64,000 nucleotides of DNA, from the NCBI GenBank assembly GCA_002441265.1, contig DJVQ01000059.1, positions 40,940 through 104,939 of the forward strand, read 5' to 3'. Source of the stretch: Syntrophaceae bacterium UBA6252. Its GTDB lineage: Bacteria > Desulfobacterota > Syntrophia > Syntrophales > UBA6807. The notes beneath the pieces are model-generated. The model made no database searches and was not told where the DNA came from. It worked only from the letters and a program-made list of their open reading frames with translations. Numbering within the stretch: position 1 is the stretch's first letter; every line of letters begins with the position of its first letter. This document shows positions 1 through 64,000 of this stretch, piece after piece. The position numbers and the translations under genes were made by a program.

Positions 1-2
1 GG

Positions 3-614
3 CTTTCCCGGATGAAGGAACTCGCCCGGCTGTGCGGCATCGACGGGATCATGCACCGGACCATCGGGGAACTCTCCCGGGGGCTGAAACAGCGGGCGGG
101 CATCGCCTCCGCCATGATTTCCGACCCGGAAATCCTGATTCTCGACGAACCCACCGCCGGCCTGGATCCGAACCAGGTGGCGGAAATCCGCGACATCATC
201 CGGGATGCCGGCCGGGAAAAGACGGTTATCCTGTCCACCCACATCCTGAGCGAAGCGGAGGCCACCTGCAACCGGATCATGATCATCGACAGGGGCCGGA
301 TCGTCGCGGACGACGCCACGATCGCCCTGACCCAGGCGGCCGGAGGCCGGGCGGTGATTCACCTGGAACTCGGAAAGGCGGACCCCGACGCGGTGGCGGC
401 CCTCCTGGGGACCGTGGAAGGCGTCGAGACGGTCGAACACGGGGAGGGCGGGGGGCAGGGCCTCTTCCGCTGCCGCCTGCTTTGCAGGGCCGTTCCCGGC
501 CTCCGGGAACGGATCTACGGAAAGATCAGGGAAACCGACTGGGTCCTGACGGAGTTTCATCAGGAGACCCAGACCCTGGAAACCATCTTCCGCGAACTGA
601 CCAGGGAGGCCTGA
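3..614 (+). CDS. ABC transporter ATP-binding protein, 5'-truncated by window edge (GldA-like)
   Basis: The reading frame is open from nt 3. It has the ABC signature LSRGLKQR, Walker B ILILDEPTAGLD and H-loop STH. The N-terminal Walker A part is missing, lying upstream of the window. An ABC-2 permease follows directly. Confidence 0.9.
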   Translation, partial: LSRMKELARLCGIDGIMHRTIGELSRGLKQRAGIASAMISDPEILILDEPTAGLDPNQVAEIRDIIRDAGREKTVILSTHILSEAEATCNRIMIIDRGRIVADDATIALTQAAGGRAVIHLELGKADPDAVAALLGTVEGVETVEHGEGGGQGLFRCRLLCRAVPGLRERIYGKIRETDWVLTEFHQETQTLETIFRELTREA

Positions 615-615
615 C

Positions 616-1317
616 ATGAGAGCGCTGCAGATCTTCTCGAAGGAACTTCGCGACTACTTCGTTTCCCCCATCGCATACATCGTCATTTCCGTATTCCTTC
701 TGGTCACGGGATGGTTTTTCTTTTCGCCGTTTTTCATCTTCGATCAGGCGAGCCTGAGGGATTTCTTCAACCTGCTGCCTCCCGTGTTTTCATTCATCAT
801 TCCCGCAATGACCATGCGGCTCTTTTCCGAGGAATTCAATACCGGGTCCTACGAGATCCTGGAAACCCTCCCGGTCAACGGGCGGGACATCGTTCTCGGC
901 AAGTTCCTGGCGGTGGCGGCCCTGGTGGCGGCCCTCCTCGTCCCGACCCTGTCCTACGCCGTTTCCGTTTCCTTTCTCGGGGACCTGGACTGGGGCCCCG
1001 TGGCGGGCGGGTACATCGGCGCCCTCTTCCTCGGCGGCGCCTACGGGGCCATCGGGCTCTTCGCGTCGTCCCTGACGAAAAACCAGATCGTCGCCTTCAT
1101 CATCGGCGCCGCCCTGTGCTTCGCGCTGACCCTGGTGAACAAGATGGTTTTCTTCTTCCCCGCCTCCGTCGCTTCCGTCCTCGGTTTTCTCGGGGCGGAT
1201 GCCCATTTCCAGAACATCGCCCGGGGCGTTCTGGATTCCCGGGACCTCCTCTATTTCGTAAGCATCATGTTCCTCGGACTCTACGGGACCTCGGCGGTCC
1301 TCGAGGCAAGAAAATAG
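616..1317 (+). CDS. ABC-2 type transporter permease (GldF-like)
   Basis: 233 aa, starting 2 nt after the ATPase stop. It has multiple hydrophobic helices typical of ABC-2 permeases, and it sits between an ABC ATPase and a GldG-like gene. Confidence 0.8.
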   Translation: MRALQIFSKELRDYFVSPIAYIVISVFLLVTGWFFFSPFFIFDQASLRDFFNLLPPVFSFIIPAMTMRLFSEEFNTGSYEILETLPVNGRDIVLGKFLAVAALVAALLVPTLSYAVSVSFLGDLDWGPVAGGYIGALFLGGAYGAIGLFASSLTKNQIVAFIIGAALCFALTLVNKMVFFFPASVASVLGFLGADAHFQNIARGVLDSRDLLYFVSIMFLGLYGTSAVLEARK

Positions 1318-1334
1318 CGAAGGAGGGCGCCGCC

Positions 1335-3503
1335 GTGAAGACGAAAAAAAGCTTTCCCATCCGAATCGTCCTGTACATCGTGCTCATCGTTCTCATCAAC
1401 GTCGCCGGGATGAACCTGTTCTTCCGGACCGACCTCACCGCCAGCGGCGCCTATTCCCTTTCTGATGCGAGCCGCCGGGCCGTTTCCTCCCTGTCGGAAC
1501 CGCTCACCATCAAGGCCTTCTTCAGCAAGGATCTGCCGGCGCCGTACAACGGAACGGCGCGGTACCTGCGGGACCTTCTCGAGGAATACGGGATCTACGG
1601 GAACCGTTACTTCAATTACCAGTTCCTCGAGGTGGCCCCCGAGGATTCCCCCGGAAAGGCCGGGGAAAACGAGGACGTCGCGAGGAACTACGGAATCCAC
1701 CCCATCCAGATCCAGCACATCGAAAAGGACGAGGTGAAGTTCAAGAAAGTGTTCATGGGGATCGTCATCCTCCACGGCAACCTCATCGAGAAGATCCCCT
1801 CCGTCACGTCCAGCGACGGCCTGGAATACCGGATCACCACCGCCATCCTGAAACTGCACGGCAAGATCGGCGCCCTCCTGGGCCTCGATGGAAAGGTGGC
1901 GGTGACGCTCTTCCAGTCTTCTTCCCTCGATGCCGTGGCCCCGTTCATCAACGTGAAGGAACTGCCCCGGCTGCCGGAGCGGATGGCCGAACTCGTGAAG
2001 GACCTGAACGGAAAGAACTACGACAAGCTCGCCTTCGCCGTGGTCGATCCGGAAAAGGGAGAGACGGAGAGGGCGGAGGCTCGGAAATACGGCCTCATGA
2101 GGCTCCGCTGGCCCGCCCTGGAGGAACGCAACCTCGCTGCGGGCGAGGGCGTCATCGGCCTCGTCATGGAATACGGCGGAAAAACGGTGGAGATCCCGGT
2201 CCTGGACGTCCTTCAGATCCCCCTCCTGGGGACCAGCTACCGGCTGGCGGAGATGGACCGGATCCGGGAACAGATCGAGGGGAATCTGGACGGTCTCATC
2301 GGCATCTATGAAAACGTCGGCTACCTCGCCGATCACGGAACCCTGCCCATCTACGAGGTTCCCGGGATGGAAGACAGCGGCGACAGCGCCTCCAGCTTCC
2401 ATTCCCTCCTGTCCAGGAACTATACGCTCAAAGATGTCCGGATGAAGGAAGGGGCGCTGCTCGACAACTTCAACAGCCTCATCATCGCGGGGCCCAGGGA
2501 GAAATTCACCGACTACGAACTGTTCCAGCTGGACCAGCTCCTCATGAAGGGCAAGAACCTGGCCCTTTTCCTGGACGCCTACCGGGAGGAGGAGCCCCCG
2601 GCGAACCAGCCGAACCGGTACAATGCCGGCGGCGTCCTCGCCCCGCTCGATACGGGCCTGGAAAAGCTCGTCGCGCACTACGGCGTATCGGTGGCAAGGG
2701 CCTACGTCCTCGACGAGAGCTGCTTCCGGCAGCGGATGCCCGCCCAGGCCGGGGGAGGGGATCGGGCGCTGTATTTCGTGCCGATCATCAAAAGCGGGAA
2801 CATCCTGCGGGACGCCCCCTTCATGAAGAACATCCGCGGCCTCGCGGTCATGAAGGCCTCACCCCTGGAACTGAAGGAAGACCGGATCCGGGAGGAGGGC
2901 GTCAAGGCGACGGAACTCTTCACCTCGTCCGACCGTTCCTGGACCTTGAAAGACGTGCCGAACCTGAACGCCCTTCTGATGCAGGTTCCGCCCCCGGAGA
3001 AGGAAATGGGGAAATCGCCCCTGGCCGTCCTGCTCGAAGGGCCCTTTTCGAGCTATTTCAAGGGAAAACCGATTCCGGAGCGGCAGGCGGAAGAAAAGGA
3101 AGGCGGTGAGAGCGGCCGTGCCGCCGAAGCCGCGCCGCCGGTGGAGCGGGAGGGAGGCGTGATCGAGCAGGGGAAACCGGGAAAGATCTTCCTCATCGGG
3201 ACGTCGGACATCCTGAGAAACCAGATGGTGGACGAGCAGGGCGGCAGCCCGAACAGCGTCTTTCTCCTGAACGTGATCGACCACCTGAACAACCGCGACG
3301 ACATCGCCGTCATGCGGGGGAAGGCGCAGGAGCTCAATCCTCTCGCGGACACGAGCCCGTGGGCGAAAACGGCGGTGAAGGTCTTCAACATCGCGGGCCT
3401 TCCGGTCCTGGTGGTCCTCTTCGGACTCGTGGTCTGGGCCTTGAGGGTTTCAAGGAAAAAAGCCATCCGGGAAATGTTCGCTCCCGGGGGAGGTACGCCA
3501 TGA
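1335..3503 (+). CDS. GldG-like ABC transporter accessory protein
   Basis: The long track ORF 711..3503 overlaps the permease, so I place the start at in-frame GTG 1335, with AGGAGGG 7 nt upstream. There is an N-terminal TM helix (IRIVLYIVLIVLINVAG) and a C-terminal TM helix (VFNIAGLPVLVVLFGLVVWAL) around a large soluble domain, as in GldG-family proteins. Confidence 0.7.
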   Translation: MKTKKSFPIRIVLYIVLIVLINVAGMNLFFRTDLTASGAYSLSDASRRAVSSLSEPLTIKAFFSKDLPAPYNGTARYLRDLLEEYGIYGNRYFNYQFLEVAPEDSPGKAGENEDVARNYGIHPIQIQHIEKDEVKFKKVFMGIVILHGNLIEKIPSVTSSDGLEYRITTAILKLHGKIGALLGLDGKVAVTLFQSSSLDAVAPFINVKELPRLPERMAELVKDLNGKNYDKLAFAVVDPEKGETERAEARKYGLMRLRWPALEERNLAAGEGVIGLVMEYGGKTVEIPVLDVLQIPLLGTSYRLAEMDRIREQIEGNLDGLIGIYENVGYLADHGTLPIYEVPGMEDSGDSASSFHSLLSRNYTLKDVRMKEGALLDNFNSLIIAGPREKFTDYELFQLDQLLMKGKNLALFLDAYREEEPPANQPNRYNAGGVLAPLDTGLEKLVAHYGVSVARAYVLDESCFRQRMPAQAGGGDRALYFVPIIKSGNILRDAPFMKNIRGLAVMKASPLELKEDRIREEGVKATELFTSSDRSWTLKDVPNLNALLMQVPPPEKEMGKSPLAVLLEGPFSSYFKGKPIPERQAEEKEGGESGRAAEAAPPVEREGGVIEQGKPGKIFLIGTSDILRNQMVDEQGGSPNSVFLLNVIDHLNNRDDIAVMRGKAQELNPLADTSPWAKTAVKVFNIAGLPVLVVLFGLVVWALRVSRKKAIREMFAPGGGTP

Positions 3504-4468
3504 AACGGAGAAGGGAAGTCCTCGTTCTGATCCTTCTCATCGCCGCCCTGGCGCTCTACCTTCTGTTCCGGGACCGGGACGGGACCCGGTACGAACTGCC
3601 AGTCCCTCCGAAGATGGAAACGGGGAAGATCACCGCCCTCGCGATCTCCCGCGGAGGGGAGAAGGGCTTCGAACTGGTGCGGAAGGACGACGGGTGGGTC
3701 CTCCTCCCCGGCGATTATCCCGCCGACTGGCACAAGGTTGAGGTTCTCCTTGCGGAAATCGCGAAGTTCGACCTGACGGCCATGGTATCGGAATCGAAAA
3801 ATTACGAACCCTACGACCTCACCGGGGACAAAAGGATCCGGGTCGCCGTCCGGGAAGGGGACCGGGAGGCGTTCCGGTTCGACCTGGGAAAGGCGGCCTC
3901 CACCTACCGGCACACCTTTGTCCGGGTGGGGGAAGACCCCAGGGTCTATCATGCCCGGGGGAATCTTCGCTCCCAGTTCGACCGGTCCGCCGCCGACCTG
4001 AGGGACAAGGGGGTGTTGTCCTTCAACCGCGACGAGATCACGGAGATCGCTTTCACGGCCGGGGGGAAGACGGTCCGGTGGCATCGGGAGGAGGCCCCCG
4101 CCGGAGAGGGTGCGGCGCCGTCCGGTGAGGCGAAGAAGGAAGGGGAAAAGAAAAAGATCCGCTGGGTGAGCGACACCGGAGCCGACGCGGCCGGGGATGC
4201 GGCGGCCCGTCTGCTGGAGAGCCTTTCCTCCCTGGCGTGCGACGGCTACTTGGAGGGAAGGAAGAAGGAAGAATTCGGGGAATCCCCGTACGCGATCCGG
4301 CTCAGGGGCCGCGAGGAATACGCCCTCTTCCTGTACCCCGGAAGCGGTGAAGGGGAGGAGAGGGTTTCCGCGGTGTCCTCCGGGAGCCCCTATCCCTTTT
4401 TCCTCGAACGCGGCCGGGTGGACAACCTGAAAAAGACCCTGGAAGCCCTGGAGGGCGGAAAACCGTAA
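3500..4468 (+). CDS. DUF4340-like membrane-anchored protein (ABC module accessory)
   Basis: ATG 3500 overlaps the upstream stop (ATGA). An N-terminal TM helix (VLVLILLIAALALYLLF) is present. The family assignment rests mainly on its usual position after gldG-like genes. Confidence 0.5.
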   Translation: MKRRREVLVLILLIAALALYLLFRDRDGTRYELPVPPKMETGKITALAISRGGEKGFELVRKDDGWVLLPGDYPADWHKVEVLLAEIAKFDLTAMVSESKNYEPYDLTGDKRIRVAVREGDREAFRFDLGKAASTYRHTFVRVGEDPRVYHARGNLRSQFDRSAADLRDKGVLSFNRDEITEIAFTAGGKTVRWHREEAPAGEGAAPSGEAKKEGEKKKIRWVSDTGADAAGDAAARLLESLSSLACDGYLEGRKKEEFGESPYAIRLRGREEYALFLYPGSGEGEERVSAVSSGSPYPFFLERGRVDNLKKTLEALEGGKP

Positions 4469-4509
4469 GCCCGGGGCGTGCCCGCCGGGCGGTTCGGGAG
4501 CTCACAAAG

Positions 4510-5310
4510 ATGAAGCCGATTCTCGTTCAGATCTATGAGATCCAGGATCCCCGGGAGGCGGAAGCCCTTCTCGGCCTCGGGGTGGATCACATGGGGTCGG
4601 TTCTTCTCTCGCGGGAAGGCTGGAGGGTGCCGGCCATCAGGGAGGTGACGGCCCTTCTCGCGGCGGAACACGTCAAAAGCTGTCTCATCCCCCTCTTCAA
4701 CGACATGGAGGACCTCTGCCGGGCCCTGGATTACTATGAGCCCCGGATCCTCCATTTCTGCGAAGCCCTGTCCTTTCCCCGCCCCGGAGGTCCCGACGTC
4801 CGGCGGCTGTGGGAACCCCATTCCATCCTCCAGGAGAGGCTGAAAGCGCGTTATCCCGACCTGGAAATCATGCGTTCCATCCCCGTCCCGAGGGGCGGGA
4901 AAACGGATTCCGCCTCGGCGGGAGAGGCCCTCGGGCGGATGGCGGACTGGTTCGCCCCGGCGAGCGATTATTTTCTCACCGACACCCTCCTGGGGAACTG
5001 GGACGCCCCGGCGTTTTCCGGGGAGCCGGTGGCGGGCTACGTGGGGATCACCGGAGAAACCTGCGACTGGAATATCGTTGGGGCCCTCGTCGCGCGAAGC
5101 GCCGTTCCTGTCATCCTGGCGGGGGGGATCTCGCCGGAAAACGTCCGTGAGGGGATCCTGAGGGTGCGCCCGGCCGGCGTGGACAGCTGCACGGGAACGA
5201 ACGCGCGGGACCCCGGCGGCCGTCCCGTCCGGTTCCGGAAGGACCGGGAAAAGGTGCGCAGGCTCGTGGAGGAGGTCCACCGCACCGAGCGTTCCCTTTC
5301 CATTGGCTGA
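4510..5310 (+). CDS. phosphoribosylanthranilate isomerase-like protein (divergent, stand-alone)
   Basis: The C-terminal half matches the PRAI pattern: GITGETCDW...VPVILAGGISPENV...PAGVDSCTG. At 266 aa it is longer than typical TrpF. No trp genes are nearby. Confidence 0.5.
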   Translation: MKPILVQIYEIQDPREAEALLGLGVDHMGSVLLSREGWRVPAIREVTALLAAEHVKSCLIPLFNDMEDLCRALDYYEPRILHFCEALSFPRPGGPDVRRLWEPHSILQERLKARYPDLEIMRSIPVPRGGKTDSASAGEALGRMADWFAPASDYFLTDTLLGNWDAPAFSGEPVAGYVGITGETCDWNIVGALVARSAVPVILAGGISPENVREGILRVRPAGVDSCTGTNARDPGGRPVRFRKDREKVRRLVEEVHRTERSLSIG

Positions 5311-5452
5311 CCCTTGCGGGGATTTCCCCGGACCGCGGCGCCGGCGGCCCCGCTGTTTACGGGGCTGCCAGGCCCGTCACGACGGGCGCAGGAACGGCGT
5401 TCCGGCGGAACCACACCTTGGGGCCGCCGCCGGATCTTTCGTCAGTCGTACG

Positions 5453-6790
5453 TTACCTGCTTGACGTGCGTTTTCTTCTCGTTTTGAACCGGGCCGATCC
5501 GAAAAAGGACTTGCCCGCGGACTGGAAGGGGGATGCGTTCTGAGAGCCGGAGCCCTGTTGCGCCGGCTGCGGTGTGAAGGCTGCGTTCCCCTGGGGGGAG
5601 GATGGACGGCGTCCTTTTTTCACGGACGTTCCGGTCCTTCCGGACCTGATCCTTAGCGAGGGAACGGGAACGGTGTAGTCGAAATCCTCCAGGGTTCTCC
5701 TTTCAATGGTTTCGCCGAGCAGCCTCTCGAGCGTCCAGACGAAGGCCCGGTCCTCGAGGGTCACGAACGTGAAGGCGGTGCCCGTCCTTTCGGCGCGGCC
5801 GGTGCGGCCGATGCGGTGGATGTAAGCGTCGGCGGTGTCGGGCATGTCGTAGTTGATGACGTGCGAGATCCGGGAAACGTCGATGCCCCGGGCGGCGATG
5901 TCGGTGGCTATGAGGACCTGGTACCTGCCGTTGCGGAACCCGTCCAGGGCTTCCTGCCTCCTGTTCTGCGACAGGTCCCCCTGAAGGGAGGCGACAACGA
6001 ACCCGGCCTTTTTCATCCTGCTCGCCACGCGGGTGGCCCGATCCCTGGTCCGGGTAAAGACGAGCACCGATTCGGTCTTCGTCCGTTCCAGAAGTTTCAT
6101 GAGAAGGGCCGTCTTGAGATGGGGCTCGACGGGGTAGATGGCATGGGAAACGGTCGACACCGGGGCGGTCAACCCGACCTGCATGGTGACCGGGTCCTTG
6201 AGGATTTCCCGGGCGAGCTTCTGGATGTCATCGGGCATGGTGGCGGAGAAGAGCAGGGTCTGCCGTTTTGCCGGGATGCCCTTCAGGATCTTCCGGATAT
6301 CGGGGAGGAAGCCCATGTCGAACATGCGGTCCGCCTCGTCCAGGACGAGGACTTCCACGCCCGCCAGGTCGATGGCTTTCTGTCCCATGAGATCGAGGAG
6401 CCGTCCCGGACAGGCCGTGACGATGTCCACGCCATCTTTCATTTTTTTGATCTGGGGCTCCAGTTTCGTGCCCCCGTAGACGGTGGCGCTCCTCAGTTTC
6501 GTTTTTCCGCCGAGAAGGAGGACGGCCTCATGGGTCTGCTCCGCCAGTTCCCGGGTCGGCGCGATGATGAGGGCCCGGATGCGCCTGCGGGGCCCCTCCA
6601 TGAGCCGGTGCAGGATGGGAAGAACGAAAGCGGCCGTCTTTCCCGTTCCCGTCTGGGCAAGTCCCATGAGGTCCTTGCCTTGGAGAATCGAGGGGATGCA
6701 TTGTGACTGGATGGGGGTGGGGTTGGTGTAGCCTGCCTTGAAGATTCCCGATTCGACATCGGGGTGCAACTCAAATGTCTTGAAACTCAT
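5453..6790 (-). CDS. rhlE: DEAD-box ATP-dependent RNA helicase (RhlE-like)
   Basis: It carries the Q-motif/TPIQ, Walker A AQTGTGKTAAF, VLDEADRM (DEAD box), the SAT motif and HRIGRTGR, plus a basic C-terminal tail. Confidence 0.9.
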   Translation of the reverse strand: MSFKTFELHPDVESGIFKAGYTNPTPIQSQCIPSILQGKDLMGLAQTGTGKTAAFVLPILHRLMEGPRRRIRALIIAPTRELAEQTHEAVLLLGGKTKLRSATVYGGTKLEPQIKKMKDGVDIVTACPGRLLDLMGQKAIDLAGVEVLVLDEADRMFDMGFLPDIRKILKGIPAKRQTLLFSATMPDDIQKLAREILKDPVTMQVGLTAPVSTVSHAIYPVEPHLKTALLMKLLERTKTESVLVFTRTRDRATRVASRMKKAGFVVASLQGDLSQNRRQEALDGFRNGRYQVLIATDIAARGIDVSRISHVINYDMPDTADAYIHRIGRTGRAERTGTAFTFVTLEDRAFVWTLERLLGETIERRTLEDFDYTVPVPSLRIRSGRTGTSVKKGRRPSSPQGNAAFTPQPAQQGSGSQNASPFQSAGKSFFGSARFKTRRKRTSSR

Positions 6791-6870
6791 TCATTTTCCT
6801 TTTTCTTGGTTGATACGGAGCGGTAACGCTCCGTCCGCCCCGTGGGACGGAATGTTTTCGGACCGGCCTT

Positions 6871-7047
6871 TCAGGCGGAAGCGTTTTCCGAAGGCAGATT
6901 TTCGGTCTGATTCTCCGGCATGTCTTCAGAAGTTTCGTTTTTGCGTTTCTTTTTCTCCTGACGCCGTTCCATTTTTTCCTTTGCTTTTCGTTTTCGTTCC
7001 AGTTCCTTCTTCCGCTTGATGAATTGATTCTGTCTGTTTTGCGCCAT
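6871..7047 (-). CDS. small highly basic K/R/E-rich hypothetical protein (58 aa)
   Basis: ATG 7047 is preceded by GGAGGAGG about 5 nt upstream. The sequence is MAQNRQNQFIKRKKELERKRKAKEKMERRQEKKKRK.... It is co-directional with and immediately upstream of the helicase. The coding call rests only on the ORF plus the SD. Confidence 0.4.
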   Translation of the reverse strand: MAQNRQNQFIKRKKELERKRKAKEKMERRQEKKKRKNETSEDMPENQTENLPSENASA

Positions 7048-7105
7048 GCACCTCCTCCGGTGTCGGGAAGCGGCCATGGCCTCTCAGGATTCTGTATGGA
7101 CCCCT

Positions 7106-7141
7106 AAAAAAAAACCCAGATGCCTTCCACTGGCTCTGGGT
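7106..7141 (-). terminator. rho-independent terminator of the RND efflux operon
   Basis: The minus strand reads ACCCAGA-(14 nt loop)-TCTGGGT followed by a run of nine T. It lies about 60 nt downstream of the RND permease stop. Confidence 0.6.
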
Positions 7142-7198
7142 CCCGATCCAAAACCGCTTCAAAGAATAGGTAATTCATACTCCCTTCCGCCCGGGATG

Positions 7199-10100
7199 TC
7201 AAGCGTTATTTGACGAAGGAAGTCCGCCGCCGGAAAGGTCTCCCGTGTTCCCGCCGTTTCGTTCCTCCCATTTCACGATTCCAAGATCGAGGACGGCGAT
7301 GGCGTAAAGGACGGGCACGAGAAGGAGGGTGATGAACGTGGCCACCGTGAGGCCGCCGATCTGGGCGAAGCAGAGGGGCTGCCAGAGGGTGCCGCCGTGG
7401 ATCGCCAGGGGGAAGAGGGCGAAGACCGTCGCGGCCACGGTGATCATGACGGGCCTGAGCCGGACGATTCCCGCGTCCAGGAGGGCCTGCTGGAGAGGTT
7501 CCCCCTTCTGGTGCATTTCCTCGATGAAGTCGAAAAGAACGATGATGTGGCTGATGATGACGCCGATGAGGCTGATCACGCCGAGGAAGGCCATGAAGCC
7601 GAAGGATGTGCCCATGACGGAGAGGGCGATCACCGCGCCGGCCATCCCGTAGGGAATGGCGGCGAAGACGATGAAGGGCTTCACGGCGTTCTTGAACTGG
7701 ATCACGAGGGCGATGAAGATGGCGAAAATGGAGATGATCATGACAAGGGTGAGCTGTTTGAACCCCTTGATCTGTTCCTCCTGCTCGCCGCCGATTTCAA
7801 GCCTGTAGCCCGGGGGCAGGGTCCTGGCGAGTTCGTTCAGCATGGGCACGGCCTTTTTGATGACCTGCGAGGGGAGAACCCCGGGGATGGGGAAGCAGGA
7901 AACGGTGAACGTCCTGAACTGGTTTCTCCGCATGATCGTCCCCGTTTCCATGGCGTAATCGATCGTGGAGACCTGGCGCAGCGGCACTTTCTGGTTACCT
8001 TCCAGGGAATAGACGTAGAGGTTCTCGATATCCGAGAGCTGGGCACGCTCCTGCTGGCGCAGCCGGACCAGAATGGGAATCTGGCGGTTCCCCTCCCGGA
8101 GGACCGACACGGGAAAGCCGCTCATCCCCGCCACGGAGGACAGGGCCACGTCGAGATTGCTGACTCCGGCCAGGTTCGCCCGGTCGGGGTCCACGCGGAG
8201 ACGGACGGCGAAACTTTCCGCACCCCAGTTGTCCCGGATCCGTTCCGCTTCCGGGATGGACCGGAAAATCTCCTTCAGCTTTCCCGCGAATTCCCGCAGG
8301 GTCGGGATGTCCTCGCCGGAAAGGCGGACCGATACGGGAATGCCGACGGGCTCGGCGTTTTCCAGTTGCCGCACGTCGAGCCGGGCTCCCGCGATCTCCC
8401 GGGAGAGAACGTCCTGGATGGCGTCCGCCAGCCGTTCCGTGTCGCGCTTGTCGTACATCTGGAGGATCAACTGGGCGTAATGGAGCTGCTGCTGCTCCGG
8501 CTGGGCCGCAAGCCAGAACCGGGGGCCGCCGCCCCCGACGAAGGAGGTGATGGAACGGAGGTGGCTTCCGCCGCCGGGCCGTTCCGTCGCCCGCTGGACT
8601 GCCGCTTCCGCCTGGACTGCGACGGCGTTCGTCTCCGAAAGGGTCGCATCCTCGGGAAGCCAGACGTCGACGTAGGAGAGGGCGTTCGTGTCCTTCGGGA
8701 AGAACTGGGTCTTCAGATGGGAGAACAGGAACCCGCCCAGGACGAGAAACGTCAGGGATGCGGCGAGAACCTTCCAGCGGTTGGCGATGGCGAAACCGCC
8801 CACCCGGAAATACAGCCCCGTGAACCCCCTGGTTCTTCTTTCCTCCATGGACGGCTCCATTTTCTTCCCCTTCCTGAGAAGGTGAAAGGAAAGAAGCGGC
8901 GTGAAGGTGAGGGAAACGATCCAGGAGCAGACGAGGGCGCAGGTCAGGACCACGGGCAGGGTGTACAGGAACCGGCCGATGTCCCCCTTCAGGATGAGGA
9001 AGGGGAGGTAGGCCACGATGTTCGTGACCGTGGCGAAGAACATGGCCTTGGCGAGCTTCGTCGGACCGGTCCATGCGGCGGTGAGGGGCGGAGTTCCCGT
9101 GGCGAGTTCACGCTTGATGGCGTCCCCCGCGACGACGGGGACGTCGACGAGAAGCCCCAGGGAGAGGATGAGGGAACCGATGGAAACCTGCTGGAGGTCG
9201 AGACCCAGAAGATGCATCATTCCGAAGGTCATGGCCAGCGTCAGGGGGATCGCCGCCGCCAGGAGCAGTGCGGAACGCCATTCCCAGAAACCGATGAATG
9301 CGATCAGGACGACGAGGGCGATGGCCTCGTAGAGGCTTTTCATGAAAAGATCGACGTTTTCCTTGACCTGGAGCGGCTGGTCGGAGGTCTTGGCGAGGAT
9401 CAGGTCCTCCGGGAGCCTCCGTTTCAGGTTTTCCATCATGCCGTCGACCGCTCTTCCGAAGGCGTCGACCTTTTCGTCCGGCCGCATCTGAACGGCCAGT
9501 GTAACCGACCGGTTCCGCTGCCACGCGCCCGACCCGTCCCGCCAGGTGTAAAAGTTGAGGAACCGGGCGGGATTCTCGTATCCCCGCAGGACGTCCACGA
9601 GGTCCCGGAGATACACGGGGGCTCCCTGGGCCGTCGCGGCGATGATCACGTCGCCGATCTCCCGCTCGCTCTTGAATTCCCCGGAGGGGTCGATGGAAAG
9701 GTTTCTTCCCGTGGCCTCGAAGATCCCCCCGGGAAGGGTGATATTCCGGGCGTACAGGAGATCTCTGATTTTCCCCGGCTGAAGGCCGTAGGCGGCGAGA
9801 CGTTCCTGGGAATATTCCAGAAAGATCCGTTCCGGGAGGATCCCGTGCCGGGTGACCTTGGATACTTCGGGGACCGTGTGGAGGGTTTTCTGGATGAGGT
9901 CGGTGAAATCGTCCAGCTCCCGGTAGGTGTACTTGTCTCCCGCGGAGCGGGCGAGGATTTCCCTCGCCGCCATGGGGTCGCGGATCAGGACGGGAGGCCA
10001 CGAGTCGGGGTGGAATTCCGATGCATGGAGCCGTTCCCGGATGAAACGTTCCCCGTAGGCGCGGAGTTCCCCGTCCGTCTTTTCCGTGAGGCCGTCCAGG

Positions 10101-10804
10101 CCGATGAAGCCGCTTCCTTCGAGCACCCTGGCATCGGAGAGGAAACCGTCCTGTTTCGCGAAACGGGCGAAGATCTCCATGGTGGGACGGATGATCCGCG
10201 TGTTGATGGAGACCGGGAAATTGAAGACCAGCGTCACCGCCCGGCCGTCCTCCGTGTGTCCGGCCAGGTCGCGGGCCTTTCTCACGGCCTCCCCGATCCG
10301 TTCCGCCCGGAGGGCGATTTCCACCTCTCCCGCCTTCGGACTCGCCACGGTCAGCATCACCGTCGCCGTGTCCCCGAAGTCCTTGATGAAGTCGATGGGC
10401 CCCGCGCCCTCGGGAAGATCCTGGATCCCGTCGAGTTTCCCCTTGATGTCGTCGAATTCCTTGCCCATCTCCACGATGTCCTCGTCGAGGATCACATAGA
10501 CGACGGTCGCGCCCGCCCGGGTGTTGGAAATGATCTTTTCCACCTTGGCGTTCCCGGAGATCTTTTCCTCGAGTTTCCGGGTGACGAGCTGCTCCATCTT
10601 CTCCGCGCTCGCCCCCGGCCACGGGCAGACCGCCACGGCGACCCGGACGGGGATCTCCGGGTCTTTTCTCTTGGGCATTTCGATGACGGCGAACACACCC
10701 CAGAAGACCACCGCCAGAAGAAGGATCCAGGCGACATGGCGGTTGTTCACGAAGAAGCGGGCGCTGTTGAACGAGCGGCTGGAGTCGGGCATCAAAGGTT
10801 CCAA
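7199..10804 (-). CDS. RND family efflux transporter permease (AcrB/HAE-type)
   Basis: 1201 aa with the duplicated 6-TM plus large periplasmic loop architecture. It is the last gene of an OMP-MFP-RND operon. Confidence 0.9.
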   Translation of the reverse strand: MEPLMPDSSRSFNSARFFVNNRHVAWILLLAVVFWGVFAVIEMPKRKDPEIPVRVAVAVCPWPGASAEKMEQLVTRKLEEKISGNAKVEKIISNTRAGATVVYVILDEDIVEMGKEFDDIKGKLDGIQDLPEGAGPIDFIKDFGDTATVMLTVASPKAGEVEIALRAERIGEAVRKARDLAGHTEDGRAVTLVFNFPVSINTRIIRPTMEIFARFAKQDGFLSDARVLEGSGFIGLDGLTEKTDGELRAYGERFIRERLHASEFHPDSWPPVLIRDPMAAREILARSAGDKYTYRELDDFTDLIQKTLHTVPEVSKVTRHGILPERIFLEYSQERLAAYGLQPGKIRDLLYARNITLPGGIFEATGRNLSIDPSGEFKSEREIGDVIIAATAQGAPVYLRDLVDVLRGYENPARFLNFYTWRDGSGAWQRNRSVTLAVQMRPDEKVDAFGRAVDGMMENLKRRLPEDLILAKTSDQPLQVKENVDLFMKSLYEAIALVVLIAFIGFWEWRSALLLAAAIPLTLAMTFGMMHLLGLDLQQVSIGSLILSLGLLVDVPVVAGDAIKRELATGTPPLTAAWTGPTKLAKAMFFATVTNIVAYLPFLILKGDIGRFLYTLPVVLTCALVCSWIVSLTFTPLLSFHLLRKGKKMEPSMEERRTRGFTGLYFRVGGFAIANRWKVLAASLTFLVLGGFLFSHLKTQFFPKDTNALSYVDVWLPEDATLSETNAVAVQAEAAVQRATERPGGGSHLRSITSFVGGGGPRFWLAAQPEQQQLHYAQLILQMYDKRDTERLADAIQDVLSREIAGARLDVRQLENAEPVGIPVSVRLSGEDIPTLREFAGKLKEIFRSIPEAERIRDNWGAESFAVRLRVDPDRANLAGVSNLDVALSSVAGMSGFPVSVLREGNRQIPILVRLRQQERAQLSDIENLYVYSLEGNQKVPLRQVSTIDYAMETGTIMRRNQFRTFTVSCFPIPGVLPSQVIKKAVPMLNELARTLPPGYRLEIGGEQEEQIKGFKQLTLVMIISIFAIFIALVIQFKNAVKPFIVFAAIPYGMAGAVIALSVMGTSFGFMAFLGVISLIGVIISHIIVLFDFIEEMHQKGEPLQQALLDAGIVRLRPVMITVAATVFALFPLAIHGGTLWQPLCFAQIGGLTVATFITLLLVPVLYAIAVLDLGIVKWEERNGGNTGDLSGGGLPSSNNA

Positions 10805-10830
10805 ATTCCGTTTACCTGTTTCACGCGGGC

Positions 10831-11952
10831 TCAGGGGATGATTTTCACCCGTTCGCCGTCCGCGAGGAGCGGGGCGCCGGTGGTGACGATTTCTTCGCCC
10901 GCCTTCAGACCCTCGATGACGGCCACGCTGTTTCCGAGGATGTCCCCGGGCCGGATGACGCGGATCCGGGCGACGGCTTCGTCGCCTTCTCTTGCCACGA
11001 CGAAGACCGCGTAGCCTTCGGGAGCGGCCCCGGGCCGCACGACGGCGTTCAGGGGAACGACGGGAAGCGGTTTCTCCGTCTTGGCGGCATCGATGGTCAG
11101 TGAGGCGATCATCCCCGCCTTGAGCCGTTTTCCGGGATTCGGCACGGTGATTTCCACGGAAAAGACCCGGCTTTGCGGATCGGCCGATGGGGAGATGGTC
11201 GTGATTCTTCCCGGAAAGCGTTCTCCCGGGAACACCTCCGTCAGGATGGACTGGGGAGTTCCGACCCGGAGGGTTTCCACGACCACGTCGGGGACGCCGA
11301 AGACGGCCTTCACGGAGGAGATGTCGGCGAGGACGAATGCCGGGGACCCCGGACCGGCGAGGGTCCCGATCTCGATCAGCCGTTTCAGGATCACCCCGTC
11401 CATGGGGGCCTTCAGGCGGCAGTCCCCGAGTGCCGTTTTCGCCTCCTCCAGGACGGCCCTGGCGCCGCGGACCTTCGATTCCGTGACCTCGTAACGGGTG
11501 CGGACCCCGTCGCGGTCCGCCCGGGTCATGCTGTTCTCGCGAAAGAGGTTTTCCGCCCGCTCCAGGTCCCGGGCGGCGTTCGACAGGGCGGATTCGGCCT
11601 CGGCGAGGCCGGCCCTTGCCTGGTCCACCCTGGCAAGGTATTCCGTTTCCCTGAGCCGGGTGAGAACGTCGTCGAAACGGACAAAATCCCCTTCCTGGAG
11701 GATCGGCGACCCTTTGTCCGTCGAACTTTTACGGATTTCCTCCACGTAGCCCCCCACCCGGAAGGAGAGAGTCACCTGGCGGTAGGGGACGATGCTTGCG
11801 GCGTAGCGGGAAGCGTCCTTCCCGGCACTTTCGGTGACCACGGTGACGCGGACCGCCTTGAGGGGCTTCTCGTATTCCTGCCGGCGATCGCATCCCGGAA
11901 GGAGTAGAAACGCCGCGACGATAAACAACGCAAGGGATCTTCTCCCGATCAT
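10831..11952 (-). CDS. RND efflux periplasmic adaptor (membrane fusion protein), lipoprotein
   Basis: It has a lipobox LLLPGC, coiled-coil hairpin and beta-barrel regions typical of the HlyD/AcrA family, and its start abuts the TolC-like stop. Confidence 0.85.
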   Translation of the reverse strand: MIGRRSLALFIVAAFLLLPGCDRRQEYEKPLKAVRVTVVTESAGKDASRYAASIVPYRQVTLSFRVGGYVEEIRKSSTDKGSPILQEGDFVRFDDVLTRLRETEYLARVDQARAGLAEAESALSNAARDLERAENLFRENSMTRADRDGVRTRYEVTESKVRGARAVLEEAKTALGDCRLKAPMDGVILKRLIEIGTLAGPGSPAFVLADISSVKAVFGVPDVVVETLRVGTPQSILTEVFPGERFPGRITTISPSADPQSRVFSVEITVPNPGKRLKAGMIASLTIDAAKTEKPLPVVPLNAVVRPGAAPEGYAVFVVAREGDEAVARIRVIRPGDILGNSVAVIEGLKAGEEIVTTGAPLLADGERVKIIP

Positions 11953-13299
11953 TCAATCCACCCCCATGGCTTTTTCCAGGTCGGCCCGGGCCTTCCAGAG
12001 ATCGAGAACGGCCCCGTCGAATTTCCGGGTCGCATCGCGGAAGGAGGCCTCGTCCTGCAGGACGTCCTTCAGGAGGGCCGCCTTTTCCCGGTAACGGTTC
12101 ATGGTGATCCTGAGCCTCTCCCTGGACGCCTCCTTGCGAAGCCGGGCGGTGTCGATGGCCGCCCGCGCCTCATCCAGCTTCCGAAGCCGGAAGCGGACAT
12201 CGGAGAGGACGAGGGCCTCCGCTTCCCGGCGGCCGTTTTTCGCCTGAAGGATCATCCGTTCCCGTTCCTCCAACTCCCTCCGTTTCCTTCCCCAGTCGAA
12301 GCACTCCCACGTCAGGATGAGTCCCACCGACGCCGCCTCCTCCGGGAGGACCTCCACGTTGTGCAGTCGGGCGTAATTCAGGGCGAGGCTCAGGTCGGGG
12401 ATGTACTCCGCTTTTTTCATCCGTTTCCCGTATTCGGCCTGATCCACCCTGAGCCGGGCTTCCAGGAGTTCGGGCCGGCTCGCCAGGGCTTTTTCCGCCG
12501 CCGTTCCGCCGTCCACCTCGAAGGGGGCCGGTTCCGGAATCGGAGCGACCTCGAAGGCGGTTTCGATGTCACGTCCCATGAGGCGGTTCAGTTCCTCCTT
12601 CCGGGACCGGATGGCGTGGCCGACGGTGCGCTCGTCGTCGAGCGCCCCGGAGAGATTGGCTTCCACTTCCAGGCCGTCCACGGAAAGGGCGACCCCCTCG
12701 CGGATGAACTGGTCCACGACCCGCCGGAGTTCCCGGTAGAACGACACCGTTTCCCGGGCGGCGGCGAGGGCGTTCTGGAGGCTGAGGATCTCGAAGTAGC
12801 TGTGGCGGATTTCGTTCGCCACCGTCTGATGGCGGATCCGGAGGGCTTCCCGGGCAAGGTCCCGGGAAATCTCGAGGAACTCGATTCCCAGGCCGATCCT
12901 GTACTGCTGGGAGAGGGGCTGGGTGACGCGGGCCAGGGCATAGGTGGCGAACCGGGGCTCGGTGGAAATGTCCGTGTCCTCCGCCGGGATGGGACCGATG
13001 ACGGGGTTGTCCCCGAACACGCCTTTCTTGAATTCGAAGTCGAGGGTCTTCAGAAGGCGGGACTCCATGACGTACAGCTCGAAGGAGGGGTAGCGCTTCG
13101 TTCGGGCGGCGGCGATCTGGTCCTCCATCTTGTCAACCTCGATGGCGGCGTTCCGGGAGAGCCGGTTTTCCTCCGTGCCCAGGCGGAGTGCTTCTTCGAG
13201 GGTCAGGATCTGGGAACGGGCAGGCGCGGCCACCCAGAAAATAAGGAGGAATACCGGAAAGAAAAAAAACGCCGCCGTCCATCTGGGATGCTGATTCAT
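11953..13299 (-). CDS. TolC-family outer membrane efflux protein
   Basis: It has a signal peptide (FFFFPVFLLIFWVAAPARSQ) and a repeated alpha-helical/OEP pattern. It is the first gene of the efflux operon. Confidence 0.85.
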   Translation of the reverse strand: MNQHPRWTAAFFFFPVFLLIFWVAAPARSQILTLEEALRLGTEENRLSRNAAIEVDKMEDQIAAARTKRYPSFELYVMESRLLKTLDFEFKKGVFGDNPVIGPIPAEDTDISTEPRFATYALARVTQPLSQQYRIGLGIEFLEISRDLAREALRIRHQTVANEIRHSYFEILSLQNALAAARETVSFYRELRRVVDQFIREGVALSVDGLEVEANLSGALDDERTVGHAIRSRKEELNRLMGRDIETAFEVAPIPEPAPFEVDGGTAAEKALASRPELLEARLRVDQAEYGKRMKKAEYIPDLSLALNYARLHNVEVLPEEAASVGLILTWECFDWGRKRRELEERERMILQAKNGRREAEALVLSDVRFRLRKLDEARAAIDTARLRKEASRERLRITMNRYREKAALLKDVLQDEASFRDATRKFDGAVLDLWKARADLEKAMGVD

Positions 13300-13463
13300 G
13301 GGGAAATTCTCCTGCCGGTATACGTCCGGGCATTATACATGATCCTGCGGAAACGTCAAATGGGCGTGATCATTCGATTCTGTGCGAAGGCGGCCGGGTC
13401 GGAATCCACAAGAACTGTGGGGAATCGGGAGGGGCGGGTCGCATCCCGGGCGGACGGAAACCA

Positions 13464-13595
13464 CCGGCCCTGAAGGGCCGGACTACAGAGACGGAAGGCG
13501 TTCGCGGATCTCCCTGTAGTCCGGGGCTTCAGCCCCGGGTGGCACCCCGGCCCCGGGTGGATGCACAAGGGACCGCCGGCCCTGAAGGGCCGGAC
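13464..13595. repeat. cluster of GC-rich REP-like hairpin palindromes
   Basis: CCGGCCCTGAAGGGCCGGAC occurs twice (13464-13483 and 13576-13595), and each copy is itself a hairpin. Between the copies lie a 9-bp inverted repeat GGACTACAG/CTGTAGTCC (13480-13488 / 13514-13522) and the hairpin CCGGGGCTTCAGCCCCGG (13521-13538). Confidence 0.6.
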
Positions 13596-13648
13596 GACAT
13601 TGGATGGGTGTCGCAGGTGCGGTTTCACGAGGTCCGGAACGGCGGGTG

Positions 13649-15226
13649 TCAGGAGAGGCCTTCCTCGGGAAGGGCCTTTTCGAGACGGTTCAGCGCCAGC
13701 GCCAGGGCGGCCCTGGCCCAGTTGAGGGGAACCACGGGGGAGGGGAGCAGGAGGGCCTTTCCGCGGAGGATCACCGTGTTGATGCTTTCCGGAGGGAGAA
13801 GGGGGGGGACGGCGGTTCCGTCGGCGGCGACGGGTTCCTCGCCGCGCATATTTCCCGTGAGCTGTCCCAGGGCGCGCTTGAGGTGGACCGCCGCCAGGAA
13901 GAGGTCCCGTTTTTTCAGCAGAGGGTCCTCCGTGACAAAGGAGGCCTCCAGCCTTGCCGGGACGAGCAGGCTGTCGAAGAACCACTGGGCCTCCGTGTGG
14001 GGAATGAATCCCCGGAACCGGTCCAGGAACGCCGCATGGCCGGAGGCGTCGGCGGTCTCGACGGGCGCCGCCGGCTTTTCTCCTTCTTTCCTCCGGATCC
14101 AGGCGTTTCCCGACTGATAGCTGTCGTTCACGTACCGGATCACGCCAGCGGGCCGCTTCAGGGTGTTCACGATCTGAAGGACCGACCGCCGTTCTTCACC
14201 GGTGAGCCCCTCCAGGGGGGAAGGGAAGAGAAGGGCGATCAGGCAGGCGTCGGCCCGCCGGTACCGGATGTCCCCGGGGTCGTAGTCCGGCGATTCCCCT
14301 CCAAGTTCGAGCTGTCTTCGGACGGCGGCCAGTCCCCGGGCGATGAGGGCGGAAAGGCGTTCCTCCCGCCATCCGAATCCGGCGGCCCCTTTTTCCGTGC
14401 CCAGTTTTTTCCGAAGCGCCGCGACGAAAGGTCCGGCGGGACCGTCGCCCTTTTCCGGGACGGCCAGTCCCTTCCAGAGCTGAAGGGCCCTCGTGACGAG
14501 TCCGATGCTGGAGGTGTTCCTCCGGTCGATCTCCTCCCATGCGCCGGCGTCCTCGTACCGTTCGAACCGGATGGCGTTGAAGAAGGCGGGAAAACGGATC
14601 AGGGCGGCGTACCGGCCCGCCGTCAGGTCCCTCGCCGTCAGGGCGCCTTCCCCCGCCGCCAGGGCGAGGGCGATGAGGAACAGGCCGTGGGCGTCGTTCT
14701 GCTTGTGGTTCCAATCGATCGGTTTTCCCCGGAAGGTCACGTCTTCCAGGGAGGGGGAGTTCCCGTCGAACCGGATGTGGGGGACACGCATCCGGTCCTT
14801 CCCGTGCTCGGGGCGGGCGAGAACGTCGTCGAACCGGGCGATCTGGGCCCGCGATCCGTAATAGTCCCAGAGGGCCAGGAGGAGCCTGCGGGCGTCGCCG
14901 AGGTGCCGGGGGTCCTCACGGAGGGCGAACCAGGCCCAGGCCGCGTCGCGAACCCAGACGGCGTCGTAGCCGATGGGATCCGTCTCTCCCTGGTGGACCC
15001 GGTCGGCGGCCCGGACGAATCCCCGTGGCGTGAGGGGGATCTCCAGGGAAGGCGCGAGGGCCTCCCGGATGCCCCGGAGCCCCTCCGGGGTGAGCGGTTC
15101 CGAAATCCACCGGGCGGCCAGTGGATGGAAAACGGCCACGAATTCCCCTTCCGGGGCGAGGAAGTATCGGCACGTGGCGCGGGAGGGGACGGACGGCACT
15201 CCCCGGTCCCCCCGTTTCTTTTTCAT
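13649..15226 (-). CDS. GH15 / phosphorylase-kinase alpha-beta-like (glucoamylase-fold) protein
   Basis: The start is taken at MKKKRGD (ATG 15226), which avoids overlap with the upstream permease. Motifs such as YDAVWVRDAAW, WNHKQNDAHG and YEDAGAWEE resemble the (alpha/alpha)6 GH15-related family. The assignment is from memory only. Confidence 0.5.
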   Translation of the reverse strand: MKKKRGDRGVPSVPSRATCRYFLAPEGEFVAVFHPLAARWISEPLTPEGLRGIREALAPSLEIPLTPRGFVRAADRVHQGETDPIGYDAVWVRDAAWAWFALREDPRHLGDARRLLLALWDYYGSRAQIARFDDVLARPEHGKDRMRVPHIRFDGNSPSLEDVTFRGKPIDWNHKQNDAHGLFLIALALAAGEGALTARDLTAGRYAALIRFPAFFNAIRFERYEDAGAWEEIDRRNTSSIGLVTRALQLWKGLAVPEKGDGPAGPFVAALRKKLGTEKGAAGFGWREERLSALIARGLAAVRRQLELGGESPDYDPGDIRYRRADACLIALLFPSPLEGLTGEERRSVLQIVNTLKRPAGVIRYVNDSYQSGNAWIRRKEGEKPAAPVETADASGHAAFLDRFRGFIPHTEAQWFFDSLLVPARLEASFVTEDPLLKKRDLFLAAVHLKRALGQLTGNMRGEEPVAADGTAVPPLLPPESINTVILRGKALLLPSPVVPLNWARAALALALNRLEKALPEEGLS

Positions 15227-15251
15227 GGCCTTTCCCTCCGCTTTTCCCTTC

Positions 15252-15953
15252 TCATATGGATTTCCTCCAGGCAAGGCGTCTTTCGAGCCACCGGGACAGC
15301 TCCGTGAGGGCAAAGCAGAGGATGAAATAGAGGACGGCGATGAAGGCGAAGATCTCCGTGGGGTAGACCATGGTCCGGTTGTTCACCTGGGTGGCCACGT
15401 GGGTCAGCTCGGAGACCCCGACGATGAAGGCGAGGGAAGTGTCCTTGATGAGGGAAACGAACTGGTTCACGAACGAGGGGATCATGTTCCGGAGGGCCTG
15501 CGGCAGGATGATGTACAGCATGGCCTGGTTGTGCCCCAGACCGGTCGAGAGGGCCGCTTCCATCTGGCCCCTGGGGATGCTCTCGATCCCCGCCTGGACG
15601 ATCTGGGACATGTAGGCCGACGTGAAGAGCGTGAGGGCGGCGATGACCGTCCAGCTTTCCGGGGCGGGACGGCCGAGGAGCCAGGGCAGGAGAAAGTACA
15701 TCCAGAAGATGACCATGAGCAGGGGAATCCCCCGGACCGCGTTGACGAAGGCCAGCGTTGCGTAACGGATCGGGCGGTTCCGGGACACGCACAGCATTCC
15801 CAGGATCAGGCCGCCGAAGAAGGACAGGATGCAGGACACGACGGCAAGGTAGAGGGTCAGCAGGAGCCCGCCGACGGGTCCGCTCGGATAGCGGCCGATC
15901 ATGAAGTGGGCCATGTTGTCCCAGATGACCTGAAAGTGAAATCCCGTGTCCAT
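15252..15953 (-). CDS. amino acid ABC transporter permease (His/Glu/Gln/Arg/opine family)
   Basis: The start is at MDTGFHF (ATG 15953), 3 nt after the upstream stop. It has the EAA-like loop IESIPRGQMEAALSTGL. Confidence 0.85.
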   Translation of the reverse strand: MDTGFHFQVIWDNMAHFMIGRYPSGPVGGLLLTLYLAVVSCILSFFGGLILGMLCVSRNRPIRYATLAFVNAVRGIPLLMVIFWMYFLLPWLLGRPAPESWTVIAALTLFTSAYMSQIVQAGIESIPRGQMEAALSTGLGHNQAMLYIILPQALRNMIPSFVNQFVSLIKDTSLAFIVGVSELTHVATQVNNRTMVYPTEIFAFIAVLYFILCFALTELSRWLERRLAWRKSI

Positions 15954-15955
15954 GG

Positions 15956-16663
15956 TCAGCGCATCCCGATCGGATTGAGGACTTTCCTGTCGTAAACGGT
16001 CACCATCACGGTGATGACCACGGAAATGACCAGATAGACCAGGGTTGCGGCGGTAAACGCCTCGAACCCCTTGAAGGTGTAACTTTCCACCTGCCTCGCC
16101 TGGTAGGTCAGCTCTGCGACCCCGATGGTCATGGCCAGGGACGAGTTTTTCGTCAGGTTCAGGAACTGGCTGATCAGCGGCGGGATCGTGATCCTCACGG
16201 CCTGGGGGAGAATGATGTACTGCATGGCGCGAACGTAGGAAAAGCCGGAACTCCGGGCGGCCTCCATCTGTTCCTTGGGGATCGACCGGATCCCGGAGCG
16301 GATGTCCTCGGCGATGAACGCCGACGTGTAGATGGTCAGGGCGATGACGGCCGACGCGAACTCGAAGTCGTGGCGGTTCAGCCAGTCGTTGAGGAACAGG
16401 GGCAGGATCTTGTAGGATCCGAAGTACCAGAAGAAGATCTGGACCAGAAGCGGGGTGTTCCGGAAAAATTCCAGGTATCCGACGGCGGCCCACCGCATGG
16501 GACCGAGGGGGCTCATGCGCATGATGGCGACGAGAAGGCCGAGGAGAAAGGAGAGGACGATGGAGACGAGGGACAGCTTGATGGTGATCTCAACGCCCGA
16601 GACAAGCCACCAGAAATACTGGCCCGACGTGATCACCGACCAGTCGAATTCGTAACCGGACAT
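15956..16663 (-). CDS. amino acid ABC transporter permease
   Basis: 235 aa with the loop IRSIPKEQMEAARSSGFS typical of polar amino-acid uptake permeases. Confidence 0.85.
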   Translation of the reverse strand: MSGYEFDWSVITSGQYFWWLVSGVEITIKLSLVSIVLSFLLGLLVAIMRMSPLGPMRWAAVGYLEFFRNTPLLVQIFFWYFGSYKILPLFLNDWLNRHDFEFASAVIALTIYTSAFIAEDIRSGIRSIPKEQMEAARSSGFSYVRAMQYIILPQAVRITIPPLISQFLNLTKNSSLAMTIGVAELTYQARQVESYTFKGFEAFTAATLVYLVISVVITVMVTVYDRKVLNPIGMR

Positions 16664-16794
16664 GAAACGCCATCCTCATGGCTGCCGGGGGGTGTTCCCG
16701 CGGGACGCCGCCCGGCTCCGGGGCAAAGAAGACCGGTCATCCCTCCCCGGGGGGATGACCGGCGCATCGGGCATTTTCCGGAAAAAACCGGATC

Positions 16795-17619
16795 CTACTC
16801 GTATTTGCGATCCGCGGTGATGGTGAAATCCCGCGACATGGGCTGGTCCGAACCGGGTCCGAACCATTTTTCGAATATTTTCTTCGCCTCGCCGTTTTTC
16901 TCCATTTCAAGGAGGGTGTCGTTGACGAACTTGCGGAACTTGGGGTTCCCCATGCGGATGCCGAGGCCGTAGGGCTCGTCGGAGATCCGGATGGCGGCGA
17001 TTTCGAACGCTTCCTTGTTGGGGGCCTTTCCCAGGATCCCCGCCAGGATGGACTCGTCCGTCGTCACGGCGACCACCTTGCCCTGCTGCAGGGCCAGGAA
17101 GGCCTGGGGGTAATCGTCGAAGGAAAGAATGGTCGAGTGGGGCAGGGCCTTCGAGGCGTTCTGCTCGGAGGTCGATCCCTTGGCGGTGCCGATCTTCTTC
17201 CCGTCCAGGTCGGCCAGCGATTTCACGGTGCCCTTCCGGACGAGGAACTTCTGGCCCGTCAGGAAGTAGGTGTTGCTGAAGTCCAGCTGTTTCGCCCGCT
17301 CCGGCGTGTAGGTCATGGTGGCGGCCACGATGTCGATGTTTCCCGAAAGAAGCTGGGGAATCCTGGTTCCCGACGTGACGGTCTTGAGTTCCAGCTTCAC
17401 GCCCATGGCGTCGGCGAGGTACTTCACGAAATCGACATCGTACCCGACGACTTCACGGGTTTTCTGATCGATGTACCCGAATCCGGCGGTGGAATCCTTC
17501 ACGCCGGCCACGAGGGTGCCCCTGGCTTTTACGGCATCGAACGTGTCCTCCGCCGCCGCGAGCCCGGCCCATCCGACAATCAACAGGACAACCGCAGACA
17601 AGAAAACGAGTCTCTTCAT
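16795..17619 (-). CDS. amino acid ABC transporter substrate-binding protein
   Basis: It has a signal peptide and an SBP family 3 pattern (GTLVAGVKDSTAGFGY, DIVAATMTYTPER). Confidence 0.85.
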   Translation of the reverse strand: MKRLVFLSAVVLLIVGWAGLAAAEDTFDAVKARGTLVAGVKDSTAGFGYIDQKTREVVGYDVDFVKYLADAMGVKLELKTVTSGTRIPQLLSGNIDIVAATMTYTPERAKQLDFSNTYFLTGQKFLVRKGTVKSLADLDGKKIGTAKGSTSEQNASKALPHSTILSFDDYPQAFLALQQGKVVAVTTDESILAGILGKAPNKEAFEIAAIRISDEPYGLGIRMGNPKFRKFVNDTLLEMEKNGEAKKIFEKWFGPGSDQPMSRDFTITADRKYE

Positions 17620-17636
17620 ACGCTCCTCCTTCGATT

Positions 17637-18371
17637 TCAGTGCATGGGCGACAGGATTTCCTTCAGGAATTCCTTCGCCCGTTCATGCCGGGGATTCCTG
17701 AAGAACTCCTCCGGCTTCGCCTCCTCGAGGATCTTTCCGTAATCCATGAACGTGATGCGGTCGGACACTTCCCGGGCGAATCCCATTTCGTGGGTCACCA
17801 CGACCAGGGTCATCCCCGTGTGGGCCAGTCCTTTCATGACCTGGAGCACTTCGCCGATCATCTCGGGATCCAGGGCGGACGTGGGCTCGTCGAAGAGCAT
17901 GATCCGCGGCTTCATGGCCAGGGCCCGGGCGATGGCCACACGCTGCTGCTGCCCGCCGGAGAGCTGGGCGGGGTAGGCGTCCCTCTTTTCCGCCAGGCCG
18001 ACCCTTTCGAGAAGGGCCATGGCCTGCTCCTCCGCGTCTTTCCGGCTCAGGCGGCGGATCTTGATCGGTGCCAGGGTGATGTTCCTGAGGGTGGACAGGT
18101 GGGGGTACAGGTTGAACTGCTGGAAGACGAACCCGATCTCCGCCCGAAGCCGGGTGATGTCCGTCCCGGGATCGGACAGGTCCCTCCCGTCGACGACGAG
18201 GGTTCCCTTCTGAATCGGTTCAAGCTTGTTGATGGTCCGGATGAGCGTCGACTTTCCCGAGCCCGAGGGACCGCAGACGACCACCGTTTCCCCCTGTTTC
18301 ACGGTGAAGTCGATGTCGTTGAGGACGTGAAGCGTGCCGAACCATTTGTGCACGCCTTGAAAGCGGATCAT
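17637..18371 (-). CDS. amino acid ABC transporter ATP-binding protein (GlnQ-like)
   Basis: Walker [10 protein letters not shown], signature LSGGQQQR and Walker [13 protein letters not shown] are present. I prefer ATG 18371 (MIRFQGV, GGAGA SD); the track start is 18419. Confidence 0.9.
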
Positions 18372-18589
18372 TCCCGTCTCCAGAGCCGAGGGGCGCCCGT
18401 CGATCGTGTCCGGTTGCAATCAACCGCCATGGTTCTATTCCCTTGCGATCGAAAAATCAAGGCAAACTTTCCCCGGACCCACGAAAACGGGTGGAAGCGT
18501 CCCCGTGATCCTTCGGGATCGGAAGGGTCGATCGATCCGGCAAAATGCTTGCCCGATCCCTTCCCATCGGGTAAACTGCGTTTTGCGGA

Positions 18590-18612
18590 ACCCGCCGGGC
18601 GGTCGGGCGGGT
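18590..18612 (+). promoter_or_regulatory. GC-rich stem-loop in the leader of the yjdF-like gene
   Basis: ACCCGCC-(9 nt)-GGCGGGT is followed by TTCCCATTTCC, about 30 nt before ATG 18643. Further small hairpins lie upstream (GATCC-TTCG-GGATC and CCGAT..ATCGG). Confidence 0.3.
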
Positions 18613-18642
18613 TCCCATTTCCAGCGCTCCGGGATGCCGTGA

Positions 18643-19263
18643 ATGAATGTAACGTGGTTCGTCATTTTCTTCGCCGTTCTTCTGTGGTCGGCCGTCCATC
18701 CGAAGGACTGTTTCACGTGGTTTCTCGAGGTGTTTCCCGCCCTGGCGGCCTTCGTGGTCCTCGTCGCCACCCGGAGGCGCTTTCCCCTCACGAGGCTTTC
18801 GTACGGGCTCATCCTGATCCACAGCATCATCCTGATGGTGGGGGGACACTACACCTACGCGGAGGTGCCCCTGTTCAACTGGATCCGGGACGCCTTCGAA
18901 ATGGGGAGAAACAACTACGACAAGGTGGGCCACCTTGCCCAGGGCTTCGTCCCGGCCGTCGTGATCCGGGAGATCATCATCCGGTTGCGCCTCGTCTCGG
19001 GGCGGCGATGGACCCATTTCTTCGTCGTTGCCACCTGCCTCGCCGTCAGCGCCTTCTATGAACTCATCGAATGGTGGGTCGCCGTCCTGGCGGGGGCGTC
19101 CTCGGAGGCCTTCCTGGGAACCCAGGGCTACGCCTGGGACACCCAGTCCGACATGGCCATGGCCCTCGTCGGCGCCGTTCTGGCCCTGGTCCTCCTCGGC
19201 AGGATCCACGACAGGCAGTTGGCGGCCCTGCCGGGATCGGCGGTCGAAAAGCCCTCGCCCTGA
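18643..19263 (+). CDS. yjdF: YjdF-family inner membrane protein (DUF2238)
   Basis: 206 aa and polytopic. The conserved-looking stretch NNYDKVGHLAQGFVPA...YELIEW matches my memory of DUF2238/YjdF. Confidence 0.7.
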   Translation: MNVTWFVIFFAVLLWSAVHPKDCFTWFLEVFPALAAFVVLVATRRRFPLTRLSYGLILIHSIILMVGGHYTYAEVPLFNWIRDAFEMGRNNYDKVGHLAQGFVPAVVIREIIIRLRLVSGRRWTHFFVVATCLAVSAFYELIEWWVAVLAGASSEAFLGTQGYAWDTQSDMAMALVGAVLALVLLGRIHDRQLAALPGSAVEKPSP

Positions 19264-19278
19264 ACGGGCGGCCGTGAT

Positions 19279-19713
19279 TCAATCGGCGTCCCCTGACCGG
19301 AGAAACCGCTCCAGAATCCCCCGCGCTTTTTCCATGTTTTCCGTTGCCCGTGCCGAAAGGGTTTCCCCGTGATCGAAGGATGCCCCCGGGATGGACAGGA
19401 GAAAGGCCCGGGGCGCCCGCCCGTAAATGGCTTCCGTCAGGGCCAGAAGGCCCTCGCAGGTCATCCGGTGGGTGAGGGGAAAGGAGGTGTCCCGGGGAAG
19501 GAGGGGGAGCAGCTCGGCGGCCTCGCCCTGGAGGGAGGCGTCGACGAAAACGACCCGTTCATAATCCAGGATCGTCTCCGCCAGTTCGGGAACCAGCTCC
19601 TGAACGGCAAGGCGGCTCACCCCGGGGAAGGACACGAGATCGACGCATTTCGGGCCGACCCCGTCGTCCTCCCGGTAGATGTTGCCGATTCCCAGAAGAA
19701 GCGTCTCCGTCAC
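19279..19713 (-). CDS. hoxW: hydrogenase maturation endopeptidase (HoxW/HycI family)
   Basis: It has the N-terminal LLLGIGNIYREDDGVG motif, and its start overlaps the large-subunit stop (ATGA). Confidence 0.8.
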   Translation of the reverse strand: MTETLLLGIGNIYREDDGVGPKCVDLVSFPGVSRLAVQELVPELAETILDYERVVFVDASLQGEAAELLPLLPRDTSFPLTHRMTCEGLLALTEAIYGRAPRAFLLSIPGASFDHGETLSARATENMEKARGILERFLRSGDAD

Positions 19714-21134
19714 GCCCGTTCCCGCGAGGCGACGAAGGCGCCCTCATGATCATACACTTCAACGACCACGGGCATTTTGCCGATGGCGTGGGTGGAGCAG
19801 GACAGGCAGGGGTCGTAACAGCGGATGGCCCCTTCGACCCGGTTCAGGACGCCCTCTGGGATGTCGTGGCCCTGGATGTATCCCCGGGCGACGTTGTCCA
19901 CGGCCTGGCTCATGGCCCAGTTGTTGTGCCCCGTGGCGACGATGAGGTTGGCCTTTTTGACGGTGCCCCGTTCATCCACCCAGTAGTGGTGGAAGAGGGT
20001 TCCCCGGGGGGCTTCGATGACGCCGATCCCTTCCTCGTTCGTGACCGGTCCCGGGTTCAGAACGTCCCTGGAGAGGATGTCCCCGTCCTCCAGAATTTCC
20101 CGGGCCCGTTCCAGGGCGTACACCGCTTCGATGAGCCTGGCGTAGTGGTAGTAGACGGAGCTTTCCACGGGCTTTCCGCCGTTCATGGTCTTGAACTTCG
20201 AGAATTCTTCCTGTGCCAGGGGCGTGCCGATCCGGTCCGACGCGTTGAGCCGTCCGAGAGGCCCGACCCGGTAATGTCCTTCCGGGTCCCCCAGGGGTTT
20301 GAAGTAGGGGAACTTCAGGTAGCTCCAGTCGTCCACCTTTTCGGCGATGTGGCTCAGGTAATATTTTCCGGCGAATTCATCGAGGACCCGGCCGTCCCTG
20401 CCCGCCATGCGGACGATTCCGTCGTAAAGCTCCAGGGTCCCCCCGTCCTTCACCAGTCCCATGTAGGCCGAGGGGAAGGCCGCGAAGGCGTCGCACTCCT
20501 CTTTGTGCGCCTCGATGAAGGCCAGGATGATGGAGACCCCTTCCCGGATGTAGGCGATCATCTCGTCCACCTGTTTCAGGATCCTGTCCCGGGACTCCGG
20601 TGACAGGGAGGCGTTCACCCCCCCGGGAATGGCGAAGGAGGGGTGGATCCTCCGGCCCGCCACCTCCTCGATGATCGTCTGGCCGTATTTGCGGAGTTTC
20701 ACCGCCTTGAGGGCCAGTTCCGGGTTGGCCCGGACAAGGCCGACGACGTTCCGGATGGCGGGGTCGGCGTCCCAGCCCAGGACGAGGTCCGGTCCGGCGA
20801 GTTCGAAGAAGTGCATGGCGTGGGACTGGATCATCTGTCCCATGTGGATGAGTTCCCGGAGAAGCGCCGCCGTCCGGGGGACGGGGCGTCCCAGGATTTC
20901 ATCGCAGGCCTTGGCCGCCGCCAGGTGGTGGCTCACGGGGCAGATGCCGCAGATCCGGGGCGTGATCATGGGGAGTTCGTCGTAAAACCGGCCTTCCGTG
21001 AATTTCTCGTAGCCCCTGAACTGGTCCACGTGGAAGTACGTGCGTTCCACCCGCCCCTCATCGTCCAGATGGATGGTCACCTTGGCGTGTCCCTCGATCC
21101 GCGTCACCGGGGAAATGGTTATCTTTTTCGTCAT
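19710..21134 (-). CDS. hoxH: [NiFe] hydrogenase large subunit, group 3 (HoxH-like)
   Basis: It has N-terminal RIEGHAKV, Ni-binding RICGICPVSH and C-terminal DPCLSCSTH followed by a cleavable tail. Confidence 0.9.
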   Translation of the reverse strand: MTKKITISPVTRIEGHAKVTIHLDDEGRVERTYFHVDQFRGYEKFTEGRFYDELPMITPRICGICPVSHHLAAAKACDEILGRPVPRTAALLRELIHMGQMIQSHAMHFFELAGPDLVLGWDADPAIRNVVGLVRANPELALKAVKLRKYGQTIIEEVAGRRIHPSFAIPGGVNASLSPESRDRILKQVDEMIAYIREGVSIILAFIEAHKEECDAFAAFPSAYMGLVKDGGTLELYDGIVRMAGRDGRVLDEFAGKYYLSHIAEKVDDWSYLKFPYFKPLGDPEGHYRVGPLGRLNASDRIGTPLAQEEFSKFKTMNGGKPVESSVYYHYARLIEAVYALERAREILEDGDILSRDVLNPGPVTNEEGIGVIEAPRGTLFHHYWVDERGTVKKANLIVATGHNNWAMSQAVDNVARGYIQGHDIPEGVLNRVEGAIRCYDPCLSCSTHAIGKMPVVVEVYDHEGAFVASRERA

Positions 21135-21144
21135 GATGGCACCT

Positions 21145-21687
21145 CTAGTCGTAGTGGAGCAGCTTTCCTTCCAGCTTCGGCATCCGTCCCTCGAGAAGCT
21201 CGTTGAGGACGTGATAGATCGCGTCCGCCGGCGGGGGACAGCCGGGAATGTAGAAATCGACCTTGACCACTTCGTTGACCGCCAGGACCTTGGGAAGGAG
21301 CTTCCCGAGTTCCGGGGAGGCCGGCGGCGTGCCGTTCACCGTGCTTTCCGTGGAGACGTAGCCCCTTTCAAGGAGTTCCTCCACGGTGAAATAGTTTCTC
21401 ATGGTGTGGATTCCTCCGAAAACGGCGCAGTCTCCCAGGGCGACGATGAGCTTGCATCTCTTCCTGAGTTCCTTCACTTCCTCTTCATGATGATCCGTGG
21501 CCACGGAACCTTCTATGATTCCGATATCCGTCCCCATGGGGGGGATTTTGAGATCCGTGATGGGCGTGGCCGTGAGTTCCAGGCCTTTGCCGATGAGTTC
21601 CACGAGCCGTTCGTCCATGTCCAGAAAGGACATGTGGCAGCCGGAACATCCCTCGCACCAGGTGGATGCAATCTTCACCGTCTTCAT
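21145..21687 (-). CDS. hoxY: [NiFe] hydrogenase small subunit (HoxY-like, NuoB fold)
   Basis: 180 aa with the proximal cluster cysteines WCEGCSGC and GCPP near the C-terminus. Confidence 0.85.
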   Translation of the reverse strand: MKTVKIASTWCEGCSGCHMSFLDMDERLVELIGKGLELTATPITDLKIPPMGTDIGIIEGSVATDHHEEEVKELRKRCKLIVALGDCAVFGGIHTMRNYFTVEELLERGYVSTESTVNGTPPASPELGKLLPKVLAVNEVVKVDFYIPGCPPPADAIYHVLNELLEGRMPKLEGKLLHYD

Positions 21688-21690
21688 GGC

Positions 21691-23355
21691 TCACCTCTTC
21701 TCCGGAGTGGGGGAAAGCAGTTTCGCGATGTCTGCCAGGGGGGCCGGGGGGGTCACGACCGCCGCCCGCGTCAGGAGTTCCCCCTCGAGATTGAAAAGGG
21801 TTCCATTCTTTTCGAAGCCCTTCAGGGTGGGGACGACGACGGCGGCCTTTTTCGTTACACCGTTCTCGTAGGGGGTGAAGCAGACGAGGAAGGCGGGGTT
21901 TCCCACATCGCTCTCCCGTAAATTCCCGCCGAAAAGGAAAACCGTGTCGCCTTTCACGGGGGCGTGTTCGATGCCGTACCTGGCAAGCCCCACGGTGTTC
22001 GTCTCCCCGGGGAGCCAGATCCTGCGGAGGCTCTCCCGTTTTTCGAGGGCTTCTTTTTCCTTGTCGCCGAGATCCCGGTACAGGGCGACGGCCGCGGCGG
22101 CTCCTTCGAGCATGTCGAGGCGGGCCAGAAACGCCTTGGAGGACAGCCGCTCCGCCGGAAGCTTCTCGAAGACCTCCGGGGAACCGTCCACGAGAACCAG
22201 CCGTGCCGCTCCGCTGCGGACCCTTTTCTTGACGAGGGACCCCAGGGCCCCGTATTCCCTGTCCAGATCGAGACGAAACAGGACGAACAGGTCCGCCTCC
22301 CCGAGGTCCTTGATCCGGGCCGTCGACGGAAGCGGCGGCGAGACCGGATGAAGCGAGAAGAGCCTTCCCGGAAAGAGTTCCTTCAGGCGGGCCAGTTCCT
22401 CGTTGTACAGGCTTCCGTCCACGTAAGCCGTTCCCTGGTCCATCCTGGCCGCGAAGAGGTTCAGCGCCCCTTCGAGGGCGATGTCGAGGACTTTCGAATC
22501 CTGCCTGAATTTCGCATTCGTGAGCCGGGTGTGTCCGTCGAAGAGGGAAAGATACCGGCCCGTCCGGCACATGAGGCCGAAGGTGGGCGGAGCGTCCCAG
22601 TCTCCATGGATTTTCACGACCGAATTCGTTTCGGGATTTCCGTGGACGTCGACGGCGCAGCCCACGGGGCACATGTCGCAGGCCATCCGGACGGTTTTGA
22701 TCTGTTCCTTCTTCCCCTGGTAGGCCGAGCGCTTTTCGATGAAGGCCCCCGTGGGGCAGACCTGGACGCAGGAACCGCAGGACACGCAGCTGGAAAATCC
22801 CAGGGGGATGTCCAGGTCGGCGGCGATGAGGGTCCGGTAGCCCCGGCTTTTCTCCGTGAGCACGTTGTGACCGGCCAGGTCCGCGCAGGCCCGGATGCAC
22901 CGCCCGCACAGGACGCAGCGGTTGTGGTCGAGGAGGATGAATTCATGGGAATTGTCGACGGGAAACCGGTTCTCGTAGGTGGGGAAGGTGAAATGGTCCA
23001 TGCCGAACTCGTAGCCCAGGTCCTGGAGCTCGCAGTTCCCGCTCACTTCGCAGTACATGCAGTAATGATTGCGTCCGGTGAAGATGAGCTGAAGAACGAC
23101 TTCCCGGGCCGCCCGCAGGCGGGGGGAATCGGTCACGATCTTCATGCCCCGCTCGGCCGGCGTGGTGCAGGAGGCCCGGACCCGTCCGCCTTCCTCCACG
23201 ACGCAAAGCCGGCACGAACCCCGGGGGATCAGGGCCTTGTGGTTGCACAGTGCGGGGATGTGGACGCCGTGGCTTCGGGCGACGTCGAGGATGGTCTGGC
23301 CCGGGATGGCTTCCACTTCCTTTCCGTTCAAGGTGATGGTGAATTTAGAATCCAT
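21691..23355 (-). CDS. HoxU/NuoG-like iron-sulfur subunit with extended molybdopterin-oxidoreductase-like C-terminal part
   Basis: It has an N-terminal 2Fe-2S motif (C..GSCRLC..ASC), His/Cys 4Fe-4S and 2x[4Fe-4S] motifs, then CDMCPVGC...C (Molybdop_Fe4S4-like). At 554 aa it is about twice the size of a classical HoxU. Confidence 0.8.
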   Translation of the reverse strand: MDSKFTITLNGKEVEAIPGQTILDVARSHGVHIPALCNHKALIPRGSCRLCVVEEGGRVRASCTTPAERGMKIVTDSPRLRAAREVVLQLIFTGRNHYCMYCEVSGNCELQDLGYEFGMDHFTFPTYENRFPVDNSHEFILLDHNRCVLCGRCIRACADLAGHNVLTEKSRGYRTLIAADLDIPLGFSSCVSCGSCVQVCPTGAFIEKRSAYQGKKEQIKTVRMACDMCPVGCAVDVHGNPETNSVVKIHGDWDAPPTFGLMCRTGRYLSLFDGHTRLTNAKFRQDSKVLDIALEGALNLFAARMDQGTAYVDGSLYNEELARLKELFPGRLFSLHPVSPPLPSTARIKDLGEADLFVLFRLDLDREYGALGSLVKKRVRSGAARLVLVDGSPEVFEKLPAERLSSKAFLARLDMLEGAAAAVALYRDLGDKEKEALEKRESLRRIWLPGETNTVGLARYGIEHAPVKGDTVFLFGGNLRESDVGNPAFLVCFTPYENGVTKKAAVVVPTLKGFEKNGTLFNLEGELLTRAAVVTPPAPLADIAKLLSPTPEKR

Positions 23356-23426
23356 GAGGGACTCCTTTCATTGGAAGGGTTCCTGAACTCCCGTGAACGG
23401 GCTTCTTTCCCATATTCCGAACCTGT

Positions 23427-23461
23427 CTTGATAATAAACCGCCTCGAAGCATGTTATCAAG
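23427..23461 (-). promoter_or_regulatory. candidate sigma70 promoter of the hox operon embedded in an 8-bp inverted repeat
   Basis: The minus strand reads CTTGATAA-N19-TTATCAAG. Within it are TTGATA (-35), an 18-nt spacer and TATTAT (-10), about 70 nt upstream of ATG 23355, which has an AAAGGAG SD. Confidence 0.45.
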
Positions 23462-23739
23462 CGGCAATTCGTCCGCCGGAGCAGCGATGAGAAGATGAAT
23501 GGGGATTGTGGAAGAGGAAGCGCGGGAGATGGATCGCCCGGAAAAGCTCGATCAAACATACCCTTCCGCAGTCTCCCGTGTCAACTTCCAAATTTTCCGG
23601 CATCGCCGGTCAGGTGATCCATGCCCGGACACCGCTCCCATGGGCCGGTCGAAAGGCCGATGGGGCATGAACGCGCCGCCGGTGTGAACGATGCACGATG
23701 ATGGCCCCCGGCTTGATCGGACGACGGATCATCCGGTTC

Positions 23740-23760
23740 ATGATATCGGCACGATATCAT
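23740..23760. repeat. perfect 9-3-9 palindrome ATGATATCG-GCA-CGATATCAT
   Basis: Read directly from the sequence. It lies in an ORF-poor stretch of about 480 bp between the hox promoter and the AT-rich islet. Confidence 0.7.
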
Positions 23761-24024
23761 CAGGAAATGAACTTTTGGGGTGGGGCGCCGCCTGAATGAA
23801 CCAGCCGCCGCCCCAGTGTCAAAAGAGACCTTGAGGAATGTGGTCCTTTCTTTTTTGGGAACTCTTGGAAATGCTTGTCAGGAAACACCGTATTGAACTA
23901 TCCGGACCGGGGCAGAAGCAATGCATGGGGGTGACGAACGACATGATGAGAATGTAACGACGTAGTCGATATTTATATCGTAAACGAGTTCATTTTCTTC
24001 CGAAAAGTGGTATTATATAAAATT

Positions 24025-24285
24025 CTACTTTTCTTCTTTCTCTGATTTTTCCATCTTAGGCTGATACTTTAATGAGTTGCACATAACTTCGATCATTTTC
24101 AGAAGATTGTTTTTAGGAACAATTATTCTTGCCTGTTCAACCAGGCCCTCGGGAGCCTGTGTAAGAAATCTCAGAAACATTATATCATCGCTTCTGAAAT
24201 TAAACTGTAAGCTGTCTGCGTAAATAGTTGATAAATTGTTATTATAAATGAGTCCCTTTGCTTCTTTCTTCTTTTCAGCCATCAT
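24025..24285 (-). CDS. DUF3467-like small protein, third gene of the MqsR/MqsA-like operon
   Basis: 86 aa, with a GAGGA SD 5 nt before the ATG and starting 19 nt after the antitoxin stop. The core YADSLQFNFRSDDIMFLRF...ARIIVPKNNLLKMIEVMCNSLKY resembles the DUF3467 pattern as I recall it. Confidence 0.5.
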   Translation of the reverse strand: MMAEKKKEAKGLIYNNNLSTIYADSLQFNFRSDDIMFLRFLTQAPEGLVEQARIIVPKNNLLKMIEVMCNSLKYQPKMEKSEKEEK

Positions 24286-24304
24286 TTGGTCCTCGGATCG
24301 TTTT

Positions 24305-24916
24305 TCAGGAGATGCCTGTTTTCTTTATCAATACAGGGGTATTTCTTGGTCCCTGCATTGCGATGAGTACTTCGTGCCACTCTTTCGGTTCTGTCACCAG
24401 TTTTACAGGGGGCATCCTTTCGAATTCGGCTCCAGCCATAGTCAATGAGGCTTGCGGCAATTTCTTCGCTCGTATTACTTTAATCTCGGCATATATCTCT
24501 TTCTTATCCTGTCTATCGGTCAATGACAAAGGAAACCTTCCGTCTCCGGTTTCCTTGTACTTCAAAACGGATTCCTTTAAGTAAAAGTCACTGCCGTCAA
24601 TTTTAGTTTTAAAAATGAAACCCCTTCTGATTCTTCTGTTCTTGTGTAATGCCTGTCGGCTTATTCCTAGTAATTCCAATGTTTTGGATGCTGATATGAA
24701 ATCCTTCAGCGGGCGTTCTTTTATAAGTTTGTCTTCGATTTGTTCTCTTATTATTTCAATCACTTTCAGAGTATCTACAGGATACAATACATCGACGCAT
24801 TTATCACAGACATAATAATCAACATCAGGAACTTTGTATTTTCCTATGATCTCATCATTCAAATGAATGGTTCCATGTTTCTTGTTGTATCGTCCGTCGC
24901 AATTATAGCAGATCAT
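24305..24916 (-). CDS. MqsA-like antitoxin: YgiT-type zinc ribbon + HTH + long C-terminal extension
   Basis: It has C3-x2-C6 and C37-x2-C40 (a zinc ribbon as in MqsA/YgiT) and an HTH-like segment ASKTLELLGISRQALHKNRR. It starts 7 nt after the toxin stop. At 203 aa it is longer than the roughly 130 aa of E. coli MqsA. Confidence 0.65.
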   Translation of the reverse strand: MICYNCDGRYNKKHGTIHLNDEIIGKYKVPDVDYYVCDKCVDVLYPVDTLKVIEIIREQIEDKLIKERPLKDFISASKTLELLGISRQALHKNRRIRRGFIFKTKIDGSDFYLKESVLKYKETGDGRFPLSLTDRQDKKEIYAEIKVIRAKKLPQASLTMAGAEFERMPPVKLVTEPKEWHEVLIAMQGPRNTPVLIKKTGIS

Positions 24917-24923
24917 ATTATAC

Positions 24924-25247
24924 CTATAACTTTTTTAAGCTGGTTATTATCAGTTTGCCGGAGTCATGAACATAAAATTTCGTATAAATATTTTCTCCCT
25001 CAAAATTTCTGATTTTGTAAACATCCATTAATTTTCTGTTGTTTTTATTTTCTATTGTTATATCAAAGCTGAAGGGGCTCAATCTGAGGTAAACTTTCTC
25101 TATATCCTCCACTTTCCAACGAAAGTCTTTCCATGCCGATTGATGGACGGGCCAAGGAACAACATACTCCTTTCTTCTAATTTTATCTTTAATGTCCTTT
25201 AATCCGTAGTACGGCTTTGGCGTGTTATTTTTCTCGCTTTTTCTCAT
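24924..25247 (-). CDS. MqsR-like type II toxin (mRNA interferase family)
   Basis: 107 aa. YGLKDIKDKIRRKEY and the C-terminal MDVYKIRNFEGENIYTKFYVHDSGKLIITSLKKL align by eye with E. coli MqsR (..QDVYRPRLVTGQVYLKITVIHDVLIVSFKEK). The toxin-first gene order matches mqsRA. Confidence 0.7.
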   Translation of the reverse strand: MRKSEKNNTPKPYYGLKDIKDKIRRKEYVVPWPVHQSAWKDFRWKVEDIEKVYLRLSPFSFDITIENKNNRKLMDVYKIRNFEGENIYTKFYVHDSGKLIITSLKKL

Positions 25248-25260
25248 CTTGTAGCATCAG

Positions 25261-25278
25261 GGTTGACGGTTGTCAACC
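25261..25278. promoter_or_regulatory. palindrome GGTTGAC-GGTT-GTCAACC directly upstream of the toxin gene (candidate operator)
   Basis: It has perfect 7-bp arms, lies 14 nt upstream of ATG 25247, and contains a TTGACA hexamer on the coding (minus) strand. Confidence 0.45.
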
Positions 25279-25425
25279 ATAAAGGCAATGAATGTGTGAG
25301 GGTGTTTATTGAGTTGAGCCCTTCATAGAGGGATAAATCATCCTTTAAAAGATTCTCATATGTCAAGAAATAAGTCGAAAATTGTGATGAATCGGCATTT
25401 TTAGGGATGGAGGGGGCAGATAAGG

Positions 25426-25452
25426 AAAAGGCCCCGCCGTCGCAGCGGAGCC
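25426..25452 (-). terminator. rho-independent terminator after tRNA-Cys
   Basis: The minus strand reads GGCTCCGC-(7 nt)-GCGGGGCC (8 bp including one G.U) followed by TTTTCC. It starts 11 nt after the tRNA 3' end. Confidence 0.6.
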
Positions 25453-25462
25453 TCGTTTTTCC

Positions 25463-25538
25463 TGGAGGCGGCAACCGGACTCGAACCGGTGAATAACGGT
25501 TTTGCAGACCGCTGCCTTAGCCACTTGGCTATGCCGCC
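25463..25538 (-). tRNA. tRNA-Cys (GCA)
   Basis: A manual cloverleaf fold gives acceptor GGCGGCA/TGCCGCC, anticodon loop CTGCAAA, T-arm ACCGG-TTCGAGT-CCGGT and an encoded CCA. Confidence 0.9.
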
Positions 25539-25545
25539 ATAAAAA

Positions 25546-25620
25546 TGGAGCGGGCGAACGGATTTGAACCGTCGACCTTCACCTTGGCAAGGTGACACTC
25601 TACCGCTGAGTTACGCCCGC
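25546..25620 (-). tRNA. tRNA-Gly (GCC)
   Basis: A manual cloverleaf fold gives acceptor GCGGGCG/CGCCCGC, anticodon loop TTGCCAA, T-loop TTCAAAT and an encoded CCA. Confidence 0.9.
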
Positions 25621-25703
25621 GTCACAAAGAATGGGGTACTTAATAATCAAAACGACCCGTCTTGTCAACAGAAATCTTTTCGTCAACGGGGGGCCGCAAG
25701 GGT

Positions 25704-26363
25704 TCATTTCCCGGGGTCTTCCGTCCCCGGCGGCGGCGTTCCGGAGGGGTCGATCTCCATCCGGCGGCGGATGTTCTGGTCGTAAAAACGGATAAAATAA
25801 TCCCCGCCCGACCACAGCGTCAGGACGAGGGCCACATAAAGCACGACGATCCCGACGGCGTGGGCGTTCAGGCCCAGGAAAGGGTAGTGGATCAAAAGGG
25901 CCGACACGGCGATGACCTGGCAGAGGGTCTTCTGTTTCCCGAGCCGGCTTGCCGGGATGATCAGTCCCTCGGAGGAGGCGAAACTCCGGAGAACGTCCAC
26001 GGCGAGATCGCGCATGATGATGAGGGCGACGATCCACGCGGGGATTCTTCCGATGGGAATCATGAGGATCATGGCCGTGTTGACGATCAGCTTGTCCGCC
26101 AGGGGGTCCAGGAATTTTCCCAGAAGGGTGACGATGCCGTATTTCCGGGCGATGTAGCCGTCCAGGAGATCGGTGATGGCCGCCAGGATGAACAGGACGG
26201 CGAGGAAGAGGCTCACCTTCGGCCCCGGCGACAGCAGGAGGAGAAACAGAACGGGAATGATCCCGATCCTGAGGATCGTGACGGTGTTCGGCAGGTTGAG
26301 AATTTCCCTCGCCCGGCTGGACAGGGGGATCCTGTCGAAGGATTCCTTGAGATATTCGATCAT
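25704..26363 (-). CDS. pgsA: CDP-diacylglycerol--glycerol-3-phosphate 3-phosphatidyltransferase
   Basis: It has the CDP-alcohol phosphatidyltransferase motif DLLDGYIARKYG...GKFLDPLADK and the LPNTVTILRI N-terminal helix. Confidence 0.85.
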   Translation of the reverse strand: MIEYLKESFDRIPLSSRAREILNLPNTVTILRIGIIPVLFLLLLSPGPKVSLFLAVLFILAAITDLLDGYIARKYGIVTLLGKFLDPLADKLIVNTAMILMIPIGRIPAWIVALIIMRDLAVDVLRSFASSEGLIIPASRLGKQKTLCQVIAVSALLIHYPFLGLNAHAVGIVVLYVALVLTLWSGGDYFIRFYDQNIRRRMEIDPSGTPPPGTEDPGK

Positions 26364-26364
26364 G

Positions 26365-27012
26365 TCACTTCTTTGGAACTTTCTTCCAGTCCGCCAGAAA
26401 CTTCTCGATGCCCAGGTCCGTCAGCGGGTGCCGGATCAACTGCTCCAGGATCTTGAAGGGCATCGTCGCGATGTGCGCGCCAAGCATGGCTGCTTCCACC
26501 ACGTGGAGGGGGTTCCGCACGCTGGCGACGATCACTTCGCAGTTCAGGTCGTAGTTGTCGAAGATGGTCAGGATCTGCTCCACGAGGTCCATCCCGGTAT
26601 GGGAGATGTCGTCCAGCCGGCCGACGAAGGGGCTCACGTAGGAGGCGCCCGCCTTGGCCGCCAGCAGGGCCTGGGACGGCGAGAAAATCAGCGTCTCGTT
26701 GACGGCGATCCCCTGTTCGGAAAGAACCCGGGTGGCCTTCAGCCCTTCCGCGGTCATGGGGATTTTCACGACCACGTTTTCCCCCAGCCCGGCGAGGGTT
26801 TTTCCCTCTTCGACCATTCCCGGGGCGTCGAGGCTCACCACTTCGAGGCTGACGGGCCCCTCCACGATCTCCAGGATTTCCCGCACCACGGAATCGAAGT
26901 CCCTTTTTTCCTTCGCCACGAGAGATGGATTCGTGGTGACGCCGTCCACCATTCCCAGGAGGATGCCTTCCCTGATTTCATCGATGTTTCCCGTATCCAG
27001 AAAAAATTTCAT
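26365..27012 (-). CDS. tal: transaldolase / fructose-6-phosphate aldolase (short type 3B)
   Basis: 215 aa with [13 protein letters not shown]...GVTTNPSL and the KIP Schiff-base lysine region VVKIPMT. Confidence 0.85.
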
Positions 27013-27123
27013 ACCTTCTCCCCGGTTGCTCTTCTTCCATTCCGGCGGATACCGGAATTTCCTCCTTTGCGCCCTGCCTCTCCGGCGTCGTGAAACCCGC
27101 GGGACCTCATCCGAAACGGTCCC

Positions 27124-27396
27124 TCAGACGTTCCTGCTTTTCCTGAATTCCTCCATGCACTCGTTGCTGCAGAAATACACGCGTTTCCCGCCGACGACGA
27201 GACATTTCGCCTCGCTCACCGGGATGTAGACGCCGCAGCAGGGGTCTTTTACCATATCTTCGCTCTTTGGGGGAGTCCCCCCCGCCCGGGGGAAGGAGGG
27301 CCGCACCGTCCCTCCCGGAAGCCTGAGGAGGAATCGGACGAGCCGGTAGAGGAGGAACGCGAGGACGAGAATGAGGAGGAGCCGTCCTATGAACAT
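27124..27396 (-). CDS. YHS-domain membrane protein
   Basis: The start is at MFIGRLL (ATG 27396). It has an N-terminal TM helix and a C-terminal DPCCGVYIP....GKRVYFCSNEC..F motif (YHS/TRASH-type metal-binding). Confidence 0.6.
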   Translation of the reverse strand: MFIGRLLLILVLAFLLYRLVRFLLRLPGGTVRPSFPRAGGTPPKSEDMVKDPCCGVYIPVSEAKCLVVGGKRVYFCSNECMEEFRKSRNV

Positions 27397-27424
27397 GATG
27401 TCTCCGTCTTCCGGCGATGTTCCT

Positions 27425-27982
27425 TCAACAGTCCCGCTCCTTCCCGTTTTCCGTGATGCGCGCCGGCGTCCCGCCGAGAAATTCGACCTTCCCTCCCGCG
27501 CCCGCCAGCCTGTCCAGGAGGCCCCGGATGGAAATCCCGAAGACGGGGTGAACGGCATAGGGAGCGATTTCGTTCAGGGGAACGAGAACGAACCGCCTCT
27601 TGTGCAGCTCCGGATGGGGAACGGTCAACCCCGGTTCGTCGATGACGGACTGGTCGTAGAGAAGCAGGTCCAGATCGATGACCCTGGGGCCCCATCGCCC
27701 GGCCCGGACCCGCCCCATGAGGCTCTCGATGTGAAGCAGCGCCGAAAGGAGATCCCGGGGCGGCAGCGTCGTGCGGATTTCGGCGACGGCGTTGACGAAC
27801 CAGTCCTGATCCTCGATGCCGAGGGGCTCCGTCCGGTACAGGGAGGAAACCCGGATCAGCCTGGAATGTTCCAGGTCGGCAAGGTGCCCCATCGCTTCCC
27901 TGCACCTGTCCGCCGGCTGGTCCAGGTTCGACCCTATGGCGATATGGCTTATAATCCCTGGACGACTTCGTAAAAAGTCCAT
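27425..27982 (-). CDS. folK: 2-amino-4-hydroxy-6-hydroxymethyldihydropteridine diphosphokinase
   Basis: AIGSNL...SSLYRTEPLG...DQDWFVNAV...RWGPRVIDLDLLLY...LTVPHPELHKRRFVL match the HPPK motifs. Confidence 0.9.
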   Translation of the reverse strand: MDFLRSRPGIISHIAIGSNLDQPADRCREAMGHLADLEHSRLIRVSSLYRTEPLGIEDQDWFVNAVAEIRTTLPPRDLLSALLHIESLMGRVRAGRWGPRVIDLDLLLYDQSVIDEPGLTVPHPELHKRRFVLVPLNEIAPYAVHPVFGISIRGLLDRLAGAGGKVEFLGGTPARITENGKERDC

Positions 27983-28167
27983 ATGCTGCGTTCCCCTTCA
28001 TCCCTCGTCCCTGCGGCGTACATCCCGGTACGCCTCAGTCCTCGGGATTCGGGCGCCTTGCCTCTGGAGCTTTTTACAAAGCCGTCCAGCAGAAACGCTT
28101 TTCAGACTTTTTACGACTTTATGCTCCCTTCGATGTCGCTTTCCGATCCCCCCTTCTGGGGGATGCG

Positions 28168-28971
28168 TCATTTCAGGCCGAGGACATCCTGCATGTCGTA
28201 GAAGCCCGGATTCCTTCCGGCGACCCATTTCGCCGCGCGGATCGCCCCCCGGGCGAAGTTGTCCCGGCTGTGGGCCCTGTGGATGAATTCCAGCCGCTCT
28301 CCCATGCCCCCGAAAAGGACGTTGTGTTCCCCTACGATGTCTCCCGCCCGGAGGGTCTGGATGCCGATCTCTTTCTTCGTTCTCGCCCCGATCATCCCTT
28401 TTCTCTCGTAAACGGCCACTTCGTTCAGGTTGCGATCGAGGGACTCGGCGATGATCTGGGCCATCCGGACGGCCGTGCCGCTGGGCGCGTCCTTCTTCTG
28501 GTTGTGATGGGCTTCCACGATTTCGACGTCGTAGTCGTCCCCGAGAATCCTGGAAACGTCGGCCAGAACCTTGAAAAGGACGTTGACGCCCACGCTCATG
28601 TTCGGGGCGAGGACGACGGGGATCTCCCCGGCCAGTTTTTTCACGGCCGACCGCTCCTCGTCGGTCAGTCCCGTCGTTCCGATCACGGCCGCCTTTCCCG
28701 AACCGGCGGCGATCTTCAGATGGCCCGCGACCGCCGTGTGGTGGGAAAAGTCGATGACCACGTCCGCTTTTCCGATGACCGACGCGAGATCCGCCGTGAT
28801 GGGAACGCCGACTTTCCCGAGACCGAGATGCTCGCCGGCGTCGGTTCCCAGCATCGGGTGTCCGGCGCTCTCCACGGCGCCGACCAGTTCGATTCCCTCC
28901 GTGGCGGCGGCGAGGGAGATGATCCGGCCGCCCATGCGGCCCCCGGCACCGATGACGATGGCTTTTACCAT
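28168..28971 (-). CDS. dapB: 4-hydroxy-tetrahydrodipicolinate reductase
   Basis: It has MVKAIVIGAGGRMG (NAD(P) binding) and EAHHNQKKDAPSGTA (the DapB signature). Confidence 0.95.
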   Translation of the reverse strand: MVKAIVIGAGGRMGGRIISLAAATEGIELVGAVESAGHPMLGTDAGEHLGLGKVGVPITADLASVIGKADVVIDFSHHTAVAGHLKIAAGSGKAAVIGTTGLTDEERSAVKKLAGEIPVVLAPNMSVGVNVLFKVLADVSRILGDDYDVEIVEAHHNQKKDAPSGTAVRMAQIIAESLDRNLNEVAVYERKGMIGARTKKEIGIQTLRAGDIVGEHNVLFGGMGERLEFIHRAHSRDNFARGAIRAAKWVAGRNPGFYDMQDVLGLK

Positions 28972-29031
28972 GGTGAAACCCCCTTTGTTCGGAAACGGTT
29001 GTGCATCGAATCATGAGACCGGGACGCCGAA

Positions 29032-29049
29032 CGGGAAACGGTTTTCCCG
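29032..29049. repeat. hairpin CGGGAAA-CGGT-TTTCCCG in dapA-dapB spacer
   Basis: A perfect 7-bp stem read from the sequence. It contains the recurring GGAAACGGTT motif. Confidence 0.5.
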
Positions 29050-29086
29050 CCGGCGCACCCGGCGTGTCGAAACGGAAAGAAAGGCG

Positions 29087-29965
29087 CTACGCCCGGATCA
29101 GGCCGTAATCCAGGAGCACCTTCTTCAACCTCGCGTCGTTGGCGTCGGACATCCTGCACAGGGGGAGCCGTACCTCGTACTGGATTTTTCCCATCATGGC
29201 CAGGGCCGCCTTGGACGGAATGGGGTTCGTCTCGAAAAAGAGGGATTCCATGAGAGGCCACATCTTGAAATGATATTCGGCGGCCTTTTTCAGATTGCCC
29301 GCCTCGAAGGCGTCGATGAGCCCCGCCATGTCGGCCGGTGCCACGTTGGACACGACCGAAATGACGCCCTTCCCGCCGACCGCGAGAAGGGGAAGGACGG
29401 TGAAATCGTCGCCGGAAAGAACGGAGAATTCCTTGTCCACGAGGCTCAGGATCTTGCTGACCTGGCGGAGATCCCCCGTCGCCTCCTTGACGGCCACGAT
29501 GTTGCTGATCTTGGAGAGACGGGCCACCGTTTCCGGGAGGATGTTCGTCCCCGTTCTCGACGGGACGTTGTAGGGGATGATGGGGATGGGAACCGCTTCC
29601 GCGACGGTTTTGTAGTGCTGGTATACGCCTTCCTGGGTGGGGCGGTTGTAATAAGGGGTGACCAGCAGGGCTCCGTCGGCGCCGACCTCATGGGCGTGCT
29701 TCGTCAGCCGGAGGGCCTCCCTGGTGCTGTTGGAACCAGTTCCCGCGATGACGGGGACCCGCTTCTTCACCTGATCCACCACGATTTCCACGACCCGGTC
29801 GTGTTCTTCGTGCGAAAGGGTTGCCGATTCTCCCGTAGTGCCGCAGGGGACGATGCCGTCGGTTCCATTTTCGATCTGGAACTCGACCAGTCCCCTCAGG
29901 GCCTCCTCATCCACCTCTCCATTCCTGAAGGGTGTAACGATTGCAACGATTGCTCCTTTGAACAT
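29087..29965 (-). CDS. dapA: 4-hydroxy-tetrahydrodipicolinate synthase
   Basis: The start is at MFKGAIVAIVTPF (ATG 29965, GGAGGAG SD). The GTTGES motif and the active-site KEA (VAVKEATGD) are present. The track ORF extends to 30268 over lysA and is not used. Confidence 0.95.
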   Translation of the reverse strand: MFKGAIVAIVTPFRNGEVDEEALRGLVEFQIENGTDGIVPCGTTGESATLSHEEHDRVVEIVVDQVKKRVPVIAGTGSNSTREALRLTKHAHEVGADGALLVTPYYNRPTQEGVYQHYKTVAEAVPIPIIPYNVPSRTGTNILPETVARLSKISNIVAVKEATGDLRQVSKILSLVDKEFSVLSGDDFTVLPLLAVGGKGVISVVSNVAPADMAGLIDAFEAGNLKKAAEYHFKMWPLMESLFFETNPIPSKAALAMMGKIQYEVRLPLCRMSDANDARLKKVLLDYGLIRA

Positions 29966-30002
29966 TGGCTCCTCCATTACCCTTTTCTTTTTCTGGGCCT
30001 GA

Positions 30003-30026
30003 CGTTCCGGAATCCTTTCCGGAACG
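30003..30026. repeat. perfect 10-bp-stem hairpin CGTTCCGGAA-TCCT-TTCCGGAACG in lysA-dapA spacer
   Basis: Read directly from the sequence. No T-run follows on the transcribed (minus) strand, so it is not a classical terminator. Confidence 0.6.
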
Positions 30027-30113
30027 GTTGCAACAGTTTCCCGCGACGCCTTTCCGCCGCCGGGTTCCCCCGTCCCCCCTGCGGTACCGCCGGGGGGCCC
30101 GTGGAGGGTCCCG

Positions 30114-31379
30114 TCATCGGCCCGCGGGGAGAAAAGCGGGGATGTGTTCCCCCCGGACGAGGTCGTCGTAAGCCTCGCGCTCGCGAATGACGAAATACTC
30201 CCTGTCCCGGACGAGCACCTCCGCCGCCCGGGGTCTCGAATTGTAGTTCGAGGCCATGGTGAATCCATAGGCCCCGGCGCTCATGACGGCAAGAAGGTCC
30301 CCCCGGCCCGCCGCGGGAAGCATCCGCTTTTTCGCCAGGAAGTCCCCCGATTCGCAGATGGGCCCGACGATGTCCGCCTGGACCTTTTCGCCCGGTTTCT
30401 GAAGGACGGGCTGGATGAAGTGATAGGATCCGTAAAGGCTCGGCCGGATGAGATCGTTCATGCCCGCGTCGATGACGACGAAATTCTTGTCCTCGTTGCT
30501 CTTGGTGTACAGGACCCGGGTGACCAGGATGCCGGCGTTTCCCACGATGACCCGCCCCGGCTCGAGGATGAAGGTGACCCCCAGGTCTCCCGCCCGCTTG
30601 ATGATGGCCCCGGCGTAATCCGCAGGATGGGGAGGCGTCTCCAGATTGTAGGTGATGCCCAGTCCCCCGCCCAGGTCGAGGTAGCGGACGGCGATCCCCT
30701 CGTTCCGGAGAAGCCCGATCAGCTTTTTCAGGCGGTCGAGGGCGTCGAGGAAAGGCGTGATGTCGGTGATCTGCGATCCGATGTGGCAGTCCACGCCGAT
30801 GGGATCGACGTTCCGGAGCTTCGCCGCCTTCCGGTAGGTTTCCAGGGATTGCTCGATCTGGATGCCGAACTTGTTTTCCTTGAGCCCGGTGGAAATGTGG
30901 GGGTGGGTCATGGGGTCCACGTCCGGGTTTACCCGGATGGCCACGGGGGCCTTCAGTCCCATCTTCCCGGCGATTTTGTCGATGACCTCCAGTTCCTGGA
31001 AGGACTCGATGTTGAAGAGCAGGATTCCCGACTCGAGGGCGAAGGAGATTTCGTCCTCCCGTTTCCCGACGCCGGAGTACACGATTTTACGGGGATCCGC
31101 GCCCGCCTTCAGCGCCCGGAAGAGTTCCCCTCCGGAGACGATGTCGATGCCGCTCCCCTGGCCGGTCAGGGTGCGCAGGATGGCCACGTTGGAGTTCGCC
31201 TTGGCGGAAAAGCAGACGATATGGGGGACGTCCCGGAAGGCCTCGTCGAAGACCTGATAATGCCGGCACAGCGTTCTGTGGCTGTAAAGATAAAAAGGCG
31301 TTCCCACGTCCTCGGCGATGCTCCGTATCGGCACCTCTTCGCACCACAGCTCGTTGTCATGAAGCTGGAAATCGTTCAT
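30114..31379 (-). CDS. lysA: diaminopimelate decarboxylase
   Basis: 421 aa of the Orn/DAP/Arg decarboxylase family: FSAKANSN (PLP lysine), GGGLGI and CESGD. Confidence 0.95.
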   Translation of the reverse strand: MNDFQLHDNELWCEEVPIRSIAEDVGTPFYLYSHRTLCRHYQVFDEAFRDVPHIVCFSAKANSNVAILRTLTGQGSGIDIVSGGELFRALKAGADPRKIVYSGVGKREDEISFALESGILLFNIESFQELEVIDKIAGKMGLKAPVAIRVNPDVDPMTHPHISTGLKENKFGIQIEQSLETYRKAAKLRNVDPIGVDCHIGSQITDITPFLDALDRLKKLIGLLRNEGIAVRYLDLGGGLGITYNLETPPHPADYAGAIIKRAGDLGVTFILEPGRVIVGNAGILVTRVLYTKSNEDKNFVVIDAGMNDLIRPSLYGSYHFIQPVLQKPGEKVQADIVGPICESGDFLAKKRMLPAAGRGDLLAVMSAGAYGFTMASNYNSRPRAAEVLVRDREYFVIREREAYDDLVRGEHIPAFLPAGR

Positions 31380-31444
31380 GCCTTTTTCCCTTTCCCTCCT
31401 TTATACGATTCTTTCGCTGTTTTTCAATACCGCCCGGGACGGTT

Positions 31445-31945
31445 TCAGGGATTTTTTTTGCCGCCGAAGAGAATTTCCGCTTCGTTCGAAGGCGACCCGC
31501 AGACCCCCCTGTCGTCGCAAAGAACGAGCCGGTAGCCGTACAATGTCCGCTCCTCCACGTCACGGTCCTCGATGACGGCGGAGCCCCGTTCCGGCAGATC
31601 CCCCCTGTAGAGCACCCGGAAGGGAACGTAGCGCCGGGGGCAGCCGGGACATCCCTCCCCGGGGGGAAGCGCGCTCCGGTACACCCGGCAGGTTCCCCGT
31701 CCCGTGACGCCCTCGGGAACGGTCCAGCTCAAGACCACCGCCCCGTCGGCGCCGGAGACCTTGAGGTCCGTCACCGCCGGAGGCTTTTCTCCGGAGGGAC
31801 AGAAGGGATCGGCCTTTTTTCCGCACCCCGCCGCCATGAGGCAGGCCGCGAGGAGAACGAAAACGAGGCTAATCCTTCTTCCCGGAAGGCGGTGCCGTGT
31901 CGATTTCCTCGATTCTTGCTGCGACCGTGTCATGAGCCGTACCAC
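31445..31945 (-). CDS. hypothetical lipoprotein (FN3-like region) between argH and lysA
   Basis: It has a lipobox LLAACLMAAGC. The start is uncertain, because ATG 31945 would overlap the argH 3' end by 77 nt and a later start is possible. Confidence 0.5.
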   Translation of the reverse strand: MVRLMTRSQQESRKSTRHRLPGRRISLVFVLLAACLMAAGCGKKADPFCPSGEKPPAVTDLKVSGADGAVVLSWTVPEGVTGRGTCRVYRSALPPGEGCPGCPRRYVPFRVLYRGDLPERGSAVIEDRDVEERTLYGYRLVLCDDRGVCGSPSNEAEILFGGKKNP

Positions 31946-33272
31946 CGGCGAGTTTCCTTGCGTTCACGGAATATTCCGGTGTCAGAAGGGTGAACACCCC
32001 TTCGTCGAATCCGTTGTAAAAAGTCCTGAACTCGTCGAGAGACAGGGACTTGAGATCTTTTTTCCCCTTGTCCAGCGCGTACCGGACGATCCGTCCCACG
32101 ATCCGGTGGGCCTCCCGGAAGGGGATCCCCCGGGTGACGAGGTGTTCCGCCAGGTCCGTCGCCGTGGAAAACCCCCCGGCGACCCGTTCGTACATCCGGT
32201 CCCTGCAAAAGGCGATGCCGCCCAGCATCCCCGTGAACACCCGGACCGCCTTCGTCACCGTTTCGGCGGTGTCGAACAGGGGCTCCTTGTCCTCCTGGAG
32301 GTCCCGGTTGTAGGTCATGGGGAGCCCTTTCATGACCGTGAGGAGGGCGACGAGGTTCCCATAGACCCTCCCCGTCTTTCCCCGGACGAGTTCGGCCGCG
32401 TCGGGGTTTTTCTTCTGCGGCATGATGCTGCTTCCCGTCGTGTAGGCGTCGGAGAGGGAGACGAATCCGAACTCCTCGCTGGACCAAAGGACGAGATCCT
32501 CGCAGAAACGGCTCATGTGCATCATCAGGAGCGCGCCGTCGAAGAGGAACTCGGCGATGAAGTCCCGGTCCGACACGGCGTCCATGCTGTTTTTCGAGAC
32601 TTCCGGAAACCCGAGCAGTTCCGCCACGTACTTCCGGTCGAGGGGCAGCCCGGTTCCCGCCAGGGCTCCCGATCCGAGGGGAAGGACGTTCACCCGCCGG
32701 AGGCATTCCGCAAGCCGTTCCCCGTCCCGGGAGAACATCTCCCGGAAGGCGAGAAGATAGTGGGAAAGAAGAACGGGCTGGGCCTGCTGGAGGTGGGTGT
32801 ACCCGGGCAGGATCGTCCCCATCTCCTTCCGGGCCAGCGCGACGAGGGTCTTCTCCAGCTTCCCGATATCGGCGAGAAGGGTTTTCAGGGTGTCCCGCAG
32901 GTAGAGCCGGACGTCGAGGGCCACCTGGTCGTTCCGGCTCCGCCCCGTGTGCAGTTTTCCCCCGGCCTCGCCGATCCGCTCGATGAGGGCCTTTTCCACG
33001 GCCATGTGGACGTCTTCCAGGTCCGCCGTCAACGGAAGCTTCCCCTCGTCCATCTCCCTTCCGACGGCGGCGAGCCCCTCCAGGATGGCCTTTTCCTCGG
33101 CCGCGGTGAGGATCCCCTGCCGCGCCAGCATCCGGCAGTGGGCGACGCTTCCCTCGATGTCGTACCGGAGGAGCTTCCGGTCGAAGTCGATGGAGGCCGT
33201 GAAGTCCTCGACGAGCCGGTCCGTCGGTTCGGTGAACCGGCCCGCCCAGGGTTTTTCGTCCTTTTTCGTCAT
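31869..33272 (-). CDS. argH: argininosuccinate lyase
   Basis: It carries the fumarate-lyase signature GSSIMPQKKNPD and the N-terminal WAGRF. Confidence 0.95.
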   Translation of the reverse strand: MTKKDEKPWAGRFTEPTDRLVEDFTASIDFDRKLLRYDIEGSVAHCRMLARQGILTAAEEKAILEGLAAVGREMDEGKLPLTADLEDVHMAVEKALIERIGEAGGKLHTGRSRNDQVALDVRLYLRDTLKTLLADIGKLEKTLVALARKEMGTILPGYTHLQQAQPVLLSHYLLAFREMFSRDGERLAECLRRVNVLPLGSGALAGTGLPLDRKYVAELLGFPEVSKNSMDAVSDRDFIAEFLFDGALLMMHMSRFCEDLVLWSSEEFGFVSLSDAYTTGSSIMPQKKNPDAAELVRGKTGRVYGNLVALLTVMKGLPMTYNRDLQEDKEPLFDTAETVTKAVRVFTGMLGGIAFCRDRMYERVAGGFSTATDLAEHLVTRGIPFREAHRIVGRIVRYALDKGKKDLKSLSLDEFRTFYNGFDEGVFTLLTPEYSVNARKLAGGTAHDTVAARIEEIDTAPPSGKKD

Positions 33273-33298
33273 GGTCCGGCCTTCCGGATTTTATTCCG

Positions 33299-34504
33299 TC
33301 ACTTGTTGAGAAGGGCCCGGATCCGCATCCTCAGCGCATTGAGGCGGATGAAGCCGGTGGCGTCCTTCTGGTCGTAGACGGCGTCCTTGTCGAAGGTGGC
33401 GAACTCCTCGCTGTACAGGGAGTGGGGCGACTTTCTGCCCGCCACGATGCAGTTGCCCTTGTAGAGCTTCATCCGGGCGGTGCCGGTCACGTCCTTCTGG
33501 GATTCGTCGACGAATTTCTGGAGGACTTCCATCTCCGGGGCATACCAGAAGCCGTTGTACATGAGCTGGGCGATCTTCGGGGTGAGCCCGTCCCGAAGGA
33601 GCATGACCTCCCGGTCCACGGTGAGCGATTCCACCGCCCGGTGGGCCGCCCAGAGCACCGTTCCGCCGGGGGTTTCATAGACGCCCCGGGATTTCATGCC
33701 CACGAAACGGTTTTCCACCATGTCCACCCGGCCGATGCCGTTGGCGCCGGCGACGATGTTCAGGTGGTCCAGGAGCTTTGCCGGGGACATCCGCGTGCCG
33801 TCCACCGCCACGGGGTTTCCTTCCTCGAAGTCGATCTCCACGTAGGTCGGCTTGTCGGGAGCGTTCTCCGGGGATTTGGTGAGGACGAAGATGTTTTCCG
33901 GGGCTTCCGCCCAGGGGTCCTCGAGGATGCCGCCCTCGTGGGAGATGTGGAGCAGGTTCCGGTCCTCGCTGTAGGGCTTCTTTTTGGAAATCGTGATGGG
34001 GATACGGTACTTCTCCGCATAGTCGATCATGGCGTCCCGCGACGTGAGGGTCCACCGGTCGTCCTTCCAGGGGGAGATGATCCGGATGTTCGGTTCCAGG
34101 GCCATGAAGGTCATCTCGAACCGGACCTGGTCGTTGCCCTTTCCCGTGGCGCCGTGGCAGACGGCGTCGGCGTTCTCCATCCGCGCGATCTCCACCTGCC
34201 GTTTCGCGATGAGGGGCCGGGCGAGGGAGGTTCCCAGAAGGTAGGTTCCCTCGTAGATGGCGTTCGCCCGGAGTGCGGGGAATACGAAGTCCCGGACGAA
34301 TTCCTCCGTCAGGTCCTCGATGTAGCACTTGCTCGCACCCGTGTTCAGGGCTTTTTCGCGGAGACCCGTCAGCTCTTCCTTCTGCCCGACGTCGGCGGCG
34401 AAGCAGACCACTTCGCAGTTGAAGGTTTCGATGAGCCAGCGGACGATGACGGACGTATCCAGCCCCCCCGAGTAGGCGAGGACGACTTTTTTCACATCAC
34501 TCAT
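33299..34504 (-). CDS. argG: argininosuccinate synthase
   Basis: It has AYSGGLDTS (P-loop) and [13 protein letters not shown]. Confidence 0.95.
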
Positions 34505-35423
34505 GAGGTTTTCCTCCTAACAATGTCTCCAGAATCGCCTTCTGGATATGCATGCGGTTTTCCGCCTGATCGAAAACGATGGAACGGGGGCCGTCGAGGA
34601 CCTCGCCGGTGATTTCCTCTCCCCGATGGGCAGGGAGGCAGTGCATGACGAGGACCTCCTCCTTCGCCCGGGAGAGGAGGGCGTCGTTGATCTGGTATGC
34701 GCGGAAGACCGTTTTCCGGGCCTCCGCTTCCTCCTCCTGGCCCATGCTGGCCCACACGTCCGTGTACACCACGTCCGCCTCCCGCACCGCTTCCCCGGGG
34801 TCCCGGAAAAGCGCCACCCCTTCCGGCGACTCCTTCATGCCCCGCTCCAGGATCGCCCGGTCGGGTTCGTACCCGCCGGGGCAGGCGAGGCTGAGACGGA
34901 AGGGAAGACGGGCCGCGGCGTTGATCCATGAGTTCGCCACGTTGTTTCCGTCCCCCACGTAGGCCACCTTGATCCCCCTCCAGGTCCCCCTTTTCTCGAT
35001 GATGGTGAAGAGGTCCCCCAGAATCTGGCAGGGATGGAGAAGGTCGGTGAGCCCGTTGATGACGGGGATCCCCGCATAACGGGCGAATTCTTCCACGAGC
35101 TCCTGGCCGAAGGTGCGGATAACGACGCCGTCGAGAAACCGGGACATGACCCGGGCGGTGTCGGCAACGGTTTCCCCCCGGCCGAGCTGGATGTCCTTCC
35201 GGGAGAGAAAGGTGGCCGTTCCCCCGAGCTGGAACATCCCCGCCTCGAAGGAAAGCCGCGTCCTCGTGGAGGACTTGTCGAAAATGAGGCCGAGCATCTT
35301 CCCCGCCAGGGGACGGTGGGAGACGCCCCTGCGGTGGAGGTCCTTCAGCGTTCCCGCCAGGCGGAAGAGATCCTCGAATTCGGAGGGATCGAGATCGAAA
35401 AGGTTGAGCAGGTCCTTTTTCAT
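34497..35423 (-). CDS. argF: ornithine carbamoyltransferase
   Basis: It has STRTR (carbamoyl-phosphate binding), HPCQ and HCLP motifs. It overlaps the argG start by 8 nt. Confidence 0.9.
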
Positions 35424-36610
35424 GATTCCCCCATGACCCCGTCGAGGATCCGGACGGCCTCGTCCACGTCATCCTCCGTGACGACGAAGGGCGGAACGAA
35501 CCGAAGCACGTTTCCGGCGGTGCAGTTGATGAGGAGCCCCTTCTTCATGGCCCGGACGACGATGTCGTCCCCGGGAACGGAAAGCTCCATCCCCGTCATG
35601 AGGCCCAGCCCCCGGACCTCCCGGACGATGCCGTGCCGTTTCTTCAGCGATTCGAGACCGGACCGGAAGCGGGTTCCCATGGCCCGGCAGTGGGGAAGGG
35701 TGTCCCCGTCGAGCAGGATTTCCATGACGGCGATCCCCGCCGCCATGCCCAGGGGATTCCCCCCGAAGGTGGATGCGTGGTTCCCCGGAACGAACACGGA
35801 CGCCACGTCCTCCCGGGCCAGGAGGGCTCCCAGGGGATAGCCGTTCCCGAGGGCCTTGGCGAGCGTCATGACGTCCGGCGTCACGCCCCATGCCTCATGG
35901 GCGAAGAGATGCCCCGTCCGGCCCATTCCCGTCTGGACCTCGTCGAAGATGAGGAGAAGTCCGCGGTCGTCGCAGAGTTTCCGCAATCCCTTCAGGTATT
36001 CCGGCGAGGGGATGCGGATGCCTCCCTCGCCCTGAACGGGTTCCACCAGGATCCCGCAGGTCCTGTCGGACACGGCGGCCGCTGCGGCCTCCAGGTCGTT
36101 GTAGGGAACGTGGAGGAATCCTTCCGGGAGGGGCTCGAAGCCGGCCTGGTATTTCTTCTGGCCCGTGGCGGTGACGGCAGCCAGGGTCCTGCCGTGGAAG
36201 GAATTGTCCATGGCGATGATTTCGTGCCGGTCCCCGCCCATCCGCTCGTGGCCGTATTTCCGGGCGAGCTTGATGGCCCCCTCGATCGCCTCGGCGCCGC
36301 TGTTGCAGAAGAAGACCCGGTCGGCGAAGGAGTTCTCCACGAGGAGCTTCGCCAGGCGGATCTGCGGTTCGATGTGGTACAGATTCGAGACGTGGGTGAG
36401 CGTCTCCGCCTGCGCCTGGATGGCCCGGACCACCCGGGGGTGGCTGTGGCCGAGGCTGCAGACGGCGATCCCCGCGAGAAAGTCGAGATATTCCTTGCCG
36501 TCCGAATCCCAGACACGGGCGCCTTTCCCCCGGACGAGCACGATGGGGAATCTCCTGTACGTTCCGAAAAGGTACCGGTTTCCCGCCTCGATCAATTCTT
36601 CCGTCGTCAT
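35420..36610 (-). CDS. argD: acetylornithine aminotransferase
   Basis: A class III aminotransferase with FCNSGAEA, DEVQTGMGRTG and TLAKALGNG (PLP lysine). Confidence 0.9.
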   Translation of the reverse strand: MTTEELIEAGNRYLFGTYRRFPIVLVRGKGARVWDSDGKEYLDFLAGIAVCSLGHSHPRVVRAIQAQAETLTHVSNLYHIEPQIRLAKLLVENSFADRVFFCNSGAEAIEGAIKLARKYGHERMGGDRHEIIAMDNSFHGRTLAAVTATGQKKYQAGFEPLPEGFLHVPYNDLEAAAAAVSDRTCGILVEPVQGEGGIRIPSPEYLKGLRKLCDDRGLLLIFDEVQTGMGRTGHLFAHEAWGVTPDVMTLAKALGNGYPLGALLAREDVASVFVPGNHASTFGGNPLGMAAGIAVMEILLDGDTLPHCRAMGTRFRSGLESLKKRHGIVREVRGLGLMTGMELSVPGDDIVVRAMKKGLLINCTAGNVLRFVPPFVVTEDDVDEAVRILDGVMGES

Positions 36611-36623
36611 TTGCCTTTGCCTC

Positions 36624-37520
36624 TTATTCCTTCGAGATGATTTCCGTTCCGACCCCCCTGTCGGTGAAGACTTCCAGAAGGATTGCGTGCCTTTTCCTCC
36701 CGTCGATGATGTGGGCCTTCCCGACGCCGCTTCTCAGCGCCTTGAGGCAGCATTTCACTTTCGGATACATGCCCCCCTCGATGACCCCCTCGGCGATGAG
36801 GCGGTAGGCCTCGGTGTCGTCCATCGTGTTGATGAGGTTCTTCCCCTCGTCGAAGACGCCCGGCACGTCGGTGAGGAGGACGAGCTTTTCCGCTCTGAGG
36901 GCCGACGCGACGGCGCCCGCCACCAGGTCGGCGTTGATGTTGAACGTTTCCCCCTGCTCCCCGAGGCCCGTGGGGGCGATGACGGGGATGAAGCCGTCAC
37001 GGCTCAGGGCCTGGATGAGATCGGCCTGGATGGCCTTCACTTTTCCCACCAGCCCGAGATCGATGATCTCCGGGGGGGTGTCCTTCGCCCGCTCCTCGCT
37101 CAGGAGGTATTTTTCCGCCAGGACGATGCTCCCGTCCTTGCCGCTCAGGCCGACGGCCCTCCCGCCGTGGTGGTTGATGAACCCGACGATCTCCTTGTTG
37201 ACTTTCCCGGCGAGGACCATCTCGACGATGTCCATGGTTTCCTGGTCGGTGACCCGCATCCCCTGGACGAACCGGGATTCCTTCCCGAGCTTCTTCAGAT
37301 ACGATCCGATCTGCGGGCCGCCGCCGTGGACGATGACGGGATTCATCCCGATGTACTTCATCATGACCACGTCGAGGGCGAAATTCCGTTTCAGCTCCTC
37401 GTCGACCATGGCGTGCCCGCCGTATTTGATGACGATGGTCCGGTTGGAGAAACGGCGGATGTAGGGCAGGGCCTCGAGAAGAATGTCGGCCCGGTCGACG
37501 ATTTTCTGGATGTCTTCCAT
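36624..37520 (-). CDS. argB: acetylglutamate kinase
   Basis: It has [17 protein letters not shown] and NINADL motifs. Confidence 0.95.
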
Positions 37521-37565
37521 GAACGCACCTCGCTGTCTGCGGGCCCCGCACGGGGCTCCGGGACC

Positions 37566-38948
37566 TTACAGGACGTACCGGCTCAGGTCCTCGTCCTCCA
37601 TGATGAATTCCAGCTTTTCCCTGACATATTCGGCGTCGATGACGATCTCCTTTTCCTGGAGATCGGGTGCGTCGAAGGAAATGTCCTCCACCAGGGTTTC
37701 CATGATCGTGTAGAGCCTCCGGGCCCCGATGTTTTCCGTCCGCTCGTTCACCACTGCGGCCACGTCGGCGATCTGTTCGATGGCGTCCCGGGTGAATTCA
37801 AGAGCGATCCCCTCCGTGGAGAGCATCTCCCGGTACTGGCGGATCAGGGCGTTGTTCGGCTCCGTGAGAATCCGGACGAAGTCCTCTTTTCCCAGGGAGT
37901 CGAGTTCGACCCGGATGGGGAACCGCCCCTGGAGTTCGGGGATGAGGTCGGAGGGCTTGGTGAAGCTGAACGCGCCCGCCGCGATGAAGAGGATGTGGTC
38001 CGTCCGCACCATGCCGTACTTGGTGTTCACCGTCGAGCCCTCGACGATGGGCAGCAGGTCCCGCTGGACCCCCTCCCGGGAAACGTCGGGGCCGCTCGTG
38101 GAATCGCTTCCGACGATCTTGTCGATCTCGTCCAGGAAGATGATCCCCGACTGCTCGACCCGCTCGACGGCCGTACGGACGACCTTGTCCATGTCCACGA
38201 GCCGCTGGGCCTCTTCCTCGGCGAGGATCTGCACCGCTTCGGAAACCTTCATCTTCCGGCGTTTCTTCTTCTGGGGAAAGAGGTTCCCGAACATCTCCCG
38301 GATGTTCACCCCGAGGTCCTCCACTCCCGACGAGGAGAAGACCTCGATCATGGGTCCCGAGCGGCTTTCCGTGATCTCCACGTCGACGGTCCGTTCGTCC
38401 AGCTTCCCTTCCCGGTAAAGCCTCCGGAGCTTTTCCCGGGTGTGGTCCTGGACCAGTTCCGTCGGGGGGTAGGATTTGTCGGGGCCCTCGGGAAGGGCCT
38501 CGTGGAGCGGTTTGGGCTCGACGCGCCGGGGAGGGAGGAGGAGATCGAGAATCCGTTCCTCCGCCATCTCCATGGCCTTCGACCGGACCTGCTCCTGCTC
38601 CTCCGTCTTCACCATGTTGACGGAAAGCTCCACCAGGTCGCGGAGCATGGATTCCACGTCCCGCCCCACGTATCCCACTTCGGTGAACTTGGAGGCCTCC
38701 ACCTTCAGGAAGGGGGAGTTGTCCAGCTTGGCGAGGCGGCGGGCGATCTCCGTCTTTCCCACGCCCGTGGGGCCGATCATGATGATGTTCTTGGGGGCGA
38801 TCTCTTCCCGGAGTTCCTCCGGGACGTTCTGACGCCTCCAGCGGTTTCTGAGGGCGATGGCGACGGCCCGCTTGGCCTCGTCCTGCCCGATGATGTACTG
38901 ATCCAGCTCCGAAACGATTTCCCTCGGAGTCAAATTTCCGGACGGCAT
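37566..38948 (-). CDS. hslU: ATP-dependent protease ATPase subunit HslU
   Basis: It has [16 protein letters not shown], Walker [16 protein letters not shown] and [10 protein letters not shown]. Confidence 0.95.
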
Positions 38949-39032
38949 GGTCTTACTCCGCCTGATTTCATTTCCTTTCGAGGATTCGAAAAGATCAGAA
39001 AGTTTAGAAGACTATCACTAATTGCGCCGTTG

Positions 39033-39626
39033 TCAAGGGGTCGGCCGTTTTTTCATCCGATTTTTTTTGATCGGGGGAAGGTCCTCCTCCTCGGTGTCGA
39101 GTTCCTCGATGGTGATGTTCTTGTTCGTGTAGATGCACAGATCCGCCGCGATGTCCATGGATTCCCGGACGATCTCCGCCGCCGAGAGGTCGGTGTGGCG
39201 GATGAGGGCCCGCGCCGCCGAAAGGGCGTAGGGACCGCCGGAGCCGATGGCCATGACCTCGTCGTCCGATTCGACGACATCCCCGTTTCCCGAGACGATG
39301 AGGGCGTTTTCACGGCTCACGGCGATCATCAGGGCCTCCAGGTGCCTGAGGACCCGGTCGGTCCGCCAGTCCTTGGCGAGCTCCACCGCCGACCGCAGCA
39401 GGTTCCCGCTGTACAGCTCCAGCTTCTGGTCGAACCGTTCGAAGAGGGTGAAGGCGTCCGCCGTGGCGCCGGCGAACCCCACGATGACGCGGTTGTGATG
39501 GAGCCTCCGGACCTTTTTCGCCCCGTGCTTCAGCACCGTCATGTCCAGGGTCACCTGGCCGTCTCCGGCGACGGCGATCTTTCCCTTGTGGCGGACGGCC
39601 AGGATGGTGGTTCCACGGATCTTCAT
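39033..39626 (-). CDS. hslV: ATP-dependent protease subunit HslV
   Basis: GTTILAV...GDGQVT...[10 protein letters not shown]...GSGG match HslV. It has a 5-residue N-terminal extension and a charged C-terminal tail of about 20 residues. Confidence 0.95.
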
Positions 39627-39627
39627 G

Positions 39628-40566
39628 TCAGGTTTTTTCTCCTTTCGCTTTCGGGTGGGCTTTGTCGTACACTTCCAGGAGGCGCATCACCGTCACCGAC
39701 GTGTACTTCTGTGTGGTGGAAAGGCTCTCATGGCCCAGGAGTTCCTGGATCGTCCTCAGATCGGCGCCGCCGTCCATGAGATGGGTGGCGAAACTGTGCC
39801 GCAGGGCGTGGGGGCCGATTTTCTTCGGGATCCCCCTTTGCGCGAGATGCCTGTCCAGAATCCGGGCCACGCTGCGGGCCGTGAGTCGTTTTCCGAATCG
39901 GTTCAGGAAGAGGGGAGTCCCTTCCCCCGGCGGGGGCGCCGCCGGAACCGCCGTCTCGAGATAGTCCCGCACGGCCTTCCCCGCGGGAGCGCCGAAGGGA
40001 ACGATCCGTTCCTTCCTTCCCTTTCCCCTGACCCGGATGAGGCCGTTTTCGGAATCCAGGTCCTCCCGGTCGAGGCCGGTCAGTTCGCTCACCCGGATGC
40101 CGGCGCCGTAGAGAAGCTCCAGGATGGCCCGGTCGCGGAGGCCCGGCGCGTCCCCTTTCGACTGCCCGTCCAGGAGGTCGAAGGCCTCGTCGACGGTGAG
40201 AAAGACGGGAAGGTGCTTTTCCCCCCTGGGGGAGGAAATCCCCTCCATGGGGTTCCCCCGGATCCACCCCCTCCGGGCCAGATAGCGGAAAAAGGTCCGA
40301 AGGCTCGAGATCTTCCTCGAGATGGAGGACTTCTTTTCCTTCATCCGGTGGAGGAGGGCGAGGTGCGCCCGGATGTCCCCGGCCGAAATACCCGCCAGGG
40401 GGGTCTGCGGATCGCCGGAAGGTTCCCCTTCCGCTTTTCCGGCGGGCCGGAAGAACTGCCTCAGGTCGGAGAGGTAGCCCCGGACCGTGTGCGGGGAAAG
40501 GTTTCTTTCATGGAGAAGATGGTCTTCGAACGCTTTCAGGGCGTCCGCGGCGGTCCGTCTTTCCAT
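39628..40566 (-). CDS. xerC: tyrosine recombinase XerC/XerD family
   Basis: It has the catalytic pattern R..([12 protein letters not shown])...[11 protein letters not shown]...LGH...TQKY (catalytic Tyr). Its position upstream of hslVU is a conserved one. Confidence 0.85.
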
Positions 40567-40603
40567 CGTCAGGGGAGTCCCTCCGTGCGCCCGGTCGTTT
40601 TCT

Positions 40604-40849
40604 TCACTTCTTCGAGAATCTCCGGATGCCGGCGTGGTAGCAGCAGCACGAATTTTCGATGTTGTTGTCGAAAATCCGCGTCTTCCCGTCCCGGAAGGCG
40701 ATCCGGACGTAGGAGACCCCCCCCAGCACGTTCGAATTCATCTCCTCTGTGACGATCCCGAATCCCCATTCGGGATAGCGGAGGTGGGTGACCTGGTCTC
40801 CCGGCTTCAGGTAGAGCCGCCGGATTTCCTCTTTCAGATACGAAGACAT
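40604..40849 (-). CDS. small DUF3553-like protein
   Basis: 81 aa. PGDQVTHLRYPEWGFGIV resembles the DUF3553 core. The assignment is from memory only. Confidence 0.4.
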   Translation of the reverse strand: MSSYLKEEIRRLYLKPGDQVTHLRYPEWGFGIVTEEMNSNVLGGVSYVRIAFRDGKTRIFDNNIENSCCCYHAGIRRFSKK

Positions 40850-40903
40850 GACGAACTCGTAAAAGTCAAATCAACGTTTTCCCTTTGCCGTCAATACGTG
40901 GCG

Positions 40904-41404
40904 TTACATCTTGTACTTACCGAAGGCCTCGGGGGAAAGCGTTTCCAGCACTTCCTTCAGTTTCTCCCTGGAGTATTTCCCGAGGTCCTCCGCCTGCGTG
41001 CTGATGTCGATATGGGTCGACTGCTCGATCACCTTCTCGTCCACGAAAATCGGGGCCTCGGCCCGAAGGGCGAGGGCGATCGCGTCACTGGGCCTGGAAT
41101 CGATGGTCTTCTCCTTGCCGCCCTGAATGACGTGGATGAGGGCGAAAAACGTGTTGTTTCTCAGATCGTTGATGACGATTTTCACGATCCGGGTGTCCAG
41201 CGCCTTCATCACTTCGTGGAGGAGATCGTGGGTCATGGGCCTCGCGAAACTGATCTTCTCCAGGACGGAGGCGATGGCGCTCGCCTCGAAAAGCCCGATC
41301 CAGATGGGAATGGCCTTCTTTTCGCCGAGGTCCTTGAGGATGACGATGGGCGTGTTCGACAGGGGATCGATGGCGAGTCCGAAGACTTTCATTTCAACCA
41401 GCAT
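40904..41404 (-). CDS. bifunctional nuclease (DUF151/BFN) family protein
   Basis: The N-terminal half VFGLAIDPLSNTPIVILKD...IPIWIGLFEA.AI......RPMTHDL matches the BFN domain pattern. Confidence 0.7.
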   Translation of the reverse strand: MLVEMKVFGLAIDPLSNTPIVILKDLGEKKAIPIWIGLFEASAIASVLEKISFARPMTHDLLHEVMKALDTRIVKIVINDLRNNTFFALIHVIQGGKEKTIDSRPSDAIALALRAEAPIFVDEKVIEQSTHIDISTQAEDLGKYSREKLKEVLETLSPEAFGKYKM

Positions 41405-42791
41405 GGGTTACCTCCTCGTTTCCGGGTCGTTCCCCCCGGAGGGAATGGGCGCAGGCCTCGACGATCCGCACCGAAAGGGTCCGGCCGATCATGGCGGCGT
41501 TCCCGGGAAAGTTGACGATCCGGTTGGATCGGGTCCGTCCCGTCACATCGTTCCCGGAATTTCTGCTGAATCCTTCCACAAGGACCTCCTCCAGCCTGCC
41601 CTCGATAAGGCGGTTCCGTTCCATGGTGTGGTGTTCCTGAAGGGCCTGGAGCTCCGTGAGCCGGGCCCCCTTGACCCGCTCGTCCAGATGGCCGTCGAAC
41701 CGGGACGCCGCCGTTCCCTCCCGTACAGAGTACTTGAAAGAAAAGGCGCCGTCAAACTTTACCGCTTTCATGAGGGCCAGGGTCGCCCGGAAGTCCTCGT
41801 CGGTCTCCCCGGGGAAGCCGACGATGATGTCCGTCGTGACCGCGATGCCGGGGCACACCCGGCGGAGCCGTTCCACCCGGTCCACGTAGGCCGCGGCGGT
41901 GTAACGGCGGTTCATCCGTTCGAGGATCCGGTCGGAGCCGGACTGGACGGGAAGATGGATGTGCCCGCACAGTTTCTTCACGGAGCGGAAACAGTCGATG
42001 AGCTCGTCGGAAAGGTCCTTGGGATGGGACGTGGTGAAACGGATCCGTTCCAGCCCTTCCACGGCGTCGATTTCCCGGAGAAGCCGGGGGAAGGTGTCGC
42101 CGTTTCCGAGCGTCGCGCCGTAGGAGTTCACATTCTGCCCGAGAAGGGTGACCTCCCGCACCCCGCCTTCGGAGAGGGTTTCGATTTCCCGGAGGATGTC
42201 CCCCAGGGGCCGGCTTTCCTCCCTCCCCCGGAGATGGGGAACGACGCAGAAGGCGCAGAAATTGTTGCACCCCTGCATGATGGTCACCCAGGCGGAAACG
42301 CGGCCCGGTCCCGGGGGGGCGACGACGCCGATGGACGGGACGGATTCCCGGAAATCCGTTTCCACGAGGGGTCCTTCCCCGTTCCGGAGCCGTTCCACGA
42401 GGGCGGGAATCCGGTCGATGTTGTGGGTTCCCGCGACGAGATCGACCTGGGGGAACTGTTCGACCAGTTCGCCCTTGAATTTCTGCCCCATGCACCCGCA
42501 CACGGCGATGATGAGGGCGGGGTTCGCCTCCTTCAGGCTCCTGAATCGGCCGAGAAGGCTGAAGACCTTCAGCTCCGCCTTCCTGCGGATGCTGCAGGTG
42601 TTCACGACGATGAGGTCCGCTTTCCTCTCGCGGGACGTTTCCACGTGGCCCGACCGCCGCAGCAGTTCCCCCAGCTGTTCCGAGTCGTGGACGTTCATCT
42701 GGCACCCGAACGTCCGGATATGAAAGTGCAGGGGGGCGCTCAAGGTTTCCTTTTCGTTCCTCTTTTCGGGACCCGCCGTTCTACTTGACAT
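41394..42791 (-). CDS. miaB: tRNA-2-methylthio-N6-dimethylallyladenosine synthase
   Basis: It has the UPF0004 N-domain (IRTFGCQMN), the radical SAM CNNFCAFCVVP motif and a TRAM C-terminus. Confidence 0.9.
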   Translation of the reverse strand: MSSRTAGPEKRNEKETLSAPLHFHIRTFGCQMNVHDSEQLGELLRRSGHVETSRERKADLIVVNTCSIRRKAELKVFSLLGRFRSLKEANPALIIAVCGCMGQKFKGELVEQFPQVDLVAGTHNIDRIPALVERLRNGEGPLVETDFRESVPSIGVVAPPGPGRVSAWVTIMQGCNNFCAFCVVPHLRGREESRPLGDILREIETLSEGGVREVTLLGQNVNSYGATLGNGDTFPRLLREIDAVEGLERIRFTTSHPKDLSDELIDCFRSVKKLCGHIHLPVQSGSDRILERMNRRYTAAAYVDRVERLRRVCPGIAVTTDIIVGFPGETDEDFRATLALMKAVKFDGAFSFKYSVREGTAASRFDGHLDERVKGARLTELQALQEHHTMERNRLIEGRLEEVLVEGFSRNSGNDVTGRTRSNRIVNFPGNAAMIGRTLSVRIVEACAHSLRGERPGNEEVTHAG

Positions 42792-44934
42792 GGCGAAGGG
42801 AAAGCTCCGTGTACGGGTGCTGCTGAAACTTGAACCTCTTCCCCTGGAAGAGTTTCATGCAGGCGTCCACCACGTCCGGATCGTACAGGATCCCCCGGTT
42901 CCTGGAGATCTCGTCCAGTGCCGGCCTGAGGCCCAGGGCGGAACGGTAGGGACGGTGGGACACCATGGCCTCCACCACGTCCGCCACGGCCAGGATCCGC
43001 GCCTCGAGGATGATTTCCTCCCCCATGAGACCCCGGGGATAGCCCGTTCCGTTGTGCCGTTCGTGATGCTGGTAGACGATCTGGGCGACGGGCCACGGGA
43101 ACTCGATGTTCTTCAGAATGTCGTACCCCACCTCGGGGTGGACCTTCATCATGAGAAACTCGATGTCCGTGAGCATGTCCGGCTTGCTCAGGATTTCCGC
43201 GGGCTCGTAGATTTTCCCGATGTCGTGGAGCGTTGCCGCCACGACGAGACCGTCGATCCGGTCCTCGGGAAGCTTCATTTCCTTGGCGATGGCCCGGGCG
43301 AGCTGGGTCACCCGCTGCTGGTGCCCCGCCGTGTAGGGGTCCCTCTTCTCCGTCATCGAGGAAAGGGCGTTCACCGTTTCCTCCAGCCGCTTCTGGAGCC
43401 GCTCGAAGCTTCTGTCCAGTTCGTCCTGGGCCTGCTTGTGGGCCGTGATGTCCCGGACGTAGCCCATGTCGGCGGGCTGGTCGTTGATGGTGATGATGCC
43501 GAAGGCGATTTCCACGTCTTTCTGTGTGCCGTCCCTGCACAGGACCTTCGTTTCGTACAGGGGGAGGACGCTGCCGCCGGCCATGCGCATCTTGTAGCGT
43601 TTTTCGACGAGTCTCCGGTATTCGGGGGTGAATATCTTCAGGAAAGGCATCCCCGTGAGTTCCTCCACGGGATACCCCGTGATGTCCGCCATGGCCCGGT
43701 TCGCGAACTTGAACACCTCTTCCTGGATGATGACCACCCCGTACATGGCCTGTTCGACGACGGCGGAATACTTCTCCTCGCTTTCCCGAAGCTGCCGTTC
43801 CCCCTCCATCCGCGTGGTGATGTCCTCGTAGACGACGACGATCCGCCGTTCCCGGAGGACCCCGCCGACGCGGGCCGCGCTGACGTTGCAGATGATGGGG
43901 GTCCCGTCCTTGGCGAGGCAGGGGAACTCCTCGCTGTGGGTCTCGTCGTGTTCGAGAACGGGGTAGAAATGCTTTCCGATCTTTTCGAAATCCTCGTCGG
44001 AACGATAGAAGATCCTCGTGCTCTTTCCGATCACTTCCTCCGGTTCCCATCCGAAGACGGTTTTCACCGAATCGTTCGCGAAGACGATCTTCCGGTTTTC
44101 GAGGCCGATGACGGCGTGGGGGATGGCGTCCAGGATGGACGACTCCATCTCCTGGATTTCCTCCAGGCGCATCCGCGCCTCCCGTTCCGTTGTCACGTCC
44201 ATCGAGTTGCCCAGAATGGCCCGCCTCCCGAAATAATCGATGGTCGTGACGTTTTCGAGCACCCAGATGATCTTCCCGTCCTTGGTGACGGTCCGGTGCT
44301 CGTAGGGGAAGTGCTTCTCACCCTTCAGCATCCGGACGGCGTTTCTCCGGACCGCGTCGCGGTCGTCGGGATGGACGAGGTGCATGGAATCCATGCCGAT
44401 CAGCTCCTGCTCCGTGTATCCCGAGTGCTCCGACATGTAGGGGTTCACGAACACGAACCTGCCGTCCTGGATGACGTACACCCCCGCCTGGGAACTCCGG
44501 GCTAGCTTGCTGTAGAGTTCCTCCGCCTGCCTCTGGATGCTCCTGTCCCGGACGATGCCGTGGTATCCCTCCACCCTGCCGTTCTTCCTCCGGACCACCA
44601 TGTTCACGGCGCAGTCGATGATCCGGCCGTCCATGCTTTTCAGCCGGACAGGATAGTTTTTCAGGTGTCCCGTCTTTTCGATTTCCTCCTTGAACCGCTC
44701 CCGGTCCGCAGGATCGGCATAGAGCCTCCGCACGTTCAGGGTTCTCAGCTTCTCCGCCGGATATCCGAAAAGTTCGAGGGCCGCCTCGTTGAAATTCACG
44801 ATCCGTCCGCCCCGGGTGGTGATGACCATGGCGTCCCGGGATTCCTCGATGAGCGCCCGGCACTTGGCCTCGCTCTCCCGGAGATACAGGATTTCCTCCA
44901 GGAGCTTTTTTCTCGTCTTGTCTTCGTCTCTCAT
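42781..44934 (-). CDS. multi-PAS sensor HD-GYP phosphodiesterase
   Basis: It has several PAS-like repeats followed by HDIGKI and HHERHNGTGYPRGL (HD-GYP). I prefer ATG 44934 (GAGGA SD); the track start 45000 would overlap the upstream gene. Confidence 0.85.
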   Translation of the reverse strand: MRDEDKTRKKLLEEILYLRESEAKCRALIEESRDAMVITTRGGRIVNFNEAALELFGYPAEKLRTLNVRRLYADPADRERFKEEIEKTGHLKNYPVRLKSMDGRIIDCAVNMVVRRKNGRVEGYHGIVRDRSIQRQAEELYSKLARSSQAGVYVIQDGRFVFVNPYMSEHSGYTEQELIGMDSMHLVHPDDRDAVRRNAVRMLKGEKHFPYEHRTVTKDGKIIWVLENVTTIDYFGRRAILGNSMDVTTEREARMRLEEIQEMESSILDAIPHAVIGLENRKIVFANDSVKTVFGWEPEEVIGKSTRIFYRSDEDFEKIGKHFYPVLEHDETHSEEFPCLAKDGTPIICNVSAARVGGVLRERRIVVVYEDITTRMEGERQLRESEEKYSAVVEQAMYGVVIIQEEVFKFANRAMADITGYPVEELTGMPFLKIFTPEYRRLVEKRYKMRMAGGSVLPLYETKVLCRDGTQKDVEIAFGIITINDQPADMGYVRDITAHKQAQDELDRSFERLQKRLEETVNALSSMTEKRDPYTAGHQQRVTQLARAIAKEMKLPEDRIDGLVVAATLHDIGKIYEPAEILSKPDMLTDIEFLMMKVHPEVGYDILKNIEFPWPVAQIVYQHHERHNGTGYPRGLMGEEIILEARILAVADVVEAMVSHRPYRSALGLRPALDEISRNRGILYDPDVVDACMKLFQGKRFKFQQHPYTELSLRHVK

Positions 44935-44962
44935 TAATTTCCTCGGAGGCTCCCGCCCGCTC

Positions 44963-46414
44963 TCACGCGGGATCGGAGCCGTAGGTTCTGAAACCGTCAC
45001 GGCTTTCCGTTTTCACGGCGTACATGGCCTTGTCCGCGTTCTTCATCAGGAGGTCGAGGTCTCCGCCGTGATCGGGGTACAGGGCGATCCCGACGCTCGT
45101 CGTGACGGAAAGTTCGTGACCCTCTATGTGAAACGGCTTCCGGAAGGCGTGAACGATCTTTTCCGCCATGGCTTCGGCGTCCTTCGGCCTCCGGATTTCC
45201 TGGAGGAGCACGATGAATTCGTCCCCTCCGATGCGGGCGACGACGTCCTCCTGCCGGATGAGTTCCTGAAGGCGCTTCCCCACGGCCTGAAGAAGGAGAT
45301 CCCCCATCTTGTGTCCCAGGGTGTCGTTGATCTCCTTGAACTTGTCCAGGTCGAGGAGAAGAAGGGCGATCCGTTCTCTATATCGGAAAGCCCTGGCCCT
45401 CGCAAGGTTGAACTGTTCGTTGAAGAGGAACCGGTTGGGCACCCCCGTGAGGGGGTCATGGTAGGCGAGCTTCCGGATCTCCTCCTCCGCCTTGACCCTG
45501 TCCGTGATGTCCCGGACGAATCCCATGTCTGCCGGTTTCCCGTCGAAACGGATGACGGTAAAGGAAATCTCGACGTGCGTCGACGTGCCGTCCTGCTTCC
45601 TGACCTTTGTCTCATAAACGGGGGGAGGGGTCTGCCCTCCCGAGAGCCTGAGCTCGTATCTTTCGTGGATCAGGTCGCGCTGGTCCGGGGTGAAGAGGTC
45701 CAGGAAGAGCATTCCCCGCAACGCCTCGACGGGGTAGCCGGAAATTTCCGCCATGGCCGCGTTGGCGTACTTGAAGATGTAATCCTGGATGATGACGACG
45801 CCGTCCCGGGCGCTTTCCACGACGTTCGAATATTTTTCCTCGCTCTCCCTGAGCCGCTCCTCCGCCTCCTTCCGTTCGACGATGCGTCCCAGCCGCTCGG
45901 CGACGGACCGGAAGAGCTTCTGTTCGCTTTCCCTAAACACGGGCCTGCCGTCCCGCTCCGGTTCCTTCACGTAATTCAGCTCGAGAAATCCCACTCCCGC
46001 ACCCCGGACGAAGATGGGCCTGACGAGCTTCCAGGAGGTTTCCCGATAGGTGTCCGTCTTGTATTCCTGCCCGTAAAGGGAAAGGCGGGCGGAGGCGTTT
46101 TCCGGAAATTCCGTAGCCGAAGGAAGCAGGCTCACGGTGCCTCTCAGGATGTTCTCCAGGGAATCCTCGTTTTCAATCAGGTCCGATATGGAATAGAGGC
46201 AGTCCAGTTCGCTGACCCTCTTTTCCAGCTCTACGGTCTTTTCGAGCAGGGCTTTCTCCGCGTTCATGTACTGGGCTTCGAGAATTTCCCACTCGGCCCG
46301 TCTGCGGCGCATTTTCTCCAGCTCGTCCGCGAAATATTGCCGGTCCTTTTCCGGCCGATCGGCTGCCGCCAATTTCTCCTTCCCCCCTTTTTCGATCCTT
46401 CCTTTTTTCTCCAT
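44963..46414 (-). CDS. PAS sensor diguanylate cyclase (GGDEF)
   Basis: It has an N-terminal coiled coil, a sensor region, a PAS domain and then a GGDEF domain with RIGGDEF. An RQED I-site-like motif lies 5 residues upstream. Confidence 0.9.
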   Translation of the reverse strand: MEKKGRIEKGGKEKLAAADRPEKDRQYFADELEKMRRRRAEWEILEAQYMNAEKALLEKTVELEKRVSELDCLYSISDLIENEDSLENILRGTVSLLPSATEFPENASARLSLYGQEYKTDTYRETSWKLVRPIFVRGAGVGFLELNYVKEPERDGRPVFRESEQKLFRSVAERLGRIVERKEAEERLRESEEKYSNVVESARDGVVIIQDYIFKYANAAMAEISGYPVEALRGMLFLDLFTPDQRDLIHERYELRLSGGQTPPPVYETKVRKQDGTSTHVEISFTVIRFDGKPADMGFVRDITDRVKAEEEIRKLAYHDPLTGVPNRFLFNEQFNLARARAFRYRERIALLLLDLDKFKEINDTLGHKMGDLLLQAVGKRLQELIRQEDVVARIGGDEFIVLLQEIRRPKDAEAMAEKIVHAFRKPFHIEGHELSVTTSVGIALYPDHGGDLDLLMKNADKAMYAVKTESRDGFRTYGSDPA

Positions 46415-46441
46415 AAAACAAGCCTATATTATATATACTAT

Positions 46442-46453
46442 TCGACCGGTCGA
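46442..46453. promoter_or_regulatory. palindrome TCGACCGGTCGA next to AT-rich TATAAT-containing stretch upstream of the GGDEF gene
   Basis: Read from the sequence. The minus strand reads TCGACCGGTCGAATAGTATATATAATATAGGCTTGTTTTATG. Confidence 0.4.
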
Positions 46454-46632
46454 GTAAAGATCGGCGGCCCGCTCCGGCGGTTTCCACGAAGCCCCGGCGG
46501 CAGCGGCGCCGGCCGGGCGGGGCTGGCGGATGCGGGGACGGCGGGCGCTTGAAAAAGCGTTTCTTCTCTGTTACCGTAACTCCCCGGGATGGATGTACGT
46601 CCCCCATTATCCGCGCTCCCGGAATCCGTGTG

Positions 46633-47160
46633 ATGAATCTACGATCGTTCGCCAGAGACTATCGGAGGGAAATGCGATTTTTCCTCCTGTTCCTTCTGAT
46701 CTTTCTCATCGGACAGGGCGTTCACTATGCGACCCGTTCCTGGACCGCGCCGTTTCTCGTCAACGTTCTCAACGCCGGTGCGGGTTCGAAGATCATCAAC
46801 GGGATCACGCCGGGAGAGGAGACCCGGGTGGAGGGGAACGTCATCGTGTCGGGCAACTTCCGCCTCAACATCGCCCAGGGGTGCGAGGGCATCGAGGGGT
46901 TTCTTCTCATCGGCGCGGCGATTCTCGCGTTTACCATGAGCATCCGGGGAAAACTCCTGGGACTTCTCTGGGGGTTTCTCGTCATCTATCTTGCCAACCT
47001 TCTCCGGATCGTCCTTCTGTACTACGTCCTGAAATACCGGCCGTCCCTGTTCGATTTTATGCATATCTTCGTCGGGCAGACCTTCATCATCGTGGTGGGC
47101 ATTCTCTTTTTCGTCTTCTGGGTCGGCAGGTCCGCGCCGGTCGGTGGAAAGAATGGCTGA
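46633..47160 (+). CDS. minimal exosortase/archaeosortase-family protein
   Basis: The start is taken at ATG 46633 (MNLRSF). It is polytopic and carries the three family hallmarks in order: Cys (NIAQGCEGIEGF), Arg (YLANLLRIVLL) and His (FDFMHIFVGQ). Confidence 0.65.
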   Translation: MNLRSFARDYRREMRFFLLFLLIFLIGQGVHYATRSWTAPFLVNVLNAGAGSKIINGITPGEETRVEGNVIVSGNFRLNIAQGCEGIEGFLLIGAAILAFTMSIRGKLLGLLWGFLVIYLANLLRIVLLYYVLKYRPSLFDFMHIFVGQTFIIVVGILFFVFWVGRSAPVGGKNG

Positions 47161-47824
47161 TGGAAAGGCCTTTTCGGTCAAACGGTTCGCCGTCCGTTTC
47201 CTTGCGGCCTTCGCCCTGCTGCTCGCCGTCTTCTATGCGGCGGGGCCGCTCTTCGCGCGCCTTCTCCTTCCGGTCATGGAGGCGGAGATGCGTCTGCTGC
47301 GGCCCGCGTACCGGATCGATCTGACCCTCGCAGGGCGGGACCGGATCGAATACGGGATCGACGTCCCGTTCCCCTGGACCAACCCGTCGGGAAAACGGCT
47401 GGACGGCGTCACGAAGGAAGGACGTCTCCCGGCGAGCAACGTGTCCATCCACCCCATCCTGGTCCTGTCCGTCCTTTTCGCCTGGCCGGCGGCGTCGTGG
47501 AGGAAGACGGGGGCCCTCATCGTCCTGTCCCTTCCCGCTCTCTTTCTGGTCGAACTGCTCGACCTTCCCTTTCACATTTTATGGAAGGCGGAATCGGGAA
47601 TCCCCCTGGAGACCTTTTCAGCGGGAATGATCCGGTTCTGGGGACACGTCCTCAACAACGGCGGAAAACAGTTTCTTTCACTGATGGCCGTCTTTTTCTC
47701 CCTGGGAGCGTTCATGCTGCTCGAAAGGAGGAAAAGGACGGCGGCGCCGGGCGCGCGGGTGGGGAGAAACGACCCGTGTCCCTGCGGAAGCGGCAAGAAG
47801 TTCAAGAACTGCTGCAAGGAGTGA
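47153..47824 (+). CDS. polytopic membrane protein with C-terminal SEC-C zinc-binding motif
   Basis: The ATG at 47153 (or GTG 47144) overlaps the upstream stop. There are about 4 TM helices. The C-terminus NDPCPCGSGKKFKNCCKE matches the SecA C-terminal SEC-C motif. Confidence 0.6.
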   Translation: MADGKAFSVKRFAVRFLAAFALLLAVFYAAGPLFARLLLPVMEAEMRLLRPAYRIDLTLAGRDRIEYGIDVPFPWTNPSGKRLDGVTKEGRLPASNVSIHPILVLSVLFAWPAASWRKTGALIVLSLPALFLVELLDLPFHILWKAESGIPLETFSAGMIRFWGHVLNNGGKQFLSLMAVFFSLGAFMLLERRKRTAAPGARVGRNDPCPCGSGKKFKNCCKE

Positions 47825-47828
47825 AGCC

Positions 47829-48455
47829 ATGTCCGCTCTTGTCGTTCTCGCGATTCTCTTTGCCGTTTTTTCCCTTCTTTCCCTGGTCTCCCTGGCCGTC
47901 GCGATCCGGCGGGGAAGGTGGCTCAGGGGCGCGGGAAAGACGATCCAACTCCTTCTCCTCCTTTCCCTGGCCGCTTTCTTCGGAACGGCGGCCCTCGGCA
48001 TCCGGGGATACGAGGCGTTGACCCGGGAGGACCGGGTCGCCCGGATCGCCGTCCACCCGGCGGGGCCCCAGCGGTTTTCCGTTTCCTTCGAATTTTCCGA
48101 CGGAAGGCATAAGGTCTTCAGCCTTGCCGGCGACGAGCTGTACGTGGACGCCCACGTTCTGAAGTGGACGGCGCCGGGGAACCTCATCGGCCTGCACACC
48201 CTGTACGAGCTGGATCGGGTTGCCGGGAGATACCGGGACATCGAGAAGGAGAAAACGGAACCCCGGACGATCCACGGCCTTTCCGAAAGAACCGGTCCGG
48301 ATCTGTTCGATCTGCGCCTCCGTTATCCTGTTCTCCGCTGGTTTGTCGACGCGCGGTACGGTTCGGCCACCTTCGTCCCCGCGGGAAAGGAGGAGCGGCT
48401 TGTCCTGTGGATTTCCACGACCGGTCTCCTGATCCGGGAGGAAGGGGAGCGCTGA
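47829..48455 (+). CDS. hypothetical membrane protein (two N-terminal TM helices + soluble domain)
   Basis: It starts 4 nt after the upstream stop. I recognise no family. Confidence 0.5.
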   Translation: MSALVVLAILFAVFSLLSLVSLAVAIRRGRWLRGAGKTIQLLLLLSLAAFFGTAALGIRGYEALTREDRVARIAVHPAGPQRFSVSFEFSDGRHKVFSLAGDELYVDAHVLKWTAPGNLIGLHTLYELDRVAGRYRDIEKEKTEPRTIHGLSERTGPDLFDLRLRYPVLRWFVDARYGSATFVPAGKEERLVLWISTTGLLIREEGER

Positions 48456-48480
48456 CCGCCGGAAGGGCCCGCCCCGCCGG

Positions 48481-49605
48481 CTACGACCGTTCCTCCGGTG
48501 AATCCGTCGCCGGCGCTTCGCCGGGGTTCCCGCCCCCCGCCATCAGGGGGGACCGATAGAGTTTCTCGCGGGTGACTTCCTCTGAGGGCTGGAACGCCCT
48601 GGAGGGGGGGGTGAACTGCTCCCTCGTGTTCAGGAAATCCTTGATGTACCGTTCCCGGGTGAACATCCCGTCGGCCTTCCCCATCTGAATCGTGCTTTCC
48701 AGCTGGAACAGCTTGTTGTCCCGGATGATCCCCTTGACGGGCTGGGTGTTTCTCAAGATGGAGAGCACGGGAAGCCGGTAGCCGAGCTTTTCCTGGAAGA
48801 CGAGATTCTGGACGATGAGCCATTGCAGGGTGGAAGCGAGCTGGGAGCGCACCTCCTCCTGGGCCTCCAGCGGGAAGGCGTTGCACAGGCGGTAGACGGC
48901 GTCTTCGGGATTGGTCGCGTGCAGGGTGGCGATGACCAGGTTCCCGGCCTCGGCGGCGTTCAGGGTCAGCCGCATGGTCGCCCGTTCCCGGAGTTCTCCC
49001 ACGACGATGACGTCGGGGTCCTCCCGGAGGGCGTCAAGAAGCCCCTGCTCGAACGAGATCACGTGGGTGCCCAGTTCCCGCTGTTCCACGAAGGCGCATT
49101 TGGACTGGAAGCGGAATTCGATGGGGTCCTCCAGGGTGATGATGTGGTCCGTCCGGGTCTGGTTGATCCGTTCCACGAGGGCCGCGATGGTCGTCGTTTT
49201 TCCCGTACCCGTCGCCCCGCAGATGAGGACGAGGCCGGACCGGAGCTCGCAGATTTTCTCGAGGGAGGGGTGGAGGTTGAGATCCTCGAAGGAGGGCGCC
49301 GTCCCGGGAAGAAGGCGGACGGCGATGCTGAGGCCCCTCATGGAATTGAAGACGTTGATCCGGAGCCTCGTGCTGTGAACCGTGGCGGCGAAATCCAGGG
49401 ACTGCCTCGACCGCAGCATTCGAAGCTGGTTGTCGTCGAGAAGGCCCCCCACCAGGCGGTCCACCTCCTCGTGGGTCCAGGTCTCGTCTTCGTCCTTCCG
49501 GATCCTTCCATGGTGGCGGAGCACCGTGGCATGCCCGCCGGCGATGTGGATGTCGGAGACTTCCGATTGAACGGCCGTGCTGATGAGCTTTTCGAATTTT
49601 TTCAT
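48481..49605 (-). CDS. PilT-family type IV pilus retraction-like ATPase (orphan)
   Basis: The start is at MKKFEKL (ATG 49605). It has Walker A GATGTGKTTT, Asp/His boxes (ITLEDPIEF, ATLHA) and a non-conserved-looking C-terminal tail. Confidence 0.85.
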   Translation of the reverse strand: MKKFEKLISTAVQSEVSDIHIAGGHATVLRHHGRIRKDEDETWTHEEVDRLVGGLLDDNQLRMLRSRQSLDFAATVHSTRLRINVFNSMRGLSIAVRLLPGTAPSFEDLNLHPSLEKICELRSGLVLICGATGTGKTTTIAALVERINQTRTDHIITLEDPIEFRFQSKCAFVEQRELGTHVISFEQGLLDALREDPDVIVVGELRERATMRLTLNAAEAGNLVIATLHATNPEDAVYRLCNAFPLEAQEEVRSQLASTLQWLIVQNLVFQEKLGYRLPVLSILRNTQPVKGIIRDNKLFQLESTIQMGKADGMFTRERYIKDFLNTREQFTPPSRAFQPSEEVTREKLYRSPLMAGGGNPGEAPATDSPEERS

Positions 49606-49754
49606 GATCCTCCGCCGCTGGCGTTCGTCCTTTCCTTCACCCGAAGGGAAATTACTGCTTGCGTAACACACAAGTCAGGGTACAATCAATTTCATTTTCC
49701 GGGGCGCGGCGTGCGCCCGGGGTAAGCCCATCCTCACAGACAAGGGGAGGTGAC

Positions 49755-50984
49755 ATGGAATCTTCCGTCCTGTACTTCGCCGCCGGGATCGTGGTCGGGG
49801 CGACGGCCGCCCTGGCCATCGCCTCCGCCCGCTGGCGGGCCATGGAGGAGACGGTTCGGGGCATCCTCGATGAAACGGAACGGCAGGGGGCGGAGGAACG
49901 GGACCGCCTCAGCGGCCAGATGCGGGATGCCTTCAGCGCCCTTTCCCGGGAGGCCCTTTCGAGGAACTCCGGGGATTTTCTCGGAATCGCCGGAGAGACC
50001 CTGTCCAGGCAGGCGGAACGGGGCACGAGGGAACTGGAAGGCAAGAAGGAACTGATCGACCAGGCGCTCCGGCAGATGCGGGACGACCTCCTCCGGGTCC
50101 GGGAACTGATCTCGACCCTTGAAAAGGACAGGGAGCAGAAGTTCGGGGAGCTGAGCGTCCAGGTGCAGCACACGGCGGAGCAGGCGAGGCTTCTCCAGGA
50201 AACGGCCGAGGGGCTCCGGGCTGCGCTCACGAACACGACGGCCCGGGGCCAGTGGGGGGAGCGCATGGCCGAGGACGTCCTTCGGGTTTCCGGCCTCGTC
50301 GAGGGGGTGAACTACATGAAACAGAAAACCCAGGACGCCACGGGGCGGCGGCCCGATTACACGTTTTTCCTCCCCGGGGACCGGAAGGTGCACATGGACG
50401 TCAAGTTTCCCCTGGACAACTACATGCGGTTCATGGACGCGGAAGGGGAGGGCGACCGGGAGCGGTTCCGTACCCAGTTCCTCAGGGATGTCCGCCTGCG
50501 GATCCGGGATGCGGCGGCCCGGGACTACATCCACCCGGAGGAGGGGGCCGTGGACTACCTGATCGTCTTCATCCCCAACGAGCGGGTGTACGCCTTCATC
50601 CATGAGAACGACAGGTCCGCCATGGACGAGGCCCTTCGCCAGCGGGTCGTCCTATGCTCCCCCTTCACGCTGTATGCCGTTCTGTCGGTGATCCGCCAGG
50701 CCGTGGAGAATTTCACCCTGGAAAAGACGGCGACGGAGATCCTCACGGCGTTTTCCCTGTTTTACCGGCAGTGGAAGGGTTTCGCGGGAACGATGGAACG
50801 GATGGGAAAAAAGATCGAGGAGGTCCGCGGCGAGTACGAGTCGCTCGTCACCTCGAGGAAGACCCGGCTGGACCGCTCCCTGCTCCGGATCGAGGAACTG
50901 AGAAGGGAAAAGGGCGTGCCCGCCGGGGAGCCGGAAGAGGATACCATTCCGGAAGGACCGGAGGCAAGGGAAGACGAAAGCTAA
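49755..50984 (+). CDS. rmuC: DNA recombination protein RmuC
   Basis: The start is at MESSVLY (GGGGAGGTG SD). It has an N-terminal TM helix, a long coiled coil and the RmuC nuclease-like C-domain (PDYTFFLPGDRKVHMDVKFP). Confidence 0.85.
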   Translation: MESSVLYFAAGIVVGATAALAIASARWRAMEETVRGILDETERQGAEERDRLSGQMRDAFSALSREALSRNSGDFLGIAGETLSRQAERGTRELEGKKELIDQALRQMRDDLLRVRELISTLEKDREQKFGELSVQVQHTAEQARLLQETAEGLRAALTNTTARGQWGERMAEDVLRVSGLVEGVNYMKQKTQDATGRRPDYTFFLPGDRKVHMDVKFPLDNYMRFMDAEGEGDRERFRTQFLRDVRLRIRDAAARDYIHPEEGAVDYLIVFIPNERVYAFIHENDRSAMDEALRQRVVLCSPFTLYAVLSVIRQAVENFTLEKTATEILTAFSLFYRQWKGFAGTMERMGKKIEEVRGEYESLVTSRKTRLDRSLLRIEELRREKGVPAGEPEEDTIPEGPEAREDES

Positions 50985-51037
50985 ACCGTTACTTTAAATA
51001 ACGTATCGGATCTATCTGTAATAAGATGTAATATCGG

Positions 51038-51466
51038 TTATATATGATATAAGTCGTCGCCCAGAATCCTGATCCAGTTGTCCTCGAAAATCCGGATGGC
51101 CTTCTCGATCGGCCGAAGTCCCACGATGAGGACGGCGATGCTTCCCGTGGCGATGCAGGGATACATGAAATCCACGTTGATGTCGGCCTTCTTCAGCGGT
51201 TTCAGGATGGCGTTCAGTCCGCCCGGATGGTGGGGGATCTCGCAGGCGACGACCTCGGTCACGTCGAAACGGTAGCCGGCGGTGCCGAGCACGTTGATGG
51301 CCTTGTCGGGATCGTTGGCGATGAAGTGAAAGTTGAACTCCTGTTCCTGGGCCGTGGCGTAGCAGGCGATGACGTTGATCCTGTATTCACTCATGAGATC
51401 GCTGACCCGGGAGAGGGATCCGGGGATGTTTTCCACGGAGAGATCGATCTGTTTTACCGTTTTCAT
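51038..51466 (-). CDS. tandem ACT domain protein
   Basis: 142 aa with two ACT-like repeats (ENIPGSLSRV.., IPHHPGGLNAIL..). Its start overlaps the upstream OFOR gamma stop. Confidence 0.7.
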   Translation of the reverse strand: MKTVKQIDLSVENIPGSLSRVSDLMSEYRINVIACYATAQEQEFNFHFIANDPDKAINVLGTAGYRFDVTEVVACEIPHHPGGLNAILKPLKKADINVDFMYPCIATGSIAVLIVGLRPIEKAIRIFEDNWIRILGDDLYHI

Positions 51467-52011
51467 GAACGTACCCCTTGTTTGGCATATTCGAAGCCCA
51501 CGTCGAGACTTGCCCTGTTGAGCTTCATGAGGGCGGCCTTTTTTCCCTTGGTGATTTCCGCCAGCGCGGCCATGATGGACTCGAGGGAGGTCATCCCCGT
51601 GATGACCGAGAAGGCGCCGAGCATGATCATGTTCAGCGTCTGGTCGCTTCCCGCCTTCTTGGCGAGTTCGTTGGCCGGGATCCGGAAGACCTCGATGTCC
51701 TTCCGGGAGGGGTCCATGTCGACGAGACTGGAATTCAGGAGGATCTTTCCGCCGGGCTTGATGGCGCTCTCGTAGCGGATCATGGACGGCCGGTTCATGA
51801 TGACCCCGAAGTCCGGAGAGGAGGCGACGGGGGAAAAAATCTCCTCGTCCGACACGGCCACGGTGCAGTTGGCCGTTCCTCCCCGCATCTCAGCTCCGTA
51901 GGATGGAAGGTAGGTCACGTGCTTGCCGTCCATCATGGCGGCAACCGCGAAGGCGTACCCCATCATGAGAACGCCCTGGCCTCCGAAACCGGCGAATATC
52001 GTTTTCTTCAT
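51463..52011 (-). CDS. 2-oxoacid:ferredoxin oxidoreductase gamma subunit
   Basis: It has the GFGGQGVLMMG motif and sits within the delta-alpha-beta-gamma operon. Confidence 0.85.
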   Translation of the reverse strand: MKKTIFAGFGGQGVLMMGYAFAVAAMMDGKHVTYLPSYGAEMRGGTANCTVAVSDEEIFSPVASSPDFGVIMNRPSMIRYESAIKPGGKILLNSSLVDMDPSRKDIEVFRIPANELAKKAGSDQTLNMIMLGAFSVITGMTSLESIMAALAEITKGKKAALMKLNRASLDVGFEYAKQGVRS

Positions 52012-52023
52012 GGAAGATTCCTG

Positions 52024-52791
52024 TCAGTTCCCGTCCTGTCCGGGCGTTCCCGTCAGGTCCTTGATCACCTTCAGGGGATAGGTCTTCGTCATCGTCTCCT
52101 CGGCCCATCGGGCCGCTTCCACGGGGCTCAGCTTCCAGTTCGTCGGGCAGGGGGAAAGAACTTCCACGAGGGAAAATCCGAGACCGTCGATCTGGGTCCT
52201 GAAGGCTTTGGTGATGGCCCGCTTCGTCCGGAGAATGTTTTTCGGCGACGTGACGGACGTCCTCTCGATGTACACGGTCCCTTTGGCCACGGCGAGCATT
52301 TCGCTCAGGTCCACCGGGTAGCCGTCCCGCAGGGGAACGCGCCCTCCCGGGGTCGTCGTCGAAAGCTGGCCCGTGACCGTCGTCGGCGCCATCTGCCCGC
52401 CGGTCATGCCGTAGCACCCGTTGTTGACGAAGATGACGGTGATCCGCTCCCCCCGGTTCGCGGCGTGGATCGTTTCGGCCGTCCCGATGGCGGCGATGTC
52501 GCCGTCACCCTGGTAGGAAAAGACGATCCGGTCCGGAAGGACCCGCTTGATTCCCGTGGCCAGCGCCGCGCCCCGGCCGTGAGGCGCCTCTCCCATGTCC
52601 ACGTCGATGTAATCGTAAGCCAGCACAGCGCATCCCGCCGGGGGAACGCCGATGGTCCTCTCCCCGATCCCCAGCTCCTCGATGACCTCCGCCACGAGAC
52701 GGTGAAGAATGCTGTGGCCGCAGCCCGGACAGTAATGGGTGGACGCCTTTTTCAGGTAGCGGGGTCTCTCGAACACCTTCTTTTCCATCAC
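52024..52791 (-). CDS. 2-oxoacid:ferredoxin oxidoreductase beta subunit (TPP-binding)
   Basis: It has YCPGCGHSI and GDGD...NN (the TPP motif). Confidence 0.9.
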   Translation of the reverse strand: MMEKKVFERPRYLKKASTHYCPGCGHSILHRLVAEVIEELGIGERTIGVPPAGCAVLAYDYIDVDMGEAPHGRGAALATGIKRVLPDRIVFSYQGDGDIAAIGTAETIHAANRGERITVIFVNNGCYGMTGGQMAPTTVTGQLSTTTPGGRVPLRDGYPVDLSEMLAVAKGTVYIERTSVTSPKNILRTKRAITKAFRTQIDGLGFSLVEVLSPCPTNWKLSPVEAARWAEETMTKTYPLKVIKDLTGTPGQDGN

Positions 52792-53870
52792 GACTCCTCT
52801 TCCAGGCGCTGGCGGTGATAGAGACTGTTGACGACCTTGGCGATTTCATCAGGCGTGGCGACGCTTCCGCCGGGACGGCCGTAGAAGTGGACGTTGCCCC
52901 GTCCCTCCAGGGACAGCTTCACGTCTTCCACCATCTGGCCGGTGTTCATCTCGAAAACGAGGTACTCCCGGACGGACCGGCTCAACTCGCAAAGGGCTCT
53001 CTTCGGGTAAGGCCACAGGGTGATCGGCCGGAAAAGGCCCACCTTGAGGCCGATTTCCCGGACGCGCTTGATGGCGCCCTTGGCGATCCTCGCCGCCGTG
53101 CCGCAGGCGACCACCACCAGCCGGGCGTCCTCCGTGAGATAGGATTCCGCCCGGGGGATTTCCCGGGTGATGTTGTCGTACTTCCGGGCGAGTTTCCAGT
53201 TCCGTTCCTCTTCCTGGGCGATATCCAGGAGAAGGGACCGGATGTAGCGGCTCGGTCTTCCGGCGGCCCCGCTCAGTCTCCAGGGCTTCGGCGGGAGTTC
53301 GGCCGGGTCCACGGCCTTGTGAAGCACCACGGGCTCCATCATCTGGCCCATCATTCCGTCGGCGAGGATGACCACCGGGGTCCGGTAGCGGTCGGCGTAG
53401 TCGAACGCCTTTCCGGTGAGATCCGCCAGTTCCTGCCCGCCCCCCGGTGCGAGGACGATGGTCCGGTAGTCCCCGTGGCCGCCGCCCCGGGTCGCCTGGA
53501 AGTAATCCCCCTGGGAGGGGGCGATGTTTCCCATGCCCGGACCGCCCCGCATGGTGTTGACGATGACCGCAGGCAGTTCCTGGGCCGCGAGAAAGGAAAT
53601 CCCCTCCTGTTTGAGGCTGATTCCGGGACTCGAGGAACTCGTCATGGCCCGGGCGCCGGCCATGGAGGCCCCGATGACCATGTTGATGGCCGCGATTTCG
53701 CTCTCCGCCTGGATGAAGGTTCCGTCTTCCAGACCGGCCATGGCGGAGGCCATGTATTCCGTAAATTCGTTCTGCGGCGTGATGGGATATCCCGCGTAGA
53801 AACGGCAGCCCGCCCGGATCGCCGATTCGGCGATCACGTGGCTTCCCCGCATCAGGACCTTTTCATTCAC
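52788..53870 (-). CDS. 2-oxoacid:ferredoxin oxidoreductase alpha subunit
   Basis: It has LMRGSHVIAESAIRAGC and YPITPQNE. The start is ambiguous among GTG 53870, ATG 53852 and the track start ATG 53909. Confidence 0.85.
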   Translation of the reverse strand: MNEKVLMRGSHVIAESAIRAGCRFYAGYPITPQNEFTEYMASAMAGLEDGTFIQAESEIAAINMVIGASMAGARAMTSSSSPGISLKQEGISFLAAQELPAVIVNTMRGGPGMGNIAPSQGDYFQATRGGGHGDYRTIVLAPGGGQELADLTGKAFDYADRYRTPVVILADGMMGQMMEPVVLHKAVDPAELPPKPWRLSGAAGRPSRYIRSLLLDIAQEEERNWKLARKYDNITREIPRAESYLTEDARLVVVACGTAARIAKGAIKRVREIGLKVGLFRPITLWPYPKRALCELSRSVREYLVFEMNTGQMVEDVKLSLEGRGNVHFYGRPGGSVATPDEIAKVVNSLYHRQRLEEES

Positions 53871-54105
53871 GATAGACCTCGATGGCGACATCGGGGCAGA
53901 CGATGGCACAGGTCGTGCAACCGGTGCAGCGGCTTTCCTCCCCCTGATTTTTCCCGTCCAGGAATTCGACGGGATAATACCCTTTCTGATTCAGCGTACC
54001 CGAAATGCCGATCGACCCGGTGGGGCACACGGAGATGCACAGATAACAGCCCTTGCAGAACTCCCTGTCGACGGTGATCCTTCCCTTTTTCGCTTTTTTC
54101 GTCAT
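53863..54105 (-). CDS. 2-oxoacid:ferredoxin oxidoreductase delta subunit (2x[4Fe-4S] ferredoxin)
   Basis: It has CKGCYLCISVCP and CTGCTTCAIVCP. Confidence 0.8.
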   Translation of the reverse strand: MTKKAKKGRITVDREFCKGCYLCISVCPTGSIGISGTLNQKGYYPVEFLDGKNQGEESRCTGCTTCAIVCPDVAIEVYRE

Positions 54106-54349
54106 GGAAATGCGATCCGCCCTGTTTCCTGGGGTTGATGAGTGGTTCCCGAAAGCGTGGGATTACATAGACGGGACGATCGGTTTTGTCAAGGATTTTT
54201 GACGGCTTTGTCGAAAATTCCCATGCCGCGTCGCTTTTCGTCCCCGGTTCCCGGGGAGGGAAGTTCCCCTTTTTCCGTTTTCAACGGGGAGGTTTGCTGG
54301 TACACTTGGACAGATTCCGGGGACCATAAAAAAAGAAAGGGGGCAATCC

Positions 54350-55999
54350 ATGGCCGTCCATCCGCTTGCGGGAAAACCTGTCCCCCCGTCCATGCTGGCC
54401 GACATTGCGAGACTCGTCACGGCCTATTACACGAAAGGACCGGAACCGGGGAACCGGGAGCAGAAAGTGGCCTTCGGCACCTCCGGCCACCGGGGTTCCT
54501 CCCTGCGGGGCAGTTTCAACGAGGCCCACATCCTCGCCATCACCCAGGCGATCTGCGATTTCCGTCTTTCCCGGGGGATCGCGGGTCCCCTGTTCCTCGG
54601 GATGGACACCCACGCCCTTTCCGAACCGAGCCACGCCACGGCCGTGGAGGTTCTCGCGGCCAACAGGGTGGACGTGTTCCTCCAGGAAGGCCCGGGATAC
54701 ACCCCCACCCCCGTCATCTCCCACGCCATTCTGACCCACAACCGGCGGTCCTCCCACAGGGCCGACGGCATCGTCATCACGCCGTCCCACAACCCGCCCG
54801 AGGACGGCGGGTTCAAGTACAACCCCCCGGAAGGGGGACCCGCCCCCGCGGAGACGACGCGGTGGATCGAGGAGCGGGCGAACGGGTTCCTGGAGGCGGG
54901 AAACGGCGGGGTGAAGCGGATCCCGTATGAAAAGGCCCTCCGGGGGAGCAACGTCCATCGGCACGATTACGTCGGGCCCTACGTGAAGGATCTCGAGAAC
55001 GTTCTCGACATGGAAGCCGTCCGGTCTTCGGGGGTCCGGGTGGCCGCCGATCCCATGGGCGGATCCACCCTTCCGTTCTGGGAGCCCATCGCCGGGACGT
55101 ACGGCCTCGACATCACCGTTGTCAACGATGCCGTCGATCCCACATTCCGCTTCATGACCGTCGACCATGACGGGAAGATCCGGATGGACTGCTCCTCCCC
55201 CTGGGCCATGGCGCGGCTCATCGATCTTGCCGGGAAATACGACATCGCCTTCGGGAACGATCCCGACGGCGACCGGCACGGCATCGTGTGCCGCCACAGC
55301 GGGCTCATGAACCCGAACCACTATCTGGCCGTCGCTATCTGGTACCTGTTCCGGCACCGTCCCCTCTGGGGAAGGGAGGTGGCCGTGGGGAAGACCCTGG
55401 TCAGCAGTTCCATGATCGACCGGGTCGCTTCCCGTCTCGGCCGGAAACTGGTGGAGGTTCCCGTGGGGTTCAAATGGTTCGTGGACGACCTCCTCGCTGG
55501 CCGCTTCGGCTTTTCCGGGGAGGAGAGCGCCGGGGCCTCCTTCCTTCGCAGGGACGGGACGGTCTGGACCACGGACAAGGACGGGATTCTCATGGCGCTC
55601 CTGGCCGCGGAGATTCTCGCCGCCACGGGCCGCGACCCCGGGGAGCACTACGCCGAACTGGTGAAAAACTTCGGAGACCCCCTGTACGAGCGGCAGGACC
55701 GTCCCGCCACGGCCGCGGAACGGGAACTCCTCTCGAGCCTGTCCCCGGGGGACGTCACCGAGGACACCCTCGCCGGGGAACCGATCCTCGCCCGGCTCAC
55801 GAATGCCCCGGGAAACGGCGCCTCCATCGGGGGATTGAAGGTCGTTTCGGAAAACGGCTGGTTCGCCGCCCGCCCGTCGGGAACGGAGGACATCTACAAG
55901 ATCTACGCGGAGAGCTTCCGGGGGGAGGGGCACCTCAGGAACATCCAGGAGGAGGCCGGAAAGATCATCGGGAACGCGCTGCGGAAAGGGGGCTCGTGA
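54350..55999 (+). CDS. pgm: phosphoglucomutase, alpha-D-glucose phosphate-specific
   Basis: 549 aa with the active-site [10 protein letters not shown] and the Mg loop [10 protein letters not shown]. Confidence 0.9.
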
Positions 56000-56191
56000 C
56001 CGGCGCCGCCGATCCCGTCCCCAGCGCCGCGGCGGGGTGCCGGGAGGCGGCCGGACGGTGAAGACGAGGGGCCGGGCTTTTTCGCGAAGTCCCTGCCGGC
56101 CCTTGACGGAAGCCGGGGACCTGTGATAGGAAGCACCTCTCGCAGTCGGAAAATCCCTTCTTTTACGGGGGGATGGTCCGAAAGCGTCCAT

Positions 56192-56268
56192 GGTGGGTGT
56201 AGCTCAATGGTTAGAGTGCCGGGTTGTGGCCCCGGAGGCTGAGGGTTCGAGCCCCTTCACTCACCCCA
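56192..56268 (+). tRNA. tRNA-His (GTG)
   Basis: A manual fold gives an encoded G-1 pairing with C73, acceptor GTGGGTG/CACTCAC, anticodon loop TTGTGGC, T-loop TTCGAGC and an encoded CCA. Confidence 0.9.
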
Positions 56269-56350
56269 GGATTCAACCGAGGGGTTGGCCGGTACCGGCC
56301 AACCCCTCGTTCATTCAAGGCGAAAAAACGGAGGGAAACCGGGGGGGACA

Positions 56351-57538
56351 ATGAATCGAGAAGCGCCCATGCCGGGCCGGGAAGGCGCGGCCCGCTGGAT
56401 CCTGGTGGCCGCGGCGCGGCCGAACTTCATGAAAATCGCGCCCATCGTGAGGGCCGTCGACGCCCACAACGAAAGAGGCGGCCGTCCCGTGAAGACCATC
56501 CTGGTCCACACAGGCCAGCACTACGACGCCAACATGTCCGACGCTTTCTTCCGGGACCTGGACCTGCCGGAGCCGGACATCCATCTCGGCGTCGGTTCGG
56601 GCACCCACGGGGAACAGACCGGCCGGGTGATGATCGCCTTCGAGAAGATCCTTCTCGAGGCCCCCCCCGATCTCGTCATCGTCGTCGGCGATGTCAACTC
56701 CACCATGGCCTGCGCCCTGGCGGCGGTGAAGCTCCACATCCCGGTGGCCCACGTCGAGGCCGGGTTCAGGAGCTTCGACCGGACCATGCCCGAGGAAATC
56801 AACCGCGTCGTCACGGACGCCGTGTCGGACTACCTGTTCACCCCCTCCGGGGACGCCGGCGAGAACCTTCTCAGGGAGGGCGTTCCCCGGGAGAAGATCC
56901 ACACGGTGGGAGACATCATGGTGGACAGCCTCCTGGCGGGCCTGGAAACGGCGAAGGGAAGGCCCACCCTGGACCGTTTCGGCCTGACGGGCAGGCCTTA
57001 CGCCCTTGTGACCCTCCACCGTCCGTCCAACGTGGACGACAGGGACGCCTTCGGCCGGATTCTCCGTGGGCTTGCAACCGTCGCGGAAAGAATCCCCGTC
57101 CTTATCCCCATCCACCCCCGGACACGGAAACAGGCGGGCCTTTTCGGCCTGGAATCCCGTTTCGTCTTCCACGGGAAGGAGGAGCCCGTTCCCCCGGCCC
57201 CGGGGTCCCTCATTCACGCCTTCCCACCCGTGGGCTACCTCGATTTTCTGAACCTCATGGCTTCCGCCTCCGTCGTGCTCACCGATTCGGGGGGCGTCCA
57301 GCAGGAAACCACCGTCCTCGGGGTTCCCTGCATCACGCTGCGGGACACCACGGAACGCCCCGTCACCCTGACGGAGGGGACGAACGTCCTGGTCCACAAC
57401 GACCCGGACCGGATGGTCGCCGAGGTGGAGCGGGCTCTCGGCGGCGGCCGCCGGCCGAAACGCCCGGCCGTCTGGGACGGGCGCACGGCGGAACGGATCG
57501 TCCGGATCCTGACCGGATCGCCGGAACCGGGCCGGTAG
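56351..57538 (+). CDS. wecB: UDP-N-acetylglucosamine 2-epimerase (non-hydrolysing)
   Basis: The start is at MNREAP (ATG 56351); the longer track ORF would abut the tRNA. ARPNFMKIAP, HTGQHYD, VHVEAG.RSFD and SGGVQEE match WecB. Confidence 0.9.
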   Translation: MNREAPMPGREGAARWILVAAARPNFMKIAPIVRAVDAHNERGGRPVKTILVHTGQHYDANMSDAFFRDLDLPEPDIHLGVGSGTHGEQTGRVMIAFEKILLEAPPDLVIVVGDVNSTMACALAAVKLHIPVAHVEAGFRSFDRTMPEEINRVVTDAVSDYLFTPSGDAGENLLREGVPREKIHTVGDIMVDSLLAGLETAKGRPTLDRFGLTGRPYALVTLHRPSNVDDRDAFGRILRGLATVAERIPVLIPIHPRTRKQAGLFGLESRFVFHGKEEPVPPAPGSLIHAFPPVGYLDFLNLMASASVVLTDSGGVQQETTVLGVPCITLRDTTERPVTLTEGTNVLVHNDPDRMVAEVERALGGGRRPKRPAVWDGRTAERIVRILTGSPEPGR

Positions 57539-57667
57539 CGGGGAAAGGGGAAGACCGGGCGGGCCGGAACCGAAAGGACTGGACAGAAGGAAAACGCGCC
57601 TTATATTAAGTTGAAAAAGGGTTTGTTCGGGACCCCTCTTCATCGACCGAAAAGGAAGGAGGCCCTT

Positions 57668-58654
57668 GTGTCCGAGTCCCCGAAAATCAGCAGGAGAGGA
57701 TTTCTGAAGGTCGCCGGTGGCGCCGCCATCGCCGCGGGCGCGGGCATTCCCGGGACCGCCGGTGCGAAGGAGCCCGGGGGGGCCGCCACGCTCATCGACA
57801 TCGGCCGGTGCGACGGGTGCCCGAATTACGAAATGCCCCTGTGCGTAACCGCCTGCAGGGAACGTTATCTTTCCCGGGTCCCCGAACCGGTGGACCCCAT
57901 CCCGAAGCTCTTTCCCCGGGGAAAAGTGGAGGACTGGTCGAAGCGGAAAAACGTCTTCGACCGCCTGACCCCATACAACCGGATCTACGTCCAGAAGGCG
58001 GCCGTTTCGGAGGACGGCAAGAACCGCGAATTCCACATCCCCCGGCGGTGCATGCACTGCGACCACCCCGCCTGTGCCACCCTCTGTCCCTTTTCGGCGA
58101 ACAAGAAATATGAAAACGGCGCCGTGGTCATCGACCCCGATCTGTGCTTCGGCGGGGCCAAGTGCCGGGATCTGTGCCCCTGGGCCATCCCCCAGAGGCA
58201 GTCCGGCATCGGCCTGTATCTGCACATCCTTCCCACCCTCGCGGGCAACGGCGTTCTTTTCAAGTGCGACCTGTGCCACGAGCGGATCGAGAAGAACGAA
58301 CTGCCCGTGTGCGTCGCCGCCTGTCCCCGGGAGGTCATGACCTTCGGCCCCCGGGAGGCCGTTTTCGCCGAGGCCGAAAAACGGGCCGCCGAAACGGGGG
58401 GATTCCTTTACGGGAAGACCGAGAACGGGGGAACGAGCACGCTGTACCTGTCCCCCGTTCCCTTCGAAAAACTGAACGGCGTCATCGAAAAAGGACCCGG
58501 GAAGCCCCACTTCGACCCGGTGAAGCCCCGGATGGCGGAAACGAACGCCCTGGCGAAAGCCGTGTTGCTGTCCCCCCTGGTGGGACTGGCCGCGGCCTGG
58601 TTCGGCACGGCCGTCGCCGCTTCCGGATCGGAAGACGGGAAGGGAGGGAAGTAG
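57668..58654 (+). CDS. Tat-exported 4x[4Fe-4S] ferredoxin-type subunit with C-terminal TM anchor (HybA/FdnH-like)
   Basis: I prefer GTG 57668 (GGAAGGAGG SD); the track start is TTG 57611. It has the twin-arginine signal SRRGFLKVAGGAAIAAGAG, four Cys clusters including CMHCDHPACATLCP, and a C-terminal helix AVLLSPLVGLAAAWFGTAVAA. Confidence 0.8.
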   Translation: MSESPKISRRGFLKVAGGAAIAAGAGIPGTAGAKEPGGAATLIDIGRCDGCPNYEMPLCVTACRERYLSRVPEPVDPIPKLFPRGKVEDWSKRKNVFDRLTPYNRIYVQKAAVSEDGKNREFHIPRRCMHCDHPACATLCPFSANKKYENGAVVIDPDLCFGGAKCRDLCPWAIPQRQSGIGLYLHILPTLAGNGVLFKCDLCHERIEKNELPVCVAACPREVMTFGPREAVFAEAEKRAAETGGFLYGKTENGGTSTLYLSPVPFEKLNGVIEKGPGKPHFDPVKPRMAETNALAKAVLLSPLVGLAAAWFGTAVAASGSEDGKGGK

Positions 58655-58657
58655 GCC

Positions 58658-59419
58658 ATGGAAGAACGCGTGCTGGAAAGAAAAGGCCTCGTCGTGCGGC
58701 ACAGCCTCCTGGAACGGATCGAGCACTGGGCCGTCGCCCTGTCGGGACTCGTCCTCGTCGCCACCGGTTTTTTCGAACTTCCCGTCGCCAGGCGGTACTT
58801 CATCACCGAAATCCCCGGGCTCGGCTGGTCGGGAGACTACATCACCTCCCTCGGCATTCACTACGCCGCCTCGGCGGTCTTCATCGCCGCCTGCCTTTTT
58901 CACCTCGTCCATCACGGGCTTCTGCGCCATGACGGGATGGTCCCCCGGAGGGGGGACCTCCGGGCGTCGGTCGAGGTGATCCGCACCTTTTTCGGCAAGG
59001 GCGAGGAGCCGCCCTTCGACAAGTACCTCCCGGAACAGCGTCTCGCCTGGGCCGGGATGGCGGTCATTATCGCCCTCCTCATCCTTTCGGGGCTCGTGAA
59101 GACCTGGAAGAACCTCGTCGATCCCCAGATGTCGCCGGCCCTCGTTCTCACCGCCACGTGGGTCCACAACGGGGCGTTCCTCCTTTTCATCCTGGCCTTT
59201 GCCGCCCACATCGGGGCGCTCGTCCTCAAGCCCAACCGGCCCATGGTCCGGAGCATCTTCACGGGCACCGTCCGGCTGGACTACGCCCGGAAAAGACACC
59301 CCCTGTGGATGTCCCGGCTGGAGGGCGAAAGCCTTGGCCCGGAAAAAGGAACGAAGGGAGGCGCCGGGGACACCGCGGGCGGCCACGGGCGTACCGGGCA
59401 GGGCGCTTCCGGTCCTTGA
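58658..59419 (+). CDS. b-type cytochrome membrane subunit (FdnI/HyaC-like)
   Basis: It starts 4 nt after the FeS gene. It has the N-terminal RHSLLERIEHW motif with His ligand candidates and about 4 TM helices. Confidence 0.7.
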   Translation: MEERVLERKGLVVRHSLLERIEHWAVALSGLVLVATGFFELPVARRYFITEIPGLGWSGDYITSLGIHYAASAVFIAACLFHLVHHGLLRHDGMVPRRGDLRASVEVIRTFFGKGEEPPFDKYLPEQRLAWAGMAVIIALLILSGLVKTWKNLVDPQMSPALVLTATWVHNGAFLLFILAFAAHIGALVLKPNRPMVRSIFTGTVRLDYARKRHPLWMSRLEGESLGPEKGTKGGAGDTAGGHGRTGQGASGP

Positions 59420-59533
59420 CTTCTTCGGGAAAGAACGTTTACTATCTTCGTATGCATTCTTGCCGGCAACAGGGACGGGCCGCGGTCCGGCACTTTCAAC
59501 CAGACGGAAAAGCGCAACCGTAGGGTCGATTTC

Positions 59534-60898
59534 ATGCAAACCCATCGCCGAAAGCCTGTCATCGCGTCCTTTGTCGTCGTCTGGCTCATGGTCTGCCTGG
59601 GGTGCAGCGGGGGGTCGGATTCGTCGGCCGGTTCCCAGCCCTGGCATGACCCGGCAAGGCTCGATTCCGCCCTTGTGGTCGACTGGTGCGCCCTGGCCCT
59701 GAAGATGACCAGGGAGACCGCAGGGTACACCCCGCCCGTGGCGGCCCGGGCCTTCGGCTACCTGGGCGTCGCCCTGTACGAGGCGGTCCGTCCCGGGATG
59801 ACGGGATACCGGAGCCTCCAGGGCCAGATCAGCGGACTCGCCCCCGACAGCCTTCCCGTCCCCGCCCCCTTTCGGGACCATCACTGGGGAATCGTGGCCA
59901 ACGAGACCCTGGCCAGGATTCTCTTCCTCCTCTATCCCGGGGCTTCGGACGAAAACCTGGAGGCCCTGGAAACGCTCCGGGAGCGATACCGGAACGCCTT
60001 TTCCCCGGGGGTGGACGGGGACGTGATCGACCGCTCCCTGTCCTTCGGGACCGCCATGGCCGACGCCGTTTACGCCTACGCCGTAACGGACGGCCAGGAG
60101 TTCGCCCACCTGGACAACTTCCCGGCGGACTACGTCCCCCCGGAGGGGGATGGCCTGTGGGTTCCGACACCGCCTTCCTACCAGCGGGCCATGCAGCCTT
60201 ACTGGGGGCAGGTCCGACCGTTCCTCGAAATCAACCGGACCCACGGAACCCCCCCGCCGCCCATGCCGTTCTCCGCGGACGAGGGTTCCGCTTTCTACGC
60301 CCAGGCGATGGAAGTGTACCAGGTTTCCGTGAACCTCACGGAGGAACAGACCGTCATCGCCCTGTTCTGGAGTGACGATCCCGGAACGACGTCGACCCCG
60401 CCGGGACATTCCCTGTCCATCCTGATCCAGGTGCTGGAAGAGGAGGACGCGAGCCTCGGCCTGGCCGCAGAGGCCTGCGCGAAGATCGGCATGGCCCTCC
60501 ATGACGCCTTCGTCTGCTGCTGGAGGACGAAATTCACCTACAACCTGGTCCGGCCCATCACCTACATCCGCGAGCGGATCGACCCGGCGTTCACTCCCGT
60601 CGTGACGACGCCGCCCTTCCCGGAATACACCTCGGGACACTCGGTCCAGTCGGGGGCCGCCGCGGAGATCCTCACCGATCTTTTCGGGGACGGCTACGCC
60701 TTCGACGACCGGACCCATGCCGGCCGGACCGACATCGACGGGACGCCCCGTCACTTCGATTCATTCTATGCCTTCGCCGACGAGGCCGCCATCTCCCGGC
60801 TGTACGGGGGCATCCATTACCGGGAGGCCATCGAGGTCGGCCTGGATCAGGGGATTCAGATCGGGCAAAACGTCCTGGGACTGACCTTCCGGGAATGA
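59534..60898 (+). CDS. PAP2 / vanadium-haloperoxidase-like lipoprotein
   Basis: It has a lipobox LMVCLGCSG. The C-terminal motifs PEYTSGHS and SRLYGGIHY match the acid phosphatase/vanadium haloperoxidase signature. Confidence 0.6.
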   Translation: MQTHRRKPVIASFVVVWLMVCLGCSGGSDSSAGSQPWHDPARLDSALVVDWCALALKMTRETAGYTPPVAARAFGYLGVALYEAVRPGMTGYRSLQGQISGLAPDSLPVPAPFRDHHWGIVANETLARILFLLYPGASDENLEALETLRERYRNAFSPGVDGDVIDRSLSFGTAMADAVYAYAVTDGQEFAHLDNFPADYVPPEGDGLWVPTPPSYQRAMQPYWGQVRPFLEINRTHGTPPPPMPFSADEGSAFYAQAMEVYQVSVNLTEEQTVIALFWSDDPGTTSTPPGHSLSILIQVLEEEDASLGLAAEACAKIGMALHDAFVCCWRTKFTYNLVRPITYIRERIDPAFTPVVTTPPFPEYTSGHSVQSGAAAEILTDLFGDGYAFDDRTHAGRTDIDGTPRHFDSFYAFADEAAISRLYGGIHYREAIEVGLDQGIQIGQNVLGLTFRE

Positions 60899-61657
60899 GC
60901 GGATCATGAAGGGGGTTCCGGCAGCGGATGGGTATCGGACCCGGTGAAACGATAGACCCCCTGTGCGGCGGAAGGCTCAGGATTCTCCAGAAGGCGCAGG
61001 GATACAGGTTTTCCGTGGATTCCCTGCTCCTCGCCTGGTTCACACGGGTCCGCGACCGCGGCCGCGTCCTCGATCTGGGTTCGGGGAGCGGCATCCTTTC
61101 CGCCGTCCTGGCTTTCCGGTTTCCGACCGTGGAAGTCACGGGAATCGAAATCCAGGAGGAACTGGCCCGGATGGCGCGGCGGACGGCGGCCCTGAACGGC
61201 CTCGACGACCGGGTCCGGATCCTCTGCGGCGACGCGTCGGAGATCCGGAACCTGGTTCCCCCCGAAAGTTTCGACGTCGCGGTCTTCAATCCGCCCTACC
61301 GGAAGCTCCGGTCGGGGAGGATGAACGACAACGCCGAAAGGGCGGTCGCCCGCCACGAACTGCGAGGCTCCCTGGGGACGTTTCTCCGGGCCGCCCGGTA
61401 CGCCCTGCGCGGCGGCGGGGAGGCCTTTCTCGTCTATCCCGCCGTCCGGGGCGTCGAGCTGTTCTGGAGGATGCGGCGGGAGACGCTGGAGCCGAAAACG
61501 GTCCGGTTCGTCCATTCCAGGAGGGATTCGGCGGGCGAGTTCGTTCTCGTCCGGGCGGTCCGGGGCGGCGGGGAGGAGCTGAAGGTCCTTCCCCCTCTTT
61601 TCCTCTACGGGGACGGGGACGGCTATTCGGCCGAAGCGATGGAGATTTTCCGGGAAA

Positions 61658-63934
<2,277 letters not shown>

Positions 63935-63936
63935 CC

Positions 63937-64000
63937 TCAGGCTTTTCCGTAGATGGACCGCTGCCGTTCGACGACGTCGGCGATGTCGTACAGGATTCTC
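63937..64000 (-). CDS. 3' end of an unidentified minus-strand gene (partial at window edge)
   Basis: The frame is open from the window edge to TGA at 63939-63937 and encodes ...RILYDIADVVERQRSIYGKA*. It is too short to identify. Confidence 0.25.
   Translation of the reverse strand, partial: RILYDIADVVERQRSIYGKA

Follow-up and report, generated by a model that had tools for sequence, protein, structure and literature searches.

[quoted passage not shown] In E. coli the toxin gene comes first, and the antitoxin MqsA, put at about 130 residues in an earlier note on this DNA and 131-132 residues long in PDB 3gn5, joins a zinc ribbon, a helical linker and a C-terminal DNA-binding domain of the XRE type; the operator recognised by MqsA is a palindrome, ACCT-N(2-4)-AGGT, located at the operon's own promoter (PMC13409141). 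The TAC modules, for which an MqsR/MqsA-type core is one known chassis (PMC5105189), are now defined by a SecB-like third component, and the chaperone there is at once the sensor triggering anti-phage abortive infection. Their chaperone-addiction element, the ChAD, is a disordered C-terminal extension of the antitoxin, whose regularly spaced aromatic residues enter equivalent pockets of SecB and which is both modular and transferable (PMC5105189; bioRxiv 10.1101/2024.02.24.581848).

The operon lies in a window of 64 kb, by which the whole stretch of DNA analysed is meant, and shares the toxin-first arrangement with MqsR/MqsA and the order toxin, antitoxin, third gene with the TAC systems (Table 1). 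The 203-aa protein is the product of the middle gene of a conserved three-gene MqsR-type toxin-antitoxin operon: in a comparison set of about 100 related loci, counted as non-redundant subsets (78 antitoxins; 72 loci evaluable for the third gene), an MqsR-family toxin gene is found directly 5' of the antitoxin gene in 72 of 78 cases and a member of the third-gene family directly 3' of it in 62 of 72, about 14% of the evaluable loci being without it. In the window, the toxin gene is upstream of the antitoxin gene and separated from it by 7 nt. The operon is distributed among Desulfobacterota, Dehalococcoidia, Kiritimatiellia, Lentisphaerae and Eisenbacteria, and the identical 203-aa protein occurs on 17 metagenome contigs, where the gene calls are likewise 107, 203 and 86 aa. 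The antitoxin reading frame proposed in the earlier note, which had been made from the letters of the DNA and their translations, was found again on the minus strand, with an ATG start, no internal stop and all of the peptides quoted there (ASKTLELLGISRQALHKNRRIRRGFIF, residues 76-102; KTKIDGSDFYLKES, residues 103-116; and the C-terminal PVLIKKTGIS). The suspicion that an internal start or stop had been overlooked and two genes read as one is rejected, given the uninterrupted frame, the full-length homologues and the agreement of independent gene calls.

Table 1. Features of the three-gene operon and of its antitoxin, in window coordinates.
Feature	Positions	Strand	Basis or remark
Perfect palindrome GGTTGAC-AACC-GTCAACC; its end lies 13 nt ahead of the toxin ATG, on the upstream side	25261..25278	.	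Proposed operator
Promoter-like sequence: -35 TTGACA (inside the left half-site), 17-nt spacer, TG-n-TACAAG extended -10-like element	25248..25276	-	
Toxin gene, 107 aa, first gene of the operon	24924..25247	-	MqsR family
Antitoxin ORF, 203 aa, ATG start; stop codon 24305-24307	24305..24916	-	
Zinc ribbon, residues 1-45 (C3, C6, C37, C40), presumed toxin-binding	24782..24916	-	Conservation, AF2 pLDDT 95-98, Foldseek
Long linker helix, residues 46-68	24713..24781	-	AF2 helix 47-66, pLDDT >= 94
Winged HTH, HTH_17/excisionase type, residues 69-130	24527..24712	-	HTH_17, PHROG, Foldseek, conservation
Variable, predicted-disordered tail, residues 131-203, aromatics Y142, F165, W180; proposed docking element	24308..24526	-	
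Shine-Dalgarno-like GAGGA, 4 nt ahead of the third-gene ATG, inside the 19-nt spacer	24290..24294	-	Sequence reading
Third gene, 86 aa; beta3-alpha product, unnamed family	24025..24285	-	

The assignment of the 203-aa protein, for which 193 homologues were collected at E <= 1e-3, as an MqsA-like antitoxin is supported by its first 130 residues, which are confidently folded in the AF2 model (core pLDDT >= 90) and present the order zinc ribbon, helical linker, HTH that had been read from the sequence. The zinc ribbon is an MqsA-type N-terminal domain with two CxxC pairs, whose cysteines occupy the same positions as in E. coli MqsA (3, 6, 37 and 40) and vary little or not at all in the family alignment; in Foldseek, the model is matched best among PDB structures by E. 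coli MqsA (3gn5) and by the N-terminal domain of that protein (3ga8/3hi2_A), the latter with a TM of 0.58-0.63, an rmsd of 2.5 Å over 65 residues and a probability of 0.99-1.00. Unlike E. coli MqsA, the window antitoxin matches neither Pfam MqsA_antitoxin nor any NCBIfam entry; with the exception of an irrelevant hit, it has no match at E <= 1 in Pfam or NCBIfam, and nothing useful was retrieved with it from PADLOC and from the PDB sequences, or from the latter with the family profile. Among its relatives, 6 of 78 match MqsA_antitoxin (PF15731) weakly (best E 0.024).

The second half of the folded core departs from MqsA, in that the DNA-binding domain is a winged helix of the HTH_17/excisionase type and not of the XRE type, as the earlier note had surmised in calling it excisionase- or MerR-like. 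Pfam HTH_17 (PF12728) is matched by 52 of the 78 family members (best 4.9e-7), residues 73-123 of the window antitoxin match the PHROG excisionase phrog_4691 (E 5e-4), and Foldseek relates the C-terminal half of the model to mycobacteriophage Pukovnik Xis (4j2n), BldC (6amk), TraN (4p0y) and GlnR/TnrA. The domain contains the HTH helices 76-83 and 87-97, the recognition region ISRQALHKxRRIRRGFI and, in the conserved 28 residues from 103 to 130, a beta-hairpin wing, a helix (114-123) and the near-invariant motif TGDGRFPL. The HTH and the beta-hairpin wing (residues ~72-123) are common to Xis, BldC and TraN; in contrast to these, the domain considered here has an MqsA-type zinc ribbon ahead of it and TGDGRFPL and the tail after it, and serves a toxin-antitoxin operon instead of recombination or development.

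Judged from sequence profiles, the upstream gene family clearly belongs to the MqsR toxins. The window toxin reaches Pfam MqsR_toxin (PF15723) at E 2.7e-5 and 24.9 bits, just below the cutoff of 26.2, all 17 of the 17 orthologues taken from related loci match it (best 2.5e-17), and the profile of the toxin family finds E. coli MqsR (PDB 3hi2_B) at 2.2e-10. As for K56, Y81 and K96 of E. coli MqsR, which we take to be the residues with a catalytic role, the equivalents of Y81 and K96 are kept and that of K56 is an isoleucine in the clade of the window; since the lysine aligned with K56 is missing, the toxicity of the window toxin is uncertain.

As in E. coli, a palindrome is found at the operon's own promoter, with GTTGAC-N4-GTCAAC in the window family against ACCT-N3-AGGT for MqsA (PMC13409141). 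When up to one mismatch is allowed, the former sequence has a single site in the 64 kb, namely the operon palindrome; of 71 non-redundant loci of the family, 65 have it in exact form 5' of the toxin gene, and four more have it with one mismatch. On the strength of this conservation, the palindrome is likely to be the operator for the HTH of the antitoxin, GGTTGACAACCGTCAACC being the putative target of binding. The promoter-like consensus of the family reads gGTTGACAnnTGTCAACc...TGnTAnnnT; its -10-like hexamer abuts the toxin ATG in the window, and abuts or overlaps the start codon in several other loci, while a further promoter-like site is found at 25337-25366.

What the window operon adds to the E. 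coli pair is a tail of 73 residues, predicted to be disordered, and a conserved third gene. The tail had been described as about 90 residues long, starting right after the HTH and free of recognisable motifs; residues 103-130 are instead part of the folded wing, and the remaining 73 are not motif-free, because they carry conserved, periodically spaced aromatics. The architecture as a whole had been considered unusual; the C-terminal extension in itself is not unprecedented on an MqsA-type antitoxin, since it has already been described in MqsRAC/TAC systems (PMC5105189). The tail is variable in alignments and of low confidence in the AF2 model (pLDDT 50-66), and tails cannot be reliably aligned across clades. 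Counted over 66 non-redundant tails, aromatic residues peak at +11 (43/66), +24 (32/66), +37 (24/66) and +48/50 (22 and 30/66), and one occupies the third-from-last position in 42; the resulting anchors, four in most relatives, are spaced by ~13 residues, tyrosine makes up 8.7% of the tail, and the median tail length is ~52 residues. The window tail is an atypical member, as it has no aromatic at +24 and continues for 23 residues past its last anchor, where most relatives end. A variable C-terminal extension of the antitoxin with spaced aromatics, its disorder being predicted in our case, is shared with the TAC systems, from which the family differs in the spacing itself, ~13 residues against ~30.

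The distribution of the tail follows that of the third gene. The pattern of an aromatic at +9..12 together with one in the last five residues was found in 51 antitoxins accompanied by the third gene and in none without it (Fisher p = 6.6e-7, without correction for shared ancestry); the co-variation that the earlier note had proposed to look for is thus present, in line with its guess that the tail would bind a partner. Homologues with short tails of 9-29 residues (L023, L028, L091 and P0023) lack the third gene, and antitoxins with unrelated tails are followed by a different small ORF or by none; two such downstream ORFs (L075 and L101) are similar to one another (E 4e-9) and bear no relation to the third-gene family of the window, and none of the alternative third genes (L075, L101 and L073) has a Pfam match. 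The same antitoxin chassis is found with at least two unrelated families of presumed partners, besides a fused version (see below), and, as in the TAC systems, extension and partner have apparently been swapped between lineages as a module. We regard the tail as the most probable site at which the 86-aa third protein docks.

With its 86 residues, the third protein is smaller than the SecB homologue of the TAC systems (~150 aa) and than the SecB chains of the PDB (153-169 residues); its AF2 model (pLDDT 83) comprises three strands (25-30, 35-44 and 47-57) and a helix (58-72), and R31, D33, E50, Q51 and R53 are invariant. Sequence searches, carried out with the single sequence and with alignments of 19 and 79 members, gave no match in Pfam, NCBIfam or PADLOC and nothing significant among PDB sequences (a designed protein came closest, at E 0.02). 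Homology of the third protein to SecB is rejected: hhalign against E. coli SecB (reference sequence checked against PDB 5jtl) returned a probability of 0.13%, and no SecB is found among the top 50 Foldseek matches in the PDB, the best of which has an E of 0.1. As the proposed partner is not SecB-like, the module would be a TAC-like one whose third component is of another kind, and, as no similarity to SecB or to known chaperones is detectable, the term chaperone is used for it by analogy only. At 50% identity, the family to which it belongs falls into at least 474 clusters; it is common among uncultured anaerobes and also occurs outside the toxin-antitoxin cassette.

The reading to which we assign a probability of about 0.5 is that of a TAC-like tripartite module of the MqsR type, made up of zinc ribbon, operator-binding HTH, docking tail and a non-SecB stabilising partner. 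The zinc ribbon of the antitoxin, homologous to the MqsR-binding domain of MqsA, would presumably sequester the RNase toxin; a dimer of the antitoxin would bind GGTTGAC-N4-GTCAACC, which overlaps the -35-like TTGACA, and so repress the operon, as the conservation of the site suggests; the disordered tail, with Y142, F165 and W180, would dock the third protein, which is probably an oligomer with equivalent pockets. If the parallel with ChAD and SecB holds, the bound third protein would have a stabilising role, by which the antitoxin would be kept soluble and protected from proteases until loss or titration of the third protein frees the toxin. Binding and stabilisation are both inferences, and so is a regulated degradation of the antitoxin through the tail, the other role envisaged for it in the earlier note.

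Rather than a stabilising chaperone, the tail may recruit a functional subunit, such as a sensor, perhaps of a phage protein, a nucleic-acid-binding protein or co-repressor, or an oligomerisation module by which operator binding or release of the toxin would be altered; we hold this to be rather unlikely, and the features of the third protein that speak for it are of different kinds. Both of its termini are lysine-rich, and its best folds are those of Pur-alpha and PC4/Sub1, beta-sheet-plus-helix nucleic-acid binders; these matches are, however, non-significant (E about 0.1 and above, TM <= 0.43), and no DNA- or RNA-binding motif was found in the protein. The family is weakly similar to phage proteins without an assigned function (phrog_7919, E 8.6e-5), the BFVD search gave uncharacterised phage proteins alone, at non-significant E-values, and a sensor of phage would agree with the second task of the chaperone in the known TACs. 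A further argument comes from a fusion (P0305, a cluster of three members), accepted because it was seen again in three samples, in which an MqsA-like protein bears the third-protein domain at its C-terminus; with neither an aromatic-anchor tail nor an adjacent toxin, it suggests an activity of the domain itself and fits a recruited subunit better than a chaperone for an aggregation-prone tail. Against all this, periodic aromatics in a disordered tail are the described hallmark of chaperone-addiction elements. Another apparent fusion of antitoxin and third protein (L072) was not accepted: a frameshift is probable there, since shortly ahead of the junction its tail departs from that of L005, to which it is closely related.

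The tail may also have nothing to do with the third gene, acting as a degron for Lon or ClpXP or as a segment wrapped around the toxin, with the 86-aa protein at work elsewhere, for instance directly on the toxin, as its modulator or as a second antitoxin. In many type II antitoxins, disordered C-terminal regions do bind the toxin and serve as protease targets, and two loci without the third gene (L057 and L093) keep long tails. We nevertheless judge this improbable: MqsR is bound by the N-terminal zinc domain of MqsA (PDB 3hi2), which is conserved in the window antitoxin, the aromatic-anchor pattern is confined to antitoxins with the third gene (51 against 0), the type of downstream gene shifts with the type of tail, and the fusion just described joins the third-protein domain to the antitoxin C-terminus.

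That the tail is a drifting extension or an over-long reading frame without function, and the downstream gene an unrelated passenger, is very improbable; low sequence conservation, a low-confidence structure and the 23 residues by which the window tail exceeds the end of most relatives would suit such a view, but a median length of ~52 residues with aromatic positions maintained over several phyla, the synteny of the three genes in 62 of 72 loci and the recurrence of the identical protein on 17 contigs speak against it. The cassette forms a low-GC islet of 1.4 kb (30-44% GC against ~60%) directly downstream of tRNA-Cys and tRNA-Gly, the two tRNAs being all that an Rfam scan returned. That the protein is not an antitoxin but regulates a small mobile islet at tRNA-Cys, in the manner of an excisionase or of a recombination directionality factor, as the type of the HTH and this position might suggest, can hardly be entertained, in view of the MqsR-family toxin partner, the MqsA-type zinc domain and the palindrome in the operon's own promoter region, and of an islet that lacks an integrase, shows no att-like direct repeat of the tRNA 3' end and has no relatives among the IMG/VR viral contigs; on the last three counts a phage or integrative-element origin of the cassette is likewise unsupported.

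For annotation, it is of use that a domain has been swapped within the MqsA family, the XRE HTH giving way to an HTH_17 winged helix, and that a new operator of high conservation goes with it. Returning to the TAC-like reading, we would go a step further only tentatively, and propose, with somewhat more doubt than belief, that the third protein founds a new class of non-SecB toxin-antitoxin partners, a mini-chaperone or sensor reading an aromatic code of ~13 residues, and that tail and partner are swapped as cassettes. If this is true, the system offers a compact and testable case (107, 203 and 86 codons, an operator of 16-18 bp, three or four anchor residues), and several hundred clusters of hypothetical genes would join the toxin-antitoxin and defence catalogue; the addiction of antitoxins to a partner would have had more than one evolutionary origin, with folds unrelated to one another, and would then be a general, convergent route to conditionally unstable antitoxins.

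The 203-aa MqsA-like antitoxin is encoded by a genuine single frame of 203 codons, whose translation contains all the peptides quoted in the earlier note; 17 public contigs carry an identical protein and yield the same calls for all three genes of the cassette (see table). These genes are closely spaced, with 7 nt between toxin and antitoxin and 19 nt, including a GAGGA, between antitoxin and third gene, and they form a 1.4-kb islet of low GC content (30-44%, compared to about 60% for the genome) immediately downstream of pgsA and of two tRNA genes, for Gly and Cys; the three-gene islet has no integrase and shows no att-like copy of the tRNA 3' end.

Features of the cassette and its borders (window coordinates)
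Feature	Position	Strand	Remark
Low-GC islet	23900-25350		1.4 kb
Third gene	24025-24285	-	86 aa, nameless family
Antitoxin gene	24305..24916	-	203 aa
Toxin gene	24924-25247	-	107 aa, putative MqsR family
Perfect palindrome	25261-25278		GGTTGAC-AACC-GTCAACC; ends 13 nt upstream of toxin ATG
Second promoter-like site	25337-25366
Terminator-like hairpin	25428-25454		between tRNAs and cassette
tRNA-Cys	25463-25538		borders cassette
tRNA-Gly	25546-25620		upstream of cassette

Related loci (102) were collected by scanning GTDB genomes and JGI metagenomes, and profile HMMs run over six-frame ORFs identified their neighbouring genes; no such locus turned up in a scan of the viral contigs of IMG/VR. An MqsR-family gene lies directly upstream of 72 of the 78 non-redundant antitoxins and a member of the 86-aa family directly downstream in 62 of the 72 loci with sufficient flanking sequence, the hosts being uncultured Desulfobacterota, Dehalococcoidia, Kiritimatiellia, Lentisphaerae and Eisenbacteria; the set is a conserved three-gene module, and a chance neighbourhood can be dismissed. 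In a Deltaproteobacteria MAG from Salar de Ascotan (locus L002, 3100-5800), antitoxin and third gene occur with no MqsR toxin upstream; as in the window, the pair lies beside pgsA and a sequence resembling tRNA-Cys, but in the opposite orientation, and this common neighbourhood suggests a shared insertion hot spot. Upstream in L002 there are instead two small ORFs, one of 87 aa and one for an 88-aa zinc-ribbon protein with two CxxC motifs, which by eye resemble a further, separate TA pair, together with a fragment resembling the C-terminal domain of Lon protease. Three Kiritimatiellia loci (L080, L011 and L082, about 3000-5300) hold cassettes that lack the third gene and have a tail of 38 residues, next to an opposite-strand 517-aa gene and an apparent repeat array whose translation repeats FRAIIGAAPLK, which suggests CRISPR-like repeats; the surroundings may be a defence island.

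Searches of Pfam, NCBIfam, PADLOC and PDB sequences gave no useful match for the antitoxin, and its 193 homologues are nearly all of about 180 aa and labelled hypothetical. Their alignments are conserved over residues 1-130 (C3/C6/C37/C40, P69, ISRQALHKxRRIRRGFI, Y112, S116 and TGDGRFPL) and diverge beyond 130, in agreement with an AlphaFold2 model computed from 78 family members, in which residues 1-130 have pLDDT >= 90 and residues 131-203 only 50-66. The modelled core consists of two beta-hairpins (9-37), a helix (47-66), HTH helices (76-97), a beta-hairpin wing (103-113) and a helix (114-123). Since both conservation and high pLDDT extend to residue 130, the tail of about 90 residues described in the earlier note has to be shortened: 28 of its residues belong to the winged-helix domain, while a low-confidence tail of 73 residues stands. 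The top Foldseek match of the model in the PDB is E. coli MqsA (3gn5, probability 0.99), the N-terminal domain superposing on 3ga8/3hi2_A with a TM of 0.58-0.63 and an rmsd of 2.5 A over 65 residues; the C-terminal half resembles Xis, BldC, TraN and GlnR/TnrA, not XRE proteins. Consistently, Pfam HTH_17 is matched by 52/78 family members (best 4.9e-7) and MqsA_antitoxin by only 6/78, weakly, and residues 73-123 of the window protein match a PHROG excisionase family; the initial impression of a non-XRE, excisionase/MerR-like HTH was therefore correct.

The likely target of this domain is the palindrome preceding the toxin gene. A site of the GTTGAC-N4-GTCAAC type occurs once in the 64-kb window; upstream of the toxin gene it is exact in 65/71 non-redundant loci and has one mismatch in 4 more. 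The consensus of the region is gGTTGACAnnTGTCAACc, followed by TGnTAnnnT 17 nt after TTGACA, so that the left half-site would be the -35 hexamer of an extended -10 promoter; the centre-to-centre distance of 10 bp between half-sites is compatible with a dimer on one DNA face. From these features we infer that the palindrome is the operator bound by the antitoxin HTH; it differs from that of E. coli MqsA, ACCT-N3-AGGT (PMC13409141). The -10-like box abuts or overlaps the assigned toxin start codon in several loci, the window included, which implies that the mRNA has no leader or a very short one, or else that transcription uses a different promoter. Mechanical ORF calling starts many toxin ORFs at the TTG of TTGACA, producing spurious 'MTxVN...' N-termini.

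Judged by profile comparison, the 107-aa upstream protein is an MqsR-family toxin: it scores slightly under the Pfam MqsR_toxin threshold, all 17 orthologues tested hit MqsR_toxin (best 2.5e-17), and the family profile matches E. coli MqsR (3hi2_B) at 2.2e-10. The counterpart of E. coli MqsR K56, a position which we take to be catalytic, is Ile in the window clade and Lys in most relatives; around residues 58-64 the window toxin and the clade of L024 (a related locus) read FSFDIT versus KHFYKS in most of the family, and in the window toxin and its close relatives Lys replaces the nearly invariant His of YTHFY. This may be an attenuated toxin, or one that relies on other catalytic residues.

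The 86-aa protein, profiles included, matches nothing in Pfam, NCBIfam or PADLOC and nothing significantly among PDB sequences (best E 0.02, a designed protein); a PHROG of unknown function is weakly matched. Its family comprises 474 clusters at 50% identity (E <= 1e-3), almost all members being stand-alone proteins of 80-100 aa. The AlphaFold2 model (pLDDT 83) packs antiparallel strands 25-30, 35-44 and 47-57 against helix 58-72; Foldseek finds no significant match in the PDB (best E 0.1, sheets like those of Pur-alpha, PC4 and AMPK-beta) or in BFVD. Homology to SecB was rejected, as the family profile, aligned by hhalign with E. coli SecB (sequence checked against PDB 5jtl), reaches a probability of 0.13%; size and predicted fold also differ. 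Two distant relatives, P0333 (locus L112) and P0340 (locus L113), lie outside the MqsR cassette, one behind several tiny ORFs and another flanked by an MmeI C-terminal fragment and a NYN-domain gene, so the family is not strictly bound to this antitoxin.

In 66 non-redundant antitoxins followed by an 86-aa family gene, the median tail is 52 residues long and the Tyr content of the tails 8.7%. With positions counted from the end of GDGRFxL, aromatic residues peak at +11 (43/66), +24 (32/66), +37 (24/66), +48 (22/66) and +50 (30/66), and third from the C-terminus (42/66), which amounts to four anchors spaced by about 13 residues; the window tail has Y142 (+12), F165 (+35) and W180 (+50), is without a +24 anchor and runs on for 23 residues past W180. 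The suspected co-variation of tail and downstream gene is borne out: an aromatic at +9..12 combined with one in the last five residues is found in 51 antitoxins with the third gene and in none without it (Fisher p = 6.6e-7, uncorrected for phylogeny), and homologues with short tails of 9-29 residues (L023, L028, L091, P0023) have no third gene. Different-looking long tails (L075, L100-102) precede a different small overlapping ORF, whose versions match each other (E 4e-9) and not the window family (hhalign 0.09%); those at L075 3123-3389 and L101 3090-3395 belong to an 88-101-aa family with motifs 'HEGIW/Y...EF...GLQR'. In L073, where the long tail is also different, yet another gene follows, of 142 aa (3177-3605). 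These ORFs of L075, L101 and L073, without match in Pfam, could be further partner classes. Taken together with the fusion protein described below, these observations show tail and downstream gene behaving as an exchangeable pair on the antitoxin C-terminus. A 271-aa ORF joining antitoxin and third gene in L072 is probably an assembly frameshift, since its tail departs from that of its close relative L005 shortly before the junction.

The main alternative is that the partner may bring in its own activity, for which a tail-less fusion protein speaks: this 229-aa protein (P0305, L108 2501-3190, also in L109 and L110; found in three samples, with three members in its cluster) carries a third-protein domain (residues 162-225) C-terminal to an MqsA-like zinc ribbon and an XRE-like HTH, and its gene is an orphan with no adjacent toxin. 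The gene sits behind a 1.3-kb AT-rich non-coding stretch, with tRNA-Val, tRNA-Asp and lon nearby.

For the reading in which the tail binds the partner, the closest documented logic is, by analogy, that of toxin-antitoxin-chaperone (TAC) systems, where a disordered C-terminal chaperone-addiction extension (ChAD) leaves the antitoxin prone to aggregation and proteolysis unless a dedicated SecB-like chaperone binds; one of the chassis on which TAC systems are known is MqsRA, and ChADs vary and can be transferred (PMC5105189). The ChAD of E. coli HigBAC has four aromatics at regular intervals, which dock in equivalent pockets of the SecB tetramer; a phage protein is a competitor for this chaperone (bioRxiv 10.1101/2024.02.24.581848). 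The window module shares with TAC systems the three-gene order, a variable, predicted disordered tail with periodic aromatics and the modular exchange of tail and partner; unlike them it lacks their defining feature, because its partner is not SecB-like, and the proposal is therefore a tripartite, TAC-like module built with a new partner. The literature searched contains no paper joining MqsA with HTH_17, and neither this variant nor the 86-aa family appears in it; the TAC papers found describe SecB-like chaperones only, and in the databases every entry is labelled 'hypothetical'.

In the proposed mechanism, the zinc ribbon would, with high confidence by homology to 3hi2, sequester the MqsR-type RNase, and the HTH_17 domain would, with good confidence from conservation, repress the operon at the palindrome. 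With moderate confidence, by analogy and co-variation, the aromatic-anchored tail would dock onto the probably oligomeric 86-aa protein, which would stabilise or regulate the antitoxin; that this partner is specifically a stabilising chaperone is held with lower confidence. The cassette is best described as a module of the MqsRA/TAC type whose DNA-binding domain has been exchanged, whose putative operator is new and whose third component is not SecB-like.

Follow-up and report, generated by a model that had tools for sequence, protein, structure and literature searches.

Exosortases are membrane enzymes that clip C-terminal sorting tags off exported proteins. We know of no characterized structure or partner protein of an exosortase or archaeosortase, nor of any account of the way in which these enzymes locate cargo or of whether the translocon is their site of action. 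The described systems closest to the locus examined here are the short exosortases XrtM (TIGR04300) and XrtH (TIGR04177), the small 'exosortase H-associated membrane protein' (XrtH_assoc; NF041730, PF28117), the IPTL-CTERM/exosortase H system (TIGR04174), and the SecA-like metal-binding domains (MBDs), or SEC-C motifs, of SecA, YecA/AscA and YchJ. The MBD proteins studied so far are all soluble. The ligand skeleton of these domains has been defined as CxCxSx6C[CH], and the MBDs of SecA and AscA/YecA bind both SecB and ribosomes (10.1101/2020.07.21.215244). It has been proposed that MBDs serve as a toolkit that brings the proteins fused to them to the Sec machinery (10.1101/2020.07.21.215244; PMC8076867). 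Our literature search found no paper that links exosortases with SEC-C, and nothing relevant on XrtH or XrtM. The SEC-C module itself is already known, and what is new here is an exosortase-associated membrane protein that carries a SecA-like MBD.

The window, which is the entire 64-kb stretch of DNA that was analysed, carries an XrtM-like short exosortase gene on its plus strand (46633..47160; 175 amino acids), identified as a catalytic subunit by Pfam and NCBIfam matches and an invariant triad. The start codon is taken to be ATG 46633, and the mechanical open reading frame opens at TTG 46549. An earlier note on this DNA had called this gene product sortase-like, and it indeed belongs to the exosortase family, matching Pfam Exosortase_EpsH with an E-value of 6.3e-10. 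The best-scoring NCBIfam family is XrtM, with 106.9 bits against a cut-off of 125, and the score for XrtH (65.8 bits) also falls below its cut-off of 86. The exo_archaeo signature is passed with 58 bits (cut-off 23), and a 93%-identical protein has been named XrtM by JGI. Because Cys84, Arg125 and His144 are invariant among 80 relatives, the enzyme looks active. Its AlphaFold2 model (pLDDT 87.8) comprises a long helix, three strands, a short helix and two long helices.

The partner gene follows on the same strand (47153-47824), running from ATG 47153 to the TGA at 47822-47824 and encoding 223 amino acids, and its ATG overlaps the exosortase stop by 8 nucleotides. Translation could also begin at a GTG at 47144, but homologues start at the position of ATG 47153. 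The open reading frame, Pfam, AlphaFold2 and conservation of the gene pair together describe its product as a four-TM exosortase-associated partner with a C-terminal SEC-C tail. Databases label its homologues either as hypothetical or as SEC-C domain proteins.

Hydropathy analysis reveals four hydrophobic segments in the partner, at about residues 14-40, 98-115, 121-143 and 172-190, and the AlphaFold2 model has corresponding helices, in agreement with the polytopic membrane protein of about four TM helices proposed in the earlier note. TM1 (residues 14-40; 47192..47272) is predicted to have a cytoplasmic N-terminus from hydropathy, Lys/Arg bias and the model helix at 9-49. It is followed by a predicted periplasmic loop of ~57 residues (47273..47443; charge 9+/8-), modelled as a three-stranded beta-sheet with strands at 54-60, 64-76 and 82-93. 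TM2, a short basic loop (RKTG) predicted to be cytoplasmic, and TM3 occupy 47444..47581 according to hydropathy and Lys/Arg bias, and TM4 (47666..47722) was placed by hydropathy and the family alignment, with an invariant GG[RK] motif (residues 170-172) just before it. The full model, built on 137 family sequences, has a pLDDT of 93.7 and a pTM of 0.86, and consists of helix 9-49, three strands within 54-93, helices 94-110, 116-147 and 155-196, and then a small knuckle. Residues W111-P112, D137 and G170-G171-R172 are invariant in the family.

To orient these segments, Lys and Arg residues were counted in 15 homologues. A net positive charge is seen at the N-terminus, in the five-residue loop between TM2 and TM3, and in the C-terminal tail; in the window protein the charges of these parts are 3+/1-, 2+/0- and 10+/3-, respectively. 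Charge is balanced in loop 1 (57 residues) and in loop 3 (28 residues). Because of this distribution, the partner is predicted to have an N-in/C-in topology, which would place the SEC-C knob in the cytoplasm, rather than the periplasm, ~14 residues past TM4.

The partner C-terminus reads ...RVGRNDPCPCGSGKKFKNCCKE, and the sequence end as spelled out is ...ERRKRTAAPGARVGRNDPCPCGSGKKFKNCCKE. Its SEC-C assignment in the earlier note holds up well, since the tail GRNDPCPCGSGKKFKNCC matches Pfam SEC-C (PF02810) over residues 205-221 with 38 bits (cut-off 20.4; E 1.5e-9). Several NCBIfam models of the YchJ/YecA type match as well, each confined to the same 20-30 tail residues, and when 15 family members were scanned against Pfam at E <= 1, SEC-C alone was returned. 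The domain itself (RNDPCPCGSGKKFKNCC; 47765..47815, plus strand), predicted to be cytoplasmic, was delimited by Pfam, by matches to PDB sequences and by 59 family tails. It conforms to the ligand pattern CxCxSx6C[CH] as C209-P-C211-G-S213-GKKFKN-C220-C221. This pattern occurs once in the six frames of the window, against an expectation of 0.03 per window derived from shuffled sequences.

Comparison with PDB sequences reveals that the tail is identical to the E. coli SecA MBD (1SX0) at 17 of 19 positions, to the H. influenzae SecA peptide crystallised with SecB (1OZB) at 15 of 19, with all basic residues kept, and to the C-terminal MBD chain of YchJ (9l6b_C) at 20 of 21. The whole motif G-R-N-D-P-C-P-C-G-S-G-K-K-[YF]-K-x-C-C is conserved across 59 tailed family representatives, and conservation in this set is as strong at the non-ligand positions as at the ligands. 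The counts for the former, out of 59, are R 49, N 53, D 41, P 50, P 55, G 57, G 57, K 45, K 56, Y/F 58 and K 57. All 59 tails have the CC variant and none has the CH variant. With one exception the motif ends 1-7 residues before the stop, and the linker from TM4, ~14 residues in the window protein, spans ~10-25 residues across the family. Homologues down to 26-28% identity keep GRNDPCPCGSGKK[FY]KxCC, the single exception being a frameshifted copy. The tail is thereby kept in every orthologue to 26-28% identity, and the sporadic Cys-rich tail that the earlier note had considered is not borne out. Judged by their sequence, the last ~20 residues of the partner are a bona fide SecA-type metal-binding domain in which the surface positions are conserved too.

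The tail resembles the MBDs of SecA, YecA/AscA and YchJ in its ligand pattern (CxCxSx6CC), in the residues that flank the ligands, and in its position at an extreme C-terminus that is basic and predicted to be cytoplasmic. It differs from them in its host. The MBD of the partner is fused through a short linker to an integral membrane protein that belongs to an exosortase system, whereas SecA-type hosts are soluble ATPases or chaperones with a long flexible linker.

The same gene pair recurs in related loci. HMM searches place an XrtM-like exosortase directly upstream of the tailed partner in 18 of the 18 loci with upstream DNA. These comprise the window and loci L001-L007 and L009-L018, drawn from metagenomes and from ten metagenome-assembled genomes (MAGs) of Thermodesulfobacteriota. 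The tail is present in all 19 partners of the loci examined. On metagenome contigs encoding proteins of 80%, 64%, 31% and 28% identity, the partner gene overlaps a preceding exosortase gene of 175-188 amino acids. A scan of one genome per species, queried with a five-sequence alignment of the partner body, yielded ten tailed loci. Every one of them is in a MAG of Thermodesulfobacteriota (Syntrophales, Desulfobacterales and relatives), and the closest, at 59% identity, is in a Syntrophales MAG; a single-protein query of the same genomes found no loci. In every case an XrtM-like short exosortase is encoded with the tailed partner, and the two genes are translationally coupled.

The partner body itself appears to be related to the enzyme with which it is paired. 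When the partner family (137 sequences) was compared, profile against profile, with the short exosortases (80 sequences) by hhalign, a match with a probability of 80.4% and an E-value of 1.3e-5 was obtained over 114 collinear columns that cover TM1, the loop, TM2 and TM3. The real alignment scored 40.5, compared with ~15 for reversed alignments and at most 33.6 for 30 block shuffles. In a local run with another alignment the match reaches TM4, with a probability of 50-56%. In addition, three partners match the XrtH model at ~1e-3, and one exosortase matches the partner HMM. The AlphaFold2 models of partner and exosortase have the same order of elements, as do the predicted secondary structures of the partner and of XrtM and XrtH, and the partner has two motifs in common with these enzymes, A-[FW]-P following TM2 and G-Q preceding TM4. 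A Foldseek search of both AlphaFold2 models against the PDB returned no match at E <= 0.001, and no exosortase-partner fusion (Rosetta stone) protein was present among 392 collected proteins.

In contrast to the exosortases, the partners keep none of the catalytic Cys, Arg and His residues. The aligned positions pair exosortase Cys84 with Ala94, Arg125 with Asp137 and His144 with Asn168 of the partner, and position 137 is Asp in 134 of 137 members. The partner further differs from XrtM and XrtH in its longer beta-loop, its own set of invariant residues and its SEC-C tail. These findings suggest that the partner body is a probable distant, catalytically dead exosortase paralogue. The protein is dedicated to the exosortase as its partner, and is probably not an unrelated membrane protein. 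That the two proteins form a heterodimer is likewise supported, not proven. A weak match of the partner to XrtT positions 12-111 (E 0.11) was also observed, and raises the idea that it might correspond to a missing N-terminal half of the long eight-TM exosortases.

XrtH_assoc is likewise a small polytopic membrane protein that adjoins a short exosortase. Matches to it among relatives of the partner are weak and collinear: P0018 scores 26.9 bits (cut-off 35; E 3.5e-6), and residues 12-184 of P0009 align with positions 1-169 of the 184 in the model. Matches at E <= 0.01 were obtained for 7 of the 137 family members. In tailed members the matches end before the tail, and the enzyme paired with the partner is XrtM-like rather than XrtH. 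Assignment of the partner itself to XrtH_assoc was rejected, as the window protein yields no match at E <= 1. Because so few members match, all below the cut-off, and the window protein does not, the partner family is a sister of the 'exosortase H-associated membrane protein' and is largely not covered by existing models.

An exhaustive search of 1.84 billion representatives with a profile of the membrane body minus its tail matched 664 proteins at E <= 1e-3, 264 of them at E <= 1e-10. The tail is present in 38 of 147 newly listed representatives that were checked (about a quarter), concentrated among the closest matches, and the C-termini of the remainder are often rich in Lys and Arg. This tail-less majority was seen only by the exhaustive search, and a word-index profile search gave tailed relatives only. 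One family member carries a decayed tail motif, CPSGS. On a rough neighbour-joining tree all tails fall in one half of the family in a patchy distribution, and the ~15 state changes indicate repeated loss, or possibly gain, of the tail within the family. Because the tail has been lost or has decayed repeatedly within a larger tail-less family, it is a clade-specific accessory module and is not essential to the core system. Two tail-less members, P0131 and P0176, were checked for their genomic context, and both overlap a preceding short exosortase gene. One of these two adjoins a true PEP-CTERM protein.

Candidate cargo was sought as proteins with a C-terminal motif, a TM segment and a basic tail. 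None is encoded in the 64-kb window. Locus L004 encodes, 5 kb away from the pair, a 432-amino-acid protein that has VPTMNEWGLILTSILLCLGGVYLMRRKR at its end and matches IPTL_CTERM with 25.5 bits (cut-off 20.5). In locus L010, a DUF11-repeat protein encoded directly downstream of the pair ends in VPTFTQWGIIGFLLLLTVSGVWLTRRK and carries a VPTFTQWG tag, recognized by motif only. Both proteins thus combine VPT[MF]xxWG with a TM segment and a basic cluster, and lie 0.2-5 kb from the pair. From these two loci, an IPTL-CTERM-like tag ([IV]PTxxxWG, TM segment, basic tail) is the likely substrate signal of the module. The presence of such proteins near the pair recalls the IPTL-CTERM/exosortase H system, from which the present module differs in that its enzyme scores below the XrtH cut-off, the window is without a tagged protein, and the cargo derives from two loci. 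The view that the module processes Sec-exported proteins with IPTL-CTERM-like tags is supported, not proven.

We hypothesize that the partner is the non-catalytic subunit of a two-gene exosortase module, and that its SecA-like tail docks the sorting complex to the ribosome, SecA or SecB. We assign this reading a probability of roughly 45%. The cargo of exosortases is exported by Sec, and the last part of it to emerge from the ribosome and SecYEG is the C-terminal anchor. Tethering the complex to the ribosome or SecYEG would therefore make sense as a means of capture. The cytoplasmic MBD, ~14 residues from the membrane, would dock the complex onto a conserved surface at which the export or translation machinery binds MBDs. 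Candidate docking sites are the ribosome, the core of SecA and, where it occurs, SecB, and the cargo anchor could then be handed directly from SecYEG to the exosortase. The tail would tune efficiency or localisation, and catalysis would be possible without it; a tuning role, as opposed to a catalytic requirement, is suggested by its absence from many relatives. The link to Sec, SecB or the ribosome that the earlier note had raised is a reasonable idea, by analogy, because the near-identical YecA/AscA MBD binds SecB and ribosomes (10.1101/2020.07.21.215244). A more specific form of the proposal, in which a SecA-type MBD grafted onto a pseudo-exosortase subunit tethers the exosortase complex to the ribosome or the Sec translocon, is offered tentatively, as something possible and perhaps somewhat against the odds.

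Other roles for the tail can be weighed against docking to the export or translation machinery. The SEC-C knob might instead be an anchor at the membrane surface or a structural element. As a compact basic fold stabilised by metal, it would bind anionic phospholipids or cytoplasmic loops of the exosortase, and would hold the complex in a given orientation or stabilise it without touching Sec components. The C-terminus of SecA is known to bind lipids. The short linker to TM4 (~10-25 residues) and the repeated loss of the tail agree with such an anchor, and tail-less relatives often end in plain Lys/Arg-rich tails, which suggests that a basic cytoplasmic end is the conserved need; a generic part in binding lipid or the membrane surface would explain such basic ends equally well. 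However, a generic basic anchor needs no near-identity to SecA at non-ligand positions, and these are kept in 41-58 of 59 tails. Moreover, the conserved non-ligand positions form the surface that contacts SecB in 1OZB (PMC4257090). On balance we regard an anchoring role as unlikely, yet deserving of serious attention. A tail that recruits SecB-bound preproteins would let SecB hand tagged cargo to the partner, either alongside SecA or in its place. The identity of 15 of 19 residues to the SecA peptide crystallised on SecB, with every basic residue retained, speaks for this route, as does the binding of the AscA MBD to SecB with a KD of ~150 nM (10.1101/2020.07.21.215244). Nevertheless, SecB is widespread only among alpha-, beta- and gamma-proteobacteria (PMC4257090, PMC8076867), and ten of ten genome loci come from Thermodesulfobacteriota; for this reason SecB is the least likely of the proposed docking targets. 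Furthermore, secB was not seen in the window or the loci, which cover 10-64 kb per genome. Recruitment through SecB consequently strikes us as distinctly improbable.

The SEC-C motif is not exclusively Sec-related, because YchJ, which has the same motif, has been assigned a part in redox-sensing transcription (PMC13377102). This leads to the possibility of a metal or redox sensor, in which Zn versus Fe occupancy, or oxidation of the four Cys residues, would switch the partner and the activity of the exosortase in response to the iron or redox status of these anaerobes. Iron is bound in vivo by MBDs of the SecA type, for which a role in sensing oxidation state has been proposed (10.1101/613315), YchJ has been reported to be a sensor of reactive oxygen species (PMC13377102), and the 59 tails examined are uniformly of the all-Cys (CC) type. 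Yet the reported redox switch of YchJ is a separate residue, Cys149, and not the zinc site (PMC13377102), and across the loci no redox-related gene is conserved around the pair. A sensory role thus appears very unlikely. As for a non-functional, sporadic Cys-rich tail or an annotation artefact, nothing favours it other than the distant family members without a tail. The Pfam score above cut-off, the expectation of 0.03 occurrences per window, and the retention of the motif in 19 loci and 59 representatives to ~25% body identity rule out a chance origin, and we can see almost no room for it.

The partner adds a membrane-embedded example to the proposed use of SecA-like MBDs as a toolkit. If the docking proposal is true, it would constitute the first direct mechanistic coupling of Sec export and exosortase-type C-terminal sorting, and short exosortases would act as heterodimers in which one paralogue is active and the other dead. 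The system offers testable handles: an obligate, translationally coupled partner that resembles an inactive copy of the enzyme; the well-studied SecA MBD that it carries, which provides a concrete hypothesis for coupling sorting to export; and tail-less and tail-decayed relatives that can serve as natural controls.

A third gene (47829..48455, plus strand) starts 4 nucleotides after the partner stop and is probably in the same operon as the pair. It encodes a 208-amino-acid protein with two N-terminal TM segments and no match in Pfam or NCBIfam. As a core member of the system this gene was rejected, as it is present only in the closest clade (L001-3, L006/7 and L009). A scan of the operon for promoters and terminators yielded a number of sites not above that in shuffled controls. 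Beyond these genes, a PAS-GGDEF gene and a PAS-HD-GYP gene lie divergently upstream of the pair, and genes for a PilT-family ATPase and RmuC lie downstream.

Next to the tail-less partner relative P0176 and its short exosortase, which is of a more divergent type (L021 4466-5603, + strand), lies a genuine PEP-CTERM protein (L021 5963-6370, - strand), which scores 26.3 bits where 16 are required. Because this protein adjoins the tail-less pair, the design of a short exosortase plus partner also appears to serve PEP-CTERM cargo. Putative cargo is likewise found near two tailed pairs. At locus L004, a 432-amino-acid protein (13539-14837, + strand) passes the IPTL_CTERM model. At locus L010, a DUF11-repeat protein (6945-7547, - strand) ends in VPTFTQWG, a TM segment and RRK, and its gene is located immediately downstream of the partner gene and convergent to it.

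Residues 204-220 of the window partner, within its SEC-C tail, align with positions 1-18 of NCBIfam PRK12318, a model for methionyl aminopeptidase, with an E-value of 0.019 for the window protein and a best value of 0.0023 among family members. This match to the start of the model shows that the same motif is N-terminal in a ribosome-associated enzyme family, which lends circumstantial backing to a ribosome-docking role for SEC-C modules. Among related sequences, P0010, a 156-amino-acid copy of the partner from an NCBI/JGI MAG, carries a frameshift, and P0192 retains the tail sequence with its second Cys gone (CPSGS), which looks like a SEC-C motif in decay.

The exosortase operon starts ~220 bp from a divergent upstream couple of c-di-GMP signalling genes, one for a protein that combines three PAS domains with an HD(-GYP-type) domain (window 42781-45000, - strand) and one for a PAS-GGDEF diguanylate cyclase (window 44963-46414, - strand). 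The GGDEF gene is also present beside the operon in the 80% identical loci L001-L003, and is absent from the more distant related loci compared. Elsewhere in the window, the long ORFs at 39541-40752, 51478-52818 and 52815-54077 (+ strand) and at 54281-56191 (- strand) have no Pfam match at E <= 1e-5; with a GC content of 62% here, some of them may be spurious reading frames on the opposite strand.

Only 4 nt separate the partner stop from the start of a gene (window 47829-48455, + strand) for a 208-amino-acid protein, in which two TM segments at the N-terminus are joined to a soluble domain of ~140 amino acids. This protein matches neither Pfam nor NCBIfam models and is kept in the Syntrophales-like clade only (L001-3, L006/7 and L009). 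These same loci share the synteny of the genes flanking the operon, which encode a PilT/PilU-family type IV pilus ATPase (window 48481-49671, - strand; its 327 bits barely exceed the cut-off, 319) and a member of the RmuC family (window 49659-50984, + strand).
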